Notes under the pieces: model-generated | The model's database searches: none | Told to the model about the DNA's origin: nothing | Seen by the model: only the letters and a program-made list of their open reading frames with translations | Assembly: GCA_963842445.1 (NCBI GenBank) | Contig: CAWJHF010000003.1 | Location: 143,342 to 207,341 of the forward strand | Reading direction: 5' to 3' | DNA length: 64,000 nt | DNA from: an uncultured Verrucomicrobiae bacterium | GTDB taxonomy: Bacteria > Verrucomicrobiota > Verrucomicrobiia > Limisphaerales > UBA11358 | Shown here: positions 1 to 64,000 of the stretch, one piece after another | Position numbering within the stretch: position 1 is the first letter of the stretch | Layout: every line of letters starts with the position of its first letter | Program-made: the position numbers and the translations under genes

Positions 1-1355
1 GCGGCGAACAGATTGGCGCTGCTCATGGAGGCGATGGTATTGTAAAGAGCCAGTGAATTGGCGCTGGTCGCCCCGCCAATGGTCACTACACGGCTGGTGG
101 GAACGGTATTGCTGATGGTCACGCCGGCGTTGCACAGGGTGAAGGTGTTGCCGCTGGCAAAAGTGAATTGGGAATCAATAATTTGGACGCCCTTTACATT
201 GTAAAGGTCGAATGTCTTCGGAGCGGTGTTGGTGATGCAAACGAGCGTGAGATTCGATATGGGCATTTCCGTCGGACCCCAAATGATTCCACCGATGACG
301 GGTGAACTGGCAACGGTCAGGTTGCTGATGGTGATGTCGCGCCAGACGGGAGTGGTGGCGTTGACGGGCGCCGTATTGGAGGCGGCCAGGACTTCAGCGG
401 GCGTAATGTTATCGGGTGTTCCGGTGTCATTGTAATGACTGTAAATGACAATCGGCAGGTTCACATTGGTCATCGTGAGGTTGAAATAATTCAGGTTCTG
501 CACGGGGGCGCTGTTGTCCATATCGCACTTGATGCGAATGCCGTTTTGATTCCCATTGAAAGTGCAGTTGATGACGGTCAGGTTCGATACTCCCACGGAA
601 ATACTGCTGCCGATGGAAACGCCGTGCCCGGAGCCAAAAGTGCAATTGGTGATGAGCAGGTCGTTGAGCGGGCCGCTGGCGCCCATGGCGATGTTGTCGT
701 CGCCGACGCTGATGTGGCAATTCTCAATCACGCAATTGGTGCCCACGAAATCGAGTCCGTCGGTATTGGGCGAGGTCGAAGGCGCTCTCTCTGTGAGATT
801 GCTGATGGTGATGTTGCCGCCGTTATCTCTCACTCCGCAGTGATGATAGGGCGGGTTCTGGAAAGTGATGTCGTGAATGAAAAGACGGTTGCAGGAATAA
901 AGTTGAAGCAACAAGGGGCGGGCCAGACCGCTGTTGGTGGCATAGGCCGCCCACCACGCTGCGCCTTGACCGTCAATCGTGCCTGGTCCGCTGATTTCCA
1001 GGTCATGAACATTATCGCAGTAGATGAACTCGCTGGAACTGCCCGGATAAGTTCCATAGGGCAGCATCTGGAGCATCGCGTTGGTGTCCACCTGCAAATT
1101 GATGCTGCTAAGCAAGGTGATCGGCCCGCTCAAAAACGTGCCCGCAGGAATCTCGACGATGCCGCCGCCCGCCGCATTGGCTGCGTTGATGGCGTTTTGA
1201 ATGCTGGTCGTGTTATCCGTCACCCCGTCGCCGGTGGCACCATAAGCTGTGACATTGAAGATATTGGTCGGAATGGTCGGCATCGCCGGATTGGCGGCGT
1301 GAACCCAACCAGCCAAGGCCAGCCAGGCCCAAATGAAGACAGTTCTTTGTTCCAT
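1..1355 (-). CDS. Glycoside hydrolase family 28 (polygalacturonase-like) secreted protein, 3' end outside window
   Basis: Manual translation from ATG at 1355: MEQRTVFIWAWLALAGWVHAANP..FNVTAYGATGDGVTDNT; GH28 motifs NTDG, GDD, GHG and RIK present; not in ORF track because it runs off the edge. Confidence 0.88.
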   Translation of the reverse strand, partial: MEQRTVFIWAWLALAGWVHAANPAMPTIPTNIFNVTAYGATGDGVTDNTTSIQNAINAANAAGGGIVEIPAGTFLSGPITLLSSINLQVDTNAMLQMLPYGTYPGSSSEFIYCDNVHDLEISGPGTIDGQGAAWWAAYATNSGLARPLLLQLYSCNRLFIHDITFQNPPYHHCGVRDNGGNITISNLTERAPSTSPNTDGLDFVGTNCVIENCHISVGDDNIAMGASGPLNDLLITNCTFGSGHGVSIGSSISVGVSNLTVINCTFNGNQNGIRIKCDMDNSAPVQNLNYFNLTMTNVNLPIVIYSHYNDTGTPDNITPAEVLAASNTAPVNATTPVWRDITISNLTVASSPVIGGIIWGPTEMPISNLTLVCITNTAPKTFDLYNVKGVQIIDSQFTFASGNTFTLCNAGVTISNTVPTSRVVTIGGATSANSLALYNTIASMSSANLFA

Positions 1356-1444
1356 GAACGAAATTAAAAGTTTGAATGGAGCGGTATTGCCTTGACTTCG
1401 TGGACAATGTCAGGTTGTTGATGCTCGCCTTTCAAAAGTTCTCC

Positions 1445-4111
1445 TTACTGCAACACTTGCAGCCGGTAAAACCGCTGCGGGTCCGGCCCCATCAGATTCG
1501 TCACGCTCAACGTGGTATCCGCCGCCGTCAGCGCCCCACCCAAATTGATCCAGTTCGTCTGCAGCAGGTTCGTGTTGTACTGCAACTGATACACCGACCC
1601 CGGCACAGCGTTCCAACTGAACGCCAACTGGTCGCCGCTCGCGCTCAACAGTTGAAATGCCGGCAGCGGAGTGCCCGTCAGGCTCACGTCGTCCAGATCG
1701 AAATATTGCGGGTCATTCCGGGCCCCAAATTGCACCACGCTGCTGCTGCCGGTGGCCTGGACCGCAAATTGCAGGTTGGTCCAGATAAATGCCGGCAGGT
1801 TGGTCTGGTCATAAATGACATTCCCGTTCCAGGACACGCTGAATTCGCTGGGCAATCCGCCATCGGGATTCTCGAGCCAGAACGACAGCATGTAAGGTTC
1901 CCCGGGAATGGTGGGCACCGTTTCAGACAAATAACCCAGCGAACCTTCCGGGCCCAGGCGGGCGGCGTAATTGCCCGAATGGACGAAGGTGGGACTGCCG
2001 CTGACATAGGTGTTGGTGGTATTCCCTGAAAGATTCCAACTCGTGAAATCACCGGTCTCGAAACCGCCGTTCAAAATCAATGGCACCACCTGTAGCGTGG
2101 CTTGGCGGCTCTGGCTGGCACCGGTGTTCAGGTCGTTGAAAAAGATGGTTGCAGCATAGTTCCCCACCGGGAAGCCGGCCGCAGTGGCATTCAAGCTTAC
2201 CGTAACGGTGGTTTGTCCGCCGCCGGCCAGCGTGCCGTTGGTCGTCGAGGCATTGAGCCAGAGCGAGGTGTTGACGAGCGACCAGTTGAGGGAACTTCCG
2301 CCAGTATTGGTCAAGGTGTAATTCTGGGCAATCACGCCAGTCAGTTCTCCCACCGGAAAACCTGCGGCAAAAGCGTTGGCCGGCACGACTTGCAGCGCGT
2401 CGGGTGGCTGGACGAGGGCATTGATCAGGTTGGTTCCGGTCGGAGTGCCCCAACCGGTGCAAAGGTCATAACCGGTGACGGCGAAAAACTTGCTGGGGCT
2501 GTAAAAATTCGTGTTGTTGCCGGCTTTGATGTCATGGAAATCCGAGTTGTAATTCGTCCCCTTGCCGATGGCGTAAACGGCGGGGTTGATAAAACCGACG
2601 GGCGGGTAACCGTTGCCCGCGGCTTGCTGGTTGATCAACGCGGCAAAGCCCGCCCACAATGGGGCCGCGCAACTCGTGCCCCCGACATCCGAATATTGCA
2701 GGCCATTGTCCGCGATCACGAAAACATTGTCGGCGGTCAAGGCGACATCAGGGACATTACGGTGAGTTGTGGATCCCCGGTTCAACGTCATGCTGATGCC
2801 CTGTTGCCATGACGGAATTGAGTAGATGGAGCTTATGCCACCTCCACTGGCATTGCCGTATCCCCAGTTCCAGACCTTTTCAGAAGTCCAGGTTCCGCCC
2901 GCACCGGTTGTCAAAGTTGTTCCCCCGACAAGTGTAACCAAAGGACTGTCTTCATACTGAAAAATCCCAGGATAATATGCCCCCTCGTCACCGGAAGCCT
3001 GCAAAAACGTCTGTCCTTGCATGGCAAACTGTGTGTAAATCGCAGCATATTGCGAGCTGTCGCCGATCACCCAAGAGGAACTGATTTGATCGGCCAGATC
3101 GTCATCGGCAATCTTGCTCAGAATGTCACCATCTATTGCAGGACTGTCACCGGGACCTTCATAGACAATGATTTGGGACAGACTGGGAGCCATGCAATTC
3201 ACCATCTCAATGTCCAGCGCCACCTCAACATTAACGTCGTCGCCCTTGGCAGGCGCCGGCGGACCGCCATCCACCCTCACATTTTGCAGCGGAACGCTGG
3301 GCAGCCCGGCCAGAGCCACGTAATTTGAGATGTCACCGGGAAAGTAGTCAGCACACTCGAAAAGGGCGACGGCCTGCCCCGTCCCCGTAAGTGACACGCC
3401 CGGAGCGTAAGCCTTCCTGAAATCGTACCCAAAGTAAGAGCCAAATCCGTCCGGCGCGGATCCGGTCAACGATTGATTCGTCGAAGATTGACTGCCGGAG
3501 GCCCGGCGGTAAAGCGGGCGTGGCAGAACGTAATTGTTGAGGCCAATGATGCTCGATACCGGCACTGACAGATCCAGCGACGGTTCGACATCCGGCGCAT
3601 AAAACGTCCGGTTTTCCGTCGGGTGCTGATAGACGCGCATCGTTACGTGAAACGTCTTCTGGATCTCCGCCACCGGCCCGTCCACATCCAGCAACACGCG
3701 GTTGGGGTGTGTGCCGGCTATCGTCAAACCGTTCGCCCTCGCAAAAGCGATGACTGCCAGATAATCCTGTTCCGTAGGGCCGAATTGTTCCGTAAACTGC
3801 TGAGGCGTCAGATAGTGATGATAATTGGGGCTGGCCGGGTCGTAAATTTGCTGGAGCAGATTGGTCAACGCCTCCGGGTTGCGCAAGGGGAGACTGATTG
3901 CCAGTCTCAAGCGCTGTGAAGCTGGCAGAACGCTGACCGGTTGCAAATGCAAGCTGGCCACTGCTGCTGGTATGTGGCCTCGCAGTACCTGCCGCCCGGC
4001 CGCCTGGGCAGGTGCGGCGAGCATAGGAAACAGTGGCAGGCACGCGACGGCAGCCAGGCGCCCGATCAAAGACAATCGTCCAGTAGTTTTTGGAAAAAAC
4101 TTCTTGTTCAT
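1445..4111 (-). CDS. S53 (sedolisin/kumamolisin) serine peptidase with prodomain, BACON-like/carbohydrate-binding-like domains and C-terminal FYR domain
   Basis: Signal peptide, pro-kumamolisin activation domain, EVALD, SGD and GGTSCAAP motifs; start taken at MNKKFF. Confidence 0.9.
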   Translation of the reverse strand: MNKKFFPKTTGRLSLIGRLAAVACLPLFPMLAAPAQAAGRQVLRGHIPAAVASLHLQPVSVLPASQRLRLAISLPLRNPEALTNLLQQIYDPASPNYHHYLTPQQFTEQFGPTEQDYLAVIAFARANGLTIAGTHPNRVLLDVDGPVAEIQKTFHVTMRVYQHPTENRTFYAPDVEPSLDLSVPVSSIIGLNNYVLPRPLYRRASGSQSSTNQSLTGSAPDGFGSYFGYDFRKAYAPGVSLTGTGQAVALFECADYFPGDISNYVALAGLPSVPLQNVRVDGGPPAPAKGDDVNVEVALDIEMVNCMAPSLSQIIVYEGPGDSPAIDGDILSKIADDDLADQISSSWVIGDSSQYAAIYTQFAMQGQTFLQASGDEGAYYPGIFQYEDSPLVTLVGGTTLTTGAGGTWTSEKVWNWGYGNASGGGISSIYSIPSWQQGISMTLNRGSTTHRNVPDVALTADNVFVIADNGLQYSDVGGTSCAAPLWAGFAALINQQAAGNGYPPVGFINPAVYAIGKGTNYNSDFHDIKAGNNTNFYSPSKFFAVTGYDLCTGWGTPTGTNLINALVQPPDALQVVPANAFAAGFPVGELTGVIAQNYTLTNTGGSSLNWSLVNTSLWLNASTTNGTLAGGGQTTVTVSLNATAAGFPVGNYAATIFFNDLNTGASQSRQATLQVVPLILNGGFETGDFTSWNLSGNTTNTYVSGSPTFVHSGNYAARLGPEGSLGYLSETVPTIPGEPYMLSFWLENPDGGLPSEFSVSWNGNVIYDQTNLPAFIWTNLQFAVQATGSSSVVQFGARNDPQYFDLDDVSLTGTPLPAFQLLSASGDQLAFSWNAVPGSVYQLQYNTNLLQTNWINLGGALTAADTTLSVTNLMGPDPQRFYRLQVLQ

Positions 4112-4297
4112 GGCCGGTTGGCAGAAGACAAAGGTTGCTCGCATAAAAAACAACTGCATAGTCAGCCGAGGATTCACCTCGGAATTCAGACAGATACTGC
4201 GCCGAACGTCAAGTTTCACAAGCCATAAAATCGGCGATGACAGTGTCGCTTGCGCACTTATGGCGCTGTGGACTGCGCCAAGGCGGACGGCGGCACT

Positions 4298-7200
4298 TCA
4301 GGGCGACACCATGAGGCGATAAAACCGCTGTGGCGAGGATCCGATGGCATTGGTGTCGGATACCGTCAAAGTACCGTTGGTGGCAATGAGTGGCTTGCCA
4401 AGATTAATCCAGTTGGTCTGAAGCAAATTGGTGTTGTATTGCACCTGATAAATTAATCCAGCCATTGTCCCCCAAGTAAGATTGAAGGTGCTGGAAGTTT
4501 GGGTTGTTGCCCGGAACGCCGGCACTGGAACCGGCGTTACGCTAATGTCATCCAGGCCGAGATAGTATGGGGTGTCGTCAAATCCAAACTGGAGAACCGT
4601 GCTGGCGCTGGTGGCCGTGACAATGAATTGCAAATTGGTCCAAGTGGTAAATGGCATGTTGGTCTGGCTGAAGACGGGTGTTCCGTTCCATTGCACGAGA
4701 AATTGATTGGGGGTGGCTCCATGTGAGTTATTAGGATTGTCCAGCCACAGCGAGAGCAAATAGTTCTGTCCGGCAACGGTTGACAAGGTCTGGGAAAGAT
4801 AACCCAGTGAACCAGAAGGACCCAGCGCCGCGCCGTAAGTGCCTGAATGCACGAAATGCGAATTACTAGTAACCACGGTGTCAGCGGTGTTCCCGGATAG
4901 ACTCCAACTGGTAAAAGAGCCGGTCTCAAATCCGCCGTTCTGAACCAGCGGCCCCACCTGCAAAGTGAACGGCAAGCCAACCGTCCAGCCGTTCTGGTTG
5001 GTGAACACCAGGCTGGCCGTGTAAGTTCCCGCCGCCAGACTATAGGCGGCAGAAGTCAAGCTGGCCGTCAACGTGGTCTGTCCTCCGACCGATAATGTTC
5101 CGCTGGTGGGCGAAGCGTTCAGCCAAGTCGCCGGGTTGAGGAGGCTCCAGCTCAAGGAAACCAAGCCCAGGTTGGTCAACACGAAATTTTGCGAAGTAAT
5201 GCTGAATGGTCCACCGAGCAAACCGCCGGAGTTGAAACCGCCTGGTGGCAAAACAGCCAGCGGGGGCAGGACTTGCAGCGTGAACTGACGGGGCTGGGCA
5301 ATGCCGGTTGCCTGATTGGTAAACCAGACGCTGGCGGAGTAGCTGCCCACCGCCAGGCTGTTGGCCGCCGACGTCAGGCTGGCTGTGACGCTGGTTTGCT
5401 GGCCGCCCGCAAGCGTGCCGCTGCCCGGCGAAACGTTGAGCCACGACAAGGTGTTGATCAGGCTCCAGTTCAGCGAGGACACGGTGGAGTTGGTCAGCGT
5501 GAGCGTCTGGGGCGCGCCGCTGAAAGGCCCGCCAATTGGACCGCTTGCCGCGAAACCCGTTAATGGCGTGATGCCCAAGCTGTCAGGCGGAGCGAGCGCG
5601 TTGATCAGATTTTGTCCGTTGGGCGTGCCCAGACCAGTGCAAAGGTCATAACCGTTTGTGGCGTAAAACAGATTGGGGCTGCTAGACCAGGTGTTGTTGC
5701 CGATCGTGATGTCGTTAAAACAATTGGTGTAGTTCGTCCCGGCGGCCAGGCTGTAAATGGCGGGGTTGATGAAGCCCACCGGCGATTTTCCATTGGCCGC
5801 GGCCTGTTGATTGACGAGCGCGTTGAAGCCCGCCCACAACGGCGCCGCAAAACTGGTGCCGCCCCAACCATCCGAACCCTGGCCGTTGCCGCCGTAAACG
5901 ATATACATGTCTTCATAAGCGTTCATGGCCACATCAGGAATATTCCGGTTGGTGGTCGAGCCGCCCCTGCCCGCCATGTTGCTGATGTTGGTCTGCCAGC
6001 CTGGAATGGCATAGTAGGAACTGATTCCGCCACTGCTGCCGGCACCGCCGCCTTGATTCCACACTGTTTCCGACACGTAGGCTGCGACGGCGCCGTTCAT
6101 CGTCAACTGTGTGCCGCCCACCTGCGTGATGTACGGGTTGCTCGACGGCGTATTATCCAACGACGGGTTGTCAACGCCGTTGACAGAACTTGCGCCCGTC
6201 GTAAAAGCGTCGCTGTCACCGGAAGCGTTGAAAAATGACTGCCCGACCGCCTGCATGCTTTTGAAGATGTTGTCTGTCGTTGTGCTTGGTCCGAGGTTCC
6301 AGCCCCAGGAACTGCTCAAGTTTTTCACCGTGTTGCTGAAGGTAAGCATGGAGTTCAAAACGGAGTTGGGCTGGTTACCCTCAAACACCACAATTTTTGC
6401 CAGTCCCGGTGCCATGGCCATCGCCATTTCAATATCCAGGGATACTTCAGCGTTCGCATTTTGAATGCCGCTGTAGCCAGGGATCCCGCTGACCCCGTTT
6501 GTCAAAACAGTTTGTATGACGATGTTCGTCCGCCCGCCGCCCGCCGCCACCGCGTAAGCCACGATGTCATTGGAATAAAAACCGTCCAATTCGAACAAGC
6601 CGACCATCTGGCCCGTGCCCGTCAAAGCCACGTTGGGCGCGTAGGCGTTGCGAAAATCATTGCCGAAATAGTCGCCGGAGCCGTCCGGAGCCGAGCCGCT
6701 TCGGGGCGTGGCCTGAGCCGCAGCCTGCGCTGCGTCAAGGCGGTGGATTTTCGGATGCGGACGGGAAAAGTCGCTCAACCCTTGAATGTCCGCCACCGGC
6801 AACCCCGGATCCACCGACGGTTCCACATCCGGCGCAAAAAAATCGCGCGCCTCCGTCGGATGGCGGTAGGTCCGCAAGGTGATGTGAAACGCCCTTTCGA
6901 TCGCCGATGCCGGGCCGGTCACGTCCAGGACCAAGCGGTTCGCGCTCGTGCCCGCCACGGTCAAACCGTTCCGCTGCGCAAAATCAATGACCGATTGATA
7001 ATCCTGTTCCGTGGGGCCGAACCGTTCCGTGAATTGCTCCAGCGTCAGAAATTTGTGGTAATTCGTGCTGCCCGGATCGTAAAGCTGTTGCAGCAAAGCA
7101 TCGAGCGCCGCCCCGTTCCGCAACGGCAGGCCGATGGCCAGTTGCAGACTTTTTGTCGCCGGCAGTTGACCCGTTGGCTGCAAATTGTAACGCGCAATCG

Positions 7201-7318
7201 CCGGCGGCACGTGTCCGTGCAAAACCTGTCTTTCCCCCGCCATGCCCGGAAAAATTGCACTGAAAAACAACGCGATGGCGATGCCCGTTACATCCAATAA
7301 CGACCGAAATTTCAACAT
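4298..7318 (-). CDS. S53 serine peptidase, tandem paralogue with an extra Ig/BACON-like domain
   Basis: EVSLD, SGD, GGTSFAAP, YDLCTGLGTP; same architecture as neighbour; start uncertain (7318 or 7360). Confidence 0.9.
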   Translation of the reverse strand: MLKFRSLLDVTGIAIALFFSAIFPGMAGERQVLHGHVPPAIARYNLQPTGQLPATKSLQLAIGLPLRNGAALDALLQQLYDPGSTNYHKFLTLEQFTERFGPTEQDYQSVIDFAQRNGLTVAGTSANRLVLDVTGPASAIERAFHITLRTYRHPTEARDFFAPDVEPSVDPGLPVADIQGLSDFSRPHPKIHRLDAAQAAAQATPRSGSAPDGSGDYFGNDFRNAYAPNVALTGTGQMVGLFELDGFYSNDIVAYAVAAGGGRTNIVIQTVLTNGVSGIPGYSGIQNANAEVSLDIEMAMAMAPGLAKIVVFEGNQPNSVLNSMLTFSNTVKNLSSSWGWNLGPSTTTDNIFKSMQAVGQSFFNASGDSDAFTTGASSVNGVDNPSLDNTPSSNPYITQVGGTQLTMNGAVAAYVSETVWNQGGGAGSSGGISSYYAIPGWQTNISNMAGRGGSTTNRNIPDVAMNAYEDMYIVYGGNGQGSDGWGGTSFAAPLWAGFNALVNQQAAANGKSPVGFINPAIYSLAAGTNYTNCFNDITIGNNTWSSSPNLFYATNGYDLCTGLGTPNGQNLINALAPPDSLGITPLTGFAASGPIGGPFSGAPQTLTLTNSTVSSLNWSLINTLSWLNVSPGSGTLAGGQQTSVTASLTSAANSLAVGSYSASVWFTNQATGIAQPRQFTLQVLPPLAVLPPGGFNSGGLLGGPFSITSQNFVLTNLGLVSLSWSLLNPATWLNASPTSGTLSVGGQTTLTASLTSAAYSLAAGTYTASLVFTNQNGWTVGLPFTLQVGPLVQNGGFETGSFTSWSLSGNTADTVVTSNSHFVHSGTYGAALGPSGSLGYLSQTLSTVAGQNYLLSLWLDNPNNSHGATPNQFLVQWNGTPVFSQTNMPFTTWTNLQFIVTATSASTVLQFGFDDTPYYLGLDDISVTPVPVPAFRATTQTSSTFNLTWGTMAGLIYQVQYNTNLLQTNWINLGKPLIATNGTLTVSDTNAIGSSPQRFYRLMVSP

Positions 7319-7538
7319 AAGGCGCAGTTTTGAATAATGGCAATCCGTAACGGCCGACATCCGCCGGGCACAGTCTTTGTTTTAATTCGCACAGGCTGTT
7401 AAAAAGCAAACCGCGTTCCACATTTAAGCGGAAACAATGTATATTTGTAGCGCAATTTATGCTCAGATGACACATAAATCAAATCCGGTATTATCGAAAA
7501 AAATTGCCCGGCTCCGTCCGTGACTTTAACGTGCGTTT

Positions 7539-8321
7539 GTGGCCGCCAAACTTACCATTCTCGGCAGCGGTTCCGGCGGGAATTGCGCCTATGTTGAAAC
7601 CGCTGAGGCGCGGATACTTGTGGATGCCGGGTTCAGCCCGCGGCAGATCCGCCAGCGCCTTGGGGCGATCGGCCGCGTGCCGGAGAATCTCACCGCCATT
7701 CTCATCACCCACGAACACACCGATCATATCCAGGGACTCACCGGCATCGCGCAAAAACTCAACATCCCCATCTACTGCAACCGCGCCACCAAAGATGAAT
7801 TTGAACGCATCCTCGAAACCCGCTTCGACTGCCGGCTCTTCGACACCGGCGCGAGCTTTGAAATCGCCGACGTGCTGGTGGACACCTTCACCATCCCGCA
7901 TGACGCCCAGGACCCTGTCGGTTTTCTGCTCCGCACCGCCGCCGGCAACATCGGGTTCGCCACCGACCTCGGCCACATGACCAAGCTGGTAATCGAACGC
8001 ACGCGCGCCGCGAATGTCCTCGTCCTCGAATCCAACCACGACGTGAAGATGCTTCAGGATTGCCCGCGCCGCTCGTGGAGTCTCAAGCAGCGCATTCTTG
8101 GCCGCCACGGCCATCTCTCGAACGAAGCCGCTGCCGAAGCCGTCGCGAAAATCATGTCTGCCGAACTGCGCCACCTCTACCTTGCCCACCTCAGTCGCGA
8201 ATGCAACCGCCCTGAACTCGCCCATTACGTCATGGCTGAACAGCTCCACCACATCGGTGCTACTCATGTTCAACTTCAACTCGCCGCGCAAGATGTGCCG
8301 TGCAAGACTTTGGAGCTTTGA
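7539..8321 (+). CDS. MBL-fold metallo-hydrolase (YycJ/WalJ-like)
   Basis: GSGSGGN, THEHTDH, HDA, ESNHD, GHLSN, AHLS motifs. Confidence 0.88.
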   Translation: MAAKLTILGSGSGGNCAYVETAEARILVDAGFSPRQIRQRLGAIGRVPENLTAILITHEHTDHIQGLTGIAQKLNIPIYCNRATKDEFERILETRFDCRLFDTGASFEIADVLVDTFTIPHDAQDPVGFLLRTAAGNIGFATDLGHMTKLVIERTRAANVLVLESNHDVKMLQDCPRRSWSLKQRILGRHGHLSNEAAAEAVAKIMSAELRHLYLAHLSRECNRPELAHYVMAEQLHHIGATHVQLQLAAQDVPCKTLEL

Positions 8322-8388
8322 GATTCCAATCTGGAATCTTGAAGAATGGCTTGAACATTAAATAACTGCGTGCGTTTTAGCGAATAAA

Positions 8389-8469
8389 ATGGCTGAATTG
8401 AACATTCAAAAAATCTCCTCGTTCGATTCACCTGAACTCCAAGCTTACGCCACGATGCAGCTTGCCTGA
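8389..8469 (+). pseudogene. Orphan 5' copy of the trmH-family gene (26-codon mini-ORF)
   Basis: MAELNIQKISSFDSPELQAYATMQLA* aligns with the start of 9036-9902 (MLRIQKISSFNSPELQPYATMKR). Confidence 0.85.
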
Positions 8470-8490
8470 AAAATCAAACCGGCGTATCGT
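8462..8490 (+). promoter_or_regulatory. Putative sigma70 promoter for a leaderless TA transcript
   Basis: TTGCCT-17nt-TATCGT, ATG 6 nt after the -10 box, no SD. Confidence 0.55.
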
Positions 8491-8496
8491 TTTGGC

Positions 8497-8709
8497 ATGC
8501 GAAAAGAACGCGTCTATCACTGCGATCCGGAAATCCTTGGGGGCACGCTGGTCTTCAAGGGCACGCGCGTGCCGGTGCAAAGTCTTTTCGACCATCTCAA
8601 GGCGGGCGATTCCATCGAGGATTTTTTGGAAGGTTTCCCCAGTGTGAAGCGTTCGCAGGTGCTGGCCGTACTCCGGGAAATGGAAATGGAAGTTCTCGCC
8701 CACGCCTGA
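8497..8709 (+). CDS. DUF433 family antitoxin (VapB45-like)
   Basis: DPEILGGTLVFKGTRVPV..L..G.S.E.FLE.FPS signature. Confidence 0.9.
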   Translation: MRKERVYHCDPEILGGTLVFKGTRVPVQSLFDHLKAGDSIEDFLEGFPSVKRSQVLAVLREMEMEVLAHA

Positions 8710-8710
8710 T

Positions 8711-9031
8711 GTGAGAATTCTTCTGGATGAAAACCTGGATTGGCGGTTGGGGCACTTTCTTCCCGGGCACGAGGTCAAATCCGTCCCGCGCCTCGGTTGG
8801 GCAGGATTGAAAAATGGGATACTTCTTCGCCGGGCGAATGAAAGTTTCGACGTGCTTATTACCATGGACAACCCTATGGTCAGTCAACAGAATCTGTCGA
8901 AACTCAAGATCGCCGTAGTCGTCTTGCGTGCACCGTCGAATCGCCTGGCAGATACCAGCCCGCTCATGCGGCAAGTTCTTGCGCTGCTGCCACGTTTAAA
9001 GCTAGGAAAAGTAGCGAGGGTGGCGGCTTGA
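8711..9031 (+). CDS. DUF5615 PIN-like toxin (VapC45-like)
   Basis: MRILLDENL..GWAGLKNG.LL..FDVLITMD; directly follows DUF433. Confidence 0.88.
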   Translation: MRILLDENLDWRLGHFLPGHEVKSVPRLGWAGLKNGILLRRANESFDVLITMDNPMVSQQNLSKLKIAVVVLRAPSNRLADTSPLMRQVLALLPRLKLGKVARVAA

Positions 9032-9035
9032 GTTC

Positions 9036-9902
9036 ATGCTACGCATCCAAAAAATCTCCTCTTTCAATTCGCCCGAACTCCAGCCTTACGCCACGATGAA
9101 GCGGCCGCTGGAGCAGGAACGGCAGGGTATCTTCGTAGCCGAAGGGGTAAAAGTCGTGCGGCGGCTGCTCGAAAGCCATTTCACCGTTACTTCGGTCGTG
9201 CTGCCGGAAAAATGGCTGGACGATTTCCGTCCGCGGATTGAAGCGCGCCCGGAACCCATCACGGTTTATCTCGCCGAAAAGAAATTTCTGGAAGGGCTGG
9301 TCGGCTTTTCTATGTTCCAGGGGGTCCTCGCCGTCGGGAAAATTCCGCCACCCGTTTCGCTCGACGAACTCCTGCAAAAAAGTCCCCAGCCGCGGCTCCT
9401 GGTCGCCGTGGACGCATTAACCAACGCCGAAAATCTTGGCGCCCTCGTCCGGAATTGCGTCGCCTTTGGCGTTCAGGCGTTGCTCGTAGGCGAAACTTCC
9501 AGCAGCCCGTTCCTGCGCCGCGCCGTCCGCAATTCCATGGGCACCATTTTTCAATTGCCGGTCATCGAACTGGCGAAACTCGGCCAACGGCATCAGTTCA
9601 CCACCAAACCGCATACCACGAACCTGACGCTCGCGGAATGTTTGAAGGAGCTTCGCGTCCGTGGTGTCCGCTGTATCGCGGCGCATCCGCACACGGACAA
9701 GAAGGTCTTGTCCCAGGCGGATTTTTCCGGCGATTGTTGCATTGTCTTTGGCAGCGAAGGCGACGGGCTTTCTGTACCGGTGCGGGAAGCGTGCGATGAA
9801 GCGGTGGCCATTCCGATGCCGCCGGCGGTGGATTCACTCAACGTCGGCGCGGCGGCGGCGGTTTTTCTTTATGAGGCGAACCGGCAGCGAAAACATTCCT
9901 AA
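9036..9902 (+). CDS. TrmH/SpoU family RNA 2'-O-methyltransferase
   Basis: F.AEG, NLGALVR, FGSEGDG, IPM...VDSLNV SPOUT motifs. Confidence 0.92.
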   Translation: MLRIQKISSFNSPELQPYATMKRPLEQERQGIFVAEGVKVVRRLLESHFTVTSVVLPEKWLDDFRPRIEARPEPITVYLAEKKFLEGLVGFSMFQGVLAVGKIPPPVSLDELLQKSPQPRLLVAVDALTNAENLGALVRNCVAFGVQALLVGETSSSPFLRRAVRNSMGTIFQLPVIELAKLGQRHQFTTKPHTTNLTLAECLKELRVRGVRCIAAHPHTDKKVLSQADFSGDCCIVFGSEGDGLSVPVREACDEAVAIPMPPAVDSLNVGAAAAVFLYEANRQRKHS

Positions 9903-9965
9903 ATTGCTGGACAAATTGGATTTGTCGCCAAGACTGCCTTTGGTTCCTTCACAAGAACAAATCGT

Positions 9966-10208
9966 ATGAACCAAAATCAATTGGCGAATGTTCTCATCAA
10001 GATTCTCGGCCTGTATTTTTGCGTGGATGGGTTCGTGCGCATAGTTTCCGGGGTGCTTAATTTGCTTGCCATGCTGACGAGCCGAAACGGCTTCGGGTCA
10101 TTCTACGCCTGGGTCAGTCCATTTATCGGGTTGATCCTGGCTGCCATTGGCTTTCTCTTAATCGTGTTAAGCCGGGCGATTGCCGACATTTTGTTCAAGA
10201 ACGAATGA
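9966..10208 (+). CDS. Small membrane protein (2 predicted TM)
   Basis: 80-aa ORF with two hydrophobic segments filling the trmH-glnE gap. Confidence 0.6.
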   Translation: MNQNQLANVLIKILGLYFCVDGFVRIVSGVLNLLAMLTSRNGFGSFYAWVSPFIGLILAAIGFLLIVLSRAIADILFKNE

Positions 10209-10229
10209 TTGATGGAAGCCGTTCCAAAA

Positions 10230-13200
10230 TCAAAACGGAAACACCTTCGCATAAACCTCTCTGATTGCTCTGCGCCATTTGGCCAGCGCCTTTCTGAATT
10301 TATCCGGCGTCGCAAAACCGCAGCGCACCGAGACGCGGTAATATGCCGGCGCATCGTCCGGCAAAACTGTTTCGCCTTCGTAACTCCATCGTCGCAGGAT
10401 GCCTTCGACGCGGCGCAATCGCCGGTAATTCTTAATCAGCTTGTCCCAATCGGCACGTGTGAGCAGTTGGAGTTTACGCTTCGGCGTGCCTTTGGCCGAA
10501 ACACAATCTGAAGATTGAACTCCAATCACATTCCGACCGCGTTCGAGCGCCCGAAGCGTGTTGGCCTCCTGCCAGCCGTGTTCCAGGCACAGCGCCTGTG
10601 CGATAAATTCCGCGTCCATGAAACCGCCCCTGCCGGTTTTAATGGCCAGATCATCCTGACCGCGCGGCGTCCGTTCTTTCTCGATGCGCATCCGCATTTG
10701 GTGGATTTGTTCCTTCCAGTCCAGTGTGAAACAAGCTGGTAATGCAGGACAGGCGTCCTGCCTGTCTCTCTTTTCTCTTTTCCGTTGAGATGGAGACAGG
10801 CGGGACGCCTGTCCTACGTTGGAAAAATCCGTCAACGCCGCCGCTAATTTCTGAAACTGTTCGCCCAATTTCATATCGCCCGCCACCGGACGTGTGCGGG
10901 TGAGCGCTTGGATTTCCCAAAGCTGCGCGCGTTTGCGATAGTATTCTTCGTAGGCCGCCAGCGTATTGACGAGCAGGCCCTTTTCGCCGTCCGGCCGCAG
11001 GCGCGCGTCGGTCTGAAACACCGTCCCCTGCTCCGTCCGACGCGACAGCAAGTCCATCACTTCCACGGCCAGCCGCTGAAATTTCGCCAGCCCCCTCGTT
11101 TTCGCGCCCGCGACAAACACGATGTCGAGGTCGGAGCCGTAATCAATTTCGCAACCGGCCAGTTTGCCGAGACCAATGATGCTGAATGGCGGCGTTTTAA
11201 TTTTATTTTTACGCATCACAACCTCGACCGCATATCGCAAGCAGGCGTCGGCCAGCGCGGAAAGCTCTTCCAGATTCTGCTCGAAATCGGCGAGCCCGAG
11301 GATGTCGCGCAGCCCGAGCCGCATCAACTCGGCCTCGTGATAACGGCGCAGCCAGAGAAACTGGTCTTCGTCGGCGAGGCCATAGCGCAGGTCCTTCAAA
11401 ATTTCCGGCGCGGTTTTGTGCTGGCGCAGGCGGCCACTGTTCACCAAGTCGTCAATCAAATCCGGCGTGTGAATGGCGACCTCAGCCAGAAATTCGGAGC
11501 GATCGAACAACAGCAGCAGCAGCTCAAACGCCGGCGGATTGCTGTTCCACATTTCAAACAACGCGGTGCGCGTGCCGTAAGCCTCAATGAAACTTTCCAA
11601 ACGTGTCAGCACCCGGTCGGGGTCGGAAAGGATTTGCGACCTGGGGACCGTACCCGTATTCGCTGCGTTTCGCCGCATGTTTCGGGCAAAGGGCCAGAAA
11701 TTTCAAAATCAGTTGCCGCACCAGTTCCGTGGTATGCGGTGAGACGTGAACATAACCCGGCCCTTCCGCAAATTCTTTCAACAACCGGACCGCCGACTCC
11801 GGCTCGCGAAACGAATGCGCCGCCAGCAAATCCTTCCATTTCGCCTCCGCGCCATCGAATTCTTCCGGCAGGATTGCCTCCGCCGGTTTTGCCGTTTCCG
11901 CCTTCAGGAGCTGGTCGTAAACCCGGCGCACGTTGCCGGTGTGCGTTTTCAGCGCCGCTTCAAATTCGTCCAAAGACTTGAAGCCCATCAACCTTGCCAG
12001 TCGCAGCCGGGCCGGGTGGTCTTCGGGAATGGTGTGGGTTTGCTGATTTTCCTCCATTTGCAGGCGGTGCTCGACGTCGCGGAGAAAACGGTAGGCGGCA
12101 TCGAGTTGCTGCGCGTCCTCTTCCGCGAGCAATTTATATTGCGCGAGCTTGGCGAGGCACGGAAGCGTTTGCGCGGTTTGCAGAAACGGCAGCCGTCCGG
12201 CGTGCAGGATTTGCAGCGACTGGACGACGAATTCAATTTCGCGAATGCCACCGCGCCCCAACTTGACGTTGCGCTCCAATTCTTCCGCACGCACAACTTC
12301 CCGCTCAATCCGGTCCTTGACCGCGGCAACTTCGCGGAGCACGTCGGCACTCAGCGAAGGCGGGAACCGGAAGGACTGAATCATTTCGAGAAACTCGGCG
12401 GCCAGGCCTTCATCGCCGGCCACACATCGCGCCTTGATGAGTATCATGCGCTCCCACGTCTGGCCCCATTGCGCGTAATAATTTTCGTAACTCTCGAGCG
12501 AACGCGCCAGCGGTCCGGCATCGCCCTCTGGCCGTAACCGCAAGTCAATGCGGAACAAAAAGCCTTCCGCCGTCACCCGCGAAACCTCGGCGGCAAACGC
12601 CTCGGCGAGTTTGTTGAAAAACTGGTGACTGGACAGCGTCGAACGCGGCGCCTTCCCCGGGGTGGGCGGTTCCTTGAAGACCTGTCCTTCATCGTTGTAA
12701 AGAAACAGCACGTCCACGTCGGAACTGTAATTGAGTTCCTGTCCGCCGAGTTTGCCCATGCCGAGCACGCAAAATTCCGTCGGCTGCCAGTTGCCTTCGG
12801 CGTCCTGGTGATAGGGCCGGCCGAACTTTTCAAAAAACTGTTGCCGGCAAATGCGCCAGACGGCATTGAGGCAGACATCCGCCACATCGGAGATTTCCCT
12901 GGTGATTTCGACGACGTTGCCGAGGCGTGCGAGATCGCGCGCGGCAATACGGAGCATTTCGCGTTGCTTGAAGCGGCGCAGTTCCGTGAGCGCGCCGGTG
13001 TAATCGCGCGCGGCAAGTTTTGGCTTCAACCAGCCTTCGACCTCGCGCTGAAATCCCTGCGCCCGGCGCGGATACTTAAGCCGCCCGGCTTCAAGCATCG
13101 AAAGCCAGCCGGGATTGGCGACAAGCAACCCGCCAAGCGCCCGCGAGCCGCTGAACAAGGCAACGAGAATGCGAGCTTGTTCGTCCGACATTTTCTGCAA

Positions 13201-13302
13201 TTCCGCCCCGGCCGGCGTGGCGGACAACAGATCGAGAAAATGGTTCACCCACTGCGGGTCCGCCGCGGATTTGACTACCCTGGCCCAACGCGGATTTTTC
13301 AT
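10230..13302 (-). CDS. glnE: Glutamine synthetase adenylyltransferase GlnE, frameshifted near 11640-11690
   Basis: Two nucleotidyltransferase domains (GMGKLGGQELNYSSDVD, DLRLRPEG; GLGKLAGCEIDYGSDLD, DARLRPDG) split over ORFs 11584-13302 and 10230-11678. Confidence 0.9.
10467..10525. repeat. Degenerate palindromic REP-like element in frame in glnE
   Basis: TTGGAGTTTACGCTTCGGCGTG...CACAATCTGAAGATTGAACTCCAA inverted arms; peptide GVQSSDC..TPKRKLQ. Confidence 0.6.
10744..10817. repeat. GTAG-type REP-like palindrome in frame in glnE
   Basis: GCAGGACAGGCGTCCTGCCTGTCTC...GAGACAGGCGGGACGCCTGTCCTAC; a half copy also at ~60027-60051. Confidence 0.8.
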
Positions 13303-13319
13303 CGGTGAAGCGCCACAAG

Positions 13320-14336
13320 CTAATGCGGCACAGTTTCGAGGGTGACAGGCACGGCGCTGCGTTCGCCAGCGGGCTTCAGTCTTGTGAAAAGCCCGCGCCA
13401 AAAACCGATTCCATAAAGCAAATGCGTCAGCACCATGAGCGGCAATGCGCAGAGGCTGCGGGGAATCCCGCCCCGCGCCATCAAAACTGCGGTTTGTGCC
13501 AGCAACGCCAGCGTGTAAAAGGCGAGCGGTATGAGGCCAATCCAGCCCAAAAACGGCGACGCGACGAGGTAAAGGCAAAACAGTGGCGGCGCGAAATTGA
13601 GGGCGGAGCCGGTCGTGGGATGCTCCCGAAACTGTTCCGCCCTGCCTCGCCCATAGTTTGTCAGCATTTTTGCGAACGCTTTCAGCGTCCGTCGCGGCCG
13701 GCGATAAACAAAAAATCCAGGGTCGTATAACAGCTTTCCACCCTGCTTCCGGATTTCGTCCATCAAGGCGTTCTCCTCGTTGGGATACAACGCTTCATTG
13801 AAACCGCCGAGTTTCAGCATCGTGTCCCGGCGCGCGGCGAGGTTGCAGAGGATTAATTCCTTTTCACTCGTTTCGCGCAGCACGCCGACGCTCGCGTAAC
13901 GGGTGCGGCTTGGGCCGAAGGCAAGCCAGCTTCCGAGCACCAGCGCAAAAACCTGTTCCAGCATTGGCGCGTCCGGCGGACAAAGATTGGGTCCGCCCAT
14001 AATCTGGACCTTGGGATCAAGGAAATGCTCGACCGCCCGACGCAAATTATCGGGCTGTGCCATCGAATCGTCGTCGAGGAAATAAATCCATTCTCCGCGC
14101 GCAGCGCGCATCGCGGCATTGCGTTGGACGGAGGGCTGCCTGCCTCGCGCGATGAGGATTTCGAGCTTGTCATGCGGATAATCGAGCGCGCGAGCCGACG
14201 CTGCGGCCGCGGGTTCGGTCTGGTCGGGCCGCGCAGCGATGATAATCGTTACACCTGGCAAGGTTTCGCTCACGGACAAGAAGCTAAACTTCGGGGTTGC
14301 GGGTTCAAAGTTCAAAGTTTCGGCTAAAGTGTTCAA
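13320..14336 (-). CDS. Glycosyltransferase family 2
   Basis: QRNAAMRAARGEWIYFLDDD, GGFNE..YPNEE, C-terminal TM helices. Confidence 0.85.
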   Translation of the reverse strand: MNTLAETLNFEPATPKFSFLSVSETLPGVTIIIAARPDQTEPAAAASARALDYPHDKLEILIARGRQPSVQRNAAMRAARGEWIYFLDDDSMAQPDNLRRAVEHFLDPKVQIMGGPNLCPPDAPMLEQVFALVLGSWLAFGPSRTRYASVGVLRETSEKELILCNLAARRDTMLKLGGFNEALYPNEENALMDEIRKQGGKLLYDPGFFVYRRPRRTLKAFAKMLTNYGRGRAEQFREHPTTGSALNFAPPLFCLYLVASPFLGWIGLIPLAFYTLALLAQTAVLMARGGIPRSLCALPLMVLTHLLYGIGFWRGLFTRLKPAGERSAVPVTLETVPH

Positions 14337-14419
14337 CCTTCGCTGCCGACGCCGCAGTTGCCCACGAAAAACGTTTTGACAAGCGGCGGGGGCAATTTAG
14401 ATTGCCTGCCGTTCTGGAT

Positions 14420-14495
14420 GGGGTCGTAGCTCAGTTGGTAGAGCACCACAATGGCATTGTGGGGGTCAGGGGTTCGAGCCCCCTCGGCTCCACCA
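14420..14495 (+). tRNA. tRNA-Ala(GGC)
   Basis: GGGGTCGTAGCTCAGTTGGTAGAGC..CCACA-AT-GGC-AT-TGTGG..GGTTCGAGCC..CCA, 76 nt. Confidence 0.96.
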
Positions 14496-14600
14496 GCCTT
14501 CGCTTGGAGCGCAGCGGAAAGCGAAGGCTGCCGCGCCGTAGCGCAGCGAAGGCGGGCTTGCATCAAGCTCCGTTTCGAGCTGCGGCTCGGCAAGCCAGCC
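14496..14600. repeat. Multi-hairpin element directly after tRNA-Ala
   Basis: GCCTTCGCTT...AAGCGAAGGC stem followed by further GC-rich stems. Confidence 0.5.
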
Positions 14601-14635
14601 AAAACAAATGCAATTTACCCGGTTAACATTCTCCA

Positions 14636-15460
14636 ATGAAACATTCAAACCAATCGTCATTAAAAAACAAATGGGTCTTGATCACCGGCGCATCGAGCGG
14701 ATTTGGCGCGGCGGCAGCGCGCGCTTTCGGCGCCGAAGGCGCAAAACTCCTGCTCGGGGCGCGGCGTGTTTACCGGCTGAAAAAAGTCGCCGCCGAAGCA
14801 CGCAAAGCCGGAGCAGCGGAGGCGCAATTCCACACATTGGACGTGTCGAAAACGCCAAGCGTGGAAACGTTCATCATCTGGGTGAAGTCCAAAATCCAAG
14901 ACCCCGGACGCCAGAAGCCAAACCCAACGTGCCTGCACGTCTTGATCAACAATGCCGGCGGCGCACACGGCTTGGACACCGTCGCCAAGGGCAAGGACGC
15001 GGACTGGGAGGCGATGATTCAGTCGAACGTGCTCGGCTTGGTGCGCATGACGCGCGCGGCGCTGCCACTCATGCCTCGTGACGGTGGCGCAAGCATCATC
15101 AACATCGGTTCGGTGGCCGGCCACACGGCTTACGAAGGCGGAGCGGTGTATTGCGCGGCGAAGGCGGGCGAACTGCAAATCACACGCGCTCTGCGGCATG
15201 AATTGCTCGGCACCGGCATCCGCGTCGGCACGGTGGACCCGGGCCTGGCGGAAACGGAGTTTTCCCTCGTGCGTTTCAAAGGCGACACAGCACAGGCGAA
15301 AAAAATCTATGAAGGCATGAATCCTCTGACCGCTGAAGACATCGCAGAAATCCTGGTCTGGGTCGCCAGCCGCCCATCGCACGTGAACATTGATGAGTTG
15401 ATTGTGAAGCCGGTTGATCAGGCGGAAGTGGGAAAGGTTTTTCGCAGGAAAACCGGTTGA
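14636..15460 (+). CDS. Short-chain dehydrogenase/reductase (YdfG-like)
   Basis: TGASSGFG, NNAG, YCAAK, DPGLAETEFS.VRF.GD. Confidence 0.9.
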   Translation: MKHSNQSSLKNKWVLITGASSGFGAAAARAFGAEGAKLLLGARRVYRLKKVAAEARKAGAAEAQFHTLDVSKTPSVETFIIWVKSKIQDPGRQKPNPTCLHVLINNAGGAHGLDTVAKGKDADWEAMIQSNVLGLVRMTRAALPLMPRDGGASIINIGSVAGHTAYEGGAVYCAAKAGELQITRALRHELLGTGIRVGTVDPGLAETEFSLVRFKGDTAQAKKIYEGMNPLTAEDIAEILVWVASRPSHVNIDELIVKPVDQAEVGKVFRRKTG

Positions 15461-15464
15461 TTTT

Positions 15465-16634
15465 TCAAATCCCCCGATTGGCACGCCAGAGCAGCACCGC
15501 GCCGACAGCTTGAAAAATAAAATTTGGCAGCCAGAGAATCAGGTGCGGTACAAATTCAGGCCGGGCGGACAGCGCTTCCCCCAGCATGATGAAAGTGTAA
15601 TAAACCAGCACCAGCATCAGCGCGATGGCGACACCGACATTGGTCTCGCGCCGATGCACGCGAATGCCGAGCGGAATCCCGACGAGCGTGAACCCGAAGC
15701 ACGCGAACGAAAACGCGATTTGCCGGTTCATTTCCACGAGGACCGGCTCGGTCAAATCGCTCCGCTGTTTTTCCGCTTCGCGAAGTTGCGCGCGCAATTC
15801 GTCTGAAGAAGCCTCCACCATAACCGGCAGTGAACCCAATTTTTCCTCCAAATCATGCAGCACCTCGCGCAACTGCCAGAAAGTCATGTCACTGATCTTG
15901 GGTTTGTAAGTCTGGTTCGTCGCCACGTTGAGGTCGAAATTCAAGGTCAGCTCGGGAGACGAACCGATGCTGATGCGCGCTCCGCTGAAAGTGACCGTCC
16001 GCGCGTCGAACAAATGCAGAATGAGTTGCTTGTTTGGCAGGTCCGTCTCGAACCGGCCGCGCGGGGCGCGCAAGGTTGTTTCCGCGTTGGTCTCGTTCCC
16101 GTATTTCAGGATCCGCACGTCCTCCAGATTCCCGTCGTGGTTTTTCGCCGCGTAAAAAATATAACCCGGAAAATCGTTGATGACCTTGCCTTCGGGCAAT
16201 TGCGCCCTGTCCAGATCGGAAAGAAACCGGCTTTTCAGGTTGATGTAGGCGACCCGAGACCAGGGGCCGAGGTCCATGTTGAACCACGCGCTGACACCGC
16301 AGCAAAACAGGCTGAACAACAACACGGGTAAAATAAGCGAGAACAGACTGATGCCGCTCGCGCGGGCCGCGGTCAATTCCTGATCGGCGCTAAATCTCCC
16401 GAACACCAGCAAGGCCGCGGTGATAAATCCCATGGGCAAGGCATAAACGCACGCAAAGGGAATCAGCAGTCCGACGGCCTTCAAGACCAGCCACAAGCTC
16501 ACCTGCCCTTTGACCAGCAAAGGAAGAATTTCATGAAGCACGTTGAAGAGCAGCACCACAAAAGTGAAAACCGTCACCGTCATCAGCAACGAGACGAGGA
16601 TTTCGTGGACCAGGTATTTGTGCAGTATTTTCAC
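15465..16634 (-). CDS. LptF/LptG family LPS export permease
   Basis: 3 TM + periplasmic domain + 3 TM; RFSADQELTAARASGIS, WLPN motifs; GTG start. Confidence 0.88.
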   Translation of the reverse strand: MKILHKYLVHEILVSLLMTVTVFTFVVLLFNVLHEILPLLVKGQVSLWLVLKAVGLLIPFACVYALPMGFITAALLVFGRFSADQELTAARASGISLFSLILPVLLFSLFCCGVSAWFNMDLGPWSRVAYINLKSRFLSDLDRAQLPEGKVINDFPGYIFYAAKNHDGNLEDVRILKYGNETNAETTLRAPRGRFETDLPNKQLILHLFDARTVTFSGARISIGSSPELTLNFDLNVATNQTYKPKISDMTFWQLREVLHDLEEKLGSLPVMVEASSDELRAQLREAEKQRSDLTEPVLVEMNRQIAFSFACFGFTLVGIPLGIRVHRRETNVGVAIALMLVLVYYTFIMLGEALSARPEFVPHLILWLPNFIFQAVGAVLLWRANRGI

Positions 16635-16749
16635 GATGTCGGACGTGCAAAGCGAAAATGCCTGATTCTGCACGCCAATCAAGCGCAACTTCGCATGGAT
16701 AAACTCGGAGCCGAATTGCCGGCGGCGGGGAAAGAATGGGGAACTCGGG

Positions 16750-17322
16750 TCACCAATCTTTGACGGGCTGGTTCTGATTTTCTGGTTTTCCCCGCGGCTT
16801 CAATTGCAGGACCTGTTCGCTGCCTTTTTGCGCGTCCAACAAGCGCTTCGCCTCTTCCGGCGTCATCTGCCCCGCGGCCACCGGCTGGCCCTGTTCATTT
16901 TGATTTTCCTGCTTTTCGCCAGATTTTTGTTCTTGCTGCCCGGCGTTTTTCTGGCCGGATTGGTTCTGTTCGTTCTGCTTTTGCTGCTGTGAATTCTGTT
17001 GGGACGGCTGTTGCTTCTGTTGTTGCTGCTTTTGCCGGCTGTTTGATTTCTGCTGCTGCGATTGATTCTGCTGGTTTTGTTGCGATTGATTGTTTTGCGA
17101 TTGTTGCTGGCTCTGTTGTTTTAACAGCTCATACAACTTTTTCAGTTTCACATCATCGGGATAACGTTTCAGCCCCTCTTCCACCGGCGCCAAGGCTTGG
17201 GGAATGTTGTTGGAAATGTAGAAATGCGCGCCGCTGTTGAAAAAATCATCGGCGGTTTGCGCGCAGGCTGCCTGCCATGCCATCAGCAGGCTAACGCTGA
17301 TTGGGAGCGACAATCGCATCAA
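16750..17322 (-). CDS. Q-rich BatC-tail-like exported protein
   Basis: Signal peptide, long Q/N tract, MTPEEAKRLLDA, C-terminal KDW. Confidence 0.75.
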   Translation of the reverse strand: MMRLSLPISVSLLMAWQAACAQTADDFFNSGAHFYISNNIPQALAPVEEGLKRYPDDVKLKKLYELLKQQSQQQSQNNQSQQNQQNQSQQQKSNSRQKQQQQKQQPSQQNSQQQKQNEQNQSGQKNAGQQEQKSGEKQENQNEQGQPVAAGQMTPEEAKRLLDAQKGSEQVLQLKPRGKPENQNQPVKDW

Positions 17323-19024
17323 TGTCCTTCAATTTTTTGGTGTAATCCTGGAATTTTTTGGCCGCAATTGGATTGTTCAAACTTTCCATGATTTCCAGCG
17401 CGCGGTGATACTCATTGCGCCGGACCGCCTCATCAGCCGCCAGCTTGGCTCTCCGCATCGCTTCGCGCAGTTGCGCGATCAATCCAATCTGCCTCTTCAC
17501 GAACGACAGATTGTAGGCGGCATCCATGTCATTCGTGTTCAATTCAGCCGCGTGCTCATAACATATCACCGCTTGTTGCCAGGTTTCCTCCATCGCATCC
17601 AGGCCTTCTGTGTCCGGCTCGAATTTAAGTTCACCCTGGCGGTACAGCGTGTTGCCCAAATTGTAATACGCCGGCTGTTGCAGTTTCAAATCCGGCGACA
17701 ACGTCGCCGTCTTGAAATCGTTCAACGCCGCGTCAAAATTTGTTGCGCGATACGCCGCCGCGCCCGCGTTGAAGACCAGACGCAAATCGTTCGTGTTCAC
17801 TTGTGCGAGCTGTTCAAATTCCTGCAAAGCGTTCGTGTAATTGCCCGCGTTGTATTCGCGCAATGCGCTCGTGGGTGACGCAGCTGCGTTACTGCAAACA
17901 GCCACCGCCAGCAATGCCACCAGCATTGCGACCGGAACGCCGGCCTCTGCCGCGCCGAAGCTTCCGAGCGAAGGCTGGTCCGGTCCGGCCCGTTTCAATC
18001 GGCCAACCGCCTCACGCCGGGCCGGAGACCGGCGTTCCGGCAAAAACATTTCCGCCAGCAGCAGCAAAACCGCCGCCGCCAGCGGCCAATGAAATTGATC
18101 GTGGTATTGTTTGATTACCAGCTCCTTGTTCTCCGATTTCGGCAGCGGCGCGAGTCCGCGCTCGTAAAGCACGTCCATCGTGTTCGCGCCACGCCAAGGC
18201 AGATAAAACCCGCCCGTTGTCGCAGCGATTTGCTGCAATAGCGTCTCATTCAGATGTGATTTCACCACGTTGCCGTCCGGGTCGCGGATATAATCCGAGT
18301 TGCCATTCGCATCCGTAGTCCGCAACAAGGCGCCTTCCGCCGTTCCGATGCCGATGGTGAAGATTTTCATGCCGGCCTTCGCCGCGTCCTGTGCCGCGGC
18401 GAGTGCGGCGGCTTCGTTGACGTTGTCCTCGCCGTCGGTCAACAGCACCAGCACCCGCTGTCCGCCGCCCTCCTTGAACGCGGTCTGCGCCGTTTGAATG
18501 GCGCCGGCAATCGCCGTGCCGCCCAGTGAAACCGAGTTCACGTCCAGCGCCTGGACGCTTTGCTCAAACGCCGTGTTATCAGTCGTCACGGGACATTCCA
18601 AAAAGGCGTCCCCGGCAAATGCCACGAGGCCGACCCGGTCGGCCTTCGCCGCCCGCGCCAATTCCAGCGCGGCCAGTTTGGCATGTTCGAGCCGGTTCGG
18701 CGCAATGTCCTCGGCCAGCATTGATTTTGAAGTGTCCACGGCGACAACGATGTCCAGTCCGCGCTGCTCGACTTCCTGCAAATCAAACCCGTGCTGTGGC
18801 CGCGCCAGTGCCACAATCAAAAGCGCGATGGCCGAAATCAAAAGGGCGAACCGGATTTTCCGCCGCGCTGGTGAAATGCCAACCGTCAGGCTCGCAAGCA
18901 GCCGTGCCTCGATAAATTGCGTCAGCAGTTTTTGCCGCGCGCGTTCGCGCCACCAGAAAAACAGAGCCAGCGCCGGCGGCAAAACCAGCAGCAGCCAGAG
19001 AATTTGCGGATGCTCGAATCTCAT
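17291..19024 (-). CDS. batB: vWA + TPR protein (BatB with BatC-like TPR)
   Basis: DTSKSM MIDAS, DIAPNRL, TDGED, YNLGN TPR motifs. Confidence 0.85.
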   Translation of the reverse strand: MRFEHPQILWLLLVLPPALALFFWWRERARQKLLTQFIEARLLASLTVGISPARRKIRFALLISAIALLIVALARPQHGFDLQEVEQRGLDIVVAVDTSKSMLAEDIAPNRLEHAKLAALELARAAKADRVGLVAFAGDAFLECPVTTDNTAFEQSVQALDVNSVSLGGTAIAGAIQTAQTAFKEGGGQRVLVLLTDGEDNVNEAAALAAAQDAAKAGMKIFTIGIGTAEGALLRTTDANGNSDYIRDPDGNVVKSHLNETLLQQIAATTGGFYLPWRGANTMDVLYERGLAPLPKSENKELVIKQYHDQFHWPLAAAVLLLLAEMFLPERRSPARREAVGRLKRAGPDQPSLGSFGAAEAGVPVAMLVALLAVAVCSNAAASPTSALREYNAGNYTNALQEFEQLAQVNTNDLRLVFNAGAAAYRATNFDAALNDFKTATLSPDLKLQQPAYYNLGNTLYRQGELKFEPDTEGLDAMEETWQQAVICYEHAAELNTNDMDAAYNLSFVKRQIGLIAQLREAMRRAKLAADEAVRRNEYHRALEIMESLNNPIAAKKFQDYTKKLKDIDAIVAPNQR

Positions 19025-19992
19025 GGCAACCTCCGTAAAATAGTTTGTCCCAGCATCACCTCGACCAGCAGCAACGCCAGTCCGCACGCGACCCCCCACG
19101 GAAACAATTCCTTGAACTCCGTGTATTTGCTGATGACTGCTTCGGTTTTCTCCAATTTATCAATGTCCGCGTAAATGGCCTTGAGTTCTTCCGTGTTATT
19201 GGCGCGATAAAATTTGCCACTGGCAATTTGGGCAATTTGCCGCAACGCGTCCTCGTCCGGCAAATAATCCTGCGACAATCCCATCGCCTGCACCATTTCC
19301 CGGTTGCCCAATCCAATGGTGTAGATTTTGATGCCGACCACTGCTGCCGCCCTCGCCGCCGTGAACGGATCAACTTCGCCTGAATTGTTTCCACCATCAG
19401 TCATCAGGATGACGACTTTGCTCTTGGCCTTCAGGTCGCGCAGGCGGTTGAGCGCTGTCGTCAATCCATCACCAATCGCCGTGCGGTCTGGATTGATCAC
19501 CCCGATGTCAAGCCGGTCCAGGTCTTCAGTCAAAAAATCATGATCCAGCGTCAGCGGCGTCGCGATGAACGCGTGCGTGGCAAAAACCACCAACCCGATC
19601 CGATCATTCGGCCGGCCCTCAATAAATTTATTCAAAACGGCCTGCGCTACGTCAAAGCGGCTGATGCGTTGGCCCCCCTTGATGTAATCCGGGGTGGTCA
19701 TGCTGCCGGACATATCGAGTGTCACCACAATGTCAATGCCGCTCGCCTTCACCTCCGTCGTGCTCTTTGCCAGACGCGGTTGCGCCAGCGCGACGATGAA
19801 TAACGCCAGCGCCAACCAGCGCAAAGCCGTCAGAAGTGCGCCGGCACGCGAACGCCGGACGCTCGTCAAGCCTTTCATCAGTTGCAGTGACGAATATAAA
19901 AACGCCGGTTGCGAACCGCGCCAGCCTTTCAGCCACGCCAGCAATGGCAGCAACAGGAGCAACAGCAAAAAATATGGATGAGCGAAGGTCAT
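19021..19992 (-). CDS. batA: vWA domain protein BatA
   Basis: ALAQP, DMSGSM, DRIGLVVF, TAIGDGL, TDG, IDKLEK. Confidence 0.9.
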   Translation of the reverse strand: MTFAHPYFLLLLLLLPLLAWLKGWRGSQPAFLYSSLQLMKGLTSVRRSRAGALLTALRWLALALFIVALAQPRLAKSTTEVKASGIDIVVTLDMSGSMTTPDYIKGGQRISRFDVAQAVLNKFIEGRPNDRIGLVVFATHAFIATPLTLDHDFLTEDLDRLDIGVINPDRTAIGDGLTTALNRLRDLKAKSKVVILMTDGGNNSGEVDPFTAARAAAVVGIKIYTIGLGNREMVQAMGLSQDYLPDEDALRQIAQIASGKFYRANNTEELKAIYADIDKLEKTEAVISKYTEFKELFPWGVACGLALLLVEVMLGQTILRRLP

Positions 19993-20537
19993 TGACTAAC
20001 ATCCTGGGTCTGGAGTCCGGGTTCCGGAGTTTCCACCGGCGGCAGTTCCGGTTTTGGTTCGGTTTCTTCAACGAGCCGAAGCGCAGCGGAATGCAATTCA
20101 CGCAATTCCTGTTCGCCCGGTTCGTATTTGGCGAACTTCACGAGGTCGCAGCTCTCCAGAAATTCGCCCAGTTTTTCCTTCTGCTCCGCCATCAACCGGT
20201 CGGTGGATTGCAATTCATGCAAAAATTCCTCGGTCGTCCGCTCCGGCGCGCGAAAATCAAATCGTTCTTCGAGATAAAACCGGATCGTGTCCGAAACCAG
20301 AATGCAGAATTCCTTTGGCTGTGAAATCAACGCCAGCGCTTCCTCCAGCTTTTGTTTCGCGCGGACATGCGCCGGTACGGGTGGCTCGACTGAAATTTGC
20401 GAGCGCCGTTTTTGCCGCCAATTCCAGACGAAAACAAGGACGGCGGCCAGCGCAACCAGCGTCCACCAAAGCCATTCCCAGCCATTCGGAATCACCAACG
20501 GCGGCTTGATGTCGCGGATGTCGTTCGCGTTGGTCAT
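19989..20537 (-). CDS. bat-operon membrane-anchored protein (DUF4381-like)
   Basis: DIRDIKPP, one TM, ERTTEEFL, DLVKFAKY; usual position between DUF58 and batA. Confidence 0.75.
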   Translation of the reverse strand: MTNANDIRDIKPPLVIPNGWEWLWWTLVALAAVLVFVWNWRQKRRSQISVEPPVPAHVRAKQKLEEALALISQPKEFCILVSDTIRFYLEERFDFRAPERTTEEFLHELQSTDRLMAEQKEKLGEFLESCDLVKFAKYEPGEQELRELHSAALRLVEETEPKPELPPVETPEPGLQTQDVSQ

Positions 20538-20549
20538 GGTCTTGTTACC

Positions 20550-20617
20550 GTAGGAGCCGACATAAGGAGGCTCTGACTCTCCCTTTTAAGAACGAGACTC
20601 CTCACGTCCTCTTCCAC
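20550..20617. repeat. REP-like doublet, family GTAGGAG.CGA.GT.A.GAG.CTC (copy 1 of 4)
   Basis: Inverted arms; related copies at 26127-26218, 61745-61817 and 63494-63568. Confidence 0.75.
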
Positions 20618-20637
20618 AAAGTTCAAATGCCTTTGGC

Positions 20638-21615
20638 TCATCCGCGCAATCTCCGCTTTTCCCGGTTCTCAAAAAACCTTCCCAATGCCGCCGAGTAAGC
20701 TTCACCCGTGTGGAGTTGAATGGTGTCAATGCCGGAAGACCGGAATTGCCGCGCCAGATCCTCATTCTGCTTTCGCTGGCGCAATGCAAATGCGTCGCGG
20801 CTGCCCGCGTCGCCGGTGTTGAGCTCCAAGATTTCGCCGGTCTCGGCATCCTCCAGGATCAAACGCCCAAGGGCCGGCAATTCGAGTTCATAGCGATCCG
20901 TGATTTGCACGGCCACGACGTCGTGGCGGCGATTGGCCATGCGCAAGGCGGTTTGAACCGCTTGCGGCAATACGCCGGTTTTGGACTGCGCGGGTGTGTC
21001 CGCGCTTTGTTTCAACGCGACCTGTCGCGTGGTTGAAATCGGGGACGCGTCACCGCACTCCAAAAAATCCGAAATGACGACCGCGATGGCCTTGTGCGGC
21101 AAAACGCGGCCCATGAATTCCAGCGCGTGGACCAAATCCGTTCCGCGCCGTTTCGGCTCGGAGAAAAGCACTTCGCGAATCACCCGCAACACGTGACCGC
21201 GGCCCTTGCGCGGCGGGATGAACTTTTCCACCTCGTCCGTGAACAGGAGCAGGCCGACCTTGTCGTTGTTGCGGATGGCGGAGAAGGCGAGCACGGAGGC
21301 GATCTCGGCGGCGAGTTCGCGTTTGGACTGGTCGCGCGAGCCGAATAGTCCCGATCCGCTCACGTCCACGACCAGCATCACCGTCAATTCGCGTTCCTCG
21401 ACGAATTTTTTAATGAACGGATGGTTCATACGCGCGGTGACGTTCCAGTCAATGGTGCGCACGTCGTCGCCGGGCTGGTATTCGCGCACCTCGTCGAAAT
21501 TCATCCCCTGCCCTTTGAAGACGGAATGGTACTGGCCCGCGAGCGTCTCGGTCACGAGCCGGTTCGTGCGCAACTCGATCTGCCGGATTTTTTTGAGAAT
21601 CTCGCGGGGAATCAT
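20638..21615 (-). CDS. DUF58 protein (MoxR-associated)
   Basis: FKGQGMNFDEVREYQPGDDVRTIDWNVTAR, EERE, DVSGS, ISDF. Confidence 0.92.
   Translation of the reverse strand: MIPREILKKIRQIELRTNRLVTETLAGQYHSVFKGQGMNFDEVREYQPGDDVRTIDWNVTARMNHPFIKKFVEERELTVMLVVDVSGSGLFGSRDQSKRELAAEIASVLAFSAIRNNDKVGLLLFTDEVEKFIPPRKGRGHVLRVIREVLFSEPKRRGTDLVHALEFMGRVLPHKAIAVVISDFLECGDASPISTTRQVALKQSADTPAQSKTGVLPQAVQTALRMANRRHDVVAVQITDRYELELPALGRLILEDAETGEILELNTGDAGSRDAFALRQRKQNEDLARQFRSSGIDTIQLHTGEAYSAALGRFFENREKRRLRG
20979..21065. repeat. Palindromic element in frame in the DUF58 gene
   Basis: TTTTGGACTGCG...CGCACTCCAAAA; adds ECGDASP..SADTPAQSK after ISDF. Confidence 0.7.
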
Positions 21616-21620
21616 GGGTG

Positions 21621-21648
21621 GCGTGATGCGTGATGCGTGATGCGTGAT
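21621..21648. repeat. Heptamer tandem repeat (GCGTGAT)x4
   Basis: Directly visible, just upstream of the DUF58 start codon. Confidence 0.9.
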
Positions 21649-21662
21649 GCGGAAAACCCTGC

Positions 21663-21690
21663 TTGCGCGGGCAAATCAACGGAGTAAATT
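21663..21690 (+). promoter_or_regulatory. Putative promoter for a leaderless TA transcript
   Basis: TTGCGC-16nt-TAAATT, ATG 6 nt downstream; resembles 8462-8499. Confidence 0.5.
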
Positions 21691-21696
21691 GTTGGC

Positions 21697-21924
21697 ATGA
21701 GTGCGACGGAAATTCTTGAAGAACTGCGTCGGATGCCGGAAGTGGAACGACGTGAACTCGTTGAAACCATTGAATTGGAATTTGGCGATTTCGACGATAA
21801 ACTCACACTGGAGCAAAAAACCGAACTCGATCGCCGTGCGGAAGAATTTCGCAAAAACCCGCGCGATGGAATTCCATTTGAACAAGTCCGCGAAGAGGCC
21901 CGCAAACGCTTCGGTTGGAAATGA
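21697..21924 (+). CDS. Addiction-module antitoxin (TIGR02574-like)
   Basis: L..ERRELVE.I...LT.EQK.ELDRR..E...NP..GIP.EQV signature. Confidence 0.88.
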   Translation: MSATEILEELRRMPEVERRELVETIELEFGDFDDKLTLEQKTELDRRAEEFRKNPRDGIPFEQVREEARKRFGWK

Positions 21925-22217
21925 AGCGGGTGTGGCTCAAATCGCCCGCCGACTTGGATTACCTTCAAGCGTTGGAATGGTATGAAGAACGGCGGCCAGG
22001 CTTGGGGCAGGAATTCGACGCCGAACTTCTGGCGCTGTTCGAGCGCATCAAACAAAACCCTGAACTTTTCCAGAAAGAAACCGCTGTTGTTTGCAAGGCG
22101 CGGATGCCGCATTTCAAATACCGGATTTACTTCACGGTTGAGGGTGATGAAATCGGTGTGCTTGCCATCTGGCATCCCAGCCGGAATCCCGAAGCGCTGC
22201 GCCGCCGGCTGAAATGA
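21921..22217 (+). CDS. RelE/ParE family toxin
   Basis: A.LD..A..WYEERRPGLGQEF, F.Y.IYF, VLAIWH.SR.P; ATGA overlap with antitoxin. Confidence 0.88.
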   Translation: MKRVWLKSPADLDYLQALEWYEERRPGLGQEFDAELLALFERIKQNPELFQKETAVVCKARMPHFKYRIYFTVEGDEIGVLAIWHPSRNPEALRRRLK

Positions 22218-22220
22218 AAA

Positions 22221-22301
22221 GCCCGCGAGCGTTTCGGTCACGATGCGGTTCGTACGAATCTCGATCTGCCGGATTTTTTTGAGAATCTCGCGGGGGATCA
22301 T
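22221..22301 (-). pseudogene. Orphan 5' copy (27 codons) of the DUF58 gene; frame stays open to 21612
   Basis: MIPREILKKIRQIEIRTNRIVTETLAG vs MIPREILKKIRQIELRTNRLVTETLAG at 21535-21615. Confidence 0.9.
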
Positions 22302-22310
22302 ACGGGATTT

Positions 22311-24344
22311 TTAATTTTTAATGCGCTGTACTTGCACGGCACTGATCAATAAATCGTCACCGCCGTTGAAAAATCGGAAATCGGAAAACTTATTTTCCGA
22401 ACCACCAAAACCGGCATCGTTCACAAAAAATTGAGCCAACTTCCATTGTCCTGAATTCATGCGGCGAACAGAATAGGGATAATGTTTGTATGCTCCGCCC
22501 AGCGGTTGTCGAATATCCGTTGAATCATAATCCAATCCAATATCACCGGAACCGGAATCAAAATATGCCAAGTCAATTTCCAATGTCTTGGCGGGTTCTG
22601 GACGAAATTCATCGGGAACTTTTAGATAAAAGTAATTCGATGACGAGCGTTTCGGCACAAGCCAGCAATGTCTGCCTTCGCGTTCCTCAATCGAGAATTG
22701 GCCGTCGTCTTGAAATACCGGTGTCAATCCTTGATCACTATTTGGCAGGCCAATGATCTTTTGCATATCCGTGTTGTAGTAAGCACGAATCGTCGCAAAC
22801 TCATCTTTGGGCAAAAGAAATACATACTGCCCTGGATAGGCCGCCTCAACCCGGTCTAACACCCGTTTGATTGCGGAATAACCATGGTCGCCTTGATAAA
22901 AACCGCCAACGATACAAGTAAATCCGCAGAATATTGGTTTATGAGGGTCTGGTTTTATCTTTACGATTTGATTGAATAAAGCCTCTTCATTGTCCGCGCC
23001 CCAAGTATCAACTTTTGGTGGAAAACCAGCTTTAATTCTCCAGCCTTCGCCGAACAATCCATCGAAACCACAAGTTGTCATGTATAGGCTGTATTTTGGA
23101 CTGGGATTCGGCGCAATCCAAATGCGGCCTGAATGAAATCCAGCATCTAAACACCAACGATGATTCAAATTACACCAAGCAGGGAAAAGTCTGTCGCTAA
23201 AATCTTGAATGAAAACATATTGAAATCCTGTTGGGCCGGCAACCAATTCGTCATTGGTTGTTATTTTTGAGTAATACCAGTCCAGCAATGGAGAATCTAA
23301 TTCCTGTAACGCAGGAGCGAGTGCCGTGGCGACTGGAACTTTTCCGCGCGCCGGGTCGTGCCAAAATTTATAGAGCGGATTTTGGTCGAATTCGAGATTG
23401 TCGCCGTCGCTCCACATGATGTGGGCATAGACTTTTCCTGCTTCAGCTTTAATCGCTTTACCCGGCGTCTGTGTGTAACTCTTGTTTGGAAAACTCGACC
23501 AAAAACTTCCATTCGCATATAGCACACTTACGACGTAACCAATGCCATGCGTATTGGCAACGATGTTGCCGGCATCACCAGTGTTTGCATATCCCATCAA
23601 TGAAGTGCCAACACCGTAACCGGGTGTTCTGAAAATTTTTTCAACCTCCGGCCGCTCTTTGTCGAAATCCAGCCAAAAAACAAACCCTTTGCTTGCTACT
23701 GCGTAATCCGTTATGGGGCTATCATGGTCGGGGGCCACAAAAACCACTTTCTTGGTGCAGTGGGGCATCAGATTTGCCAGAGCCCAATCATAAGCTTCAA
23801 TTCGATTTGACCATATATTTCGGAAATCTTCCACGTCTCCTTTCCAGCTGAATTCGGAAATCAATTCATCTTTAATCGGCTCTGTTACCGGAATTCCATC
23901 TTGCTGTGAACCGGACATCAAAGCCAAATACCAGGTCCAATCTTTTTCGGGATCGTAAATGAACATTTTCTTTACTTGCCCCTGATATTTCTGAAAAAGC
24001 GTTCTCAATCCGGCATTGGTTCCCGTCAGTCTCGGCAATTCTATGTAAGGCTTTCCACAGTCCTTCAGTGGATTCCAATCCCACGGATTATTAATGAGAT
24101 AAACTTCGGCGGATTTTTGATTGATCAACCCTTGCAATGCCCGAGCAGTCATCCATGCGTTTCCGCTGTCTTTGTTGATATTGACAACACAAGCGTTCGT
24201 TGCCGCCGGCATTTTGGGAAACATTCCACTCGCGGCTTGCGCTGTTAGTTGGAACAAGCACGGAGAGAAAAAGAAAATTGCCACAAATAAATTCCGGCAA
24301 CATTTCAACCTTCGCTGTATGCACTCGTTCAAAATCATTTTCAC
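22311..24344 (-). CDS. GxGYxYP-family putative glycoside hydrolase, secreted, with C-terminal beta-sandwich domain
   Basis: ALQGLIN, DYAVA, SDGDN, WYY..T.ND.LVAGPTGFQY; visibly AT-richer than flanks. Confidence 0.75.
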   Translation of the reverse strand: MKMILNECIQRRLKCCRNLFVAIFFFSPCLFQLTAQAASGMFPKMPAATNACVVNINKDSGNAWMTARALQGLINQKSAEVYLINNPWDWNPLKDCGKPYIELPRLTGTNAGLRTLFQKYQGQVKKMFIYDPEKDWTWYLALMSGSQQDGIPVTEPIKDELISEFSWKGDVEDFRNIWSNRIEAYDWALANLMPHCTKKVVFVAPDHDSPITDYAVASKGFVFWLDFDKERPEVEKIFRTPGYGVGTSLMGYANTGDAGNIVANTHGIGYVVSVLYANGSFWSSFPNKSYTQTPGKAIKAEAGKVYAHIMWSDGDNLEFDQNPLYKFWHDPARGKVPVATALAPALQELDSPLLDWYYSKITTNDELVAGPTGFQYVFIQDFSDRLFPAWCNLNHRWCLDAGFHSGRIWIAPNPSPKYSLYMTTCGFDGLFGEGWRIKAGFPPKVDTWGADNEEALFNQIVKIKPDPHKPIFCGFTCIVGGFYQGDHGYSAIKRVLDRVEAAYPGQYVFLLPKDEFATIRAYYNTDMQKIIGLPNSDQGLTPVFQDDGQFSIEEREGRHCWLVPKRSSSNYFYLKVPDEFRPEPAKTLEIDLAYFDSGSGDIGLDYDSTDIRQPLGGAYKHYPYSVRRMNSGQWKLAQFFVNDAGFGGSENKFSDFRFFNGGDDLLISAVQVQRIKN

Positions 24345-25330
24345 GGCACCGGCAGTTCATCGAAAATCTTCTGGATGACCGTTTCGCTGGTTTTTTCCTC
24401 GGCTTCGGCTTCGTAGGTGATGGCCACGCGGTGGCGGAGCACATCCATGCCGATGCTTTTCACGTCCTGCGGCGTAACGTAGCCGCGGCCTTTGAGGAAC
24501 GCATACGCCTTGGCGGCGAGCGTCAGGTTGATGGTCGCGCGCGGCGATGCGCCGAGCTGGATGAAGTCCTTCACGGCTATCTTGTAGTGGTCCGGGTCGC
24601 GCGTGGCGCAGACGAGATCCACAATGTATTCCTTCACCTTGTCGTCCACGTAAATGTCGTTGATGACTTCGCGGGCTTTGAGGATTTGCTTCGCCTCGAC
24701 GACCGCGCTGGCGGTGGGCGTGCCGGACGTGCGGGCCATGAGGTCGAGGATCTGCCGTTCCTCGGCGCGGGAGGGGTAACCGATTTTCAATTTCAACATG
24801 AAGCGGTCCACCTGCGCTTCGGGCAACGGGTAGGTACCTTCCTGTTCGATGGGATTTTGCGTGGCCAGCACCAGGAACGGTTCCTCGAGCTTGAAGGTTT
24901 GCTCGCCGATGGTGACCTGTTTTTCCTGCATGGCTTCGAGCAACGCGCTTTGCACCTTGGCCGGCGCGCGATTGATTTCGTCGGCGAGGATGAGATTGGC
25001 GAAAATTGGCCCTTTGCGCGTGCTGAAACTGCCGGATTGCGGGTTGTAAATCTGTGTGCCGATGACGTCGGCGGGCAGCATGTCCGGCGTGAATTGCAGG
25101 CGCGAGAATTTGACGTGGATGCAATTCGCCAGTGATTTGACGGCCAGTGTCTTGGCCAGGCCGGGCACGCCTTCGAGGAGAACATGGCCGTTGGCAAGCA
25201 AGCCGATGACAAGCCGCTCGGTCAGATAGGTCTGGCCGACAATGACTTTGCCAAGCTCGGTGAATAGTGGATGAGTAAATGCGCTTGCTTCTTTTACCGC
25301 GTCGTTGATTGCAGAGATTCCCGTGTTCAT
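24341..25330 (-). CDS. moxR: MoxR family AAA+ ATPase
   Basis: LLEGVPGLAKT, QFTPDMLPAD, ADEINRA, ATQNPIEQEGTYPLPEAQ.DRF. Confidence 0.95.
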   Translation of the reverse strand: MNTGISAINDAVKEASAFTHPLFTELGKVIVGQTYLTERLVIGLLANGHVLLEGVPGLAKTLAVKSLANCIHVKFSRLQFTPDMLPADVIGTQIYNPQSGSFSTRKGPIFANLILADEINRAPAKVQSALLEAMQEKQVTIGEQTFKLEEPFLVLATQNPIEQEGTYPLPEAQVDRFMLKLKIGYPSRAEERQILDLMARTSGTPTASAVVEAKQILKAREVINDIYVDDKVKEYIVDLVCATRDPDHYKIAVKDFIQLGASPRATINLTLAAKAYAFLKGRGYVTPQDVKSIGMDVLRHRVAITYEAEAEEKTSETVIQKIFDELPVP

Positions 25331-25391
25331 TTTTGTTGATTATTTTTTCGATGGACAAAAAAACCGTGGCTGCGTTCAAGCAAAATTTATG

Positions 25392-26246
25392 TCACGCGCC
25401 AGGCAGAATCTCAACCTGCTTCACCGCCAGCCAGCCGATTTTCCCGGAACCGTCGGCAACCTGCACCCAGTCGCCGTGCCGGTCCATGATCGCGAGTTCC
25501 GCGCCATCACGCGTGATGAAAGCGCTTTGCGCCTCACCAAACGGCCCACTGCGCGCCGTCACTTCCATTAAAACCACCACAGCGGTCTGCCTGGAAAAAT
25601 GTTCTGCCGCCTGCAAGCCCAGCGCCGCGCCGAATAGAACGGTCAGAACTGCGAAAAGGGATGTTGCGCTCTTCAATTTCGCACCGGACGCAGGGCGGAT
25701 CTGTCGCGCTGCGTGCAAAATAAACGTCAGCCAAAACGCACCCGCCGCCAGCATCGTCCATTCGTTAAGCGTCAACTGGCCGAGCCATCCTTGCCAGCGG
25801 CTTTCGCGAATTGTCGAGCCTTGAACCTGGTTGCGGACGAATTGCAGGTTGGCGCGGATTTCCGCGTCACGCGGTGCCAGGAGCGCAGCCTGGCGATAAG
25901 AGGCAATGGCCTTGCCGAGATTGCCCGCTTTGAATTCCGCGTTGCCACAGTTAAACAGCAGTGCCGGTGACTGCGCGCCGGTTTGCAAGATTTTTTCGTA
26001 GGCGCCCGCCGCCTCGGCAAATTTTCCCTCGGCGTAAAGTTTGTTCGCCGCCGAAAAATCTACGGCAACACCTGCCGCGAGAATGTTCCCGGCGGAAATC
26101 AGCAGGAACAGCAAACTCAAACCCCAGTAGGAACCGGGGTAACGAGGCTCAAACTTAAATTGGAAATCAGAAATTGGAAATTGGGAATAAATCAGAGACT
26201 CCTTACGTCGTCTCCCACAAAGGTAAAATGAAAACCTCGTTTTCAT
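25392..26246 (-). CDS. batE: BatE-like TPR + SH3 protein
   Basis: AN.LY..G.F..A...Y, N.GNA TPR, two TM, W.QV....K.GW; a REP element occupies the N-terminus. Confidence 0.8.
   Translation of the reverse strand: MKTRFSFYLCGRRRKESLIYSQFPISDFQFKFEPRYPGSYWGLSLLFLLISAGNILAAGVAVDFSAANKLYAEGKFAEAAGAYEKILQTGAQSPALLFNCGNAEFKAGNLGKAIASYRQAALLAPRDAEIRANLQFVRNQVQGSTIRESRWQGWLGQLTLNEWTMLAAGAFWLTFILHAARQIRPASGAKLKSATSLFAVLTVLFGAALGLQAAEHFSRQTAVVVLMEVTARSGPFGEAQSAFITRDGAELAIMDRHGDWVQVADGSGKIGWLAVKQVEILPGA
26127..26218. repeat. REP-like doublet with internal AAATTGG heptamers, inside the batE 5' coding region
   Basis: GTAGGAACCGGGGTAACGAGGCTC...GAGACTCCTTACGTCGTCTCCCAC. Confidence 0.75.
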
Positions 26247-28174
26247 GCCTTTAACTTCTGGAGTTCACCGACGACATTTTCAAATTGCGCGGCGACCGAG
26301 TTCAATTCGCTGCTGCCGCGTACCGGCGCGTAGCGCGCCTGGTTGCAAAGCTGGAACAACTCACGCAATCCGTTCAGTAGATTTTCCGAAGCGCCCCGCA
26401 GCGCGGGATGTTCATCAATCAAATTTTCCGTGATTGACGACGCCGGACAATCGAGCCGTTCGCCAAGCTGTTCCTGCAACAGCCGGAACAGCATGGCAAA
26501 AAATTCGTCCGGCTTGTTCTCCGCCGCGCATTTTTTCAAATCGTCCATCCCACTGGCGATAAGCTGGGCGACAGCACGTTGTCGCCGCAGGCGCGGGTTG
26601 TTGGCCAGACTGTCCGCGCGTTTGCGCCACACCAACGCCGCCAGAAATCCGAGCACCGGCAATCCCTGCAGCGCGAGAAATACCGGCCGGATCACAAGCG
26701 GAGGGCCGGCCGCCACCAGCGCGCCCATTTCCTCCTTGATGGGCATAATGTCCTGCGGCGAAGAAGGATTTTGCGCGCCGCCGGCCCTGACCGCTGCGCT
26801 CGCGGGCACGGTGGCCTTTCCGGCCGAACGGACCGCGAGCGGCACGGAGGGCTGTGTAAGCGTGCGGTAATTCCCGTCGTCAGGATCGAAAAATGAAAAG
26901 GACAATTGCGGCAATTGATGGACGTCCGTGCTTTGCGGTGTGACGATTTCCTCGAACGTTTTTGTCCCTTCGATGCCAAGCTGGTCGCTGTTTTCGATTT
27001 TCGACGTGGGCGGAAAGAGTTTGAAACCGTTCCAGCCCGACTGATCGGGCAATTTTAACACGCCGAAATCGCCGCGACCAGCGATTTGGATATGCACGGT
27101 GATGGGGTCGCCCACGGCAACGTTCGTCGGCCCGGCGGTGGTGGTCATCGTGTAATGGCCGACCGCGCCATTGAAATCCGCCGGCCTGCCTTCCGCCGGC
27201 AGCGGCAGCGAGTCCACACCCAGCGTGTCGGTGGCGACTGAAATCGGTCTTTGGACGTTGCGGCGGAACATTCCAAACGGGTCGAAAAATGGGTCAGACT
27301 GGCGATCATTCGACGGAACAAGCAGGACCATGGTGACGGTGACGGGGCCGATGTGCAACGTGCCGGCTTTGGTTGCGGTCAAAGCGAGTTTGGCCGGGAT
27401 GACGTTGTAAATGGCGTCGCCGATTTGCACGAGACTTTGATTGTCGCCGGCGATCTTTCCGACGGAAAATCCGTCCGCCGGCACGCCGGTGATTTGCGGC
27501 TGCCTTGCCAATTGCGTGTCCTGCCGGTAAAAAAGTTGGAGGTCGGCGGTGATGGTCTCGCCCGCATAAACTTCCCGCTTGGGCAGGGCCAGTCTTGCGA
27601 AGGCAATCTGCGAATCGGCGTTGGCCCCGGCCGGCTGCGGCGCACCGGGTTTGGTGACCGTCAATTTCAACGGCTGGCTGGTCAACGTCTGTCCACCCAC
27701 ATTCGCCGTCAGCGCCGGGATGATGAATTGGCCCGCCTGCGTGGGCGTGACCACGTAATTGAACGAGTCATAACTGGTGCGGTTCCCGTTGATGTTGACG
27801 TCTATATGCGCCGGCCCGCCGACCAGCACGAGTTGAAGATTCGACACGGTCATGGACGAGGGCAGTTGTTCCGGCGAGCCGCCTTCAAATTTCAATAATA
27901 GCGTCGCGGTCTCGCCCAGCACGATGGTATCGCGATCCAAAGAGGCGGTAAAGCTCGTCGCCCGGGCAGTGATCACACCGAAACCCAGCGCGCCCAGAAA
28001 CAAAAGAACGGCAAGGCAAAATGGAATCACTCTCCGGTTGCACACCCGGAAAAAGCATTTTGCCGAAGGCGGATCCCCGCGGGCCGCAAGGGGAAAACCC
28101 AACGACTCGCTTTCATTCTCAGTTTGTTTTTGGCCATTATCCATCCACTCAACAAAAAGACATCGTCCACGCAA
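26243..28174 (-). CDS. batD: BatD family protein (start uncertain)
   Basis: ASLDR..I.LGE, G.F.IPA, YAGE, F.GAVG.Y, TM, QARYAP. Confidence 0.85.
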   Translation of the reverse strand: MRGRCLFVEWMDNGQKQTENESESLGFPLAARGDPPSAKCFFRVCNRRVIPFCLAVLLFLGALGFGVITARATSFTASLDRDTIVLGETATLLLKFEGGSPEQLPSSMTVSNLQLVLVGGPAHIDVNINGNRTSYDSFNYVVTPTQAGQFIIPALTANVGGQTLTSQPLKLTVTKPGAPQPAGANADSQIAFARLALPKREVYAGETITADLQLFYRQDTQLARQPQITGVPADGFSVGKIAGDNQSLVQIGDAIYNVIPAKLALTATKAGTLHIGPVTVTMVLLVPSNDRQSDPFFDPFGMFRRNVQRPISVATDTLGVDSLPLPAEGRPADFNGAVGHYTMTTTAGPTNVAVGDPITVHIQIAGRGDFGVLKLPDQSGWNGFKLFPPTSKIENSDQLGIEGTKTFEEIVTPQSTDVHQLPQLSFSFFDPDDGNYRTLTQPSVPLAVRSAGKATVPASAAVRAGGAQNPSSPQDIMPIKEEMGALVAAGPPLVIRPVFLALQGLPVLGFLAALVWRKRADSLANNPRLRRQRAVAQLIASGMDDLKKCAAENKPDEFFAMLFRLLQEQLGERLDCPASSITENLIDEHPALRGASENLLNGLRELFQLCNQARYAPVRGSSELNSVAAQFENVVGELQKLKA

Positions 28175-28273
28175 AAATGTTCATGCTTCCTGAACGTGAC
28201 TATTCTGGCGGTTATTTCTCGCTGGCGGTTGCCGTGCTCTTTGTGCAATCCCGTGTTGTTGAAGCGCGGGATA

Positions 28274-28349
<76 letters not shown>

Positions 28350-28443
28350 ATAACTATTGCAAACATTGACGTTTTTTAGCTTTTTAAAATCTTCTATTTT
28401 CCTGTTGCATCCTGTTTTTGCATCCCGTATATTGTTTTCAGCT

Positions 28444-29700
28444 ATGAGAACACTATCCGAAACTGCAACGGCAGGCGCACAAAGCCAGCTTACTAACCCG
28501 CTGCCCCGTTCAACCAAGAAATCAACCTGGTGGAAGCGAGGCGAGCACTTAGTCCAGCATACGCCAACAGGGACATTTTACTGCCGTCTAAAAGTCAAAG
28601 GCAAGACGATTCGTGCCAGTCTCAATACGGATGTTTTCACTACGGCGCGGCTTCGGTTGCCGGACAAAATCAAAATTCTTCGCAAGCCAAAGGCGGAAAC
28701 CGGCACGTTCGGCGATGGGCGGCTCAAATATGAGACGGAATCGCGCAACGGTTACACGTCGAAGAAAAACCGTTTCGTGAAACTCGCGCCTTTGAGCATT
28801 GCCTACCGCTTGCGCTGTCTCGAATGTCTCCGGCGTTCGTTGGTCGAAACGCTGATTCATCCGGGCAAGACGTGGAAATCATTGAGCGAACAAGCCCGGC
28901 ACGATGCGTTTGCCAAGCTGGACGCGATCAACGCCCGCGCCTTCACCCAAGAACATTGTGAGGCGTGGCAGTCCCGCTTCTCGGATTATGCGCCGTCAGT
29001 CTTTAACAACACGGTGAATACGTTTCGCCGCGTTCTCGAATTGGCCGGACTGCCGCATGATGAAAACCCGGCTTTCAAAATCGGGCGCAGAGACATTCTC
29101 GAAAAACCGATACGGCTTCCGCGTCCTGAACAGTTTGACCGTATCATTCAACTTGTCGAAACGTCCGGCGCGGCACAGGCGCGGGATTGTGCCGACTTAA
29201 TCCGGTTTCTCGCGTTCACCGGCACACGAATCAGCGAGGCAAAACGCGCAGTCTGGTCTGACGTGGACTGGCAGGAAAACACGCTTCAAATCCACAGTGT
29301 CAAAGTCAGAGGCGCGCATGACGGCGAAGTGACGCGCGTAATTCCGTTGAATCCGGCGTTAAAGCAGTTGCTTGAACGGCTGCGGCAGGAACAAAAATCG
29401 AAACCCACAGATCGCATTTGCGGAGTTTCCGAATGTCAGCGGAGCCTTGACCGGGCTTGCAAATTGACAGGATGCAAACGCATCACGCATCACGATCTGC
29501 GGCATTATTTCGTGACCAAATGCCTTCAAGCTGGTGTTGACGTGTTCACGCTGGCGAAATGGGTTGGACACCGAGACAACGGCAAGCTACTGCTAAAGGT
29601 ATATTCTCACCTACAGGCCGAGCACTCGCAAGAGCAGGCCGCCAAAGTGAAGTTCGGCGCGGCTCCGCTGTCAGGCTTGCGCCAACCTCTTTTGAATTAG
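28444..29700 (+). CDS. Tyrosine recombinase / phage-type integrase
   Basis: TGTRISEA, HDLRH, WVGH, Y(VYSH) catalytic residues; N-terminal arm-like region; next to tRNA-Phe. Confidence 0.9.
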   Translation: MRTLSETATAGAQSQLTNPLPRSTKKSTWWKRGEHLVQHTPTGTFYCRLKVKGKTIRASLNTDVFTTARLRLPDKIKILRKPKAETGTFGDGRLKYETESRNGYTSKKNRFVKLAPLSIAYRLRCLECLRRSLVETLIHPGKTWKSLSEQARHDAFAKLDAINARAFTQEHCEAWQSRFSDYAPSVFNNTVNTFRRVLELAGLPHDENPAFKIGRRDILEKPIRLPRPEQFDRIIQLVETSGAAQARDCADLIRFLAFTGTRISEAKRAVWSDVDWQENTLQIHSVKVRGAHDGEVTRVIPLNPALKQLLERLRQEQKSKPTDRICGVSECQRSLDRACKLTGCKRITHHDLRHYFVTKCLQAGVDVFTLAKWVGHRDNGKLLLKVYSHLQAEHSQEQAAKVKFGAAPLSGLRQPLLN

Positions 29701-30117
29701 CGATGACACCCTTGCGGAATTCTTCAACTGGCATTCCCAAAAACGGAGGACCGACCAACCTTTTTCTCGCAATTGCCGTCTCACTCGCAAATCCCGTTTG
29801 CGGTTAAGTTCAATTTTAAGACGCCAATAGGGAACGTTTGAAGCAGGGGAGCTATAACACCTCGGGCAACCGTGCCAGAAGCATCCGTCAACGAAGACTG
29901 CGAGTCTCTGTTTCGGAAACAAAAAATCAGGCTTACCCGGCAACGTAGCTTCGTGCATTTTCCATCCAGCTACTGAGGCTCTGACGAGTATGCCGCGAAG
30001 TTTTGCCTCAGTCGTCTTATTGCCTCGTCCTCGAATCGCGCTCATTGTGCGTGAGCGGCGTTGCGGAACATTCTTGAACCCGCCGCCGCGCAGAAGGCTT
30101 TTCAATTTCGATTCCAA
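29671..30117 (-). CDS. vsr: Very-short-patch repair endonuclease Vsr
   Basis: RS.TMSAIR, LPGKPD, VFVDGCFWHGCP, N..RD, GWSVLRFWEC. Confidence 0.92.
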   Translation of the reverse strand: MESKLKSLLRGGGFKNVPQRRSRTMSAIRGRGNKTTEAKLRGILVRASVAGWKMHEATLPGKPDFLFPKQRLAVFVDGCFWHGCPRCYSSPASNVPYWRLKIELNRKRDLRVRRQLREKGWSVLRFWECQLKNSARVSSLIQKRLAQA

Positions 30118-30119
30118 CC

Positions 30120-30420
30120 TTAAACTCCCTCGTCGTAAAAAGCCGAAATTGCGGAAGCAAACCAAAACAACTCATTCTCTGAAAAATCCTTCCGCACCCA
30201 TTCAGGCAAACTTTGCCGAGGAAACCTCAACTGCTTTAGGGCATTGGCGAGCGCATCAATCTTCCGATTTATTTTGTCTTCGAGATTGCCAGCCTGTGTT
30301 CCGCTAGAAAGAGCTTTCGATAGCGCGAGGACGACTTCTAGGAAAACGAAGGCGGCTGACTGTGGATCGTCCGGGGAACCGATAAAGGCCCAAAAGTCTC
30401 TACCAATTCTGCGGTAAAGG
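30120..30420 (-). pseudogene. 3' fragment (~99 codons) of a probable type II restriction endonuclease
   Basis: Open frame LYRRIGRDFWAFIG...FWFASAISAFYDEGV* with no start, ending 2 nt before vsr; function inferred from the G.DFW.F motif and vsr linkage. Confidence 0.5.
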
Positions 30421-30911
30421 TGAGTTACCTCAACAAGTACTCGCCTGTGTCAATAACCTACGAGGGGATGGATTCGCTCTCGGCTGCGGAGAACCGTCCA
30501 CTGTGGGACACGGACGCGAACCCAACGGTGAATTTCCTTCTCCAAGAATTGCAGGCGAATGAAGACGTGGAGTTGGGCATCTACCCCGACAAGTCCGAGG
30601 TTATTGGGCATGCGCTGACTCTGACCGGCCTTACTTGGATTGATGCGGACAACAGCCTCACATTCAATGTGGGCGACACGTTGAGACTCGACATCATGGA
30701 CCCGGCTAACCCAAATGGGAACACACCATTGGTGCTCAAACCGGGCAACAACCCGGGCGACCCCATGACAATCTCGGGCGGGCCTTACAACAACTATGTC
30801 CTAGAGGTCGCTCTGGCGGAAAGTATTCCTGAGCCGATGACAGTCAGTTTGTTACTGCTGGGTGCCAGCGCGGTTCTCGGCGGTTTGCGACTACGCCGCC
30901 GATCATCGTAA
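30420..30911 (+). pseudogene. PEP-CTERM protein, apparently 5'-truncated
   Basis: Ends IPEP + TM + RLRRR; no signal peptide at start. Confidence 0.7.
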
Positions 30912-30955
30912 ATCATCATTATTCGTTCCTGACTCGCTCGGTATCCACCGACGAC

Positions 30956-30986
30956 AAAGCCGAACCGGAAAACTGGTTTGGCTTTT
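30956..30986. terminator. Probable bidirectional intrinsic terminator
   Basis: AAAGCCGAACCGG-AAAA-CTGGTTTGGCTTTT between convergent genes. Confidence 0.65.
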
Positions 30987-30995
30987 CATTTAATC

Positions 30996-33707
30996 TCATA
31001 TTATTTGCGGCTGTGCTTTTTCCGGATCCACGCCCAGGTCTTTGATGGCCTTTTCCACAAGCTGTTGCTCAACCAGTCTTTTCTCAGCTAGTGCAAAAAG
31101 CGCGGCGATAACGGTGGATTCTGCGTCAATTTCAAAAAATCGTCGTAGCCGCGCCCGTGTGTCGCTACGACCAAAGCCATCCGTGCCCAGCGTCATCAAA
31201 CCGCCCGGGATCCACGGCGCAATCTGATCGGGCACCAGCCGCATGTAATCCGAAACGGCAACGAAGGCCCCCCGCTCGTCCGCCAGCAAGGTTTCGACGT
31301 ATGATTTTTTCGCAAGCGCAGTTGGATGCAGCATGTTCCATCGTTTGCAACGGAGCGCATCAGTGCGGAGTAGTTTGTAACTCGTTGCGCTCCAAACGTC
31401 GGCGGAGACGTTGTAGCGTTCGGCCAGGATCTCTTGGGCTTTCAACGCGGAGTTGATGATTGAACCGCTGCCGAAGATGTGGGCCTTGAGCTTTTTGCCT
31501 TCCGGGCCGGGTTTGAATTTATACAAGCCTTTCAAAATGCCGTCTTCGACGCCCGCCGGCATCGGCGGCATGGCATAGTTTTCGTTGTAGAGCGAGAGGT
31601 AATAGAAAATTCCCTCGCCCTCGGCGAACATCCGGCGCAAGCCGTCGGCGATAATCACCGCCAGTTCGTAGGTGAACGCCGGATCGTAAGCCAGCAACGT
31701 CGGGATTGTGCTCGCGTGCAGCAGGCTGTGGCCGTCCTGGTGTTGAAGTCCTTCGCCGTTGAGCGTGGTGCGGCCCGCCGTTGCGCCGAGCAAAAAGCCT
31801 TTCGCCCGGATGTCACCCGCGAGCCAGAATAAATCTCCGACGCGTTGCGGTCCGAACATCGAATAATAAATGTAGAATGGAATGATCGGCACGCCATGCG
31901 TGGCGTAACTCGTGCCCGCCGCGATAAACGATGCAATCGAACCGGCCTCGGTAATGCCTTCCTCCAGAATCTGCCCGTCCTTCGCCTCGTGATAATAAAG
32001 CAGTGACTTGCTGTCCACCGGTTCGTAAAGCTGGCCCTTCGCGGAGTAGATGCCAATGTCCTTGAACAGCGCGTCCAGCCCGAACGTGCGTGCCTCGTCG
32101 GGAATAATCGGGACGATTTGCCGGCCGATGGCCCCGTGCCGCAATAGCACACTCGCCAAACGAACGAAAGCCATCGTCGTCGAGGCTTCCGTGGTCGAAC
32201 CTTTGAAAAATTCGGCGAAGTAATCGAGTTTCGGCACGTCGAGCGGCGGGGCGGTCACCTTGCGTTCCGGCAAAAAACCGCCAAGCGCCTTGCGGCGTTC
32301 GAGCAAATATTTCGTCTCCGGACTGTCCGGTGCCGGACGGAAAAACGGCGTTTCGGCGATGACGTCGTCGTTGATGGGGATTTTGAAGCGCTCGCGAAAT
32401 TCGCGAAGCTCCTTCTCATTCATCTTTTTTTGCTGATGCGAAATGTTTTTGCCCTCGCCCGCTTCACCCAAGCCGTAGCCTTTTACCGTCTTGGCCAGAA
32501 TGACTGTCGGCTGGCCCTTGTGTTCCACGGCCATTTTGTAGGCTGCGTACATTTTGCGCGCGTCATGTCCGCCGCGCAGCAGTTTGTGGATCTGGCCGTC
32601 GGTGAGATGATTCACCAGTTCCAGCAATTCGGGATATTTCCCGAAGAAATGCTTGCGCGTGTAGCTGCCCGGCTCGACGGAATACTTTTGGTAATTGCCG
32701 TCCACGGCTTCTTCCATGCGCTTGAGCAGCAGGCCGGACTTGTCGCGTGCGAGTAAATCGTCCCAGTCGGTGCCCCAAATGACCTTGATGACGTTCCAGC
32801 CCGCGCCGCGGAACACACCTTCAAGTTCCTGGATGATCTTGCCATTGCCGCGCACCGGACCGTCGAGCCGCTGTAAATTGCAGTTGATGACCCAAATCAG
32901 ATTGTCGAGGTTCTCGCGCGCACCGAGCGTGATGGCACCGAGCGTTTCCGGTTCGTCGCATTCGCCGTCACCGAGAAACGCCCAGAGTTTCGGCTCGTCC
33001 TTCCATTTCACCAGGCCGCGCGCCTGCAGGTAACGGTTGAAACGCGCCTGATACAGCGACAGCATCGGGCCGAGGCCCATCGAGACCGTCGGGAATTGCC
33101 AGAACTCCGGCATCAAATACGGGTGCGGATACGACGACAACCCGCCGCCCTCGGCAAGTTCCTGCCGGAAATTTTGCAGTTGCTGCTCGTCCAGCCGCCC
33201 TTCAAGAAATGCGCGCGCATACATTCCCGGCGCGGCGTGGCCTTGAAAGTAAACAATGTCGCCGGGAAAATCTTCCGTGCGCCCGCGCAGAAAATGGTTG
33301 AACGCCACCTCGTAAAGCGTCGCCGCCGAGGCGTAAGTCGAAATGTGGCCGCCCACGTTGGTGGTGGAATTCGCCTTGACCACCATCGCCATCGCGTTCC
33401 AGCGGATGTAGCTCTTGATGCGGCGCTCGATATCGCGGTTGCCCGGAAACGGCGCCTGTTGCTCGGGCGGAATGGTGTTGACGTAAGGCGTGTTGAAACC
33501 GCAACCGGCGCCCGATGCCACCGCTCGCAGTTTTTCGGCGAGTTTTTCCAGCAACCTTGCCGTCCGCTCCGGCCCCTGGCTCTCCAATACCAGTTCAAAA
33601 ACCGATTGCAACGATTCCAACCCTTTGTCGCCGGTGCCGGTGCCGGATGATGAAGCGGAGCGCGAACCGTAAATTTCTTTTGTCTGAATGCTCACTGTGT
33701 TACCCAC
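30996..33707 (-). CDS. aceE: Pyruvate dehydrogenase E1 (homodimeric)
   Basis: YVNTIP, GGHISTYAS, LSSYPHP, FPTVSMGLG, GDGE, NCNLQRLDG, GEGLQHQDG, GTDGFGRSD. Confidence 0.97.
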   Translation of the reverse strand: MGNTVSIQTKEIYGSRSASSSGTGTGDKGLESLQSVFELVLESQGPERTARLLEKLAEKLRAVASGAGCGFNTPYVNTIPPEQQAPFPGNRDIERRIKSYIRWNAMAMVVKANSTTNVGGHISTYASAATLYEVAFNHFLRGRTEDFPGDIVYFQGHAAPGMYARAFLEGRLDEQQLQNFRQELAEGGGLSSYPHPYLMPEFWQFPTVSMGLGPMLSLYQARFNRYLQARGLVKWKDEPKLWAFLGDGECDEPETLGAITLGARENLDNLIWVINCNLQRLDGPVRGNGKIIQELEGVFRGAGWNVIKVIWGTDWDDLLARDKSGLLLKRMEEAVDGNYQKYSVEPGSYTRKHFFGKYPELLELVNHLTDGQIHKLLRGGHDARKMYAAYKMAVEHKGQPTVILAKTVKGYGLGEAGEGKNISHQQKKMNEKELREFRERFKIPINDDVIAETPFFRPAPDSPETKYLLERRKALGGFLPERKVTAPPLDVPKLDYFAEFFKGSTTEASTTMAFVRLASVLLRHGAIGRQIVPIIPDEARTFGLDALFKDIGIYSAKGQLYEPVDSKSLLYYHEAKDGQILEEGITEAGSIASFIAAGTSYATHGVPIIPFYIYYSMFGPQRVGDLFWLAGDIRAKGFLLGATAGRTTLNGEGLQHQDGHSLLHASTIPTLLAYDPAFTYELAVIIADGLRRMFAEGEGIFYYLSLYNENYAMPPMPAGVEDGILKGLYKFKPGPEGKKLKAHIFGSGSIINSALKAQEILAERYNVSADVWSATSYKLLRTDALRCKRWNMLHPTALAKKSYVETLLADERGAFVAVSDYMRLVPDQIAPWIPGGLMTLGTDGFGRSDTRARLRRFFEIDAESTVIAALFALAEKRLVEQQLVEKAIKDLGVDPEKAQPQII

Positions 33708-33788
33708 TTATTTCTGTCACGCAAAATGCGCACAGGCAATAAAGCCCAATCTGGCCGTCAACGCCAGTGAAATCAGCACAACTGCAAA

Positions 33789-34532
33789 ATGAAATTACTC
33801 GACCTGACGTTTCCCTCACCCGCCGAAAACCTCGCATACGACGAGGCGCTGCTCGACTGGTGTGAAACCGCTGATGGTGAGGAAGTCCTCCGCTTTTGGG
33901 AATCGCCCGAACCTTTTGTCGTCGTTGGTTATGCAAACAAAGTCACATCCGAGGTCAACGTCGCGGCATGCGGAACAAAAGGAATTCCCGTTTACCGCCG
34001 TTGTTCCGGCGGCGGCGCCGTGTTGCAAGGCCCCGGCTGCCTTAATTACACCCTGGTTTTGAAAATCACCGAGGACAGTCCGCTTCACAACATCACCTCG
34101 GCAAACCGGTTCATCATGGAACGCAACCGCGCGGCGATTGAATCACTTTGCCCTGGACGCCAGACCCCAGACCCCAGACCCCGCATCGCCGTTCGCGGCC
34201 ACACCGATCTTTGCCTCGGCGATTTGAAATTTTCCGGCAACTCGCAACGGCGTCGAAAACATTTCCTGCTTTTCCACGGAACGTTTTTGTTGAACTTCGA
34301 TCTTGCGCTCGTGAATCAAGTATTACGGATGCCATCGAAACAACCGGACTATCGCAAACGCCGGACGCATGCCAAATTTCTGACAAATTTGAACATGCCC
34401 GCCGAAAAGGTGAAAACCGTGCTGCAAAAGGCGTGGGACGCCGACTCACCGATGAAAAATCCGCCGATGGGAAAAGCCGCCGTACTTGTCCGGGAAAAAT
34501 ATGCCACTTCAGAGTGGAATCAGAGGTTCTGA
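33789..34532 (+). CDS. Lipoate-protein ligase A family
   Basis: ENLA.DEALL, RRCSGGGAV, KFSGNSQ, HGT; divergent from aceE. Confidence 0.9.
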   Translation: MKLLDLTFPSPAENLAYDEALLDWCETADGEEVLRFWESPEPFVVVGYANKVTSEVNVAACGTKGIPVYRRCSGGGAVLQGPGCLNYTLVLKITEDSPLHNITSANRFIMERNRAAIESLCPGRQTPDPRPRIAVRGHTDLCLGDLKFSGNSQRRRKHFLLFHGTFLLNFDLALVNQVLRMPSKQPDYRKRRTHAKFLTNLNMPAEKVKTVLQKAWDADSPMKNPPMGKAAVLVREKYATSEWNQRF

Positions 34533-34793
34533 CAGCGGCATAGTTGAGAATGGGATGTAAATTACCTCAGGACACTTAATGGCAGGGTGGCAGAGGCTCA
34601 ATTTGTTCTTCTCCAATTTCTATCCGTCACCAAAAAAAACTGCCGTTCCGTCAGGATTTTCCACGGTTCACTTGCCGCATCCTATAGAATTCGAGGTACT
34701 TAGCCAGGCAAAGCCTGCTTTGGTTTCTGTATCATTTTTTGGCATGAAAACAGCTTTTGGGACACCGGCAAAACCGAAACAAAAGGTTTACAA

Positions 34794-37700
34794 GTGAAAA
34801 ATACGTCTGATATGCAAAAAAGTGGACAGGCCTGTCTTACAAGTGGACAAAGGCCAGAACTTTCACTGCAGCTTCAGGAAACTTCCAGTCGCCTCCCGCA
34901 GAATGCTGTTTCCGCCGGAAATTTCCTTTATAACGGTCGGAATGATACGATCGTTAAGGCTACACTGCCCTTCAAATTATGGCCTTGCCTTCTGACATCT
35001 CACATCACCAAGGCAATGTTAATCCTGGTGATGGCAGGTAGCTTGGCCATGTCGGCGCGGGCGCAAAGCAACATCGTCTATGCCGTCGAATACAATCAGT
35101 CAACCAACCTTTTCGGCACCATTAATCTGCTGAACGGCAGCTTTACCAAAATTTCCTCTGTCGGCGGAGCGGTTATCAACGACATTGCCTGCTGCCCCAC
35201 AAACGGAATGTTGTATGGGGTATCAAATTCCGCAGCCTTGGTAACGTTCAACAAGACAAATGGCGTGATGACCAGAGTTGCGGCCCTGAGTGTAAGCGGG
35301 ATTGAATCGTTGGCCTTCCGGCCAAGCGACGGGGTGCTGTTCGGAGCCACGGCGAGCAGATTGTACACGATTAACATCACCAATGGGACCGCAACTTCAG
35401 TCGGTTCTTATGGCAATGCCCACAACCTTACCACCGGGCAGAACATCCGTTTTGCACAGGACGGCAACCTTTATGTAAGCAATACAAGCACGAACACCGA
35501 CATCTACCGGATCAGCACTTCAACCGGCAGTGCGACGTGGATGGGAGAAGCCATCGGTTTCCCATATCTGATTCTTGAGAACAGCAGCACGAATATGTAT
35601 GGCTCCTACATCAGTCTGGGATCTTCAACCAACCCGTACCCCGTGCTGGTGACTTTCAATCTCAGCAGTTTCGTTGTTGGCGGGACCAATGCCAATGGCA
35701 GCACCCACCAGATTACACTCAATCTTGTGGGCGCCGGCACCAACTTTCCCGCCAATTTTAATTTCTCAGGCAATACTTCTCAGGCTGTCACCAATCTCAC
35801 CATCCCGGTTAGTGCGGTTGGGCCGGTGAGCCAGACCGTTTGTCCGGGTGACAGCGCGACCTTTAGTACGGTGGCTTCGGGGACCGGAACCTTACAGCTA
35901 TGCGTGGATGAAAAACAATGTGGCAATCAGCGGCCAAACCAACAGCAGTCTGACCTTGAACAACGTGAGCACCGGAGACGCGGCAACCTACAGCGTAATT
36001 GTAAACGGGTTGATGGGCAGCGTGACCAACAGCGCGACGCTGACAGTCAACATGCCGGTGACAGCGACATCGTTGAGCAATGTGACGGATTGTCCGGGCG
36101 ACAGTGCAACTTTCAGCACGGTGGCTTCGGGTACCGGTCCGTTCAGCTACGCGTGGTTGAAAAATGGAACCCTTATCTCCGGCCAGAACGGCAGCAGTCT
36201 GACTTTGAACAATGTGAGCGCCAGTGACATGGCAACCTACAGCGTGATCGTGAGCGGCGCCTGCGGTAGTGTGGTGACCAACAGCGCGACTTTGACAGTG
36301 AATGTGCCGGTAACGGTGACCGTGGCACCGGTGAGCCAGACGACCGTGGTGGGGAACAACGTCACGTTCAGCGTGACGGCGACCGGGACGGGTCTGAGCT
36401 ACCAATGGCTGTTTAACAGCGCGGTGATTGGAACCAGCAGCAGCCTGACGTTAAACAACGTGACCACCAGCCAGGCGGGAACTTATACGGTGATTGTCAG
36501 CGGCGCCTGCGGCAGCGTGACCAACAGCGCGACTTTGACAGTGAATGTGCCGGTGACGGTGACCGTGCCGCCAGTGAGCCAGACGACCGTGGTGGGGAGC
36601 AACGTCACGTTCAGCGTGACGGCGACCGGGACGGGTCTGAGCTATCAATGGCTGTTTAACAGCGCGGTGATCGGAACCAGCAGCAGCCTGACGTTAAACA
36701 ACGTGACCACCAGCCAGGCAGGTATTTACACCGTGATTGTCAGCGGCGCCTGCGGCAGCGTGACCAACAGCGCCACGCTGACGGTGAACGTGCCGGTGAC
36801 GGTGACCGTGCCGCCGGTGAGCCAGACGACGGTAGTGGGGAGCAACGTGACGTTCAGCGTGACGGCGACCGGGACGGGTCTGAGCTATCAATGGCTGTTT
36901 AACAGCGCGGTGATTGGAACCAGCAGCAGCCTGACGTTGAATAATGTAACAACGGATCAAGCGGGGATTTATACGGTAATTGTCAACGGTACCTGCGGCA
37001 GCGTGACCAACAGCGCGACTTTGACAGTGAACGTGCCGGTGACGGTGACCGTGCCGCCGGTGAGCCAGACGACCGTGGTGGGGAGCAACGTCACGTTCAG
37101 CGTGACGGCGACCGGGACGGGTTTGAGCTATCAATGGCTGTTTAACAGCGCGGTGATTGGAACCAGCAGCAGCCTGACGTTGAATAATGTAACAACGGAT
37201 CAAGCGGGAATTTATACGGTGATTGTCAACGGCGCCTGCGGTAGCGTGACCAACAGCGCGACTTTGACAGTGAACGTGCCAGTGACGGTGACCGTGCCGC
37301 CGGTGAGCCAGACGACCGTGGTGGGGAGCAACGTCACGTTCAGCGTGACGGCGAACGGGACGGGTCTGAGCTATCAATGGCTGTTTAACAGCGCGGTGAT
37401 TGGAACCAGCAGCAGCCTGACGTTGAATAATGTAACAACGGATCAAGCGGGAATTTATACGGTAATTGTCAACGGTGCCTGTGGCAGCGTGACCAACAGT
37501 GCGACCTTGACAGTGAATGTGCCGGTGACGGTGACCGTGCCGCCGGTGAGCCAGACGACCGTGGTGGGGAGCAACGTGACGTTCAGCGTGACGGCGAACG
37601 GGACAGGTTTGAGCTACCAATGGCTGTTTAACGGTTTGGTGATTGGAACCGATAGCAGTCTGGCATTGAACAACGTGACCACCAACCAAGCGGGAATTTA

Positions 37701-38490
37701 TACGGTAATTGTCAACGGTGCCTGTGGCAGCGTGACCAACAGCGCGACTTTGACAGTGAACGTGCCGGTGACGGTGACCGTGCCGCCGGCGAGCCAGACG
37801 ACGGTAGTGGGGAGCAACGTCACGTTCAGCGTGACGGCGACCGGGACCGGTTTGAGCTATCAATGGCTGTTCGGCGGTTCAGTGGTTGGGACGGCCAGCA
37901 GCCTGACGTTGAACAATGTGACCACCGGCCAGGCTGGCGTTTACACCGTGATTGTCAGTGGTGCCGACGATGACGATCCAGTCACCAACAGCGCCACGCT
38001 GACGGTGGACGTGCCGGTGACAGCGACCGCTTTGACCAATTTGGTGTGTAATCAGGGTGACAACGCAACGTTCAGCACGGTGGCTTCGGGCACCGGACCG
38101 TTCAACTACGCTTGGTTGAAGAACGGAAGCGTGATTTCCGGCCAGAACAATAACTGTTTGACTTTAAACAGCGTGAGCACCAATGACGCGGCGACTTACA
38201 GTGTAATCGCGAGCGGAGCGTGCAACAGCGTAACCAATAGCGCCACGCTGACGGTCAATCTTCTACAGCCGCCCAGGCTCTCAATCGTTCCCCAAGGAAA
38301 CGGCAGTGTGAAAGTTACCGCGTCGAATGGTGCTTCCGGTCAGAATTATGTGCTTTTGTATTCAACTAACCTGGTTAATTGGACAGTCATTAGCACGAAC
38401 ACGGCTGACTCAACCGGGGCAAGCACGTTCATCAACCTGGACGCCACGAACCATCCGTACGGCTTTTACCGGACCATGACGCCGCAATAA
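34794..38490 (+). CDS. Large secreted protein: propeller-like N-terminus, ~10 Ig-like domains, C-terminal FYR domain; frameshift at ~35888
   Basis: ORFs 34794-36227 and 35848-38490 join if one A is removed from ACCGGAACCTTAC (sister repeats read ACCGGTCCGTTC and ACCGGACCGTTC); real start may be ~35016. Confidence 0.8.
36298..38004 (+). repeat. Seven near-identical 243-bp (81-aa) Ig-domain tandem repeats
   Basis: Units start at 36298, 36541, 36784, 37027, 37270, 37513, 37756 (last unit 249 bp). Confidence 0.93.
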
Positions 38491-38559
38491 TAGAGTAACA
38501 GTAAAATTCGCGGCTTCGGCACGGGAGAATTACACGACCCGCAAATAGAACTTCAAATC

Positions 38560-38640
38560 AGATTTACGATACGCGATTTACGATTTACGAATCCATGCGC
38601 GATTCGGAGGCGTCTCGTAAATCGTATATCGAAAATCGGA
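38560..38640. repeat. Inverted heptamer arrays (GATTTAC)n ... (GTAAATC-like)n
   Basis: Between convergent genes; could fold as a hairpin. Confidence 0.7.
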
Positions 38641-38645
38641 AATAA

Positions 38646-39221
38646 TCAGAGTCTCTTTGCCAATTCCGCCCGGCTCTTCGCAAACACTTCCTTGTGCAGC
38701 GAATTGCCGTGTGCATCAATCGTGACGACCGCCGGGAAATCCTGCACTTCAAATTCCCAGATCGCTTCCGGCGCTCCGAATTTTTCCATCATATAGACGT
38801 TGCGCACTTTTTTGATGCACTCGGCCAGCACTTGGGCCGCGCCGCCAACCGCGTGCAAATACACGCAGCCGTAGTCGCTGCAGGCTGCCAGCGTTTTATC
38901 GCCCATGCCCCCCTTGCCGATGACGCCGCGGATGCCGAAATCGCGAATGATTTGCGCCTGATACGGCTCCTCGCGGATGGAAGTTGTCGGACCGGCGGCG
39001 GTGGCCTTCCAATTCCCCTGCTCATCCTTCATCACGACCGGGCCACAATGATAAAGAATCCCATCGCGCAGGTTCACGCCCGGCGGCAGCCTGCCGCCTT
39101 CGTGCAGATATTTGTGAACCGCGTCGCGCCCGGTGAACACGACGCCGGAAATCAAAACCTCGTCGCCGACTTTCAGCGCCCGGATTTTTTCTTCGGTGAA
39201 AGGAAATGAAAGTTTAATCAT
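38646..39221 (-). CDS. Class I (Fe-S) fumarate hydratase, beta subunit
   Basis: L.VGD.V.ISG, RDA.H, YHCGP, GPTTS.R, IGKGG, DAHGNSL. Confidence 0.92.
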   Translation of the reverse strand: MIKLSFPFTEEKIRALKVGDEVLISGVVFTGRDAVHKYLHEGGRLPPGVNLRDGILYHCGPVVMKDEQGNWKATAAGPTTSIREEPYQAQIIRDFGIRGVIGKGGMGDKTLAACSDYGCVYLHAVGGAAQVLAECIKKVRNVYMMEKFGAPEAIWEFEVQDFPAVVTIDAHGNSLHKEVFAKSRAELAKRL

Positions 39222-39229
39222 GGGGTGTT

Positions 39230-39976
39230 TTACTGTGGGCTCACGCCACCTTTTAATCCAGCTAAAAGCACGTTACTCAAGGTTGACTCACGAAATTCTT
39301 TGTCTCTGACAACTCTTTGGAGTGAATCAAGCACCTGCAAATAGTCCTTTTCGCCCTGAGATGGAGGTAATTGAGAATAACTTGTCGCGTTGAACCAACC
39401 TCCGCAGCGGTTGAGAATCGCAAAACCATTATAAATCAACTTTTCAATGTCTGCATACGGCACGCTACGCTTTGAATAGAAAATTTCCTCTCCTTCAACC
39501 AAGCCTTTATTCCTATGTGCCACAACATCTCCTCGCACTTGGTAAAGATTCTTCACGAGCGGGTTGTTGTCAGAGCAAAACCCAACGTCTTTCTCAATTT
39601 GTTTTGCATCTGGCGTTCCGAACACGTCTGCCAAATCTTCGCGGCTCTCATTGTTCTTTAATCGTTCAAGAAATGCCTTTCGACAAAAAATATGTGTGTT
39701 GGCCGGATCGCGAACAACTTCGAGTAGAAAACGGAGATGAACAGCACTGGAATCTTTATCATAGACGCGACACAAGTGCAGCACGGCAATTTCAATATGA
39801 GCGCGAGAGGTGTAACTCCAGAACCAAGGAGACCTTTCAAACACCTTCCTGTAGTTGGCTGAAGACTCTCCCAACCCTTTAAAGATGTTAAAGTGCGTGT
39901 TTGCATCCCAAAGGCCGTGAAAAACAACTTTTAGATATTCCTGGAAATCTTGAGCACTTTTCAGTTTCGTTCTCAT
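39230..39976 (-). CDS. HEPN-domain (AbiU2-like) putative RNase
   Basis: LHLCRVYD and RGDVVAH (Rx5H) motifs, helical protein, AT-rich, between the fumarase subunits. Confidence 0.65.
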   Translation of the reverse strand: MRTKLKSAQDFQEYLKVVFHGLWDANTHFNIFKGLGESSANYRKVFERSPWFWSYTSRAHIEIAVLHLCRVYDKDSSAVHLRFLLEVVRDPANTHIFCRKAFLERLKNNESREDLADVFGTPDAKQIEKDVGFCSDNNPLVKNLYQVRGDVVAHRNKGLVEGEEIFYSKRSVPYADIEKLIYNGFAILNRCGGWFNATSYSQLPPSQGEKDYLQVLDSLQRVVRDKEFRESTLSNVLLAGLKGGVSPQ

Positions 39977-39978
39977 GC

Positions 39979-40857
39979 TTAATACAACCACTTTCCAATC
40001 TTCCCATTTGCATCCAGCGTCACGCCCTGACGCCGATACGCCCAGCACATGTAGCTGACGCTGACGAAATAGGATGCGGGCAAGCGGTTCGCCGCGCAAA
40101 TCTTCACGCCCAGCAGCGTCGTCTTGCCGCCGAATCCCATCGGGCCGATGCCGAGTTCGTTTGCCGTCTTCAAAATGTCCTGCTCCAGCTTGTCCAGTTC
40201 CGGATTCGGATTGCGGTCGGGAATCAGCCGCAGGAATTGCGTCTTGCTCATCTCGTAGCCCGTCGCGCGGTCGCCGCCGATGCACACGCCGAGGATGCCC
40301 GGTCCGCAGCCTTTGCCCTGCGCCTGCAATACCGCATCGAGAATCACCTTGCGACAGCCGTCGAGGTCGCGGTTGGCCTGGAGTTTCTCACTTGGCAACG
40401 AGTACTGCGCGCCGACGTTTTCGCAGCCGCCGCCCTTGAGCACCAGCCGCACGCTGACTTCCGGCGAGCGATGCTGATGAAAATGAAACGCCGGCGCGCC
40501 CGGCCCGACGTTCGTGCCGTCGTTCCTGCCAGTAAGCGAATCCACGGAGTTTTGCCGGAGAAAACCTTTCTTCGTCGCCAGCTTTACGGCTTCCTTCGCC
40601 GTTTCTTCAAACGCAATCTGATCGAAGCCGACCGGAACATCCACATAAAACAGAATGCTGCCGGTGTCCTGGCAAATCGGCTGCGATTTTTGTTTGGCGA
40701 GTTCAACGTTGCGCTCAATGATTTTCAACGCGTTCTCGGCAATCGTGCCTTTCTTCTCCTGTTCCAATGAATCGAGAATTGCCTTTTGCACGTCGTCGGG
40801 AATTTCCGCCGAGGTGCGCCGGATCAATTCGAGCAGGGAATTTTGCAATTCAGACAT
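39979..40857 (-). CDS. Class I fumarate hydratase, alpha subunit
   Basis: PICQDTG, LRQNSVD, KGGGCEN, GIGPMGFGG, SYMCWA.R. Confidence 0.93.
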   Translation of the reverse strand: MSELQNSLLELIRRTSAEIPDDVQKAILDSLEQEKKGTIAENALKIIERNVELAKQKSQPICQDTGSILFYVDVPVGFDQIAFEETAKEAVKLATKKGFLRQNSVDSLTGRNDGTNVGPGAPAFHFHQHRSPEVSVRLVLKGGGCENVGAQYSLPSEKLQANRDLDGCRKVILDAVLQAQGKGCGPGILGVCIGGDRATGYEMSKTQFLRLIPDRNPNPELDKLEQDILKTANELGIGPMGFGGKTTLLGVKICAANRLPASYFVSVSYMCWAYRRQGVTLDANGKIGKWLY

Positions 40858-40869
40858 AATCGTCTGAAG

Positions 40870-41313
40870 CTACGATTTGTTCTGCGGTGCGTCAATCAAG
40901 TCAATCCGCCGCTGATGTCTCCCGCCCTCGAACGGCGTCGTCAGCCACACACGGACAATCTCGAGCGCGGTTTGGAGATTGACCAGCCGTGCGCCGATGG
41001 AAATGACATTGGCGTTGTTGTGTCGCCGCCCAAGTCGCGCGGACTCCACGTTCCAGCACACTGCGCAATAGACACCTTTGACCCGGTTTGCTGTTATCGC
41101 TTCACCATTGCCGGAACCGCCAAGCACAACACCGCGTTCAAATTCGCCACGGGCGACGGCCTCCGCCACGGGCCGGATGAACAGCGGATAATCCACCGGC
41201 TCCTCTGAATGCGTGCCATAATCCGTAACGTTGTGTCCAAGGCTTTGCAGCAGTTCCTTGATGACTTCCTTGTATCGAAAGCCAGCGTGGTCCGAGCCAA
41301 TGGCAATTTTCAT
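40870..41313 (-). CDS. rpiB: Ribose-5-phosphate isomerase B
   Basis: GSDHAG, DYP, GSGNG, HNNAN, FEGGRH.RR. Confidence 0.95.
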   Translation of the reverse strand: MKIAIGSDHAGFRYKEVIKELLQSLGHNVTDYGTHSEEPVDYPLFIRPVAEAVARGEFERGVVLGGSGNGEAITANRVKGVYCAVCWNVESARLGRRHNNANVISIGARLVNLQTALEIVRVWLTTPFEGGRHQRRIDLIDAPQNKS

Positions 41314-41424
41314 GAATTAAAATGTGCTGAAAGATGGCATGGCGGCTTTGACTTTTCCAGCCTGCAATCGATTTTGCCGCGAACGCAGGCTTGACGGAAA
41401 CGTCAAACCGGATTCCATTGCCTC

Positions 41425-42408
41425 ATGCGCGCCATGCTCCTCGAAGCGCCGCGACAACCACTGCGAGCCGTTGACCTGCCGACGCCGAAACCTGAGGCGA
41501 TGCAGGTTTTGGTGAAAGTGTCCGCCTGCGCCGTCTGCCGCACGGATTTGCACGTCGTGGACGGGGAACTTCCCAATCCAAAACTGCCGCTCGTCCCCGG
41601 CCACGAAATCGTCGGCGTCGTTGTCGAAAAAGGCAAAGGCGTTCAACGTTTCAAAATCGGCGACCGCGTGGGCATTCCGTGGCTCGGCTGGACGTGTGGC
41701 GAATGTGAGTTTTGCCGCAGCAAACGCGAGAATCTTTGCGACCGCGCCCGGTTCACCGGCTATACGCTGGATGGCGGCTACGCGGAATTTGCCGTCGCCG
41801 ATGAACGGTTTTGTTTTCCAATTCCAAAAAACTATTCCGACGCCGAGGCCGCTCCCCTCCTCTGCGCCGGATTGATCGGGTACCGTTCATTGGTCAAGAC
41901 CGGCTCGGCGAAGCGCCTCGGCATTTATGGCTTCGGCGCCGCCGCGCACATCGTGGCCCAAATCGCGCGTCATCAAGGGCGCGAAATTTATGCCTTCACA
42001 CGGCAGGGCGATTCGGAAGCGCAGGCATTCGCCAAATCGCTGGGCGCGGTCTGGGCGGGTGATTCGGAAACTCCGCCGCCGGAAAAATTGGACGCCGCCA
42101 TCATCTTCGCCCCCGTTGGCCCGCTCGTGCCACTGGCGCTAAAAGCCGTTGCAAAGGGCGGCACGGTTGTCTGCGGCGGCATTCACATGAGCGACATTCC
42201 GTCGTTTCCATACGAATGGCTCTGGCAGGAGCGTACGCTTTGTTCCGTAGCCAATCTCACCCGCCGTGATGGCGAGGAATTCTTCGCACTGGCGCCCAAG
42301 GTGCCGGTGCGGACGACGATTCAAACGTTTCCACTCACCGAAGCCAACGCGGTGTTGAGCCATCTTCGCAGTGGCCAAATCCACGGCGCCGCTGTGCTGG
42401 TGCCATAA
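41425..42408 (+). CDS. Zinc-dependent alcohol dehydrogenase family
   Basis: CRTDLH, GHE, CGEC..C, GIYGFGAAAH, GGIHMS. Confidence 0.93.
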   Translation: MRAMLLEAPRQPLRAVDLPTPKPEAMQVLVKVSACAVCRTDLHVVDGELPNPKLPLVPGHEIVGVVVEKGKGVQRFKIGDRVGIPWLGWTCGECEFCRSKRENLCDRARFTGYTLDGGYAEFAVADERFCFPIPKNYSDAEAAPLLCAGLIGYRSLVKTGSAKRLGIYGFGAAAHIVAQIARHQGREIYAFTRQGDSEAQAFAKSLGAVWAGDSETPPPEKLDAAIIFAPVGPLVPLALKAVAKGGTVVCGGIHMSDIPSFPYEWLWQERTLCSVANLTRRDGEEFFALAPKVPVRTTIQTFPLTEANAVLSHLRSGQIHGAAVLVP

Positions 42409-42410
42409 GT

Positions 42411-42478
42411 TGTAGCGGCGGCCCATGACCGCCGTGCCTTACATCTGGAGACGGCGACGCTCATAGAGCGCCACTACA
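42411..42478. repeat. GTAG-type REP-like doublet
   Basis: TGTAGCGGCG...CGCCACTACA inverted ends with internal stems. Confidence 0.7.
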
Positions 42479-42521
42479 AGTAAACTGGCGCGCGCGCAAA
42501 AGGAGGATTATAAGTGCGCTT

Positions 42522-44417
42522 GTGAAATCCGCCATCCGTGTCGCCACATCGCCGCCAAAACCGCTGATGGTTTTCGATGGCGACTGCAATTTCTGCACGC
42601 TCTGGATCCGCCGCTGGCAGCAAATGACCGGCGAGAGTGTGGATTATCTGCCCGCGCAAGACCCGCGCATCACCGCACAATTTCCCGAAATTCCCCGCGA
42701 ACAGTTCGACACGGCGGTCCAGCTCATTGAACCTGACGGCTCGGTCTATTCCGGTGCGGAAGCGGTGTTTCGCGTGCTCGCCAAAAAACCTTCCAAACAA
42801 TGGCTTTTGGAGTGGTACGAGTATTCACCCGCGTTCGCCAAATTCACCGAGCGCGCCTACAATTTCGTCGCAGGACACCGTACGCTTTTCTCACGGCTCA
42901 CCCGCTGGTTTTGGGGGCGGCACGTCGAACCACCGGCTCACTTTCTCACGCGCTGGATTTTTCTGCGCGCATTGGGTGTGATTTACCTCATCGCGTTCGT
43001 CTCACTGTGGACGCAAATCAGCGGACTGATTGGCCACGATGGTATTTTGCCGACTGACCGGTTCATGGCGGCGGTGCAACAGCAATGTGACCTGCAAGGA
43101 ATCGGCTTGGAACGGTTCCGTTTGTTGCCGACGTTGTGTTGGTTCAATTCTTCCGACGGTTCCCTGAATTTCCAATGCGCAGCCGGCGCGCTGCTGGCCA
43201 TCATTTTAATTGTTGGCATTGCGCCCGCGCCATGTCTTGCCTTGCTGTGGCTGCTGTATCTTTCGCTCGTGACGGTTGGACGCGATTTTCTCGGCTTTCA
43301 ATGGGACAACCTGCTGCTCGAAGCCGGCTTTCTCGCCATCTTCTTCGCGCCGTTGCAACTCTGGCCGCGACCTTCGCGGGAAGCGCCGCCATCCCGAATG
43401 GTGCTCTGGTTGCTGCGATTGTTGCTGTTCAAATTGATGTTCTCGTCCGGTTGCGTGAAATTGTTGAGCGGCGACCCGAATTGGCGCAATCTCACCGCAC
43501 TCACATTTCATTACCAAACCCAGCCCTTGCCAACCTGGGGCGGCTGGTATGCGAACCAATTACCATTGTGGTTTCAAAAAACATCGTGTGCCGCGATGTT
43601 TTGCATCGAACTTGGCGCGCCATTCCTGATTTTCACTCCGCGCAGATTGCGATTTTGCGGCGGCGCGGCTATTGCCTTCCTCCAGATTTTAATTCTTCTG
43701 ACCGGCAACTACACGTTTTTCAACTTACTAACGCTGGCCTTTTGCCTGTTGCTGCTCGACGACTTTGCTCTGTTGAAACTGACACCACTTAAGCTTCGCC
43801 CTGCTTTGGGTCCTGTCACTTGTCACTTGTCACTTGCCACTCACTGGCGCTGGCCTCGCGCCATCACCGTCCCCCTCGCCGGCTTCGTGATTATCCTTTC
43901 ACTTTTCCAAATGGGTCTCATGTTCGGTGTGCGGCCCGGCTGGTTGTTCCCGGTGGCGATCGTGGATGAATGGCTCACGCCGTTTCGCAGCTTCAACGGC
44001 TACGGCTTGTTCGCCGTGATGACCACCGGCCGTCGTGAAATCATCGTCGAAGGCAGCGACGACGGCGTGAATTGGTTGTCCTATGAATTCAAATACAAAC
44101 CCGGCGATGTAAACCGGAGGCCGGTTTTCGTTGCACCTCACCAACCGCGTTTGGACTGGCAGATGTGGTTCGCCGCGTTGGGCAGTTACCAGCAAAATCC
44201 GTGGTTCGCGAATTTCTGTCAACGTCTGCTGCAAGGATCACCGAAAGTCCTGGCCTTGCTCGACAAAAATCCCTTCCCTAATCACCCGCCGCGCCACATC
44301 CGGGCGGAATTTTACAGTTACCGTTTCACGAACTTCGCCGACCGCCGCGCCACGGGCGCTTGGTGGAAACGCGAATTCGTCGGGGAATACTTGCCGCCGA
44401 TTTCGCTTCGGGAATAG
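42522..44417 (+). CDS. DCC1-like thiol-disulfide oxidoreductase fused to a lipase maturation factor (LMF) domain
   Basis: N-terminal FDGDCNFC; FQWDNLLLEAGFL, HYQTQPLP, TGNY.FFN, PHQPRLDWQMWFAAL. Confidence 0.9.
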   Translation: MKSAIRVATSPPKPLMVFDGDCNFCTLWIRRWQQMTGESVDYLPAQDPRITAQFPEIPREQFDTAVQLIEPDGSVYSGAEAVFRVLAKKPSKQWLLEWYEYSPAFAKFTERAYNFVAGHRTLFSRLTRWFWGRHVEPPAHFLTRWIFLRALGVIYLIAFVSLWTQISGLIGHDGILPTDRFMAAVQQQCDLQGIGLERFRLLPTLCWFNSSDGSLNFQCAAGALLAIILIVGIAPAPCLALLWLLYLSLVTVGRDFLGFQWDNLLLEAGFLAIFFAPLQLWPRPSREAPPSRMVLWLLRLLLFKLMFSSGCVKLLSGDPNWRNLTALTFHYQTQPLPTWGGWYANQLPLWFQKTSCAAMFCIELGAPFLIFTPRRLRFCGGAAIAFLQILILLTGNYTFFNLLTLAFCLLLLDDFALLKLTPLKLRPALGPVTCHLSLATHWRWPRAITVPLAGFVIILSLFQMGLMFGVRPGWLFPVAIVDEWLTPFRSFNGYGLFAVMTTGRREIIVEGSDDGVNWLSYEFKYKPGDVNRRPVFVAPHQPRLDWQMWFAALGSYQQNPWFANFCQRLLQGSPKVLALLDKNPFPNHPPRHIRAEFYSYRFTNFADRRATGAWWKREFVGEYLPPISLRE

Positions 44418-44434
44418 ACTCAGGCCGTAAACTC

Positions 44435-46786
44435 ATGAGTGAAACATCCGACTCAGGCTGCTCCGGAGGCTTTGCCGAGGCGGGAGGCCGCGCGCCCGAC
44501 TGGTTCACGCCCCTGCGCTTCGGAATCCTGCTTGCGCTGCTCATTTTCGCCGCATTTCCGCAGGTCCTGCTGGGACTGCAAACGTTCGTCGTGCGCGACT
44601 ACGGATTTTTCGCCTATCCTCTCGCCTGTTTCCAGCAGCAATGTTTTCATCACGGCGAACTGCCATTCTGGGACCCCTACAACAACTGCGGCGTGCCGTT
44701 TCTTGCGCAATGGAACACAATGCCGCTCTATCCGCCGGCGTTGATTTATCTGCTGCTGCCTTTGACATGGTCGCTGAGCTTTTTCTGCCTGTTGCACCTG
44801 TGGTTTGCCGGGTTCGGCATGTTTTTCCTCGCGCGCAGGTGGACGGGGAACAATTTTGCGGCGGCCTTTGCGGGCGTGGCATTTTCATTCAACGGACTGT
44901 CACTCAATCTACTCATGTGGCCGAGTCACATGGCCACATTCAGTTGGATGCCATGGGTCGTGCTCACGGTCGAACTCGCGTGGCGCTGCGGCGGGCAAAA
45001 AATCATCCTGGCCGCGCTGGTGGGCGCCATGCAAATGCTCGGCGGCGGACCGGAAACCATTTTGCTCACCTGGCTCTTGCTGCTCGCGCTCTGGATTCAA
45101 CAATTCATTGCTGGTGGCGGTGACGCCCCGTCACCAGCCACTTCTGCGACGGGGGCGGCGCAACTACGTCCGGCCATGCTCTGGCGTTTTCCGCTGGTGG
45201 TGTTGCTGGTGACGGCGCTGACGGCGGCGCAATTGCTGCCGTTCCTTGACCTCTCCGCTCATTCGCAACGCAGTGTCGGCTACGCCGACACACGCTGGTC
45301 CATGCCCGGCTGGGGCTGGATGAGTTTTCTCGTGCCAATGGTGCATGGCAGCACGCGGACGGAAGGCGTCTTTTTCCAATACGGCCAATCGTGGACGTCA
45401 TCCTATTACCTCGGCATCGGCACGCTCTGGCTGGCGCTGCTCGCACTGTGGATGGTGCGGGAACGTCGCGTGTGGCTGCTGGGCGGAGCAACGATGCTCG
45501 CGCTGATTTTTGCCTTCGGGGAAAACACCTTCGTCTATCCCGCCGTGCGCAAAATCATCCCGCAACTCAGCTTTGTGACTTATCCCGTCAAATACCTGAC
45601 GCTCGTGACGTTTCTGATGCCGTTGCTCGCGGCGTTTGCCATCACCCGCCTGCAAAGCTTGCGAAGCGAAGAAAAAATGAATTTCAAGAAACACCTGATT
45701 TTCATCGGCGTCATTTTGTTCGCGCTCCTCGCAGGAATTCTTTTTTGGGCGTGGCGCTTCCCATTTCCAACGGATGACGTTCACGCGACGTTGTTTAATG
45801 GACTGTCGCGCGCATTTTTTCTGCTGTTGACCGGCGGGTTGCTGTTTCTCCTGACGCTGGAGGCCGGACCGGGATTGCGCCGCATCGCGCCACTGCTCTT
45901 GATTGTGGTCGCGTGGCTCGACGTCTTCACCCACGAGCCACCGCAAAACCCGACCGTGCCGCCTAGCGTCTATGAACTGAATCTGGCGCGCGCCGATTTG
46001 AAAATGGATCCACAGCCCGAACTCGGCGGTTCGCGCGCCATGGTCTCGCCGATGGCCGCGATTAAATTCATCCAATTTGCGTCGAACAACCCGAAAAACA
46101 ATTTTCTGGCGAAGCGGGCCGGCTATTGCGCCAACGTCAACCTGCTCGACGGCGTCCCGAAGGTGGACGGATTCTTTTCCATCACACCGCTTGAAAGCGA
46201 TGACGTGCTGTCGCTGTTTTACACCACGACCAACGCGAACTTCCCGCGGCTGGAGGATTTCATGGCCGTTTCGCAAATCACCGCGCCGGATCAATTTTAC
46301 CACTGGCAGGCGCGCCCGGCCTTTTTACCGCTTGTGACTGCCGGTCAGAAACCGGTCTTTCTCGACGACGCGGACACGTTGCGTGCCTTGACGCAGCCGG
46401 ATTTCGACGGAAGCAAAGCCGTTTTCCTCCCGCCGGAAGCAAAATCATTTGTGACGGTCACGAATCAAACAGCCGCCCGCGTGCTCAAATCGCATTTTGG
46501 AACTCAGAGCGTGGACATCGAAGTAGAAGCCGGCGCGCCGTCACTCGTCGTCGTGGCGCAGACCTGGTATCACAACTGGCACGCTGAGGTGGACGGCGAA
46601 CCGGCGCGGTTGCTGCGGGCGAACCATGCGTTTCAGGCAGTTGAAATTCCCGAGGGGCGGCATCGCGTCCAGTTGATTTACCGGGACGGTGCGTTTGAAA
46701 TGGGCGCGGGCGTTTCGCTGATGGCCTTGCTCGCGTGTCTCATTTGCGTGGCAGCTTCTTCTCGACAGAAAACGATACCCGGCTAG
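44435..46786 (+). CDS. YfhO-family multi-TM protein (GT-C-like)
   Basis: GELP.W.PY...G.PF, many TM helices, C-terminal W.A.VDG....L.RAN.AF.AV..P.G.H. Confidence 0.82.
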   Translation: MSETSDSGCSGGFAEAGGRAPDWFTPLRFGILLALLIFAAFPQVLLGLQTFVVRDYGFFAYPLACFQQQCFHHGELPFWDPYNNCGVPFLAQWNTMPLYPPALIYLLLPLTWSLSFFCLLHLWFAGFGMFFLARRWTGNNFAAAFAGVAFSFNGLSLNLLMWPSHMATFSWMPWVVLTVELAWRCGGQKIILAALVGAMQMLGGGPETILLTWLLLLALWIQQFIAGGGDAPSPATSATGAAQLRPAMLWRFPLVVLLVTALTAAQLLPFLDLSAHSQRSVGYADTRWSMPGWGWMSFLVPMVHGSTRTEGVFFQYGQSWTSSYYLGIGTLWLALLALWMVRERRVWLLGGATMLALIFAFGENTFVYPAVRKIIPQLSFVTYPVKYLTLVTFLMPLLAAFAITRLQSLRSEEKMNFKKHLIFIGVILFALLAGILFWAWRFPFPTDDVHATLFNGLSRAFFLLLTGGLLFLLTLEAGPGLRRIAPLLLIVVAWLDVFTHEPPQNPTVPPSVYELNLARADLKMDPQPELGGSRAMVSPMAAIKFIQFASNNPKNNFLAKRAGYCANVNLLDGVPKVDGFFSITPLESDDVLSLFYTTTNANFPRLEDFMAVSQITAPDQFYHWQARPAFLPLVTAGQKPVFLDDADTLRALTQPDFDGSKAVFLPPEAKSFVTVTNQTAARVLKSHFGTQSVDIEVEAGAPSLVVVAQTWYHNWHAEVDGEPARLLRANHAFQAVEIPEGRHRVQLIYRDGAFEMGAGVSLMALLACLICVAASSRQKTIPG

Positions 46787-46835
46787 TTTCGCAGCGCAAG
46801 AGATCCCATTCCAAAATATATTCACAAAAATTGTT

Positions 46836-47216
46836 TTAGCGTCTAAGTTCAACCTCGACCATTTCACAATTTTCGTCGAAGCCGCCCTCATCGAGACCTA
46901 CTGAGTACGTTAAATTCATCACACGACCATTTTCCCGAAACAGTTCAGGGTGAGCGCCATGATTGGGCGTCCCACTCATCTCTGACTGTGGCCCTTCCGC
47001 GAGCGTGCTGATAAGCCAATTGTAAGGAACTTTATTGACTGCTAGAATCTTGCCGCTCCTGATGTTCAGTTCAAACGCCACGACTTGCTCTCCCGGCTTT
47101 AGTCGGTCGGGAAAAGACAGTAAAACATCCGGGCCGCTGGCACCTGCCGGGGTGATGTGTGTGCAACCAGCGGCAAACACCGGCAGTAAAGCAAACACGA
47201 GCACGTAAATTCGCAT
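46836..47216 (-). CDS. Distal cassette ORF, putative lipoprotein; no attC found downstream
   Basis: ATG just after GTTAGGT; lipobox-like FAAGC. Confidence 0.6.
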   Translation of the reverse strand: MRIYVLVFALLPVFAAGCTHITPAGASGPDVLLSFPDRLKPGEQVVAFELNIRSGKILAVNKVPYNWLISTLAEGPQSEMSGTPNHGAHPELFRENGRVMNLTYSVGLDEGGFDENCEMVEVELRR

Positions 47217-47219
47217 GGC

Positions 47220-47470
47220 ACCTAACGTCCAGAGCTCAGCCACAGCCACCGGCGGCTGGCTCACGGGTGCAATCTGGACTCTCAAATCTCATAGCTCAAC
47301 CGAAATCTCAAGGGGCAGTGGCCGTTGGCTCCAGCGCGAGGCTGTGTGAAAACTCATTTTTCAACTATTCAATCCATCTGCTCGATTCATCAAAATGCTT
47401 CACAACCCAAATTTGATCGTTACCGAATTTCCTGCCGACACTTTTTACACAGGCTCGCGCAGTGTTAGGC
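47220..47470 (-). repeat. attC interrupted by a MITE
   Basis: ACCTAAC..GCTCAGCCAC...TTGGCTCCAGCGC[MITE]GCGCAGTGTTAGGC. Confidence 0.88.
47338..47456. mobile_element. 119-bp MITE with IS1182-like ends
   Basis: GAGGCTGTGTGAAAA...TTTTACACAGGCTC, flanked by a GCGC duplication; no transposase. Confidence 0.88.
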
Positions 47471-47480
47471 GACGATGTGT

Positions 47481-47760
47481 TCACGGGATATTCTGGGTGT
47501 TCCAGTCATCTCTTTGCAGCTCACCCCAATCAGCAGAAAAAACTTTGTAGCTTTTGGTAAACGGATTGAATTGTAGCAACGCTCGAAATTTGTAATCACC
47601 TGCCTTCGAGCTAGGATCAATCGCCCGACAAATGGCCGTCGGTTCCACATGGTAGGTCCCAAGGACCAATCTATACTCCTCAGATTGTGGAAGACTCGGT
47701 GACTGATATGGAGTGTTGCGTATTATCTGCCTGACTTGACATGACCCTGTCAGGACGACG
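47481..47760 (-). pseudogene. 5'-damaged cassette ORF remnant
   Basis: Open frame LVVLTGSCQVR...DWNTQNIP* ending just before an attC R'' box; no clear start. Confidence 0.35.
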
Positions 47761-47763
47761 AGC

Positions 47764-47974
47764 TAACAACCACGTTTCTACTCCGGCGGTTGCCGTTGCG
47801 CAACCGGTAAATCACCCCCAACTAAAACTGGCGCTGGACATGCATGTCCAATCCATCGTGGTGGCCGCGATGGCCGACGCCCTCCTCAAACCAGTCCGGC
47901 GATTCCGACCGCCGGATTTTCTGAGTTGGGTCAAAAGTCAACAGGCGGCGGGCTGGGCCATCGTCTCCTGCTAG
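47764..47974 (+). pseudogene. Probable IS110-family transposase N-terminal fragment where an attC is expected
   Basis: KLALDMHVQSIVV...FLSWV..Q......VSC* resembles the DEDD N-terminus (LD.H ... SCYEAG), cut at C. Confidence 0.55.
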
Positions 47975-47982
47975 GCGACTGT

Positions 47983-48378
47983 TCATGGCCAAAACCATAA
48001 CCACGTGACGAGCGAGACTAACAGCCCGGCCAACCCCAAAAGCTCGCTCAAACGCAGGCTGCGAAGATAACGAATATAATCCACTGGCAAGCCCGACCGA
48101 GCTGCTCGCCGAACGTCCAATACCGAAAATCCGGCGGCGGCGGCGAAAACGCCAACCATTAGCGATGGTAGCAGCCAATGGCTTTTGCCAATCAGATGTG
48201 GAGCGAGAGCCAGCGCTCCGCCAAGAACAGCCGCTGGAACCAAAAGCAACCACCCATTCTGCTCTGACGAACCGATAAGCTCCTTATGGTCGTCGCTGAG
48301 TGAACGTTTGGCACGCCTCTTGACGAGCACCGCCGCAGCCAGCAGCAGCATAAAAATGATCGCACCTGCGATAAACAT
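47983..48378 (-). CDS. Cassette ORF, 4-TM membrane protein
   Basis: ATG just after GTTAGGC; hydrophobic segments. Confidence 0.7.
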   Translation of the reverse strand: MFIAGAIIFMLLLAAAVLVKRRAKRSLSDDHKELIGSSEQNGWLLLVPAAVLGGALALAPHLIGKSHWLLPSLMVGVFAAAAGFSVLDVRRAARSGLPVDYIRYLRSLRLSELLGLAGLLVSLVTWLWFWP

Positions 48379-48383
48379 AAGTC

Positions 48384-48481
48384 GCCTAACGATCCAAAGC
48401 TGAGCCACGCCGGAACTGCGACATCCGCCAACCGGCGACTTCCCGGCAAACTGAAGGCGTAACCGGCGTTGGCTCCAGCGC
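48384..48481 (-). repeat. attC-A, large half (R'' end displaced to 51048-51061)
   Basis: GCCTAACGATCCAAAGCTGAGCC...TTGGCTCCAGCGC then IS1182. Confidence 0.88.
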
Positions 48482-50154
48482 GAGGCTGTGTGAAAAGTCG
48501 GTCATGATTTGAACAATTACGCCGACGGTTGGTCAGTGACAAGCATGAATCATCGCCCCGGACTGGATCGTTCCCAAACGTTGCTCTTCCCTGAACGACT
48601 GGAGGACTACATCGCCGCCGAAAACCCCGTACGCTTCCTCGACGCCTTCGTCGGTTCGCTCGATCTGCACGCGCTGGGCTTCGCCAAAGCCCGCTGCGCC
48701 GACACGGGCCGTCCCCCTTACGAACCGGCGGCGCTGCTCAAGCTCTACCTTTACGGTTATCTGCACCGAATCCGTTCCAGCCGGTGGCTGGAGGCCGAAT
48801 GCCAGCGCAACGTGGAGGTCATCTGGCTGACGGGCAAACAAGCCCCCGACCACAAGACCATCGCCGATTTCCGCAAGGACAACCTCAAACCGTTGCAGGC
48901 GGTGGCACGGCAGTTCACCGTGCTGTGCCGGAAACTGGAGTTGTTTGGTGGGCAACTGGTGGGAATCGATGGCACCAAGCTGGCGGCGGTCAACAGCAAG
49001 GACGCCCATTTCAATGAAAAGAAACTGCGCGACTTGATCGACCGCGCCGACGCGCAGATTGCCGAATATCTCAAGGGACTGGATGCCACTGACGCGGCGG
49101 AAAGGGCCAGCCCTGTTTGCAGCCGGGCGGAGTTGGCAGCCAAGATCGCGGCGCTGCAGGAGAAAAAGGACTGGCACGAGGAGTTGCTGGGGCAACTGGA
49201 CGCAGAGGAGAAACAAATCTCGGTGAGCGACCCGGACGCGCGGCGGCTGCGGGCTGGCGGCGGTGGCAGCGTGGTGGGTTACAATGTGCAAACGGCGGTC
49301 GATGCGAAGAACAAGCTGATCGCGGCAGCCAACCTGACCAATGAAGAGACGGATTTGCGGCAGTTATCGGGCATGGCACGGGCGGCCAAGGCGAATCTGC
49401 AAGTCGATCAGCTGGAAGTGGTGGCTGACACCGGTTACAGCACGACGGCGGAAGTGGCGGTGTGCGAACAACACGGGATCACGGCGTATGTGCCCAAGGC
49501 CGACACCAGCGCCAACACGGCGCAGGGATTATATGGCAAGAGCCGCTTTACTTACGATGCCACCAAGGATGTGTATGCGTGTCCGGCGGGAGCGGAGTTG
49601 ACTTACCGGTTCAGCACCGATGAAAAAGGACGGCAGGTGCGCTACTACCGGGCCAGCGGGTGCAAGGGCTGCGGGCTCAAGAGACAATGCACGCGCAACA
49701 AGGCCAACCGAACGATCACGCGGGAACAGGATGAAGCCGTGATGGAGGCGATGGCGGCGCGGGTCAAGGCCCACCCGGAGAAGCTCAAACTGCGCAAGCA
49801 GTTGTGCGAACATCCCTTTGGGACGATCAAGCGGTTTTTCGGCTACACCTACTTCCTGATGAAGGGGCTGGCCAAAGTGCGGGCCGAGTGGAGTCTGATG
49901 ACACTGGCCTACAATCTCAAGCGGGTGTTCAATCTGGTAAAGCTCGACCAACTGATGGCGGCGGTGGAGGGCAAAGTCCCGCAGGCGGTCTGAAAGGGGC
50001 GGGCAGACTTCTTTTTGGGCGAGGGGGACGCCCGATCATCCCCGTGGGCTACCATCACGGCTGGAACTTCCAGCCAAAAAAACCGGCGCACGGAATTTCA
50101 AATCACCGGGGAAACATTTTCGCATTCATCGCGCCGGAGTTTTCACACAGGCTC
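48482..50154 (+). mobile_element. IS1182-family insertion sequence, copy 1 (1673 bp)
   Basis: IRs GAGGCTGTGTGAAAA / TTTTCACACAGGCTC, GCGC on both sides. Confidence 0.93.
48545..49993 (+). CDS. IS1182 family transposase
   Basis: GRPPYEP..LLKLYLYGY..I.SSR, PDHKTIADFRK, IDGTK, DPDAR, GYNVQ, ADTGY, EHPFGTIK. Confidence 0.95.
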   Translation: MNHRPGLDRSQTLLFPERLEDYIAAENPVRFLDAFVGSLDLHALGFAKARCADTGRPPYEPAALLKLYLYGYLHRIRSSRWLEAECQRNVEVIWLTGKQAPDHKTIADFRKDNLKPLQAVARQFTVLCRKLELFGGQLVGIDGTKLAAVNSKDAHFNEKKLRDLIDRADAQIAEYLKGLDATDAAERASPVCSRAELAAKIAALQEKKDWHEELLGQLDAEEKQISVSDPDARRLRAGGGGSVVGYNVQTAVDAKNKLIAAANLTNEETDLRQLSGMARAAKANLQVDQLEVVADTGYSTTAEVAVCEQHGITAYVPKADTSANTAQGLYGKSRFTYDATKDVYACPAGAELTYRFSTDEKGRQVRYYRASGCKGCGLKRQCTRNKANRTITREQDEAVMEAMAARVKAHPEKLKLRKQLCEHPFGTIKRFFGYTYFLMKGLAKVRAEWSLMTLAYNLKRVFNLVKLDQLMAAVEGKVPQAV

Positions 50155-50271
50155 GCGCTGGAGCCAACGCCGACTGCCCCTTGAGTTTATGGATGGTTTG
50201 AGTTATACAACGATTATTGAGCTTGCGGAGCCACTTGCCCGTCGGCGTGGCTCAGCTTTGGATCGTTAGGC
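50155..50271 (+). repeat. attC-B, large half, inverted (R'' end at 52735-52748)
   Basis: GCGCTGGAGCCAACGCCGAC...GGCTCAGCTTTGGATCGTTAGGC, 127-bp family in the opposite orientation. Confidence 0.88.
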
Positions 50272-50315
50272 ATCATTTTGTCACAAACATAAATAACAAT
50301 AAATGGAGATTAAAT

Positions 50316-50600
50316 ATGAAACTGAACATTAGAGCGTTTGCGCTGACTTGTGGCATACTCTGGGGACTAGGGCTATTTTCTCTTACTTGGTGGTTTATCG
50401 CATTTGATGGTTCCACCGGAGAGCCTACGCTCATCGGTAAGATATATCGCGGTTATACCATTTCCCCAATCGGCAGCATAATAGGATTGGTATATGCGTT
50501 CTTCGATGCTTTGGTTGGCGGTGCGATATTTGCGTGGCTCTATAATAAGATAGCAGGTTGTGCCGAAGAAAAGCAGAGTCAAGTCAGTCATGATGCCTAA
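50316..50600 (+). CDS. Inverted-segment cassette: small membrane protein of a family often annotated as bacteriophage holin
   Basis: MKLN..AFAL.CG.LWG...Y.GY.....GS.IG..Y.F.D...G..FAWLYN; GGAG RBS. Confidence 0.7.
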   Translation: MKLNIRAFALTCGILWGLGLFSLTWWFIAFDGSTGEPTLIGKIYRGYTISPIGSIIGLVYAFFDALVGGAIFAWLYNKIAGCAEEKQSQVSHDA

Positions 50601-50721
50601 CACCACGCTGGAGCCAACGCCGACTGCCCCTTGAGTTTATGGATGATTTGGGTTATACAACGATTATCGAGCTTGCGGAGCCGCTTGCCCGTCGGCGTGG
50701 CTCAGCTTTGGATCGTTAGGC
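50595..50721 (+). repeat. attC (127-bp family), inverted
   Basis: GCCTAACACCACGCTGGAGCC...GGCTCAGCTTTGGATCGTTAGGC. Confidence 0.92.
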
Positions 50722-50741
50722 CGACTGGCGCATATTTTGTA

Positions 50742-51053
50742 ATGAGACAGCTTTTCTTTTTATCATTGGTGGCTGCGATGATTGCGTCCATCGTTCTCAT
50801 GGTGCGTCGTCCAGTGCGGTTGCTTGCCACTATCCAGATTATTCTTACGGCACTCGTCGTCGTTGGTTTTGCTGTCGGCATGAAGATGGCTTTGTGGATA
50901 CATTCGATGTCCATGTCTGACCCGGTGCGGCAGGAGTGGCAGCCGCGAGTCAGTGTGATTGGAGCCGTTTTGTGGTTTGGGACGATTATTCCGTGGTTAC
51001 TTTTTACGATTTACCATGTCATTATTGTTGTCAGGCGGAAGTCGTCGGCCTAA
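50742..51053 (+). CDS. Inverted-segment cassette: 3-TM membrane protein
   Basis: Stop TAA lies inside R'' (GCCTAAC). Confidence 0.7.
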   Translation: MRQLFFLSLVAAMIASIVLMVRRPVRLLATIQIILTALVVVGFAVGMKMALWIHSMSMSDPVRQEWQPRVSVIGAVLWFGTIIPWLLFTIYHVIIVVRRKSSA

Positions 51054-51061
51054 CACCGCGC

Positions 51062-52734
51062 GAGCCTGTGTGAAAACTCCGGCGCGATGAATGCGAAAAT
51101 GTTTCCCCGGTGATTTGAAATTCCGTGCGCCGGTTTTTTTGGCTGGAAGTTCCAGCCGTGATGGTAGCCCACGGGGATGATCGGGCGTCCCCCTCGCCCA
51201 AAAAGAAGTCTGCCCGCCCCTTTCAGACCGCCTGCGGGACTTTGCCCTCCACCGCCGCCATCAGTTGGTCGAGCTTTACCAGATTGAACACCCGCTTGAG
51301 ATTGTAGGCCAGTGTCATCAGACTCCACTCGGCCCGCACTTTGGCCAGCCCCTTCATCAGGAAGTAGGTGTAGCCGAAAAACCGCTTGATCGTCCCAAAG
51401 GGATGTTCGCACAACTGCTTGCGCAGTTTGAGCTTCTCCGGGTGGGCCTTGACCCGCGCCGCCATCGCCTCCATCACGGCTTCATCCTGTTCCCGCGTGA
51501 TCGTTCGGTTGGCCTTGTTGCGCGTGCATTGTCTCTTGAGCCCGCAGCCCTTGCACCCGCTGGCCCGGTAGTAGCGCACCTGCCGTCCTTTTTCATCGGT
51601 GCTGAACCGGTAAGTCAACTCCGCTCCCGCCGGACACGCATACACATCCTTGGTGGCATCGTAAGTAAAGCGGCTCTTGCCATATAATCCCTGCGCCGTG
51701 TTGGCGCTGGTGTCGGCCTTGGGCACATACGCCGTGATCCCGTGTTGTTCGCACACCGCCACTTCCGCCGTCGTGCTGTAACCGGTGTCAGCCACCACTT
51801 CCAGCTGATCGACTTGCAGATTCGCCTTGGCCGCCCGTGCCATGCCCGATAACTGCCGCAAATCCGTCTCTTCATTGGTCAGGTTGGCTGCCGCGATCAG
51901 CTTGTTCTTCGCATCGACCGCCGTTTGCACATTGTAACCCACCACGCTGCCACCGCCGCCAGCCCGCAGCCGCCGCGCGTCCGGGTCGCTCACCGAGATT
52001 TGTTTCTCCTCTGCGTCCAGTTGCCCCAGCAACTCCTCGTGCCAGTCCTTTTTCTCCTGCAGCGCCGCGATCTTGGCTGCCAACTCCGCCCGGCTGCAAA
52101 CAGGGCTGGCCCTTTCCGCCGCGTCAGTGGCATCCAGTCCCTTGAGATATTCGGCAATCTGTGCGTCGGCGCGGTTGATCAAGTCGCGCAGTTTCTTTTC
52201 ATTGAAATGGGCGTCCTTGCTGTTGACCGCCGCCAGCTTGGTGCCATCGATTCCCACCAGTTGCCCACCAAACAACTCCAGTTTCCGGCACAGCACGGTG
52301 AACTGCCGTGCCACCGCCTGCAACGGTTTGAGGTTGTCCTTGCGGAAATCGGCGATGGTCTTGTGGTTGGGGGCTTGTTTGCCCGTCAGCCAGATGACCT
52401 CCACGTTGCGCTGGCATTCGGCCTCCAGCCACCGGCTGGAACGGATTCGGTGCAGATAACCGTAAAGGTAGAGCTTGAGCAGCGCCGCCGGTTCGTAAGG
52501 GGGACGGCCCGTGTCGGCGCAGCGGGCTTTGGCGAAGCCCAGCGCGTGCAGATCGAGCGAACCGACGAAGGCGTCGAGGAAGCGTACGGGGTTTTCGGCG
52601 GCGATGTAGTCCTCCAGTCGTTCAGGGAAGAGCAACGTTTGGGAACGATCCAGTCCGGGGCGATGATTCATGCTTGTCACTGACCAACCGTCGGCGTAAT
52701 TGTTCAAATCATGACCGACTTTTCACACAGCCTC
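51062..52734 (-). mobile_element. IS1182-family insertion sequence, copy 2 (1673 bp, inverted)
   Basis: Near-identical to copy 1 (APDHK/APNHK and LIDRA/LINRA differ); GCGC flanks. Confidence 0.93.
51223..52671 (-). CDS. IS1182 family transposase
   Basis: Same protein as 48545-49993 except two D>N changes. Confidence 0.95.
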   Translation of the reverse strand: MNHRPGLDRSQTLLFPERLEDYIAAENPVRFLDAFVGSLDLHALGFAKARCADTGRPPYEPAALLKLYLYGYLHRIRSSRWLEAECQRNVEVIWLTGKQAPNHKTIADFRKDNLKPLQAVARQFTVLCRKLELFGGQLVGIDGTKLAAVNSKDAHFNEKKLRDLINRADAQIAEYLKGLDATDAAERASPVCSRAELAAKIAALQEKKDWHEELLGQLDAEEKQISVSDPDARRLRAGGGGSVVGYNVQTAVDAKNKLIAAANLTNEETDLRQLSGMARAAKANLQVDQLEVVADTGYSTTAEVAVCEQHGITAYVPKADTSANTAQGLYGKSRFTYDATKDVYACPAGAELTYRFSTDEKGRQVRYYRASGCKGCGLKRQCTRNKANRTITREQDEAVMEAMAARVKAHPEKLKLRKQLCEHPFGTIKRFFGYTYFLMKGLAKVRAEWSLMTLAYNLKRVFNLVKLDQLMAAVEGKVPQAV

Positions 52735-52742
52735 GCGCGGTG

Positions 52743-53114
52743 TTAGGCCGAAACGCTTCGTCGAGAAAACAATAAGATGCCAGCCGAAGCGACCGCCAAG
52801 ACATCAAACGCAACTCCGACAGCAGAATATGGAGCCTGATCAAAAAATGCGAATAATCCCATCAAGCTCGCCGTCACGGTGAGGAGCGCAACAATCCCCA
52901 TGAGAATACTCGCCCATCTCGCTCCCCGGAAAACATAAAAGCTGCCCACCGTGCCAACCAGATACAAAAGTGCAAAAAATGTGACCACCGCCAAACCATC
53001 GGGGCGGTAATTGGTGGTGGTGACGATGTAGCGAACAGCCAATGATAACGAAACGCACAAATAGCCGCAAATCGCTATCCAAAGTATTCCGAGAATCTGA
53101 TGTATCGTTTTCAT
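52743..53114 (-). CDS. Cassette ORF, 4-TM membrane protein
   Basis: Fills the cassette; stop in R''. Confidence 0.75.
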   Translation of the reverse strand: MKTIHQILGILWIAICGYLCVSLSLAVRYIVTTTNYRPDGLAVVTFFALLYLVGTVGSFYVFRGARWASILMGIVALLTVTASLMGLFAFFDQAPYSAVGVAFDVLAVASAGILLFSRRSVSA

Positions 53115-53130
53115 AGTTATGTCGGTTTCG

Positions 53131-53257
53131 GCCTAACGATCCAAAGCTGAGCCACGCCGACCGGCGAGCGGCTCCGCAATCTCGATAACCGTTGTATAAC
53201 TCAAACCATCCATAAACTCAAGGGGCAGTCGGCGTTGGCTCCAGCGCGGTGTTAGGC
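53131..53257 (-). repeat. attC (127-bp family)
   Basis: GCCTAAC...GTTAGGC with GCTGAGCC / GGCTCCAGC L boxes. Confidence 0.93.
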
Positions 53258-53260
53258 CAC

Positions 53261-53725
53261 TCATCCATGTGCCTGAATCTCCTTCTGACGCTGCTCCGGC
53301 AAATGTGAAATCACTTCAGCAGGCACGGCACAAGGGAAATGTGAATCGAAGTTAGTCCCTCTAAATACTCCGGGGTAAGTCGCGCTTCCGCTCGACTTGT
53401 CACCATGAGTCTCTGTGTAAAGCCAAATAATACGGTTGCCGTCATAAGCCCACACTCTGGACTTGTTCTCAATAAAGACGAACCAGCCCGCCTGTGCATT
53501 CCATTTGAAGCTCACACCGCCGGAGGCGGGATGTGCAAAATCTATCAAATCTTCCGAGACTCCAATTTTCCAAGATTCATCCGGCGTAGTCTGTGTGCAG
53601 AACGTGGTAATAAACATCGGCTGAAACGGTGGCGGTGCTGCTGCTTGGGTGTGAACCGGTGAAGGCGAGTGACATCCCACGAGCAATGTCACGGCGACGA
53701 ATAGGATTGGAATGGTGTAGCGCAT
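53261..53725 (-). CDS. Cassette ORF, putative lipoprotein
   Basis: MRYTIPILFVAVTLLVGC lipobox. Confidence 0.75.
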   Translation of the reverse strand: MRYTIPILFVAVTLLVGCHSPSPVHTQAAAPPPFQPMFITTFCTQTTPDESWKIGVSEDLIDFAHPASGGVSFKWNAQAGWFVFIENKSRVWAYDGNRIIWLYTETHGDKSSGSATYPGVFRGTNFDSHFPCAVPAEVISHLPEQRQKEIQAHG

Positions 53726-53734
53726 AGTAAAGTG

Positions 53735-53833
53735 GCCTAACGAAAAAAGCTGAGCCACCGCCGACCTGCGACGTGAACCGCGATAGCGGAACGGACAGCG
53801 CCAACGGCGGTTGGCTCCGGCGACTTGTTAGGC
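53735..53833 (-). repeat. attC (99-bp family)
   Basis: GCCTAAC..GCTGAGCCACCGCC...GGCGGTTGGCTCCGGCGACTTGTTAGGC. Confidence 0.92.
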
Positions 53834-53847
53834 CACCAACGAAAAAT

Positions 53848-54117
53848 ATGAAAATAATACTCGAAGTAGAAAACGCGAATCCGTTCCAAGCTGGATGGCT
53901 CGCCTGCCACATGGGACTGCCGAAAGACAGTCTCAAGCTCAAAGGCATCTCGCAAGAATCGTGGAACGAAGGATGGAGAATGCGCCAAGAAACCGCCGAC
54001 ATGGAAACTCCCGACGATGCGGGACACGGCGGCTGCCATGTCGCTTTCCTGATGGAAGCAACCAACCCGCTGCCTGAATTTGTGCGCCATAAAGTGAGCG
54101 TGCGACTGGTGGCCTAA
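53848..54117 (+). CDS. Reverse-oriented cassette ORF, Rmf/CrpP-like motif
   Basis: FQAGW.A...G......SW.EGW; frame open back to GTG 53773 inside attC; stop is the TAA of the next core site. Confidence 0.55.
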   Translation: MKIILEVENANPFQAGWLACHMGLPKDSLKLKGISQESWNEGWRMRQETADMETPDDAGHGGCHVAFLMEATNPLPEFVRHKVSVRLVA

Positions 54118-54238
54118 CGATCCAAAGCTGAGCCACGCCGACGGGCGAGCGGCTCCGCAATCTCGATAACCGTTGTCCAACTCAAACCGTCCATAAACTC
54201 AAGGGGTAGTCGGCGTTGGCTCCAGCGCGGTGTTAGGC
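54112..54238 (-). repeat. attC (127-bp family)
   Basis: Near-identical to 53131-53257. Confidence 0.93.
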
Positions 54239-54239
54239 G

Positions 54240-54581
54240 TCATGGATAAACTCTCTGGCCATCCACCAAACAGGATGGTGGCTCACCTACTCGCCCGATG
54301 GTGTAAGTCCCGCCTGCTGGACGAACGACCACACCATTCGTGGCGTAGCAATTTGTAATCCCACCGTTGAGATAAGGCAAAAGCTCCGCCCATGTCGGCG
54401 TATCATTGGTGGTCTTGCCGGTTTCATACATCCACTCGGTCTTGGCTCCCTCAATCTGTCGCAAACTATTGACGTAAAAATTGGATGATGATGTGGAACG
54501 TGCTCTGATGAAATTCGGGATAGCGACTGCCAAAACCACCACGGCAATCGCCGCCAGAACTATGATGAACACTTTCGACAT
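54240..54581 (-). CDS. Cassette ORF, pilin/pseudopilin-like without a prepilin cleavage motif
   Basis: TM then AIPNFIRAR..S...NSLRQIEGAK..W. Confidence 0.65.
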   Translation of the reverse strand: MSKVFIIVLAAIAVVVLAVAIPNFIRARSTSSSNFYVNSLRQIEGAKTEWMYETGKTTNDTPTWAELLPYLNGGITNCYATNGVVVRPAGGTYTIGRVGEPPSCLVDGQRVYP

Positions 54582-54594
54582 ACGCTCGAATGAC

Positions 54595-54721
54595 GCCTAA
54601 CGATCCAAAGCTGAGCCACGCCGACGGGCGAGCGGCTCCGCAAACTCGATAATCGTTGTATAACCCAAATCATCCATAAACTCAAGGGGCAGTCGGCGTT
54701 GGCTCCAGCGCGGTGTTAGGC
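54595..54721 (-). repeat. attC (127-bp family)
   Basis: Near-identical to 53131-53257. Confidence 0.93.
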
Positions 54722-54725
54722 GGCG

Positions 54726-55139
54726 TCATTGTGAACCTCTATCTGCTACCCACTTCTTCATGTGCTCGTCCACATCTCTGAAGACCGCTGGAATGTCAGA
54801 CGCATGGACTTGTGCCATCTGTTCGCGCGTCATGCCCACGTCACCAAAGCCGGGCCACTTCTCACGAAGATACCGAATATGCTCCCTCGCGCAAGGCTCG
54901 CACATGAAACTAACCCGATGTGTGCCGCTCATAAGCGCCAGAGGGTCATATCCTCCGCTGAATGGCTCGCCGCCACAATACCGGCAACCTGCCTTCAACG
55001 CGGTGGTCATCTCATGCGCTTGGGTCGGACTGGAAGCCGCAAAACACTCATCACATAAATCCCTGGATGTGACCGCATCACCCATAATCGTGTTGAAGTG
55101 GCAAGTGGCTTCTCGCTGATGGCAAATCTCGCAAAGCAT
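54726..55139 (-). CDS. Cassette ORF with four CxxC motifs, McsA-like N-terminus
   Basis: MLCEICHQREATCH...LCDEC, CRYC, CEPC. Confidence 0.7.
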   Translation of the reverse strand: MLCEICHQREATCHFNTIMGDAVTSRDLCDECFAASSPTQAHEMTTALKAGCRYCGGEPFSGGYDPLALMSGTHRVSFMCEPCAREHIRYLREKWPGFGDVGMTREQMAQVHASDIPAVFRDVDEHMKKWVADRGSQ

Positions 55140-55154
55140 ATCGTGATGTGAGCC

Positions 55155-55253
55155 GCCTAACGTAGAAAGCTGAGCCACCGCCGACTCGCGACGTGAACCG
55201 CGACAGCGGAACTGACAGCAACTCCGGCGGTTGGCTCCGGCGACTTGTTAGGC
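55155..55253 (-). repeat. attC (99-bp family)
   Basis: Similar to 53735-53833. Confidence 0.92.
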
Positions 55254-55658
55254 CGAACGTCCATATCTCAAAACAACAATGATGTAATACGCCAATGATG
55301 TAAATACTGGAACTAGACCAATCAAACCCCACTGCCAAGAAGCAAAATAATGGCTGTCTGTTCCGGGATTGTGGATAACCAACAACAGAGATATGGCGGC
55401 GAGGGAAGCACATATAGTGCGGCGAATGCTCGCAAACAATCTGATGGAGTCGCTGCGAAATCCAAAAAGCATACGCAAAATCTCACCGCAGCCCCAAATC
55501 AAGATAATCGCATTCGTGAATATCAACACGGGAATACCAAACGCGGCTATGACGAAAAATAGGAATGTGGGAACGCCGAGTATGACCAAGCCGCCAATCT
55601 CAAATATCGAAAGAAATATCGTGAGTGCCAATCTGGTATTTTTGCTTGTCAAATCCAT
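55248..55658 (-). CDS. Cassette ORF, multi-TM membrane protein
   Basis: Hydrophobic; stop in R''; start 55658 or 55670. Confidence 0.7.
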   Translation of the reverse strand: MDLTSKNTRLALTIFLSIFEIGGLVILGVPTFLFFVIAAFGIPVLIFTNAIILIWGCGEILRMLFGFRSDSIRLFASIRRTICASLAAISLLLVIHNPGTDSHYFASWQWGLIGLVPVFTSLAYYIIVVLRYGRSA

Positions 55659-55674
55659 ACGATGTGGCATTTCG

Positions 55675-55803
55675 GCCTAACGATCCAAAGCTGAGCCACG
55701 GCGAGCGGAAAGGCGGTCTGAAATGAAACCGCACCGTCCAAATTTCCGCACACGGTCGAAAACTAAAGGAACACTCGCCGTTGGCTCCAGCGCGGTGTTA
55801 GGT
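55675..55803 (-). repeat. attC (129 bp)
   Basis: GCCTAAC..GCTGAGCCACGGCGAG...CTCGCCGTTGGCTCCAGC..GTTAGGT. Confidence 0.92.
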
Positions 55804-55834
55804 GTCATGGTTGAAGGTGAAAAAGACATGATGG

Positions 55835-56239
55835 CTATGACTGTGGTGCTCCCAAATCAGCGAGTAGCTTGCGTAGCCGGTGAATCTCTCCCACCAACGC
55901 CGGAACATCTTCGCGTGCCTTCGATATGAAATCCTTATCCGCATCTTTGCCAACACACTCAAGCGCCACCGTGAGCGTCGGCTTGCCGGCATCGCTCGAC
56001 TTGCGAAGCCGCTCAACCCAATACGGCTCGCCACCAATCTTGCCTGCTGGAAATATGACGTTGTCATTATCAAACCGGCGTCCGTCTGGTGTAAAGCTCT
56101 CCATCGGAGTCTTGGTGTGCAAACCTCCTGCGTCGGATGTCTTCTTATCGTCGGTGTGCTTGCCGGGCCGCCAATACCACGGACCAGGTGTCGCTCGGTC
56201 GGCTCGCTGCTCAATCTCCTCAATTTCTTTGATGGTCAT
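55835..56239 (-). CDS. Cassette ORF, phage Ead/Ea22-like protein
   Basis: EI..RA.RATPGPW ... D.DFI..AREDVPALV.EI.RLR motif typical of small phage early proteins. Confidence 0.7.
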   Translation of the reverse strand: MTIKEIEEIEQRADRATPGPWYWRPGKHTDDKKTSDAGGLHTKTPMESFTPDGRRFDNDNVIFPAGKIGGEPYWVERLRKSSDAGKPTLTVALECVGKDADKDFISKAREDVPALVGEIHRLRKLLADLGAPQS

Positions 56240-56263
56240 AAAATCAAAACGTGCCGCAATGAC

Positions 56264-56362
56264 ACCTAACGTTCAGAGCTCAGGCACGCGGGGACAACCA
56301 GCGTGAACCGCGAAGCGGAACTGCAACGGCCATCCCGCGTTGCCTGCAGCGATTTGTTAGCC
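56264..56362 (-). repeat. attC (99-bp family, diverged)
   Basis: ACCTAAC..GCTCAGGCACGCGGG...CCCGCGTTGCCTGCAGC..GTTAGCC. Confidence 0.9.
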
Positions 56363-56381
56363 CACGTCTTCATTCGTCCGA

Positions 56382-56834
56382 TCATCTCTTCTCGAAAATC
56401 ATCGTCTCGTCGCTGTCAGGGTCACCGAAAATCATGACAACACGATAAGGTGCTTGCTTGCCGCTCAAACATGCGTCCTCGATGCGGGGCTGAGAATCAA
56501 ACCGCACACCCCACATGTCGTGTCCATCAGTCGAGCCAACAATCGCACATCTCCAGCGACCGGTCGTTGACAAGAAATCTGACTGCCCCGAATTCACATA
56601 GTTCGTCACACCAAATGCCCCATCCGGCTTCAAATCCAATCGGCACTGTCGCCCATGAAGCACGGCCAGCCCATTGGTCGTAACGGACTGCGCAACGAGC
56701 ACATAACTGCCTACCACATCTTCCTTCTTCGGCTCATTGGTCGTGAACGGCTTCCCGGATACAGCTCCGGCATTAAAACCGGAGTCGCAACCAGCAGCCA
56801 AGAGCGAAACGAGAATGACGAGCAGCAAGCGCAT
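56382..56834 (-). CDS. Cassette ORF, putative lipoprotein
   Basis: MRLLLVILVSLLAAGC lipobox. Confidence 0.78.
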   Translation of the reverse strand: MRLLLVILVSLLAAGCDSGFNAGAVSGKPFTTNEPKKEDVVGSYVLVAQSVTTNGLAVLHGRQCRLDLKPDGAFGVTNYVNSGQSDFLSTTGRWRCAIVGSTDGHDMWGVRFDSQPRIEDACLSGKQAPYRVVMIFGDPDSDETMIFEKR

Positions 56835-56837
56835 GTG

Positions 56838-56963
56838 GGCTAACGTCCAAGCTCAGCCACCGCCGCGGAGGATGGCGCTGAACTGCAATCCTGACAATCG
56901 AATTTCATAAAATCGTCCAACTGACCGGCGTAGCGGCGGTTGGCTGCAGCGCCATTGTTAGGC
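56838..56963 (-). repeat. attC (126 bp)
   Basis: GGCTAAC..GCTCAGCCACCGCCGC...GCGGCGGTTGGCTGCAGC..GTTAGGC. Confidence 0.9.
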
Positions 56964-57410
56964 ATACGAAAATATCTCTCCTCTTCGGAACCGGACACGG
57001 CTCAAAATGAGTGAAAGCGGCCACGGTGCCGACAGAAATATCGTAATCGCCCAAAACTCAAGCGTCTCAAAAAACTGGTCAAAAAGTATATCAAACTCGA
57101 CAACTATCAAAAACAAACTAACGCAAAGCGGTAATAGGGAGACGATAAGCGATGGACCGAAAACTATCCGCGAAAAAACGAGCCAACGATTTGGGATAAC
57201 CACGAGGACGGCAAGCAGCGATACAATGATGATGGAAAAGTATAGCCGGTGGTAATATGCTGGAGTCCCCCAATCTGTTGCGTCGCGAGGTGGCGAGGCG
57301 GCGCGCAACATATAAATATCCAAACCAATCATAAACCAAGCAACTGCGATTGCTTCGATACTCGCGAAGATTTTGCAAGCAATGGCGGGTGGTTTCAAAC
57401 TCGATTGCAT
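56958..57410 (-). CDS. Cassette ORF, 4-TM membrane protein
   Basis: Hydrophobic; stop in R''. Confidence 0.72.
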   Translation of the reverse strand: MQSSLKPPAIACKIFASIEAIAVAWFMIGLDIYMLRAASPPRDATDWGTPAYYHRLYFSIIIVSLLAVLVVIPNRWLVFSRIVFGPSLIVSLLPLCVSLFLIVVEFDILFDQFFETLEFWAITIFLSAPWPLSLILSRVRFRRGEIFSYA

Positions 57411-57422
57411 GGGGCGTAGTAT

Positions 57423-57548
57423 GCCTAACGAAAAAAGCTGAGCCACGCCGACCGGCGAGCGGCTCCGCAATCTCGATAATCGTTGTATAACCTAAACCAT
57501 CCATAAACTCAAGGGGCAGTCGGCGTTGGCTCCAGCGCGGTGTTAGGC
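57423..57548 (-). repeat. attC (127-bp family, 126 bp)
   Basis: Near-identical loop to 53131-53257. Confidence 0.93.
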
Positions 57549-57833
57549 CGTCGTCTTTCGTGTGCCATAATTCCAAAAGAAATGTATGAGCGCAACGTCC
57601 ATGCCGGCAACCAACACGAAAATCACAAAAGCCTCACGACTCGCATTAACAGAATCCTGCCGCTCCGCTTCCGCAATAGCCGCATCCTGCTCCGCCTTGG
57701 GACTTGATTGATGTGTCGTCAGAGCCTGCATCATGCGTGGACTGACTCTCGACCCAAAGTGTGGCATGAGCATCCAGAGCAACTGCACAGCAATGAAACT
57801 AACAATCAACAGTCTTACAATGTTCTTGCTCAT
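57543..57833 (-). CDS. Cassette ORF, 2-TM protein
   Basis: Fills the cassette; stop in R''. Confidence 0.72.
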   Translation of the reverse strand: MSKNIVRLLIVSFIAVQLLWMLMPHFGSRVSPRMMQALTTHQSSPKAEQDAAIAEAERQDSVNASREAFVIFVLVAGMDVALIHFFWNYGTRKTTA

Positions 57834-57850
57834 CGCGAGTAACGGACGCG

Positions 57851-57985
57851 GCCTAACGACTCAAGCTCAGCCACAGCCACGACGAACGCGGCTGAGGCCG
57901 GGCAAAACCAAAAGGATGAAAATGCAAAATAATCATACGCAAAACTGCCGGGGCAGTGGCTGTTGGCTGCAGCGCATTGTTAGGC
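57851..57985 (-). repeat. attC (135 bp)
   Basis: GCCTAAC..GCTCAGCCACAGCCAC...GTGGCTGTTGGCTGCAGC..GTTAGGC. Confidence 0.92.
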
Positions 57986-57986
57986 A

Positions 57987-58283
57987 TCAGCCCATCGAAC
58001 CTCCGCCGGAAACGTTTGGTCTATCCGTCAAAGTATTATGAAGCTCTTCGATTTGCTTTTGCTGCCTCTGTATCTGCTCGTCTTTCTCGCGTATGGCGCG
58101 CTCGATGGCTGCCTCACACTTTTTGTCGGCGGCGGCAAGCTGCTTGTCAAGCTCGTTTATCTTAGTAACCGCCGTCTCATGCTCGTGCTCGATGCGCTCA
58201 TTCTTTTTGTGGAGTCTGATAGCCCACATAAAAAGAACAATGGACAGCGATGCGAAGAAACCGGCTGTAATGGTCATGTCCAT
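57987..58283 (-). CDS. Cassette ORF, N-terminal TM plus coiled coil
   Basis: MDMTITAGFFASLSIVLFMW then E/K/Q-rich heptads. Confidence 0.7.
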   Translation of the reverse strand: MDMTITAGFFASLSIVLFMWAIRLHKKNERIEHEHETAVTKINELDKQLAAADKKCEAAIERAIREKDEQIQRQQKQIEELHNTLTDRPNVSGGGSMG

Positions 58284-58303
58284 ATTTCTAAAGCGACGCT
58301 GAT

Positions 58304-58425
58304 GCCTAACGATGGCGCTGAGGCGTGCGCTCCCAAACCAAACGCCAACCCGAAAGGATAAATATGGCAAATGACAATCGCATAACTGAGGGCGTAATCG
58401 CATCGCCTCCAGCAACTTGTTATCC
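58304..58425 (-). repeat. attC of the first cassette (122 bp)
   Basis: GCCTAAC..GCTGAGGCG...CGCCTCCAGC..GTTATCCGC; R'' complements GCGGATAAC at the attI junction over 9 bp. Confidence 0.85.
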
Positions 58426-58690
58426 GCGAAAGGCGACACAATACGAAGGCGAACTCATCCAGCACAGCACATGCCCGCACTGCTCTCATACACCACTCCG
58501 CGAAGGGCCGCACGGCGGGATGTCTCTCAATGTTCTGTGCCCTAAATGCCATCACGAATTTATGTGCGCTCCGGCGCCGACGTGGTGCGAAATGATGGGG
58601 CCAGCATCCGCAGACCGGCTCGCGTGGCCATACGGAATCAAAGCGGATAACAGTATTTCGGTTGAAGTTTCACGGTCTAATTCCGCTTGA
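58364..58690 (+). CDS. Reverse-oriented first-cassette ORF (zinc ribbon) starting inside attC and stopping inside attI
   Basis: GAAAGGA-ATG in the attC loop; CPHC..L.EGP.GG.S.N..CPKC. Confidence 0.65.
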   Translation: MANDNRITEGVIASPPATCYPRKATQYEGELIQHSTCPHCSHTPLREGPHGGMSLNVLCPKCHHEFMCAPAPTWCEMMGPASADRLAWPYGIKADNSISVEVSRSNSA

Positions 58691-58695
58691 TTTTT
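58645..58695 (-). other. attI site (core GTTATCC on the minus strand)
   Basis: Last GTT core before intI, not part of a palindrome; upstream boundary approximate. Confidence 0.75.
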
Positions 58696-58698
58696 GAC

Positions 58699-58727
58699 AT
58701 TAGAAGCTTGTAAAAGACCGTTGTCAA
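58699..58727 (-). promoter_or_regulatory. Candidate cassette promoter Pc
   Basis: TTGACA-17nt-TCTAAT on the minus strand, pointing into attI. Confidence 0.5.
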
Positions 58728-58743
58728 GTGCAATTTTTCATTA

Positions 58744-59796
58744 ATGAATGTCCAACCACCCATCGGCGAAAGGCTGCACCGGCCATTGGAAAGGCTGACG
58801 CCCAATCCCAAACTGAAATTCATGGACCAGTGCCGGGAGGTGATGCGGTTCCACCGGCTGGCGTTGCGCACAGAGGAGGCGTATTTGCAGTGGATCAAAC
58901 GGTTTATTCTCTTTCATCATAAACGGCATCCCAAGGAGATGGGGGAAGCGGAGGTGGAAGCTTTTCTGACGCATCTGGCAGCGGACCGGCTGGTGGCGGC
59001 CAGCACGCAAAACCAGGCGTTGGGGGCGTTGTTGTTCATGTATCAAAAGGTGCTGGGGCGGGAGCTGGAGTTTATGGAGGGGTTTGACCGGGCGCAGCGG
59101 CGGCAGCGGGTGCCGGTGGTGCTGAGCCGGGAGGAGGCGCGGCGGCTGTTGACGGCGGTGCCGGAAAAATACCGGTTGTTCTGCCAGTTGCTTTACGGAA
59201 CGGGGATGCGGTTGATGGAGGGATTGCGGCTGCGGGTGAAGGATGTGGATTTTGAGCGGAATCAGATTGTGGTGCATGACGGCAAGGGGATGAAGGACCG
59301 GGTGACGATGCTGCCCGACAAGCTAAAGCTTGAACTCCAACGGCACCTGGAACGAGTAAAATTATTGCATGAGAAGGATCTGGCGGCGGGGCTGGGAACG
59401 GTCTGGCTGCCGGGGGCGTTGAAGGTGAAGTATCCGGGCGCGGAACGGGAATGGGTGTGGCAGTGGGTTTTTCCCGCGTCGGGATTATCGAACGATCCGC
59501 AGAGTGTGAATCCCGGCGCGCACGGAGCAACGCGCTCCACCTTGCGGCGGCATCATTTGAATGAGACGAGTGTGCAACGGGTGATGAAGGAGGCGGTGGC
59601 GGTGGCGCGGATTGACAAGCGGGCAAGCTGCCATACGCTGCGGCATTCGTTTGCGACGCATCTTTTGGAGAATGGCTATGATATCCGGACGGTGCAGGAT
59701 TTACTCGGACACAAGGATGTGACGACAACGCAGATTTACACACACGTGATGCAGAAACCGGGAATCGGGGTGAGGAGTCCGCTGGACAGTATGTAG
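58744..59796 (+). CDS. intI: Integron integrase
   Basis: [22 protein letters not shown], integron-specific VWLP.AL..KYP.A..EW.WQWVFPA..RHH insertion, [26 protein letters not shown]. Confidence 0.97.
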
Positions 59797-59804
59797 GGTT
59801 TTGG

Positions 59805-60022
59805 GTCTGGCGTCTGGCGTCTGGGACAAAATGGAAGGTTGAAGGTTGAAGGTTGAGAGATAGGGAATGGGAAACATCGAACATCGAACACTGAACATTG
59901 AACATTCAACATCGAATTTGAAAACAAGGCTTTGGCGGGGCGCCGAAAGGGACAGGCGCCTATGCCCCCCGGGAACATGACCCTGAACATCGAACATTCA
60001 ACATCGAACATCGAAGATTGAA
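59805..60022. repeat. Cluster of 7-bp tandem repeats (TCTGGCG, AAGGTTG, AACATCG/AACATTG)
   Basis: Directly visible arrays after the intI stop. Confidence 0.88.
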
Positions 60023-60115
60023 GATGGAGACAGGCGAGACGCCCGTCCTGCGGTCTTGAGTTCCGGCGCGTTGAATTTGCTTTCGCAGCGCACGGGCGTT
60101 TGCTAGAAAAGTTCC

Positions 60116-61054
60116 GTGCGCAAAATCCTGGGAATCGTTTTTGGATTCTGGCTGGGCGGGCTGCTGCTGGACGCGGGCGCGGTCACGCTGTCATTGACCG
60201 ACGGCACGTCGTTGAGCGGTGATGCCGTCAAGTATGACGACAACGGCATCCTGATCCACACGCCGGAGGATGCTTATACGAACGTGACGTGGACAATGTT
60301 TTCGCAGGACGCGCTCAAGCAACTGGCGCAAAACCCGAAAATCAAACCGTTCGTCAATCCGTTCATTATCCCGCCAGTGCAACAGCGTCCAAAGGAGGAA
60401 ATCAAAATTCAGCAGGTTTCGCGGCTGGAAGAGCCACCAAAAGCCTCATTGTTCGCCGCGCTGTTTTCGTCGTCGGTCGGATTGGCGGTAATATTCCTGA
60501 TTTACGGGGCGAATCTTTATGCGGCGATGGAGATCGCCGCTTTTCGCGGGCGCCCCATCGGCATGGTGATGGGGGTGGCGGCGGTGCTGCCGGTCCTGGG
60601 ACCGATTATTTTTCTGTCCATGCCCACGCGGGGCGAGCCGACCGCGGAGCCGGTCGCGCAGACCGAAGCTGAAACGGTGGCCGTGCCGGGCGTCGCGCCG
60701 GCGCCGACACGGGTGCAACCGCCGGGCGGAATTCACATTACCTCGTCATCGTGGCAGCAAGGGCCGCCCACCGAGAAACCCGCACCGCAGATTTTCCAGC
60801 GCGGACAGTTCATGTTCAACCGCCGGTTTTTCGAGACGAAGTTCCCGAATTTCTTCAGCCTCGTCCGGCGTGAAGCGGACAAGGACATGGTGTTGCTCGT
60901 GAAAACGCCGCGTGGGCAGTATGAGGTCAATCGCATCACGCGCATTGCGGCCAACGACATGCATTTTGAGGTCGCGCATGGCGCGGCGCGGCAGGAGGTG
61001 ATGGTGCCGTTCGGGGAAATCCAGGAAATCCAACTCAAACACAAGGATGCGTGA
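60116..61054 (+). CDS. Conserved-looking hypothetical membrane protein
   Basis: Signal peptide, 2 TM, Pro-rich linker, C-terminal domain; backbone-like codon usage. Confidence 0.75.
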   Translation: MRKILGIVFGFWLGGLLLDAGAVTLSLTDGTSLSGDAVKYDDNGILIHTPEDAYTNVTWTMFSQDALKQLAQNPKIKPFVNPFIIPPVQQRPKEEIKIQQVSRLEEPPKASLFAALFSSSVGLAVIFLIYGANLYAAMEIAAFRGRPIGMVMGVAAVLPVLGPIIFLSMPTRGEPTAEPVAQTEAETVAVPGVAPAPTRVQPPGGIHITSSSWQQGPPTEKPAPQIFQRGQFMFNRRFFETKFPNFFSLVRREADKDMVLLVKTPRGQYEVNRITRIAANDMHFEVAHGAARQEVMVPFGEIQEIQLKHKDA

Positions 61055-61061
61055 AACGGGA

Positions 61062-61151
61062 GTGTGACATGTGGTATGTGACACGTGGCACGGAAGCTGT
61101 TCCTGCGCGGCGTGGAGTTTTCCTGTCACTTGTCATCCGTCACTTGTCACT
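61062..61151. repeat. Inverted heptamer arrays (GTGACAC-like)x4 ... (TGTCACT-like)x4
   Basis: Directly visible upstream of adk. Confidence 0.75.
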
Positions 61152-61154
61152 TTT

Positions 61155-61739
61155 ATGAAATACCGGACGATTCTCATGTTTGGCGCGCCGGGCTCGGGCA
61201 AGGGCACGCAGGGAAAAATTCTCGGCACCATTCCGAATTTTTTCCACTGCGCCTGCGGCGACGTGTTCCGCAGCCTGCGTCCGGACAGTCCGCTTGGCAA
61301 AATTTTCATCGCCTACTCCGGCCGCGGCCGGCTGGTGCCCGACGCGCCGACGGTCGAGCTGTGGCGGCGGTTCATTGCCGCCAGCACGAAGATGGGGCGG
61401 TTTCATCCCGCCGAGGACACGCTCGTGCTCGACGGCATCCCCCGCAACGTGGCGCAAGCGGGAATGTTGGGCGACGTGCTTGACGTGATCGCCGTTTTTT
61501 ACCTCACCTGCGCCAACCAGAAAAATCTCGTGACGCGCCTGCAACGCCGCGCCATCAAGGAAAACCGGCTGGACGACGCGAACCTCGATGTCATCCGCGA
61601 CCGCCTGAAAATTTATGGGCAGGAAACCAAGCCCGTGCTCAATTTTTACGGCAAAAAAGCCGTTCATCGCATCAATGCCGATGGAACACCGGCCAGGACG
61701 TTTTTGGACATCCTCAAACGCGTCGTCAAACTCAAATAG
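61155..61739 (+). CDS. adk: Adenylate kinase family (short LID)
   Basis: GAPGSGKGTQ, GDVFR, G.LVPD, LDGIPR, R.DD, Y..ET.PV. Confidence 0.85.
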   Translation: MKYRTILMFGAPGSGKGTQGKILGTIPNFFHCACGDVFRSLRPDSPLGKIFIAYSGRGRLVPDAPTVELWRRFIAASTKMGRFHPAEDTLVLDGIPRNVAQAGMLGDVLDVIAVFYLTCANQKNLVTRLQRRAIKENRLDDANLDVIRDRLKIYGQETKPVLNFYGKKAVHRINADGTPARTFLDILKRVVKLK

Positions 61740-61744
61740 ATTTT

Positions 61745-61817
61745 GCAGGAGCCGAGGTAACGAGGCTCAAATATCCAAAGTGAACATTATTCAGAGCCTC
61801 CTCACGTCGGCTCCTAC
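61745..61817. repeat. REP-like doublet (copy 3 of family)
   Basis: GCAGGAGCCGAGGTAACGAGGCTC...GAGCCTCCTCACGTCGGCTCCTAC. Confidence 0.8.
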
Positions 61818-61859
61818 TTTTTCCTTTCACCCGCGCGCGATTTCGTTTTCGCTGAATCC

Positions 61860-62870
61860 ATGACGACATTGCAAATCATTTTCATGGGCACGGCGGAATT
61901 GTCCTGCGCCAGTCTGGAAAAACTGGCGGGTACGCAGGGATTCCAAATCACCGGTGTCGTCACGCAACCCGACCGGCCCAAGGGCCGCGAGCTCAAGGCG
62001 CAGTCGTCACCGGTCAAAACGCTCGCGCGGCGGCTGGGTTTGCCCGTGCTCCAGCCGGCCCGCGCCCGCAACGAAAAATTCATCGCCGAACTCCGTGCTT
62101 TGCAGCCCGATCTCATTTTAGTTGTCGCTTACGGACAGATTTTGCCGCAGAGCATTCTCGACCTGCCGCGCCACGGCTGTCTGAACGTCCACACCTCGTT
62201 GCTGCCCAGGTATCGCGGCGCGGCACCGATTCAGTGGGCGATTGCCAACGGCGACGCCGAGACGGGTGTTACCATCATGAAAATGGACGCGGGATTGGAC
62301 ACCGGACCGATTGTTTCGCAACGGCGCACGCCCATCCGGCCTGAGGACAATTCGGCCACGTTGCACGACCGGCTGGCGCGGCTCGGCGCGGAATTACTGG
62401 TGGAAACCATTCCCGGTTACGTCGCCGGGAAAATCCAGCCGGCGCCGCAGCCCGCCGCAGGCGTGAGCCAGGCGCCCAAAATCAAAAAGGAGGACGGACG
62501 CATTGATTGGAACCTGTCCGCGAAAACGATTTGGAACCGGCTGCGCGCCTTCACGCCGTGGCCGGGCTCGTTCACATTTTGGTTGGGAGTTCCACCTTCA
62601 GGCGGCAACGTCATTCAGAAGGGAAAACCGCTTGAAGGCGGAACTCCGAACGCGCCTCGACCGATGCTGCTGAAAATCTGGCGGGCGGAAATCGTCGAAA
62701 AATCCGATGAAGCTGGAACCATTTTATCAGCGGACAAAAATGGAATCGTTGTCGCCTGCGGCCAAAATGCGCTGCGGATTCTGGAGTTGCAGCGCGAAGG
62801 CGGGCGGCGATTAAGCGCGCAGGAATTTTTGGCGGGGCATCCGTTGAAGGCGGGCGAAAGGTTTAAATAG
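61860..62870 (+). CDS. fmt: Methionyl-tRNA formyltransferase
   Basis: FMGT, TQPDRPKGR, VAYGQIL, NVHTSLLPRYRGAAPIQ, MDAGLDTG. Confidence 0.96.
   Translation: MTTLQIIFMGTAELSCASLEKLAGTQGFQITGVVTQPDRPKGRELKAQSSPVKTLARRLGLPVLQPARARNEKFIAELRALQPDLILVVAYGQILPQSILDLPRHGCLNVHTSLLPRYRGAAPIQWAIANGDAETGVTIMKMDAGLDTGPIVSQRRTPIRPEDNSATLHDRLARLGAELLVETIPGYVAGKIQPAPQPAAGVSQAPKIKKEDGRIDWNLSAKTIWNRLRAFTPWPGSFTFWLGVPPSGGNVIQKGKPLEGGTPNAPRPMLLKIWRAEIVEKSDEAGTILSADKNGIVVACGQNALRILELQREGGRRLSAQEFLAGHPLKAGERFK
62583..62650. repeat. Palindromic element in frame in fmt
   Basis: TTGGGAGTTCCACCTTCAGGCGG...CCGCTTGAAGGCGGAACTCCGAA; peptide GVPPSGG..PLEGGTPN. Confidence 0.78.
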
Positions 62871-62875
62871 ATATC

Positions 62876-63062
62876 TGTCCCAAAGGGACAACGGAAATCA
62901 GCCAGCCACAAAGTGGCTGGGGCAATCAACCGACGGCATTGCGTCCCGAAGGGACGATGGAAAAGTTGCGCATTTTCCACCGTCCTTTCAGGACGGAAAT
63001 CATTTGGGAGCAACATACCCGGCACGATGTGCCGGGCTAAGTTCCAACGCTGCTTCGCGGCT
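62876..63062. repeat. Multi-hairpin REP-like cluster between fmt and arsC
   Basis: TGTCCC-AAA-GGGACA, CCAGCCAC..GTGGCTGG, CGTCCC-GAA-GGGACG, CCCGGCAC..GTGCCGGG. Confidence 0.7.
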
Positions 63063-63489
63063 TTTCCGCATCCCGCATTCCCGCCGCGTAAGCGTCGAAC
63101 ACGCGGCGCATTTCGTCGCGGATTTTGCGAAAGCACGCCAGGATTTCTTCTTCGCTACCAGTCGCCCTGGCCGGATCAAAGAACGGCCAGTGATGGCGGT
63201 TTACCTGACCGGGAAAAATCGGGCAGGCCTGGTCCACGTTGCCGCAGACAGTGATGACGGTGTGGACCGGCTGGTCCAGAAATTCCTTCAGGTGTTTTGA
63301 GCGATGGCCGGAAATATCAATGCCAACCTCGGCCATGACTTTGATGGCCAGCGGATGAACGCAGCCGGTGGGTTTTGAGCCGGCGCTTTGGACGGTCACG
63401 AGTTCGCCCGCCGCTGCGCGTAAAAAGCCTTCGGCCATGTGACTGCGGCACGAGTTGCCGGTGCAAAGGATGAGAATGGTGGGTTTCAT
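63037..63489 (-). CDS. arsC: Arsenate reductase (LMW-PTP type)
   Basis: [22 protein letters not shown]; downstream of acr3. Confidence 0.93.
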
Positions 63490-63493
63490 ATTT

Positions 63494-63568
63494 GTAGGAG
63501 ACGACGTGAGGAGTCTCAATTTTTTAGTTCATTGGTTTCAATTAGAGACTCGTTACCTCGTCTCCTAC
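63494..63568. repeat. REP-like doublet (copy 4), supplies the acr3 stop codon
   Basis: GTAGGAGACGACGTGAGGAGTCTC...GAGACTCGTTACCTCGTCTCCTAC. Confidence 0.82.
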
Positions 63569-64000
63569 TTTAATTTTCGCCTGATACCAGCCGCGCGAGC
63601 GGTTGCAGACGTGGCAGACGGAAAGCATCACCGGCACTTCGACGAGCACACCGACGACGGTGGCCAGCGCCGCGCCGGAGCCGGGGCCGAACAGCGTGAT
63701 GGCCACGGCCACGGCCAGTTCGAAGAAATTGCTCGCGCCGATGAGCGCGCCCGGTGACGCGACGTTGTGCGGCACTTTGAACCGGCGCATCAGCAAATAG
63801 GCGAGCGATGAATTGAAATAGACCTGGATGACAATCGGCACGGCCAGCAGGAGCACCGCGAACCAGCGCGTGGTGAGGTTTTCCGCCTGGAAGGCAAAGA
63901 TGAGCACGAGCGTCAGCAACAGCGCAAAGATGGTCACGGGATGAAATTTTGGCAGAAACTTTTGCTCGAACCAATCCTTGCCGTGCGATTTCAAAAGCGC
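63542..64000 (-). CDS. acr3: Acr3 arsenite efflux transporter, 3' part
   Basis: LIGASNFFELAVAVAI.LFG..SGAALATVVG.LVEVPVML. Confidence 0.95.
   Translation of the reverse strand, partial: ALLKSHGKDWFEQKFLPKFHPVTIFALLLTLVLIFAFQAENLTTRWFAVLLLAVPIVIQVYFNSSLAYLLMRRFKVPHNVASPGALIGASNFFELAVAVAITLFGPGSGAALATVVGVLVEVPVMLSVCHVCNRSRGWYQAKIKVGDEVTSL

Follow-up and report, generated by a model that had tools for sequence, protein, structure and literature searches.

How does a small accessory gene pair come to lie between two copies of the start of one housekeeping gene, and how does that gene remain intact? The question is raised by a stretch of 64,000 nucleotides (the window) from contig CAWJHF010000003.1 of an uncultured Verrucomicrobiae bacterium of the Limisphaerales (assembly GCA_963842445.1, genome G000 below). 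Inspection of the sequence and its open reading frames confirmed, at positions 8389-9902, a duplicated start of the trmH gene with a candidate toxin-antitoxin (TA) pair in between. To our knowledge, the spread of small accessory genes, such as TA pairs, to chromosomal sites without a transposase or integrase is poorly documented. The Verrucomicrobium carrying the trmH start relic and the TA cassette is a soil organism.

All features of the locus are on the forward strand. On its left side the variable interval is bordered by a conserved metallo-beta-lactamase-fold gene (MBL; 7539-8321; Pfam Lactamase_B_2, 6.8e-25), which is found upstream of trmH in several relatives too. It is followed by a remnant of an ORF6N-domain gene, ALRFQSGILKNGLNIK (8315-8362; 13 of 16 positions identical in a tblastn search with the ORF6N protein of G164), and by a mini-ORF of 26 codons, MAELNIQKISSFDSPELQAYATMQLA (8389-8469), which matches codons 1-23 of trmH and is also recovered by an nhmmer profile of trmH starts (E 4.3e-11). 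Its TGA stop falls within a 36-nt promoter-like motif shared by the cassettes, CTTGCCTGAAAAATCAAACCGGCGTATCGTTTTGGC (8461-8496). The motif leads into the candidate antitoxin of the DUF433 family (PF04255; 8497-8709; 8.9e-18, 64.3 bits versus a cut-off of 23.6) and the candidate PIN-like toxin of the DUF5615 family (PF18480; 8711-9031; 2.5e-8, 34.2 bits versus 23.8). Four nucleotides separate the toxin stop from the ATG of the working trmH, a SpoU-family RNA methyltransferase gene starting with MLRIQKISSFNSPELQPYATMKR (9036-9902; SpoU_methylase, 1.3e-31). This gene is open at full length, that is, restored behind the insert; its orthologues are present in 38 of the 41 genomes searched.

The upstream copy of the direct repeat (8403-8461, 59 nt) is 86% identical to the downstream copy at 9044-9102, within the first 22 codons of the working trmH (51 of 59 matches at a spacing of 641; local blastn-short E = 1e-11). 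The preliminary description had taken the mini-ORF for a displaced trmH start, with the gene now running from a second copy right behind the TA pair, and the repeat bears this out. As it had also stated, the similarity stops just before the TTGCCT box: it ends at 8461, one base ahead of the box at 8462-8467. Its remark that the copies differ largely at synonymous sites holds for five of the eight mismatches, which are in third codon positions (the other three are in first positions), a bias that is weak on its own.

The DUF433 and DUF5615 genes are small, co-oriented and one base apart, with the antitoxin first, and can be regarded as a candidate VapBC-like type II TA pair. Among known systems they resemble the PIN-COG2442 (DUF433) pairs such as Synechocystis vapBC10 in having a DUF433 antitoxin followed by a PIN-like toxin in two small adjoining genes; unlike those pairs, as far as they are characterized in the parts of the sources consulted (PMC3834315, PMC2701414), the candidate toxin here matches DUF5615 rather than a classic PIN domain. 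What makes the pair of interest is its genomic setting, not the pair itself. Judging from the general behaviour of type II systems, it probably disfavours loss of the unit.

The motif has the spacing of a leaderless-type promoter (TTGCCT, 17 nt, TATCGT, 6 nt, ATG) and is found in eight of the 163 genomes of the genus and in 27 metagenome contigs, where it precedes three kinds of cargo. Its spacing and conservation suggest a promoter. A scan for promoters and terminators passed it over (by manual count it has 8 of 12 matches) and found no terminator. The cassette contains no inverted repeat of 13 nt or longer and has no terminal inverted repeats, the ORF list and Pfam show no recombinase or transposase between 4298 and 11678, and Rfam at a permissive threshold gave no match within 7400-10300. 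The unit thus lacks a mobility gene, as previously described, and the tyrosine-recombinase genes of the window are elsewhere (approximately 29125-29622, the PF00589 match nearest to the cassette, and 59122-59751).

Comparison with relatives shows that the locus is more complex and older than a single recent insertion of a TA pair. Genome G160 (85.6% nucleotide identity to G000) agrees with G000 in relic, junction and TA pair, all of them behind an intact ORF6N gene (88% amino acid identity), of which G000 retains only the remnant. The order in G160 is context X, motif 1, ORF6N, relic, motif 2, TA pair and trmH, and the G000 locus is likewise a stack, namely ORF6N remnant, relic, TA pair and trmH. 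Since the same build occurs in G160, the locus is no assembly artefact of this metagenome-assembled genome alone; contigs from run X1, possibly the source sample, span both junctions and show no difference. The event is older than the split of G000 and G160, in agreement with the earlier view that the repeat is not a fresh target-site duplication.

The G000-type pair, TA-A, adjoins trmH in at least six other genomes of the genus. The DUF433 protein is 86-94% identical in 12 other genomes of the genus and 81% identical in G095. In 28 genome pairs the nucleotide identity of the toxin gene tracks that of trmH (for instance, 85 versus 81-83%, 97 versus 90-91%, and 77 versus 67-72%). Thus TA-A has diverged together with trmH, and its moves are rare at best.

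The empty alleles, filled alleles and alternative cargo that the preliminary description had looked for in relatives are all present. Depending on the genome, the MBL-trmH interval contains nothing, an ORF6N gene, TA-A, TA-B, a lipoprotein gene, a 261-aa ORF with PagL, or a 332-aa ORF, and at least six relative loci have MBL and trmH without a TA pair. In 21 of the 35 loci with the motif the cargo is directly upstream of trmH, and six more are cut by contig ends. Most motif loci contain no relic recognisable by nhmmer with trmH starts, and the relics of G145, G095 and G084 are decayed or truncated. The same junction between relic and motif is found in four lineages beyond G000 and G160, with three kinds of cargo. 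It reads (A/T)TGCGCC|TTGCCTGA in G019, L055, L052 and L056, compared to ATGCAGC|TTGCCTGA in G000 and G160; G095 and G145 have variant junctions. The cargo at this junction is a second TA type in G019 (48% and 35% amino acid identity to the G000 pair; its DUF5615-type toxin scores 21.3 bits, under the cut-off of 23.8), TA-A with the toxin deleted in L055, and ORF6N in L052 and L056. The overlap between relic and motif, as judged from loci without a relic, is at most the dinucleotide CC.

Several loci give partial views of how the stack is arranged. In L055 the relic begins 4 nt past the MBL stop and the cassette follows at once, which looks like insertion into a naive site. In G100, G112 and L068, TA-A comes right after context X and the motif; G095 has the order ORF6N, short relic, motif, DUF433; and G004 shares the junction of the MBL stop and the ORF6N remnant with G000 (78 nt, 83%) in a locus with neither relic nor TA pair. 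The TA pairs of G160 and G145 are 95-97% identical, with a motif identity of only 72% and differing upstream sequences, a pattern that we interpret as mosaicism.

The reading that we prefer, with a probability of about 0.5, is gene-start replacement: a single illegitimate join, after which homologous recombination spread, stacked and pruned the units by way of the repeated start, the motif common to them and the conserved genes. The mini-ORF would be the stranded original 5' end of trmH, and the unit would consist of the 36-nt motif, the DUF433/DUF5615 pair and replacement codons 1-23, from which trmH now runs. In the founding event, a cassette headed by the motif, already directly upstream of another trmH allele, would have been joined at its left edge to codon 23 of trmH. 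One-sided homologous plus illegitimate recombination could have done this or, with an equivalent outcome, one crossover with a circular copy. Afterwards no dedicated enzyme would be needed, as host homologous recombination would find repeats of sufficient length in the duplicated gene start (66 nt), the motif common to all cassettes (36 nt), the highly conserved antitoxin gene and trmH. Through such exchange the unit could enter naive trmH loci, a second cassette could be stacked on the first, cargo could be exchanged and cassettes lost, and the relic could be overwritten by the sequence of the local trmH. The G000 locus may once have had the order ORF6N cassette, relic, TA cassette, trmH, with the ORF6N part later eroded by two deletions.

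The similarity between relics and working copies is compatible with such overwriting. The nearest neighbour of the relic is the downstream copy of the same genome in G019 (0.91) and L055 (0.94). The relics of G000 and G160 are nearest to each other (0.89), and within each of these two genomes a Q/R codon co-varies between relic and working copy. The relic of L056 is nearest to the trmH start of G002 (0.94) rather than to its own copy because the contig ends before trmH. This one co-varying codon and the nearest-neighbour patterns suggest gene conversion. The L052 relic is unlike the trmH that follows it (no repeat was found, and its identity to the G019 relic is 0.83), and in terms of gene-start replacement this mismatch needs a distant donor. 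No recombination breakpoint is visible in 120-nt windows of the G000 trmH compared to G004, G160, G145 and G074.

Other genes in the same genome have duplicated starts as well, as the preliminary description had anticipated. A scan covering repeats up to 130-140 nt yielded six further cases in G000, including ParE at a DUF58 gene and MazF at a pseudouridine synthase gene. The DUF58 case is also in the window, on the reverse strand (20638-21615; Pfam DUF58, 8.2e-80). The first 27 codons of this gene (21535-21615) form the working copy of an 81-nt repeat that begins exactly at the ATG, and the relic MIPREILKKIRQIEIRTNRIVTETLAG (22221-22301, reverse strand; 74 of 81 nucleotides identical) lies 3 nt from the ParE stop. 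The cargo in between (21697-22217) is on the opposite, forward strand and consists of an Unstab_antitox antitoxin (21697-21924; 2.9e-8) and a ParE toxin (21921-22217; 1.8e-7). This DUF58/ParE build is conserved in six of six close homologous loci, the relic end is identical in G158, G114, G064 and G005, and relatives contain arrays of up to four start copies, as in G080. TA-A itself is found behind a duplicated start of a ferredoxin-reductase-like gene in G085, G144 and G088.

The repeats are 59-66 nt long at trmH and 37-81 nt long in the other cases. The duplications at the other genes end at unrelated sequences and at different codons (12, 13, 20, 22, 23, 27). In five of the seven cases of the G000 genome the downstream copy has its first base between -1 and +8, counted from the start codon; the other two begin at -5 and at -20. 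The cargo genes are unrelated and may have either orientation. Third positions account for five of eight mismatches at trmH, five of seven at DUF58, three of four at ADH and one of ten at the C8 locus. A duplicated gene end also occurs, in an M16 peptidase gene. The MazF-type cassette is present at 20 loci, four of them at the pseudouridine synthase gene, and nine of the 20 have flanking direct repeats of at least 50 nt; these repeats were not counted as start duplications, as several look like a repeated element rather than a target duplication. A 150-aa ORF within the lpxB start duplication was considered as a REP-associated transposase and dropped, having no Pfam family at E 1e-3. In five or six of the seven cases the distance between the beginning of the downstream copy and the start codon is 0-6 nt. 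This anchoring of the downstream copies at the start codon is not predicted by gene-start replacement in itself, and the only account that we can offer is that the cargo abuts the ATG in compact donor operons.

Among the alternatives, the one closest to the preliminary description holds that a small autonomous circle of motif, TA pair and trmH start repeatedly enters and leaves by a Campbell-type single crossover and is itself the unit of spread. A single crossover yields exactly the product observed, the junction of relic and motif would stay constant across hosts and cargo, the G160 stack is the expected outcome of a crossover within the motif, and L055 resembles entry into a naive site. Thus Campbell entry of a small unit is compatible with the product, but a linear donor with the relic as the left arm and trmH as the right arm gives the same one, and a circle of 640 bp has no known means of replication or transfer. 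The rarity of moves implied by the common divergence of TA-A and trmH also counts against it. No cassette joint, circle junction, excision joint or empty site was seen in the short low-depth contigs of runs X1, X2, X3 and X5, which is a weak search in fragmentary material. We consider the strict circle unlikely; the data are accounted for no less well by recombination that is homologous on one side and illegitimate on the other, with ordinary homologous exchange afterwards. Tandem duplication of the whole unit of motif, cargo and start was also considered as a general origin; the two units of G160 differ in cargo, and the position of the L055 relic 4 nt past MBL leaves no room for a first unit, so this route is rejected.

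Two further models invoke a specific step. In the first, a host tyrosine recombinase, for instance of the integron type, acts in trans at a site in trmH codons 21-23 and at the left edge of the motif. The G000 genome has 25 Phage_integrase matches, with which this model is compatible, the window contains an integron-like array with attC-like repeats (53735-53834) and its recombinase (59122-59751), about 50 kb from the cassette, and the junction is identical in at least five lineages with three kinds of cargo. However, site-specific insertion leaves no target duplication of 59-81 nt, the duplications in other genes end at various codons and unrelated sequences, the cargo has either orientation, the cassette has no attC-like inverted repeat, and the G095 and G145 junctions vary; the model is accordingly improbable. 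In the second, each case is a separate in situ event, in which a break in the first 25 or so codons is repaired by recopying the 5' end of the gene from its start, which for leaderless genes is the start of transcription, with captured DNA joined in between. In its favour, the downstream copies mostly begin near the start codon while the repeat ends vary from codon 12 to 27, the cargo is unrelated and has either orientation, and the cassette promoters are spaced like leaderless ones. On the other hand, Ku was not found (the genome is 93.7% complete), the mismatches in several cases are mostly in third positions, as between alleles of two genomes, the relic junction is inherited within each gene family rather than made anew, and the M16 peptidase gene-end duplication is left unexplained. 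We assign this model, too, a low probability.

The mini-ORF could also be maintained by selection, as a leader peptide or upstream ORF regulating the TA pair or trmH. Indeed, the relics of G000, G160, G019, L055, L052 and L056 are all intact ORFs of 24-26 codons ending in LA, with a start codon and with the stop within the motif, and the differences between relic and working copy are biased to third positions. But the G160 relic is changed at otherwise conserved residues (PEL to PDL, T to M), and decayed, truncated or unrecognisable relics at the other motif loci make such a function very improbable. Finally, a full tandem duplication of trmH with a decayed upstream copy, for which nothing speaks beyond the repeat itself, can practically be dismissed, as every relic ends at codon 23 right at the motif, nhmmer found only start-sized second copies and no longer upstream trmH fragment at any locus, and in L055 the relic is confined between MBL and the cassette.

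Gene-start replacement thus outlines a concrete route by which cargo may move together with a copied start of the essential gene next to it. Since the cargo carries this copy, the gene survives the insertion; the relic, the shared promoter-like motif and the gene could from then on serve as homology arms whenever units are transferred, stacked or given other cargo. If this is general, recombination-borne gene gain could be recognised in genomes by a simple signature, namely a short ORF that resembles the N-terminus of a gene further downstream, TA pairs located immediately upstream of housekeeping genes would be explained, and a testable alternative to integron-type cassette systems would be available.

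As a tentative and more speculative extension, Limisphaerales may build cassette arrays at the 5' (sometimes 3') ends of housekeeping genes without a cassette-encoded enzyme. Each unit would end with the first 12-27 codons of its target, counted from the start codon, so that the gene start would serve as a portable attachment site comparable to attC/attI, with stacking, exchange and spread of the units left to host recombination alone. Resistance to deletion would make TA pairs a preferred cargo. That the downstream copies are anchored at the start codon could then indicate a specific repair or recombination step, for example a join made in the strand that the homologous anchor displaces, or copying of a leaderless transcript from its 5' end.

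Literature searches revealed no account of a duplicated gene start on either side of a TA pair or of other cargo, although full texts or supplements may hold one. Several known systems share some of the features. An integron cassette has at its end an attC site, an imperfect inverted repeat with RYYYAAC and GTTRRRY cores. Like chromosomal integron arrays with TA cassettes, the arrays considered here consist of small units, often TA pairs, between repeated sequences (up to four DUF58 starts), and the TA pairs may stabilize the array; unlike in integrons, what is repeated is the first part of the coding sequence of the housekeeping gene that follows, not attC. An integron cassette origin was rejected, as the cassette contains no attC and is not adjacent to intI or attI. 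An insertion sequence, transposon or MITE was rejected as well, given the lack of terminal inverted repeats and transposase and the variable length of the repeat.

Islands of the SXT/R391 type at prfC and those specific for dusA provide their target gene with a new 5' end, are tens of kilobases long, and encode their own tyrosine integrase acting at a short crossover core. Similarly, at trmH a substitute gene start is brought in and a direct repeat of the target flanks the insert, but the unit of 640 bp has no recombinase, and the repeats of 59-81 nt differ like alleles. Homology-facilitated illegitimate recombination is known from natural transformation of Acinetobacter and Streptococcus pneumoniae. 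By definition, its products combine a homologous junction with an illegitimate one of 0-10 nt microhomology, and the copy on the anchor side is a foreign allele. The process has in common with gene-start replacement a homologous anchor, another end joined with little or no homology, and the absence of an element-encoded enzyme. The difference is that the join would here lie within the anchor copy of the recipient, which preserves two gene starts, and that the product acts like a unit that can be used again: one and the same junction recurs in several lineages and in stacks.

Finally, the MBL-trmH interval, with its same flanks, alternative cargo and lack of mobility genes, is a hot spot by the definition used for recombination hot spots. 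Minimal mobile elements between conserved flanking genes are a subject of work on Neisseria (PMC3787668). Such elements are likewise exchanged by homologous recombination, provide alternative cargo, as between MBL and trmH, and have no mobility genes of their own. Unlike such elements as generally described, the trmH cassettes share a promoter-like motif and can be stacked, and part of their flank is duplicated as an internal repeat.

The trmH locus of the source genome (G000, a 3.77-Mb MAG, 93.7% complete, with the window being part of its contig C3) is a case of gene-start replacement. A 26-codon ORF at 8389-8469, the relic, duplicates the beginning of trmH (9036-9902), a methyltransferase gene of the SpoU/TrmH family; the direct repeat (8403-8461 and 9044-9102) covers 59 nt, 51 of them identical. 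Five of the eight mismatches fall in the third codon position, three in the first, and none in the second; this bias, though the numbers are small, would be compatible with two alleles that were functional until the event. Between the copies lie a 36-nt promoter-like motif (8461-8496; TTGCCT, 17 nt, TATCGT, 6 nt, ATG), a DUF433 gene (8497-8709, Pfam 8.9e-18), the only one in the genome, and a DUF5615 PIN-like gene (8711-9031, Pfam 2.5e-8), with 4 nt separating the toxin stop from the trmH ATG. Judged by sequence, the pair itself, denoted TA-A, is an ordinary VapBC-like PIN/DUF433 type II toxin-antitoxin candidate. Over window 4298-11678, ORF, Pfam, repeat, and Rfam searches revealed neither a transposase nor an integrase, no terminal inverted repeat, and nothing matching Rfam. 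The unit carries no mobility gene. The layout, the repeat, and this absence bear out the preliminary description, which had reported a TA pair behind a duplicated trmH start. Upstream of the relic are a metallo-beta-lactamase-fold gene (MBL, 7539-8321) and, on the minus strand at 4298-7360, a gene for a secreted protein of 1020 aa, in which Pfam recognises a pro-kumamolisin activation domain, BACON_2, and carbohydrate-binding domains; it has paralogous sequence farther along this contig (repeats, C3:145747-150424).

The motif pattern TTGCCTGAAAAANNAAACNNNCGTAT was found in 8 of 163 genomes of the genus, in nine stretches of the species-representative collection (seven from the same genus and two unrelated chance matches), and in 28 metagenomic contigs, one of them unrelated. 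The 35 genuine motif loci carry three kinds of cargo, that is, TA-A in 11, a second DUF433/DUF5615 pair (TA-B, 48% and 35% amino acid identity to TA-A) in two, and an ORF6N-domain gene (185-190 aa, Pfam 1.5e-30) in 22, one of which is cut by a contig end. The cargo is directly followed by trmH at 21 of the 35 loci, six others being cut by contig ends and eight having other neighbours; where ORF6N adjoins trmH, its stop codon overlaps the trmH ATG. A relic directly precedes the motif in G000, G019, L052, L055, L056, and G160, the last having a motif variant missed by the pattern. All six relics are intact ORFs ending in LA*, and an nhmmer profile of trmH starts gave strong second copies in these loci only, a count that depends on which loci were examined, all genomes being MAGs or contigs. 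The relic ends with ...(A/T)TGCGCC or ATGCAGC followed by TTGCCTGA in five of the six; the junction is common across lineages and cargo.

Cassettes are also stacked. In G160, 85.6% identical to G000 over 1494 nt, an upstream sequence (context X) is followed by a first motif, an intact ORF6N gene, the relic (MAELNIQK...), a second motif, TA-A, and trmH. Since context X and the motif lead directly to TA-A in G100, G112, and L068, G160 looks like the same arrangement enlarged by one further ORF6N-relic-motif unit. The relic and junction of G160 are also those of G000, where a deletion on each side has reduced ORF6N to a remnant at 8315-8362 (13 of 16 aa); the G000 junction of the MBL stop with ORF6N codon ~68 recurs in G004 (78 nt, 83%), which has neither relic nor TA pair. 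The flanks are mosaic, as the TA pairs of G160 and G145 are 95-97% identical, whereas the motifs share only 72% and the upstream sequences differ. Empty alleles exist beside the filled ones, with MBL adjoining trmH without a TA pair in at least six relatives. L055, where the relic begins 4 nt past the MBL stop and the toxin is missing from the cassette, looks like entry into a compact naive site. Other relatives have unrelated genes in this interval (a lipoprotein gene, PagL, 261-aa and 332-aa ORFs), which behaves as a gene-gain hot spot. At L032 (G009; 1085-3002), L052 (397-1395), and L056 (264-1023), the extras are the family-less 261-aa ORF, an opposite-strand PagL lipid A deacylase gene, the 332-aa ORF, and two AT-rich ORFs of ~150 aa.

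In 28 pairs of loci, the nucleotide identity of the toxin tracks that of trmH, and the antitoxin is more conserved (81-100%); thus TA-A is a long-standing resident beside trmH, not a recent mobile arrival. The nearest neighbour of the relic is the working copy of its own genome in G019 (0.91) and L055 (0.94), and the trmH start of the cassette-less relative G002 in L056 (0.94), whose own trmH lies past the contig end. The G000 and G160 relics are nearest to each other (0.89), and that of L052 to the G019 relic (0.83), not to the trmH behind it. Gene conversion is hinted at by one codon that encodes Q in the relic and the working copy of G000 and R in those of G160.

Gene starts are duplicated elsewhere in G000. 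A genome scan for short direct repeats (at most 130-140 nt) with one copy at the start of a long ORF yielded seven cases including trmH, their targets and cargo being checked by Pfam. At a DUF58 gene (locus 20638-22301 of the window, repeat within 21535-22301), 81 nt, 74 of them identical, from the ATG to codon 27, are repeated around ParE and Unstab_antitox genes on the opposite strand; in the spacer beside the working ATG, GTGATGC occurs four times in tandem. Close homologues of this cassette (81-94% amino acid identity) lie at a DUF58 start in six of six loci, with an identical relic end in four. The DUF58 start is present in four copies in G080 (L112, 1-2333), where the ParE cassette is flanked by copies of a 414-nt unit that are 96% identical, and in three in G005 (L114). 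At a pseudouridine synthase gene (C1, 16485-17233; repeat from -5 to +70), the cargo is a PemK/MazF toxin gene (Pfam 7.9e-13) and a 76-aa upstream ORF; the junction again lies directly ahead of TTGCGT, 17 nt, TATTTT, 7 nt, ATG. The remaining targets are LpxB (150-aa ORF without a family; repeat to codon 20), an alpha/beta-hydrolase (PAP2/DUF3471 protein; -1 to +67), a zinc alcohol dehydrogenase (104-aa ORF; -1 to +36), and uvrB (opposite-strand MFS transporter; -20 to +39). In a mirror case (C7, 100501-101865), an M16 peptidase gene has its final ~48 codons twice, around a 336-aa ORF for which no Pfam family was found, and similarity stops no more than a few bases from the stop codons. In G085, G144, and G088, TA-A itself stands behind the start of a ferredoxin-reductase-like gene that is present in duplicate (49-97 nt, upstream sequence included); in G061 and G087, its neighbours are different genes, and no duplication is present.

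We read these data, with a probability of about one half, as one founding illegitimate join followed by host homologous recombination that moves and stacks cassettes. The founding event would have joined codon 23 of trmH to the edge of a cassette already abutting another trmH allele, either by one-sided homologous plus illegitimate recombination or by a single crossover involving a circular copy. Later recombination, with the repeated 66-nt gene start, the 36-nt motif, trmH, and the conserved antitoxin gene as substrates, could have moved, stacked, swapped, pruned, or overwritten units, and the TA pair may guard the repeat-flanked insert against loss. A strict mini-circle life cycle, with units of ~640 bp entering by Campbell-type recombination as initially proposed, would yield an identical product; however, no circle was seen in short low-depth contigs, and we consider it unlikely.

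A site-specific recombinase acting in trans could be drawn from the 25 tyrosine recombinase (Phage_integrase, PF00589) matches in the 3.77-Mb genome or from the integron-like array in the window, but it leaves unexplained both the 37-81-nt duplications ending at unrelated sequences and the cargo in both orientations, and is quite improbable. That array (50156-57548) consists of 100-128-nt direct repeats spaced by 450-2800 nt, two of which (53735-53834 and 55155-55254) start with GCCTAAC and finish with GTTAGGC, as in attC sites; together with a Phage_integrase-family gene at 59122-59751 (2.7e-37) it looks like a chromosomal integron. Contig C1 has a similar array (385401-393647) and recombinase (395079-395708), and contigs C13 and C20 each begin with an RVT_1 ORF, the two being identical. 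Ku was not found in the whole genome (93.7% complete). A duplication made in situ from the start of the transcript would account for the downstream copy beginning at the start codon; it does not cover the M16 gene end and has no direct support, and we regard it as quite improbable too. It is highly improbable that the relic is a selected leader peptide, as relics decay: that of G160 is decaying, as seen from substitutions at conserved residues, and decayed or shortened relics occur in G145, G095, and G084. A decayed full duplication of trmH is all but excluded, since every relic ends at codon 23.

Compared with known systems, the setting of the trmH cassette resembles homology-facilitated illegitimate recombination, the integrase-borne islands that replace the 5' end of a gene, the minimal mobile elements of Neisseria, and the integron arrays. 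The cassette itself belongs neither to the integrase-borne islands nor to the integron or transposon classes, because tests for defining features of these classes found them lacking.

Follow-up and report, generated by a model that had tools for sequence, protein, structure and literature searches.

Toxin-antitoxin pairs between copies of a DUF58 gene start in the Bat/MoxR operon of Limisphaerales

How can a toxin-antitoxin (TA) pair that lacks any mobility gene come to lie, in reverse, inside a housekeeping operon and between two copies of the start of one of the operon's own genes? The question is raised by a locus in a window of 64,000 nucleotides (the whole stretch of DNA analysed, to which all coordinates refer) from an uncultured Verrucomicrobiae bacterium. 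The answer that we consider slightly better than even (probability roughly 0.55) is that recombinase-free addiction cassettes sit at a repeated gene end, are exchanged by homologous recombination, and do the operon no harm because an open reading frame (ORF) bridges them. The evidence for this reading, and for the alternatives to it, is given below.

The doubled DUF58 start and its antisense cargo

The locus belongs to a Bat/MoxR aerotolerance-type operon with genes for BatD, a TPR protein, MoxR, DUF58, DUF4381, BatA and a BatB-like VWA protein on one strand. Pfam coverage of the operon extends over 17291-28174 on the minus strand, the ORF at 17291-19099 being assigned by sequence alone. The DUF58 gene (20638-21615, minus strand; PF01882, E 8e-80) encodes a VWA-fold protein of 325 aa, is intact and functional, and has orthologues in 41/41 relatives. 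The operon's upstream gene encodes the MoxR AAA+ ATPase (24341-25330, minus strand; Pfam). Between MoxR and the DUF58 slot lies a GxGYxYP-family gene (22311-24344, minus strand; Pfam), whose GC content is 42-47% vs ~60% in the flanks; it is missing from contigs of other runs in which ~34 nt separate the MoxR end from the DUF58 start. This gene is a separate insertion.

Repeat search and alignment revealed a gapless two-copy direct repeat of 81 nt, 74/81 of which are identical (91%), with homology from the DUF58 ATG through codon 27. Copy A (21535-21615, minus strand) comprises codons 1-27 of the functional gene, and its translation, MIPREILKKIRQIELRTNRLVTETLAG, is continuous with the rest of the DUF58 protein. 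Copy B (22221-22301, minus strand), translated as MIPREILKKIRQIEIRTNRIVTETLAG, lies upstream, 9 nt past the stop of the preceding gene. A genome-wide search found the repeat in these two copies only in the 3.77-Mb genome. Directly upstream of the DUF58 ATG stand four tandem heptamers (21621-21648), GCGTGAT on the plus strand and CATCACG on the minus strand. In relatives, too, DUF58 starts are preceded by related heptamer runs.

The copies differ at repeat positions 6, 43, 45, 48, 57, 58 and 69. Five of these 7 mismatches fall in third and two in first codon positions, giving 4 synonymous codons and 2 Leu/Ile codons. The earlier note had asked which copy is phylogenetically native. Judged against the closest relative, the pair is a mosaic: copy A is native-like at 5/5 informative sites (positions 45-69), and copy B at position 6. 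This pattern of shared sites would fit a crossover inside repeat positions 7-42, its 5' side being supported by a single site.

Between the copies lie two small, adjacent, co-oriented genes, antisense to DUF58 and with the antitoxin first. The antitoxin (21697-21924, plus strand) has 75 aa and matches PF09720 Unstab_antitox (E 2.9e-8); the ParE/RelE-family toxin (21915-22217, plus strand) has 100 aa and matches PF05016 ParE_toxin (E 1.9e-7). Both matches exceed the curated Pfam cut-offs (34.1 bits vs 23.3 for PF09720; 32.0 bits vs 23 for PF05016). The toxin probably starts at the ATG at 21921, which gives an ATGA overlap with the antitoxin stop (21921-21924), and its stop codon is 3 nt from copy B. 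Family, gene order and overlap point to a type II pair, with predicted toxin and antitoxin activity. A candidate promoter, TTGCGC and TAAATT with a 16-nt spacer (21663-21690, plus strand), can be read 6 nt before the antitoxin ATG, which would make the transcript near-leaderless; it scores 8/12 to consensus, and a similar block is conserved in relatives. A promoter/terminator consensus scan of 21300-22500 reported nothing, this candidate included. ORF and Pfam analysis found no recombinase or transposase ORF between the copies (21616-22220). No TA pair of the same family was found elsewhere in the genome, where the one weak antitoxin-like match lies within another repeat-flanked cassette. The doubled start around a TA pair, with no mobility gene, that the earlier note had described is thus real by repeat search, ORFs and Pfam.

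Recurrence and proposed turnover of the cassettes

The same arrangement was found in relatives. Of 24 relatives' loci, 14 had two to three DUF58 starts that enclose TA pairs of the same family in antisense orientation, and the other 10 had a single start. Among 401 Limisphaerales genomes, a hand count gave at least two same-strand start motifs in 49 (48 without the unpublished genome G334) and at least one motif in 292. The design recurred at 19 further loci in other families, and some genomes had arrays of 2-3 cassettes unlike one another (arrays in L067, L072, L073, L079, L082 and L083). Contigs from three other metagenome runs lead from copy A across the TA pair to copy B, and from copy B across the GxGYxYP gene to MoxR; these are assembled contigs of other runs, and excision within one population lies outside their reach. 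Neither an excision circle nor an empty-site read was seen. Contig joints that skip 21616-24340 also occur, but because their sides are short (37-48 nt, 85% likeness) and they come from other organisms, they hint at empty forms and no more. The share of the sampled words present in a sequencing run was at most 0.32 in any run and at most 0.07 in RNA runs.

The assembly has 25 contigs and is most likely metagenomic, which would allow a chimera of two strains as the source of the doubling. The same structure in dozens of independent assemblies, together with the bridging contigs from three other runs, leaves this explanation next to no probability, and it was rejected. The doubled start is genuine and no assembly quirk. 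Uniqueness to this assembly, which the earlier note had named as fatal to its reading, was looked for in the same data and does not apply.

Other genes of this genome are flanked in the same way. The genome holds 62 local two-copy repeats; classing by raw ORFs placed 28 at 5' ends and 23 at 3' ends and left 11 unclassed, but this classing is noisy and was not relied upon. Gene-end-flanked cassettes were found at trmH, rluA-like, argG and other genes. At trmH, an upstream copy of the SpoU/TrmH gene start (8403-8461, plus strand; 59 nt, from the repeat search) is 86% identical to the functional start copy at 9044-9102 of the methyltransferase gene (9036-9902, plus strand; Pfam, relatives). The two enclose a putative TA pair in sense orientation (8497-9031, plus strand; Pfam), DUF433 (8497-8709) and DUF5615 (8711-9031). 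This locus, which the earlier note had counted as the first case of the design, is a real one. The trmH slot was common to 2/16 loci, and argG 3'-end copies occurred in 7/41 genomes. The recurrence that the earlier note had proposed is borne out, at other genes of this genome by these repeats and at the same gene in many genomes by the relatives' loci and the order-wide motif count.

Ten gene-end repeats were hand-picked from the 62 for clear annotation. In these, 53/88 mismatches were third-position vs 46% expected from one-copy decay (p 0.005). The synonymous and conservative differences remarked on in the earlier note do have the look of coding-constrained divergence, with a third-position excess over these ten hand-picked repeats.

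These patterns might have arisen from one ancient insertion, followed by vertical descent, repeated loss via the repeats, fast TA divergence and gene conversion, with no transfer. Across families the class-I junction is identical (codon 27, 3 nt, toxin stop), and one old event fits this too; the toxin C-terminus ...NPAELRRRLK likewise recurs in several families. Start copies were on average 90% alike within a genome vs 86% between genomes. No recent transfer was seen, near-identical cross-lineage cassettes being absent among those compared; since the best cross-lineage cassette identity was only ~85% nt, exchange is not demonstrably ongoing. However, cassette and host similarity do not go together. 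Mean identity was 41% for the toxin, 49% for the antitoxin and 83% for DUF58, and toxin and DUF58 identities were uncorrelated (Spearman 0.05 over 45 pairs). In some pairs the cassettes were more alike than the host genes (84.7% vs 73.0% nt; 85.5% vs 79.0%), whereas the cassettes of close hosts (86-89% nt) were just 55-61% alike, and hosts with 95% identical DUF58 had toxins only 51% identical. The junction, at codon 27 in most loci, was at codons 20-23 in several, and right-end modules also differed: the block ttttgcaagcgc + ATGATACC... was common to four species with different toxins. Arrays of unlike cassettes, and the third-position bias beyond one-copy decay, are a further difficulty for a single old event, which we regard as unlikely.

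The findings are better accommodated by cassettes exchanged through homologous recombination at a repeated gene end. The slot would be the DUF58 5' end of the Bat/MoxR operon across the order Limisphaerales (Verrucomicrobiota), and the unit would consist of ~20-27 DUF58 start codons and, in antisense, a ParE-toxin/PF09720-antitoxin pair driven by a promoter of its own. The first insertion may have occurred by single crossover of a circle with one start copy, or by one-sided homology recombination. Host homologous recombination would then gain, lose and swap cassettes and multiply them into arrays, acting at copies of the highly conserved first ~42 nt of DUF58 and at the conserved toxin 3' end. 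Third-position identity of codons 2-14 vs the gene body was 71% vs 60% in cassette-bearing genomes and 59.6% vs 60% in single-start genomes. ComEC and DprA are present in the genome; the same families match in 10-11/14 control genomes, so their presence says little about competence.

The cassettes might instead be inserted or excised by a trans-acting site-specific recombinase (integron-like or a tyrosine integrase) for which the DUF58 start is the attachment site. Arrays with a conserved ~81-nt unit between cassettes would suit such an enzyme, and prophages that replace gene ends leave alike repeats with synonymous differences. The genome has about 25 tyrosine-recombinase (Phage_integrase) matches, one of them (28357-29700) adjoining the operon 6 kb from the slot. 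This integrase gene has no syntenic orthologue, however; its best matches are at most 47% identical, those on the same contig lying 48 kb and 174 kb from the slot, and among 40 relatives none had an integrase syntenic with the slot. When each copy was folded as a single strand, for either strand, no hairpin stood out from shuffled controls (z -0.40 to 0.44). This genome's other cassettes have unrelated repeats, with no 7-mer common to more than 3/11 cassette edges, and the junction varies from codon 20 to 27. On balance a trans-acting recombinase seems improbable.

An open reading frame across the cassette

From the ATG of copy B, an ORF of 229 codons (21612-22301, minus strand; ORF list) crosses toxin and antitoxin in antisense and stops at a TGA overlapping the DUF58 ATG (ATGA). 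The protein that it would encode in the window matched no Pfam family. In 29/29 TA cassettes the spacing was 2 mod 3, and in 27/29 no stop interrupted the ORF between the upstream ATG and the next ATGA. The frame was open across antitoxin and toxin at 51/51 loci with a DUF58 start vs 8/25 same-family loci without one (p 3e-11); among control loci titled Verrucomicrobi- it was open in 2/8 (p 6e-7 vs 51/51). Because the relatives are kin and three samples overlap, these p-values overstate the evidence. The ATG of the first upstream copy was overlapped by the stop of the upstream ORF at 16/31 loci and was 0-36 nt away from it in 12 more. At 11/51 slot loci the TA pair lay upstream of DUF58, no upstream copy was found and the frame was still open, so the bridge does not depend on the repeat.

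The open frame need not be kept for coupling; it could be a by-product of codon usage, or encode a third functional protein. The bridge frame is stop-poor by nature, since it shares the codon register of the toxin, and DUF58 starts always hold ATGA because the protein begins Met-Ile. Synonymous resampling gave a probability of an open frame of 0.13-0.5 per cassette for the 10 cassettes with both genes resampled and of 0.13-0.90 for all 14, and about a third of the controls were open anyway. Openness at every slot locus, the uniform spacing and the product of the resampled probabilities (1e-7) are hard to reconcile with a by-product, as is an open frame outside the TA genes. The bridge frame was also stop-free in the non-coding promoter region, and it remained open through added non-TA sequence in L008, L012, L068 and L079, whose ORFs have 308-420 codons. 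Non-TA intervals were read through in L068, L070, L079 (second), L082 (first) and two 272-nt units in L067, and not in L027, L029 (second), L074, L080, L084 and L086; L069 had an in-frame fusion between DUF58 starts. A third protein is argued against by the lack of a Pfam match and by sequence conserved no further than the TA genes impose. We give this explanation a very low probability. The upstream copy is no dead remnant: it opens an ORF that is kept open across the cassette.

In the reading of exchanged, bridged cassettes, the upstream copy, which coincides with or adjoins the stop of the ORF before it, would be used as a translation start. Because the bridge ORF is stop-free and ends in the ATGA of DUF58, ribosomes would cover the insert, and coupling would be kept with no polarity. 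Addiction, together with the absence of any cost to the operon, would let the cassette persist. More broadly, Limisphaerales may have a general integrase-free cassette system in which gene-end copies serve as portable homology arms, the DUF58 slot adding an antisense ribosome bridge; we hold this extension tentatively, at less than even odds. Small selfish or accessory cassettes would home to the same gene end (5' or 3') in any relative and pile into integron-like arrays, and the host's own recombination would excise them. An addiction module could then live in an operon without polar damage.

How chromosomal TA modules that lack mobility genes can move has long been an open question. This locus suggests a specific route that can be tested, in which a repeated gene end acts as homology arm, and a single order supplies dozens of natural replicates. 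A reading frame that runs antisense across an entire TA operon and is open in every slot locus examined is an unexpected constraint; should it maintain translational coupling, selfish genes would have a new way of being neutral inside operons. Annotation is affected as well. Gene callers will report spurious 'proteins' of 170-420 aa in the slot, annotators will take the upstream copy for a pseudogene, and pangenome tools will miss small islands between gene-end copies.

Comparison with known systems

Restriction-modification (R-M) units offer the closest precedent. A paper by Nobusato et al. from 2000 reportedly dealt earlier with R-M insertion with long target duplication. Measured against the features of such insertions, the DUF58 slot has direct repeats of more than 30 bp found nowhere else in the genome, and the repeat is single-copy in insert-free genomes (relatives and contigs of other organisms). 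Neither transposase nor integrase lies in or next to the insert, the nearest integrase being 6 kb away; the cargo, however, is a TA pair and not an R-M unit. Furuta, Abe & Kobayashi (2010) described R-M units with no mobility gene in direct repeats of 46-420 bp, of which genomes with an empty site have one copy; two cases from Haemophilus influenzae have a repeat that overlaps a gene 3' end, by 15 bp and 2 bp (PMC2853133). They proposed a life cycle of invasion, amplification via the repeats and release (PMC2853133). The earlier note was aware of no described element class with such a structure, a view that this account of R-M units in long target duplications overturns (PMC2853133).

The DUF58 cassettes resemble the R-M insertions in combining a selfish addiction-type unit, no mobility gene and long direct repeats (81 nt here). 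Unlike them, they carry type II TA cargo, and the repeat is a gene's first 20-27 codons. One slot is used across a whole order by many unlike cassettes, with arrays; the copies differ mainly synonymously, and the upstream copy starts a conserved bridging ORF. In the literature searched, nothing was found on a bridge ORF, TA cargo at a gene start or arrays of such cassettes.

Chromosomal integron arrays often carry TA cassettes, each with its own promoter. The DUF58 arrays share with them small cassettes, a repeated unit between cassettes, a single fixed site and TA pairs with their own promoter. In contrast to integrons, no integron integrase lies beside the array, the folds gave no attC-like hairpin, and the repeat is host-gene coding sequence, other slots using the ends of other genes.

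Integrase-mediated elements can bring a substitute end for the gene that they enter, as e14 and phage 21 do in icd and islands do in tRNA genes; the target therefore stays intact, and the displaced end persists as a repeat with synonymous differences. The DUF58 insert differs from these in its small size (0.6 kb), the lack of an integrase, replacement of the 5' end and reuse of the displaced copy for translation.

Neisseria minimal mobile elements integrate by host recombination through conserved flanking genes. To our knowledge, events of this kind and homology-facilitated ones replace or delete recipient DNA and leave no duplicated gene end, and we know of no bridging ORF described for either. 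In homology-facilitated illegitimate recombination, foreign DNA is integrated by host recombination alone, via flanking homology (PMC3240628).

As a TA module, the pair is like other ParE/RelE-PF09720 pairs in having the antitoxin upstream, an ATGA overlap and proteins of 75 and ~100 aa. It is unlike them in lying antisense inside a housekeeping operon, fully overlapped by an ORF on the opposite strand.

The doubled DUF58 start and its recurrence

The Bat/MoxR operon of the window lies entirely on the minus strand and contains, in order, BatD (26243-28174), a TPR/SH3 protein (25392-26246), MoxR (24341-25330), DUF58 (20638-21615), DUF4381, BatA and a long VWA/TPR protein. A GxGYxYP-family gene encoding a putative glycoside hydrolase (22311-24344, minus strand) is wedged between MoxR and the DUF58 start. 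Its GC content is 42-47%, versus ~60% in the flanks, indicating that it is a separate insertion. In contigs of other runs, the MoxR end was joined directly to a DUF58 start without this gene.

A repeat search of the window revealed a gap-free 81-nt direct repeat (21535-21615 and 22221-22301), identical at 74 of 81 positions. Alignment showed that the homology begins at the DUF58 ATG and ends after codon 27. The first of these stretches (copy A) is the true DUF58 start; its upstream duplicate (copy B) starts 9 nt past the GxGYxYP stop. The plus strand between them carries a PF09720 antitoxin gene (21697-21924) and a ParE-family toxin gene (PF05016; 21915 or 21921 to 22217), which overlap as ATGA; 3 nt separate the toxin stop from copy B. 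No recombinase ORF was found between the copies. These findings bear out the earlier note, which had described a doubled DUF58 start bracketing an antisense toxin-antitoxin (TA) pair with no mobility gene. We refer to the TA insert as the cassette and to the DUF58 5′ end as the slot. Tandem heptamers were observed directly upstream of the DUF58 start codon (21621-21648); CATCACG, ATTCCGC, TCGCCAT, ATTCAAC and similar runs were present 5′ of DUF58 starts across many genomes, with or without cassettes, and a similar run occurs at 59865-60032.

For the first sample, 24 genomes were drawn from the genus of the window and from other families of the order, and their best DUF58 loci were examined. 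Two or three same-strand DUF58 starts were present in 14 of these loci, and antisense TA pairs of the same families in 14 of 16 inter-start intervals. An order-wide scan of 401 genomes with a degenerate DUF58 start motif gave matches in 292 genomes and at least two same-strand motifs in 49 by hand count (48 without the unpublished genome G334). The second sample, 20 further loci from other families (full DUF58 in 19), added 15 TA-bearing intervals and several arrays. Logan contigs from three other runs spanned the stretch from copy A through the TA pair to copy B (e.g., 21586-22295, 31 differences), and also bridged copy B, GxGYxYP and MoxR. Related loci were labelled Verrucomicrobiota, Verrucomicrobiia, Limisphaerales or Pedosphaera. 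Thus, the doubled start is not a peculiarity of one assembly, and we put the probability that the DUF58 slot structure is real and recurrent at about 0.97.

Short copies of the MoxR C-terminus were observed 0.5-0.7 kb downstream of full MoxR in relatives (L021 5091-5159; L026 2637-2720; L074 1185-1253 and L080 798-920, DUF58-strand coordinates). There appears to be another cassette slot at the 3′ end of MoxR, facing that of DUF58.

Copies A and B differ at repeat positions 6, 43, 45, 48, 57, 58 and 69. The question of which copy is native received a divided answer: DUF58 of the closest relative matches the functional copy across positions 45-69 and the upstream copy at position 6. Such a mosaic would be expected from a single crossover somewhere in positions 7-42; the 5′ half of this argument rests on one site.

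An open frame across the cassette

The ATG of copy B opens an ORF (bridge ORF) that runs antisense across both TA genes and their promoter and stops at the TGA inside the next DUF58 ATGA. In the window it has 229 codons (21612-22301). The bridge was unbroken to the next ATGA in 14/14 TA intervals of the first sample and 13/15 of the second; one exception stopped 6 nt early, and the other fell short by 3 nt, next to a mutated ATG. Start-to-start spacing was 2 mod 3 in 29/29 TA intervals (~1e-14 by chance under an assumption of independent intervals that does not hold here), and the two remaining frames contained 1-16 stops. Extra inserted sequence did not close the frame either: L008, L012, L068 and L079 have ORFs of 308-420 codons. 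The bridge protein matched no Pfam family. Repeat-like sequence, probably a small dispersed repeat element, was observed in some slot intervals (L008, L012 and L029), with antisense-strand ORFs containing the motif ...AALRGGGSA.FTPLQ.AN...; in L008 and L012 this sequence leaves the bridge frame open.

In a resampling control, synonymous codons were redrawn while the TA proteins were kept. Across both genes (10 cassettes), 0.7-1.6 stops were expected and P(open) was 0.13-0.5; for the antitoxin alone (4 cassettes), P(open) was 0.13 in L008 and 0.86-0.90 in the other three. The product over all 14 resampled cassettes was 1e-7. As a natural control we used 80 loci found GTDB-wide by toxin alignment (76 evaluable), which partly overlap the earlier samples. 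The toxin-register frame was open over antitoxin and toxin in 51/51 loci with a DUF58 start versus 8/25 without one (p 3e-11), including 2/8 controls labelled 'Verrucomicrobi' (p 6e-7) and 4/14 labelled as non-Verrucomicrobiota taxa. The upstream copy was not found in 11 of the 51 slot loci; the frame was open there nonetheless. The open frame is very probably under selection.

In 16 of 31 loci, a preceding ORF (at least 80 aa) has a stop that overlaps the ATG of the first copy; in 12 more, this ATG lay 0-36 nt past such a stop. At cassette-less sites, DUF58 was often preceded by an ORF ending in the DUF58 ATGA. We infer that selection maintains translation across the insert and the translational coupling of DUF58.

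Cassette turnover and other gene ends

Among 10 cassettes (45 pairs), mean identity was 41% for toxins, 49% for antitoxins and 83% for DUF58; toxin and DUF58 identity were uncorrelated (Spearman 0.05). Toxins were just 51% identical in hosts with 95% identical DUF58. The window cassette and its counterpart in another genome were 84.7% identical at the nucleotide level, with only 73.0% identity between the DUF58 bodies, and a cross-family pair gave 85.5% for the cassette versus 79.0% for DUF58. Most upstream copies extend to codon 27, with the toxin stop 3 nt beyond and a conserved toxin C-terminus; others end at codons 20-23. Four species with unlike toxins had a common right-end module, ttttgcaagcgc then ATGATACC..., and in these the first codons of the functional DUF58 travel with the cassette sequence. 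DUF58-slot cassettes appear to form a shifting pool.

Self-comparison of the window's genome (G000) revealed 62 local direct repeats with two copies each; these measure 35-250 nt, share at least 78% identity and are separated by no more than 3.5 kb. In 10 cases checked by hand, one of the copies coincided exactly with the 5′ or 3′ terminus of a conserved gene: DUF58, trmH, rluA-like, argG, mutM, SRAP-like, glucan-phosphorylase-like, sigma-54 regulator, beta-CASP-like and one other. Third codon positions accounted for 53/88 coding mismatches in these cases, an excess over the expectation from simple decay of one copy (46%, p 0.005), and 52 synonymous versus 28 non-synonymous codons were found among the differences. 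TA cargo elsewhere included DUF433/DUF5615 (trmH), an antitoxin paired with MazF (rluA-like start) and HicB/HicA; non-TA cargo included a NERD nuclease, an ORF6N protein, DUF6567, a cupin and unknown proteins. A pair 35-48% identical to that at trmH occupied the trmH slot in 2/16 relatives' loci. The proposal that the design recurs beyond DUF58, made from the trmH locus, is upheld.

The argG repeat consists of the last ~37 codons, recopied downstream of an ORF6N-domain gene (G000 C5:34568-35620, L058), with 18/21 mismatches at third codon positions. Copies of the argG 3′ end were found downstream of argG in 7/41 genomes, with two copies in one genome; two in succession in G028 (C38:61255-64155) form an array at the 3′ end. 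The gene-end cassette design is general in G000.

Several other repeats were observed. A HicB/HicA pair is bracketed by 53-nt repeats resembling a minus-strand ORF start (G000 C5:9230-9859, L051), and a 196-codon minus-strand ORF runs antisense across the whole pair. The window contains a DDE-type transposase-like ORF (48509-49993) and two identical ORF segments in opposite orientation (49804-50184 and 51050-51412); between these segments, a small membrane-protein ORF sits between the two copies (50156-50271 and 50606-50721) of a 116-nt direct repeat with 97% identity. It also contains a long array of 243-nt tandem repeats (35830-38220, 77-94% identity), presumably within one gene, and a ~128-nt dispersed repeat family with GCCTAACG...GTTAGGC ends (53126-57997).

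Proposed mechanism and comparison with known systems

Repeat folding, cassette edges and integrase synteny gave no sign of a dedicated recombinase. Single-strand folding of the DUF58 repeats revealed no fold, and no motif was common to the edges of 11 cassettes. A tyrosine recombinase gene (28357-29700), divergent from the Bat operon, 6 kb from the slot and one of ~25 Phage_integrase matches in the genome, had no syntenic orthologue in 40 relatives. The simplest account, which we slightly favor as a full mechanistic reading, has three steps. A rare founding event would generate a long duplication of a gene end; homologous recombination by the host, acting between the conserved copies, would then excise, re-insert, swap and multiply cassettes; and TA addiction together with a harmless bridge ORF would hold them in place. 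Third-position identity in codons 2-14 was 71% versus 60% in the gene body and was raised only in cassette-bearing genomes, which lends weak support to this account. No circle, excision read or recent transfer was seen in the assembled contigs and genomes compared, which counts against it.

In a literature search that covered few subscription journals, neither the TA slot nor the bridge ORF was found to be described. The DUF58 slot is without two defining features of integrons, an adjacent integrase and an attC fold. Furuta et al. 2010 (PMC2853133) describe restriction-modification units with 46-420-bp target duplications and no mobility genes, and propose a life cycle of invasion, amplification through repeats, and release. 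The DUF58 slot has three of the four features of that class, and differs in that its cargo is a TA pair. It additionally shows a fixed gene-start slot used order-wide, cassette arrays, synonymous divergence of the DUF58-start copies, and the bridge ORF.

Follow-up and report, generated by a model that had tools for sequence, protein, structure and literature searches.

Inserts lodged between two copies of the start of a DUF58 gene, inside a moxR-containing operon of Limisphaerales bacteria, preserve a reading frame that begins at the upstream, orphaned start codon, crosses the entire insert and usually terminates on the start codon of the intact gene. Among 76 non-redundant inserts from Limisphaerales genomes and metagenome contigs, this frame ends in an ATGA overlap with the next DUF58 start in 66 and is open as far as that start or farther in 72, although the inserts are related through descent or exchange and these counts thus overstate the number of independent events. 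Selection on the frame is well supported by its architecture, its recurrence and its signature of frame and length, all of them read from DNA sequence. The frame has probably been selected as a translation relay over the insert, one that would spare the operon from polarity and couple translation to DUF58. The example described here lies in a stretch of 64,000 nucleotides from an uncultured Verrucomicrobiae bacterium (the window), where the insert is a toxin-antitoxin (TA) cassette placed antisense to the operon.

The operon has the order batD-batE-moxR-DUF58-batA-batB. Its intact DUF58 gene (20638..21615, minus strand; 325 aa; PF01882, E 8e-80) is kept whole despite an insert flanked by a repeat of the gene's own 5′ end. 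A repeat search identified the first 81 nt of the gene (21535-21615, minus strand) as the downstream arm of this direct repeat, and the upstream arm (22221..22301, minus strand) is an orphan copy of the first 27 DUF58 codons that supplies the start codon of the relay frame. The two arms, 91% identical at a spacing of 686, differ at seven bases, all of which are synonymous or Leu/Ile changes. Farther upstream is moxR (24341..25330, minus strand; AAA_3 ATPase by Pfam match), and between moxR and the orphan start lies a sense-strand passenger, a GxGYxYP-family gene (22311..24344, minus strand) with a G+C content of 0.42-0.47 versus about 0.6 in the flanks. The GTG start of this passenger overlaps the moxR stop (GTGA) and its own stop is 9 nt from the orphan ATG; elsewhere in the operon, DUF4381 and batA overlap as ATGA.

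As judged by its domain matches, the cassette is a type II toxin-antitoxin pair that joins a ParE/RelE-family toxin to an Unstab_antitox antitoxin. The antitoxin gene (21697..21924, plus strand; PF09720, E 2.9e-8, 34.1 bits against a cut-off of 23.3) precedes the toxin gene (21921..22217, plus strand; PF05016, E 1.8e-7, 32.1 bits against a cut-off of 23), the two sharing an ATGA stop/start overlap at 21921-21924, and the toxin stop adjoins the orphan DUF58 copy. This pair is the only cargo in the 605 nt between the arms, where neither the list of open reading frames (ORFs) nor Pfam revealed a recombinase gene. A candidate TA promoter (21663..21690, plus strand) consists of TTGCGC (21663-21668), 16 nt and TAAATT (21685-21690), which ends 6 nt upstream of the antitoxin ATG and so would imply a near-leaderless TA mRNA. 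The promoter block is kept among diverged cassettes but falls below the threshold of a consensus scan, which returned no promoters and no intrinsic terminators in 21300-22600. The leader RNA showed no unusual structure (z 0.41). An HMM search of all ORFs of the host genome recovered the window pair and two marginal matches, with no second TA of this family, and the search for related loci by toxin (conducted with a subfamily alignment, the full toxin alignment being too diverse) found no homologues outside the DUF58 site among 26 loci from genome contigs.

The relay frame (21612..22301, minus strand) extends for 229 codons from the orphan DUF58 ATG (22301-22299) to a TGA (21614-21612). A first-pass annotation had pointed to an unbroken antisense frame over the TA pair and to an ATGA overlap with the restored DUF58 start; the ORF list and a translation free of internal stops bear out the former, and direct reading of the bases bears out the latter, since the TGA overlaps the intact ATG at 21615-21613. 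The frame passes antisense through the toxin, the antitoxin, the promoter region and a (GCGTGAT)4 array, and is in phase with the toxin codons (positions 21921 and 22299 are each divisible by three). It follows from this geometry that the operon mRNA would be antisense to the toxin mRNA. Metatranscriptome contigs over the region, taken from small-share runs, are short, strandless pieces from relatives that lack transcript ends, and their depth is inflated at the repeated heptamers.

Could such a frame be the outcome of chance and composition, with a stop-poor antisense phase whose openness relatives simply inherit? Of 2340 samples of 229-codon windows from the host genome's long genes, 28.9% lack a stop in the codon-aligned antisense phase, compared with 0.47% in each other phase. 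When the TA synonymous codons were redrawn from genome usage, the window frame stayed open in 49% of 2000 trials, and the corresponding values for the loci tested range from 12 to 49% with a median of 32%. Permutation of synonymous codons within genes left the frame open in a median of 79% of trials, but this null is too weak because it retains the absence of TTA, CTA and TCA. Long antisense ORFs also occur opposite moxR and over another TA cassette (C1), where a chance frame reaches 439 codons, and antisense frames exceed the length of moxR in at least nine loci. Since open antisense frames are common here, per-locus controls are weak; openness at this locus is unremarkable alone, and its significance comes entirely from the comparative data. 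A strict scan of the host genome for a repeated ATG, a relay frame and a long downstream ORF returned this locus only, while a looser list holds 345 repeat pairs, mostly intragenic repeats.

The compared inserts, which remain 76 separate sequences at a 97% threshold and group into 73 clusters at 90%, came from three sources. Genomes of this kind are present in peat and wetland samples. The window and 40 loci of relatives provided 32 intervals in 27 loci with two or three DUF58 starts, 13 further genomes provided another 15, and a pattern scan of metagenome contigs, unbiased by cargo, provided 29 (22 of 65 contigs). In the 47 genome intervals the orphan frame ends in ATGA 40 times, is open past the next start five times, stops 5 nt before it once and stops early once. 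The 29 metagenome intervals are distributed in the same manner, with 26 ATGA ends, one frame open past the start, one stop 2 nt before it and one early stop. Overall, six frames are open past the next start, two stop 5 nt or less before it and two stop early. Both early-stop inserts carry a sense-strand gene, VanY in locus L043 and PDDEXK_3 in L148, so that a real ORF covers the stretch there. Among the first 32 intervals, the relay frame has no stop in 30, while the other two operon-strand frames have from one to 19.

Insert length carries a separate signature. Lengths are 2 mod 3 in 69 of 76 inserts, change in steps of three inside cargo families, and take 31 distinct values between 260 and 1169 nt in the first 40 ATGA inserts. 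The constrained quantity on the far side of the cassette is the total length of the spacer between the antitoxin start and the restored ATG. This spacer does not code on the TA strand, and its length is a multiple of three in 36 of 40 cases, in nine length classes. All 40 spacers are stop-free in the relay frame, as opposed to 14 and 20 in the other frames. In twelve of the 40 TA inserts the spacer measures 39 nt and lacks both heptamers and a leader of its own for the restored ATG; all twelve have the ATGA end.

Chance and composition leave these regularities in length and spacer unexplained, as well as openness over the antitoxin, whose phase is unfavourable, and over unrelated cargo, and the restriction of early stops to places where sense-strand genes lie. 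Moreover, the ParE toxins among the inserts have a median pairwise identity of 38% (range 21-90%), which means that synonymous sites are fully randomised, yet the frame is open in 24 of 24 loci tested; the product of the per-locus chances is 6.6e-13, a value to be read with the non-independence of the loci in mind. The first-pass annotation had proposed to check whether homologous inserts keep an open antisense frame ending at the DUF58 start more often than codon-shuffled controls, and this is what we observe in homologous and non-homologous inserts alike: 72 of 76 against the 12-49% per locus obtained by redrawing codons of the TA-coding part alone. We therefore consider it exceedingly unlikely that the frame is an accident of base composition.

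A different possibility is that relay translation benefits the cassette, either by tuning TA expression or because RNA polymerase pushed by ribosomes would overcome convergent transcription from the TA promoter. Most cargo is indeed a TA pair with a conserved candidate promoter facing the operon, and sense/antisense overlap is guaranteed by the geometry. Other cargo includes a PemK toxin, repeat-like elements and unknown sequences. However, inserts without a TA match, repeat-like and unknown cargo among them, retain both the frame and the ATGA end, at spacings of 260, 272, 389, 401, 404, 590, 809, 941, 1169 and 1190 nt. An advantage to the cassette is thus an unlikely basis for selection on the frame.

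It is also conceivable that the ORF encodes a functional protein, in which the DUF58 N-terminal peptide is joined to an antisense product overprinted on the cargo. With 87-494 aa the ORFs are long, and orphan copies retain their ATG in 46 of 47 cases and are largely conserved over codons 1-21. Past about codon 21, however, their amino-acid sequence drifts and degenerates while the frame is retained, and what follows the N-terminal peptide is just the antisense of the cargo that each insert holds, in unrelated cargo types of differing length. The product of the window ORF matches no Pfam family. Such a protein is very improbable.

The regularity of frame and length might instead be a by-product of insertion or recombination, such as fixed-phase site-specific recombination or gene conversion between the starts. 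Junctions are fixed in each cargo family (type A toxin genes terminate at +84, those of type B at +69), and synonymous diversity is lower over the first ~70 DUF58 codons (0.30 versus 0.43), suggesting frequent recombination at the 5′ end of the gene. No mechanism of this kind sets how long the non-coding far side is or purges stops from the cargo, lengths vary by threes within families, and neither the ORFs of the window nor 108 flanking ORFs of the 40 loci include a recombinase or integrase. Recombination as the sole source of the pattern is, in our estimation, highly doubtful.

The closest known counterparts of the proposed relay are two general phenomena. AUGA stop/start overlaps give translational coupling, and untranslated mRNA within an operon is expected to invite Rho-dependent polarity. 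These phenomena have been the subject of reviews (PMC12360218 and PMC7858274). As in translationally coupled pairs, the upstream ORF terminates within the start codon of its downstream neighbour, in an overlap that most of the inserts share, whereas the upstream 'gene' here is no gene but a selfish cassette read antisense, presumably kept open for the sole sake of translation. In the proposed sequence of events, a mobile type II TA cassette would enter the operon in reverse orientation at the 5′ end of DUF58, bringing or creating a second DUF58 start. Ribosomes would then initiate at the upstream orphan start and translate a meaningless 229-codon frame that takes in the cassette together with its promoter and the heptamer leader, until they terminate at a UGA sharing bases with the true DUF58 AUG. 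Translation of this 0.7 kb may keep the operon mRNA from suffering Rho-dependent polarity and decay, and the AUGA end could pass ribosomes to DUF58 through termination-reinitiation, such that only translationally transparent inserts would persist.

The suggestion in the first-pass annotation that the insert is selected to be non-polar thus stands well for selection on the frame, while non-polarity or coupling as its purpose goes further: we infer both translation of the relay frame and the role of polarity and coupling as the cause of selection. Rho dependence is assumed for Verrucomicrobiota, and Rho-type proteins are encoded in the host genome. In uninserted loci, and behind sense cargo, DUF58 follows an untranslated leader of about 40-95 nt, which indicates that DUF58 can apparently start uncoupled and that coupling is not obligatory.

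The arrangement resembles in part the SXT/R391 integrative elements, which insert at the 5′ end of prfC and supply a replacement 5′ end. In both cases a direct repeat of the target 5′ end surrounds the insert, the start is restored and the gene stays functional. Unlike these elements, the inserts at DUF58 are 0.26-1.2 kb, integrase-free and found in arrays of up to three, and we propose that the old start is re-used for translation over the insert. Similarities are also evident with the TA cassettes of sedentary chromosomal integrons (PMC5371416, PMC8191803). These too are small, have their own promoter (here a candidate), sit alone or in tandem at a single chromosomal hot spot, often point against the array and plausibly contribute to its stability. 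In contrast to integrons, there is no IntI among the ORFs of the window or the 108 flanking ORFs, the repeated unit is a host gene's start, and the insertion site is within an operon; a repeat search of 20500-24500 found no attC-like inverted repeat at the cassette borders, which are direct repeats of the DUF58 start. We found no precedent for relay-frame inserts in the abstracts of the open-access literature searched.

Taken one step further, the data slightly favour the existence of an integrase-free cassette system at the Limisphaerales moxR|DUF58 junction, in which TA and other cassettes are horizontally exchanged together with a spare host start and a relay frame that has a suitable length and no stops, making each insert invisible to operon expression. 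A class-wide DNA search of 201 genomes matched 52, with paired matches confined to the genus and order and a single match in 30 of 30 matching genomes from other orders, a search whose reach is limited by DNA similarity. The duplicated-start arrays suggest that gene cassettes are exchanged by an undescribed route, one for which no dedicated recombinase is evident. If this is true, such ORFs form a class selected only for being translated, selfish DNA has a new lifestyle within operons, and the addiction module would guard against loss through recombination between the flanking repeats.

These 76 different inserts may be regarded as natural, replicated evidence that DNA inside operons is filtered for translatability, and the locus as a population-scale readout of polarity and coupling constraints in an uncultured phylum. 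They suggest that selfish cassettes are able to colonise the interior of an operon without cost and offer a design rule for non-polar insertions. For annotation they serve as a warning, because a long conserved ORF may be selected without encoding a functional protein.

The (GCGTGAT)4 array (21621-21648), which reads (ATCACGC)4 on the operon strand, is the heptamer leader that precedes the restored DUF58 start, and it lies inside the relay ORF. Its copy number had been suggested to set the frame, an idea that finds no support in this form: 12 of 40 TA inserts are heptamer-free as noted above, no copy-number switching was seen and such arrays occur genome-wide. The host genome contains 178 tandem heptamer arrays, 114 of which have an ORF of at least 80 aa starting within -6 to +60 nt, indicating that the arrays are a general leader feature. 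We also considered heptamers as the arms of a hairpin cassette and rejected this candidate, the inverted partner array being absent at this cassette. Tandem 7-nt arrays directly 5′ of start codons at many genes recall the TAACTGA direct repeats of Beggiatoaceae (PMC4679880), from which the present arrays differ in the diversity of their units. A stop triplet is present in 40 of the 129 gene-proximal arrays across the genome; at relay sites, again unlike the TAACTGA repeats, the units are stop-free on the gene strand, so that the relay frame reads through.

The DUF58 gene of the window (20638-21615) lies in a series of minus-strand genes that comprises batD (26243-28174), a TPR/SH3 gene (25392-26246), moxR (24341-25330), a GxGYxYP gene (22311-24344) and, past DUF58, a weak match to DUF4381 (19989-20537) followed by batA and batB on the same strand. 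The 677-codon GxGYxYP gene, with a low G+C content of 0.42-0.47 compared to ~0.6 in its surroundings, is wedged between moxR and an upstream duplicate of the DUF58 start (the orphan copy). It begins with a GTG that overlaps the stop of moxR, and it ends 9 nt upstream of the orphan ATG. Between the GxGYxYP gene and DUF58, a toxin-antitoxin (TA) pair occupies the plus strand, where both the antitoxin (PF09720, 21697-21924) and the ParE-family toxin (PF05016, 21921-22217) score above their gathering thresholds. The first-pass annotation had described an unbroken antisense frame across this pair, and we confirm it. This relay ORF (21612-22301, minus strand) has 229 codons, begins with ATG, and ends in a TGA that overlaps the functional, restored DUF58 ATG as ATGA. 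Codons 1-27 duplicate the DUF58 start, the two copies forming a direct repeat of 81 nt (21535-21615 and, for the orphan, 22221-22301; 91% identical, spacing 686 nt). Because all seven mismatches between the arms are synonymous or Leu/Ile exchanges, both copies seem to have evolved as coding DNA.

Taken alone, the relay frame at this locus is unsurprising. It is codon-aligned with the toxin gene, a phase in which only TTA, CTA and TCA codons produce an antisense stop. All three are infrequent here, TTA and CTA accounting for 2.6% and 1.5% of Leu codons and TCA for 8.8% of Ser codons. Among the 780 longest ORFs of the genome to which the window belongs, 28.9% of 229-codon windows are stop-free in the aligned antisense phase, compared to 0.47% in each other phase, and the relay frame of the window is still open in 49% of trials in which synonymous codons are redrawn. 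A 439-codon chance frame runs antisense across a different TA cassette in the same genome, located at an RluA-type pseudouridine synthase gene, and at least nine related loci carry an antisense frame longer than moxR. ORFs opposite moxR that equal or exceed its length (311-408 codons) and have no Pfam match were seen in loci L025, L027, L029, L033, L039, L052, L058, L060 and L062 from relatives and in the window (24200-25135, plus strand). Antisense frames of this kind recur by chance in these genomes and are a trap for annotation.

A DNA search revealed two or three DUF58-start copies, 0.3-1.2 kb apart, in many of 61 relatives. Outside the order, another DNA search, of limited reach, showed single DUF58 matches only, in 30 genomes. 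A first set of 40 fetched loci plus the window contains at least two copies in 27 of 41 loci, yielding 32 intervals from an orphan to the next start; the partial extra copies of L024 and of L036 were each counted within a single interval, and a partial match at the contig edge of L054 was excluded. The second set, obtained by a toxin-subfamily search of genome contigs, includes 26 loci, all from Verrucomicrobiota and mostly labelled Limisphaerales or subdivision 3. Ten of these duplicate first-set loci and 13 are new, the latter providing 15 intervals, while L079 is without a copy, L082 has a single copy at a contig end, and L089 was excluded from the tally for an orphan that lacks an ATG and is 2707 nt distant. 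The relay frame ends in ATGA in 40 of these 47 intervals. In five it runs beyond the next start (two continue in frame into the next orphan until a later stop, and three end within DUF58, after 23 nt in two cases and 152 nt in one), in one it stops 5 nt short of the next start, and in one it stops early.

A replication set was assembled by scanning metagenome contigs for the DUF58-start pattern, which introduces no cargo bias, and includes at least 77 loci on 65 contigs. Among the matches listed are 29 intervals from 22 contigs, with 26 ATGA endings, one frame open past the next start, one stop 2 nt before it and one early stop. At 97% identity no two of the 76 inserts fall together, and at 90% they group into 73 clusters, although the counts, which derive entirely from MAGs or metagenome contigs, are not phylogenetically independent. 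Both early-stop inserts carry a sense-strand cargo gene (VanY in L043 and PDDEXK_3 in L148), and this ORF is predicted to keep these stretches translated. Our search of open-access listings and abstracts revealed no precedent for the relay-frame arrangement.

Several signatures point to selection on the frame itself, not on an encoded product. The relay frame has zero stops in 30 of 32 first-set intervals, compared to 1-19 in each of the other two operon-strand frames. Insert length is 2 mod 3 in 69 of 76 cases, and the first 40 ATGA cases include 31 distinct lengths (260-1169 nt). The spacer from the antitoxin start to the restored ATG is noncoding on the TA strand and contains a repeat with a 7-nt period. 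Its length is a multiple of three in 36 of 40 cases, distributed over nine length classes of 39-114 nt, and the remaining four are the very inserts whose frame runs past the next start. All 40 spacers are stop-free in the relay frame, versus 14 and 20 in the other two frames. Of 47 orphan copies, 46 retain the ATG, and approximately codons 1-21 are kept; further on the copies drift, yet gain no stops or frame shifts. The proposal that inserts hold this frame open more often than codon-redrawn controls is borne out, since all 24 tested loci are open, whereas redrawing the TA-coding part leaves the frame open in a median of 32% of trials (12-49%, depending on the locus). The product of these per-locus chances, 6.6e-13, is too extreme, given that the loci are related.

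We propose that ribosomes initiate at the orphan ATG just past the GxGYxYP stop, read the relay frame through the insert and terminate at AUGA. Approximately 0.7 kb of operon mRNA would thereby stay covered by ribosomes, which would prevent Rho loading and decay, and termination at AUGA would hand ribosomes to the DUF58 start. Rho-type genes are present in the genome, and the insert has no predicted intrinsic terminator. Under this model, an insert of 0 mod 3 would add a junk extension to DUF58, one of 1 mod 3 would end the relay within DUF58, and one of 2 mod 3 would end it exactly at AUGA; the observed length preference is consistent with relay translation. Twelve inserts have a 39-nt spacer; their restored ATG lacks a separate leader, being preceded only by the reverse of the TA -35 region, and each of the 12 uses ATGA. 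However, in uninserted loci DUF58 resides behind an untranslated heptamer leader, from which it appears able to start without a relay, and this counts against coupling being obligatory. For this reason, anti-polarity is probably the main pressure, with coupling as a refinement.

The (GCGTGAT)4 repeat at 21621-21648 belongs to a set of 178 tandem heptamer arrays in the genome (at least three copies, many different units), and an ORF of at least 80 amino acids starts -6 to +60 nt from the array, downstream on the C-rich strand, in 114 of these. Such arrays look like a general 5′-leader feature of this Limisphaerales genome, and start-adjacent heptamer arrays are a class known from other phyla (PMC4679880). 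As to the earlier suggestion that heptamer copy number sets the frame, we see no evidence of a copy-number switch. The relay frame passes through the arrays at relay sites; of 129 gene-proximal arrays across the genome, 40 include a stop triplet. Some arrays occur as divergent pairs within one intergenic region.

The junction between moxR and DUF58 is a hypervariable hot spot whose passengers differ by genome. They include ankyrin, TPR+DUF6924, HEAT, CN-hydrolase, VanY, DUF6304, SIMPL, DUF5069, IS200-type transposase, ADP-ribosyltransferase, CdiI and HNH genes, as well as GxGYxYP in the window, and the stop of many sense-strand passengers likewise forms an ATGA with the first DUF58 start. The similarity of toxins does not follow that of the host DUF58 (Spearman -0.04), with toxins only 39% identical in hosts whose DUF58 is 97% identical, indicating that cassettes are exchanged horizontally. 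No recombinase was found among ORFs of the window or flanking ORFs of related loci. Inserts may originate by Campbell-type or homologous recombination with a circle bearing one DUF58-start copy, which would create the flanking direct repeat, and the TA pair would then oppose cassette loss through recombination between the repeats. Synonymous diversity is ~0.30 in the first ~70 DUF58 codons versus 0.43-0.52 in the remainder (p ~1e-4 for 0.30 versus 0.43; 48 loci), which fits either frequent recombination or mRNA-level constraint near the hot spot. The RluA-type gene is the site of a second duplicated-start cassette (contig C1, 16485-17233; locus L230, 686-1434), flanked by a 75-nt direct repeat of the gene's 5′ end (85%, spacing 674) and carrying an antitoxin-like ORF and a PemK/MazF toxin in sense orientation.

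The diversity of the cargo is a further signature of selection on the frame. The ParE toxins of the inserts have a median pairwise identity of 38% (209 pairs, range 21-90%), and only that of L024 is near the toxin of the window (85%). The junction differs in a second ParE subtype, whose toxin stop lies at +69 rather than +84. Further cargo includes a PemK toxin, repeat-like elements down to 260 nt and unknown sequence. The repeat-like element lies between DUF58 starts just past approximately codon 22 of the orphan (L038, L042, L044, L046, L071, L085 and L086), either alone (260 nt, L046) or next to a TA pair. Its antisense translation has recurring short peptide motifs, and the relay frame is open across it. 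Diverged cassettes share TTGCGC or TTGCAA, 16-17 nt and a TAAATT-like block positioned 6-7 nt 5′ of the antitoxin ATG (21663-21696 in the window), a proximity suggesting that the TA transcript is leaderless. In short-spacer cassettes, 4 nt separate the putative -35 box and the complement of the DUF58 ATG.
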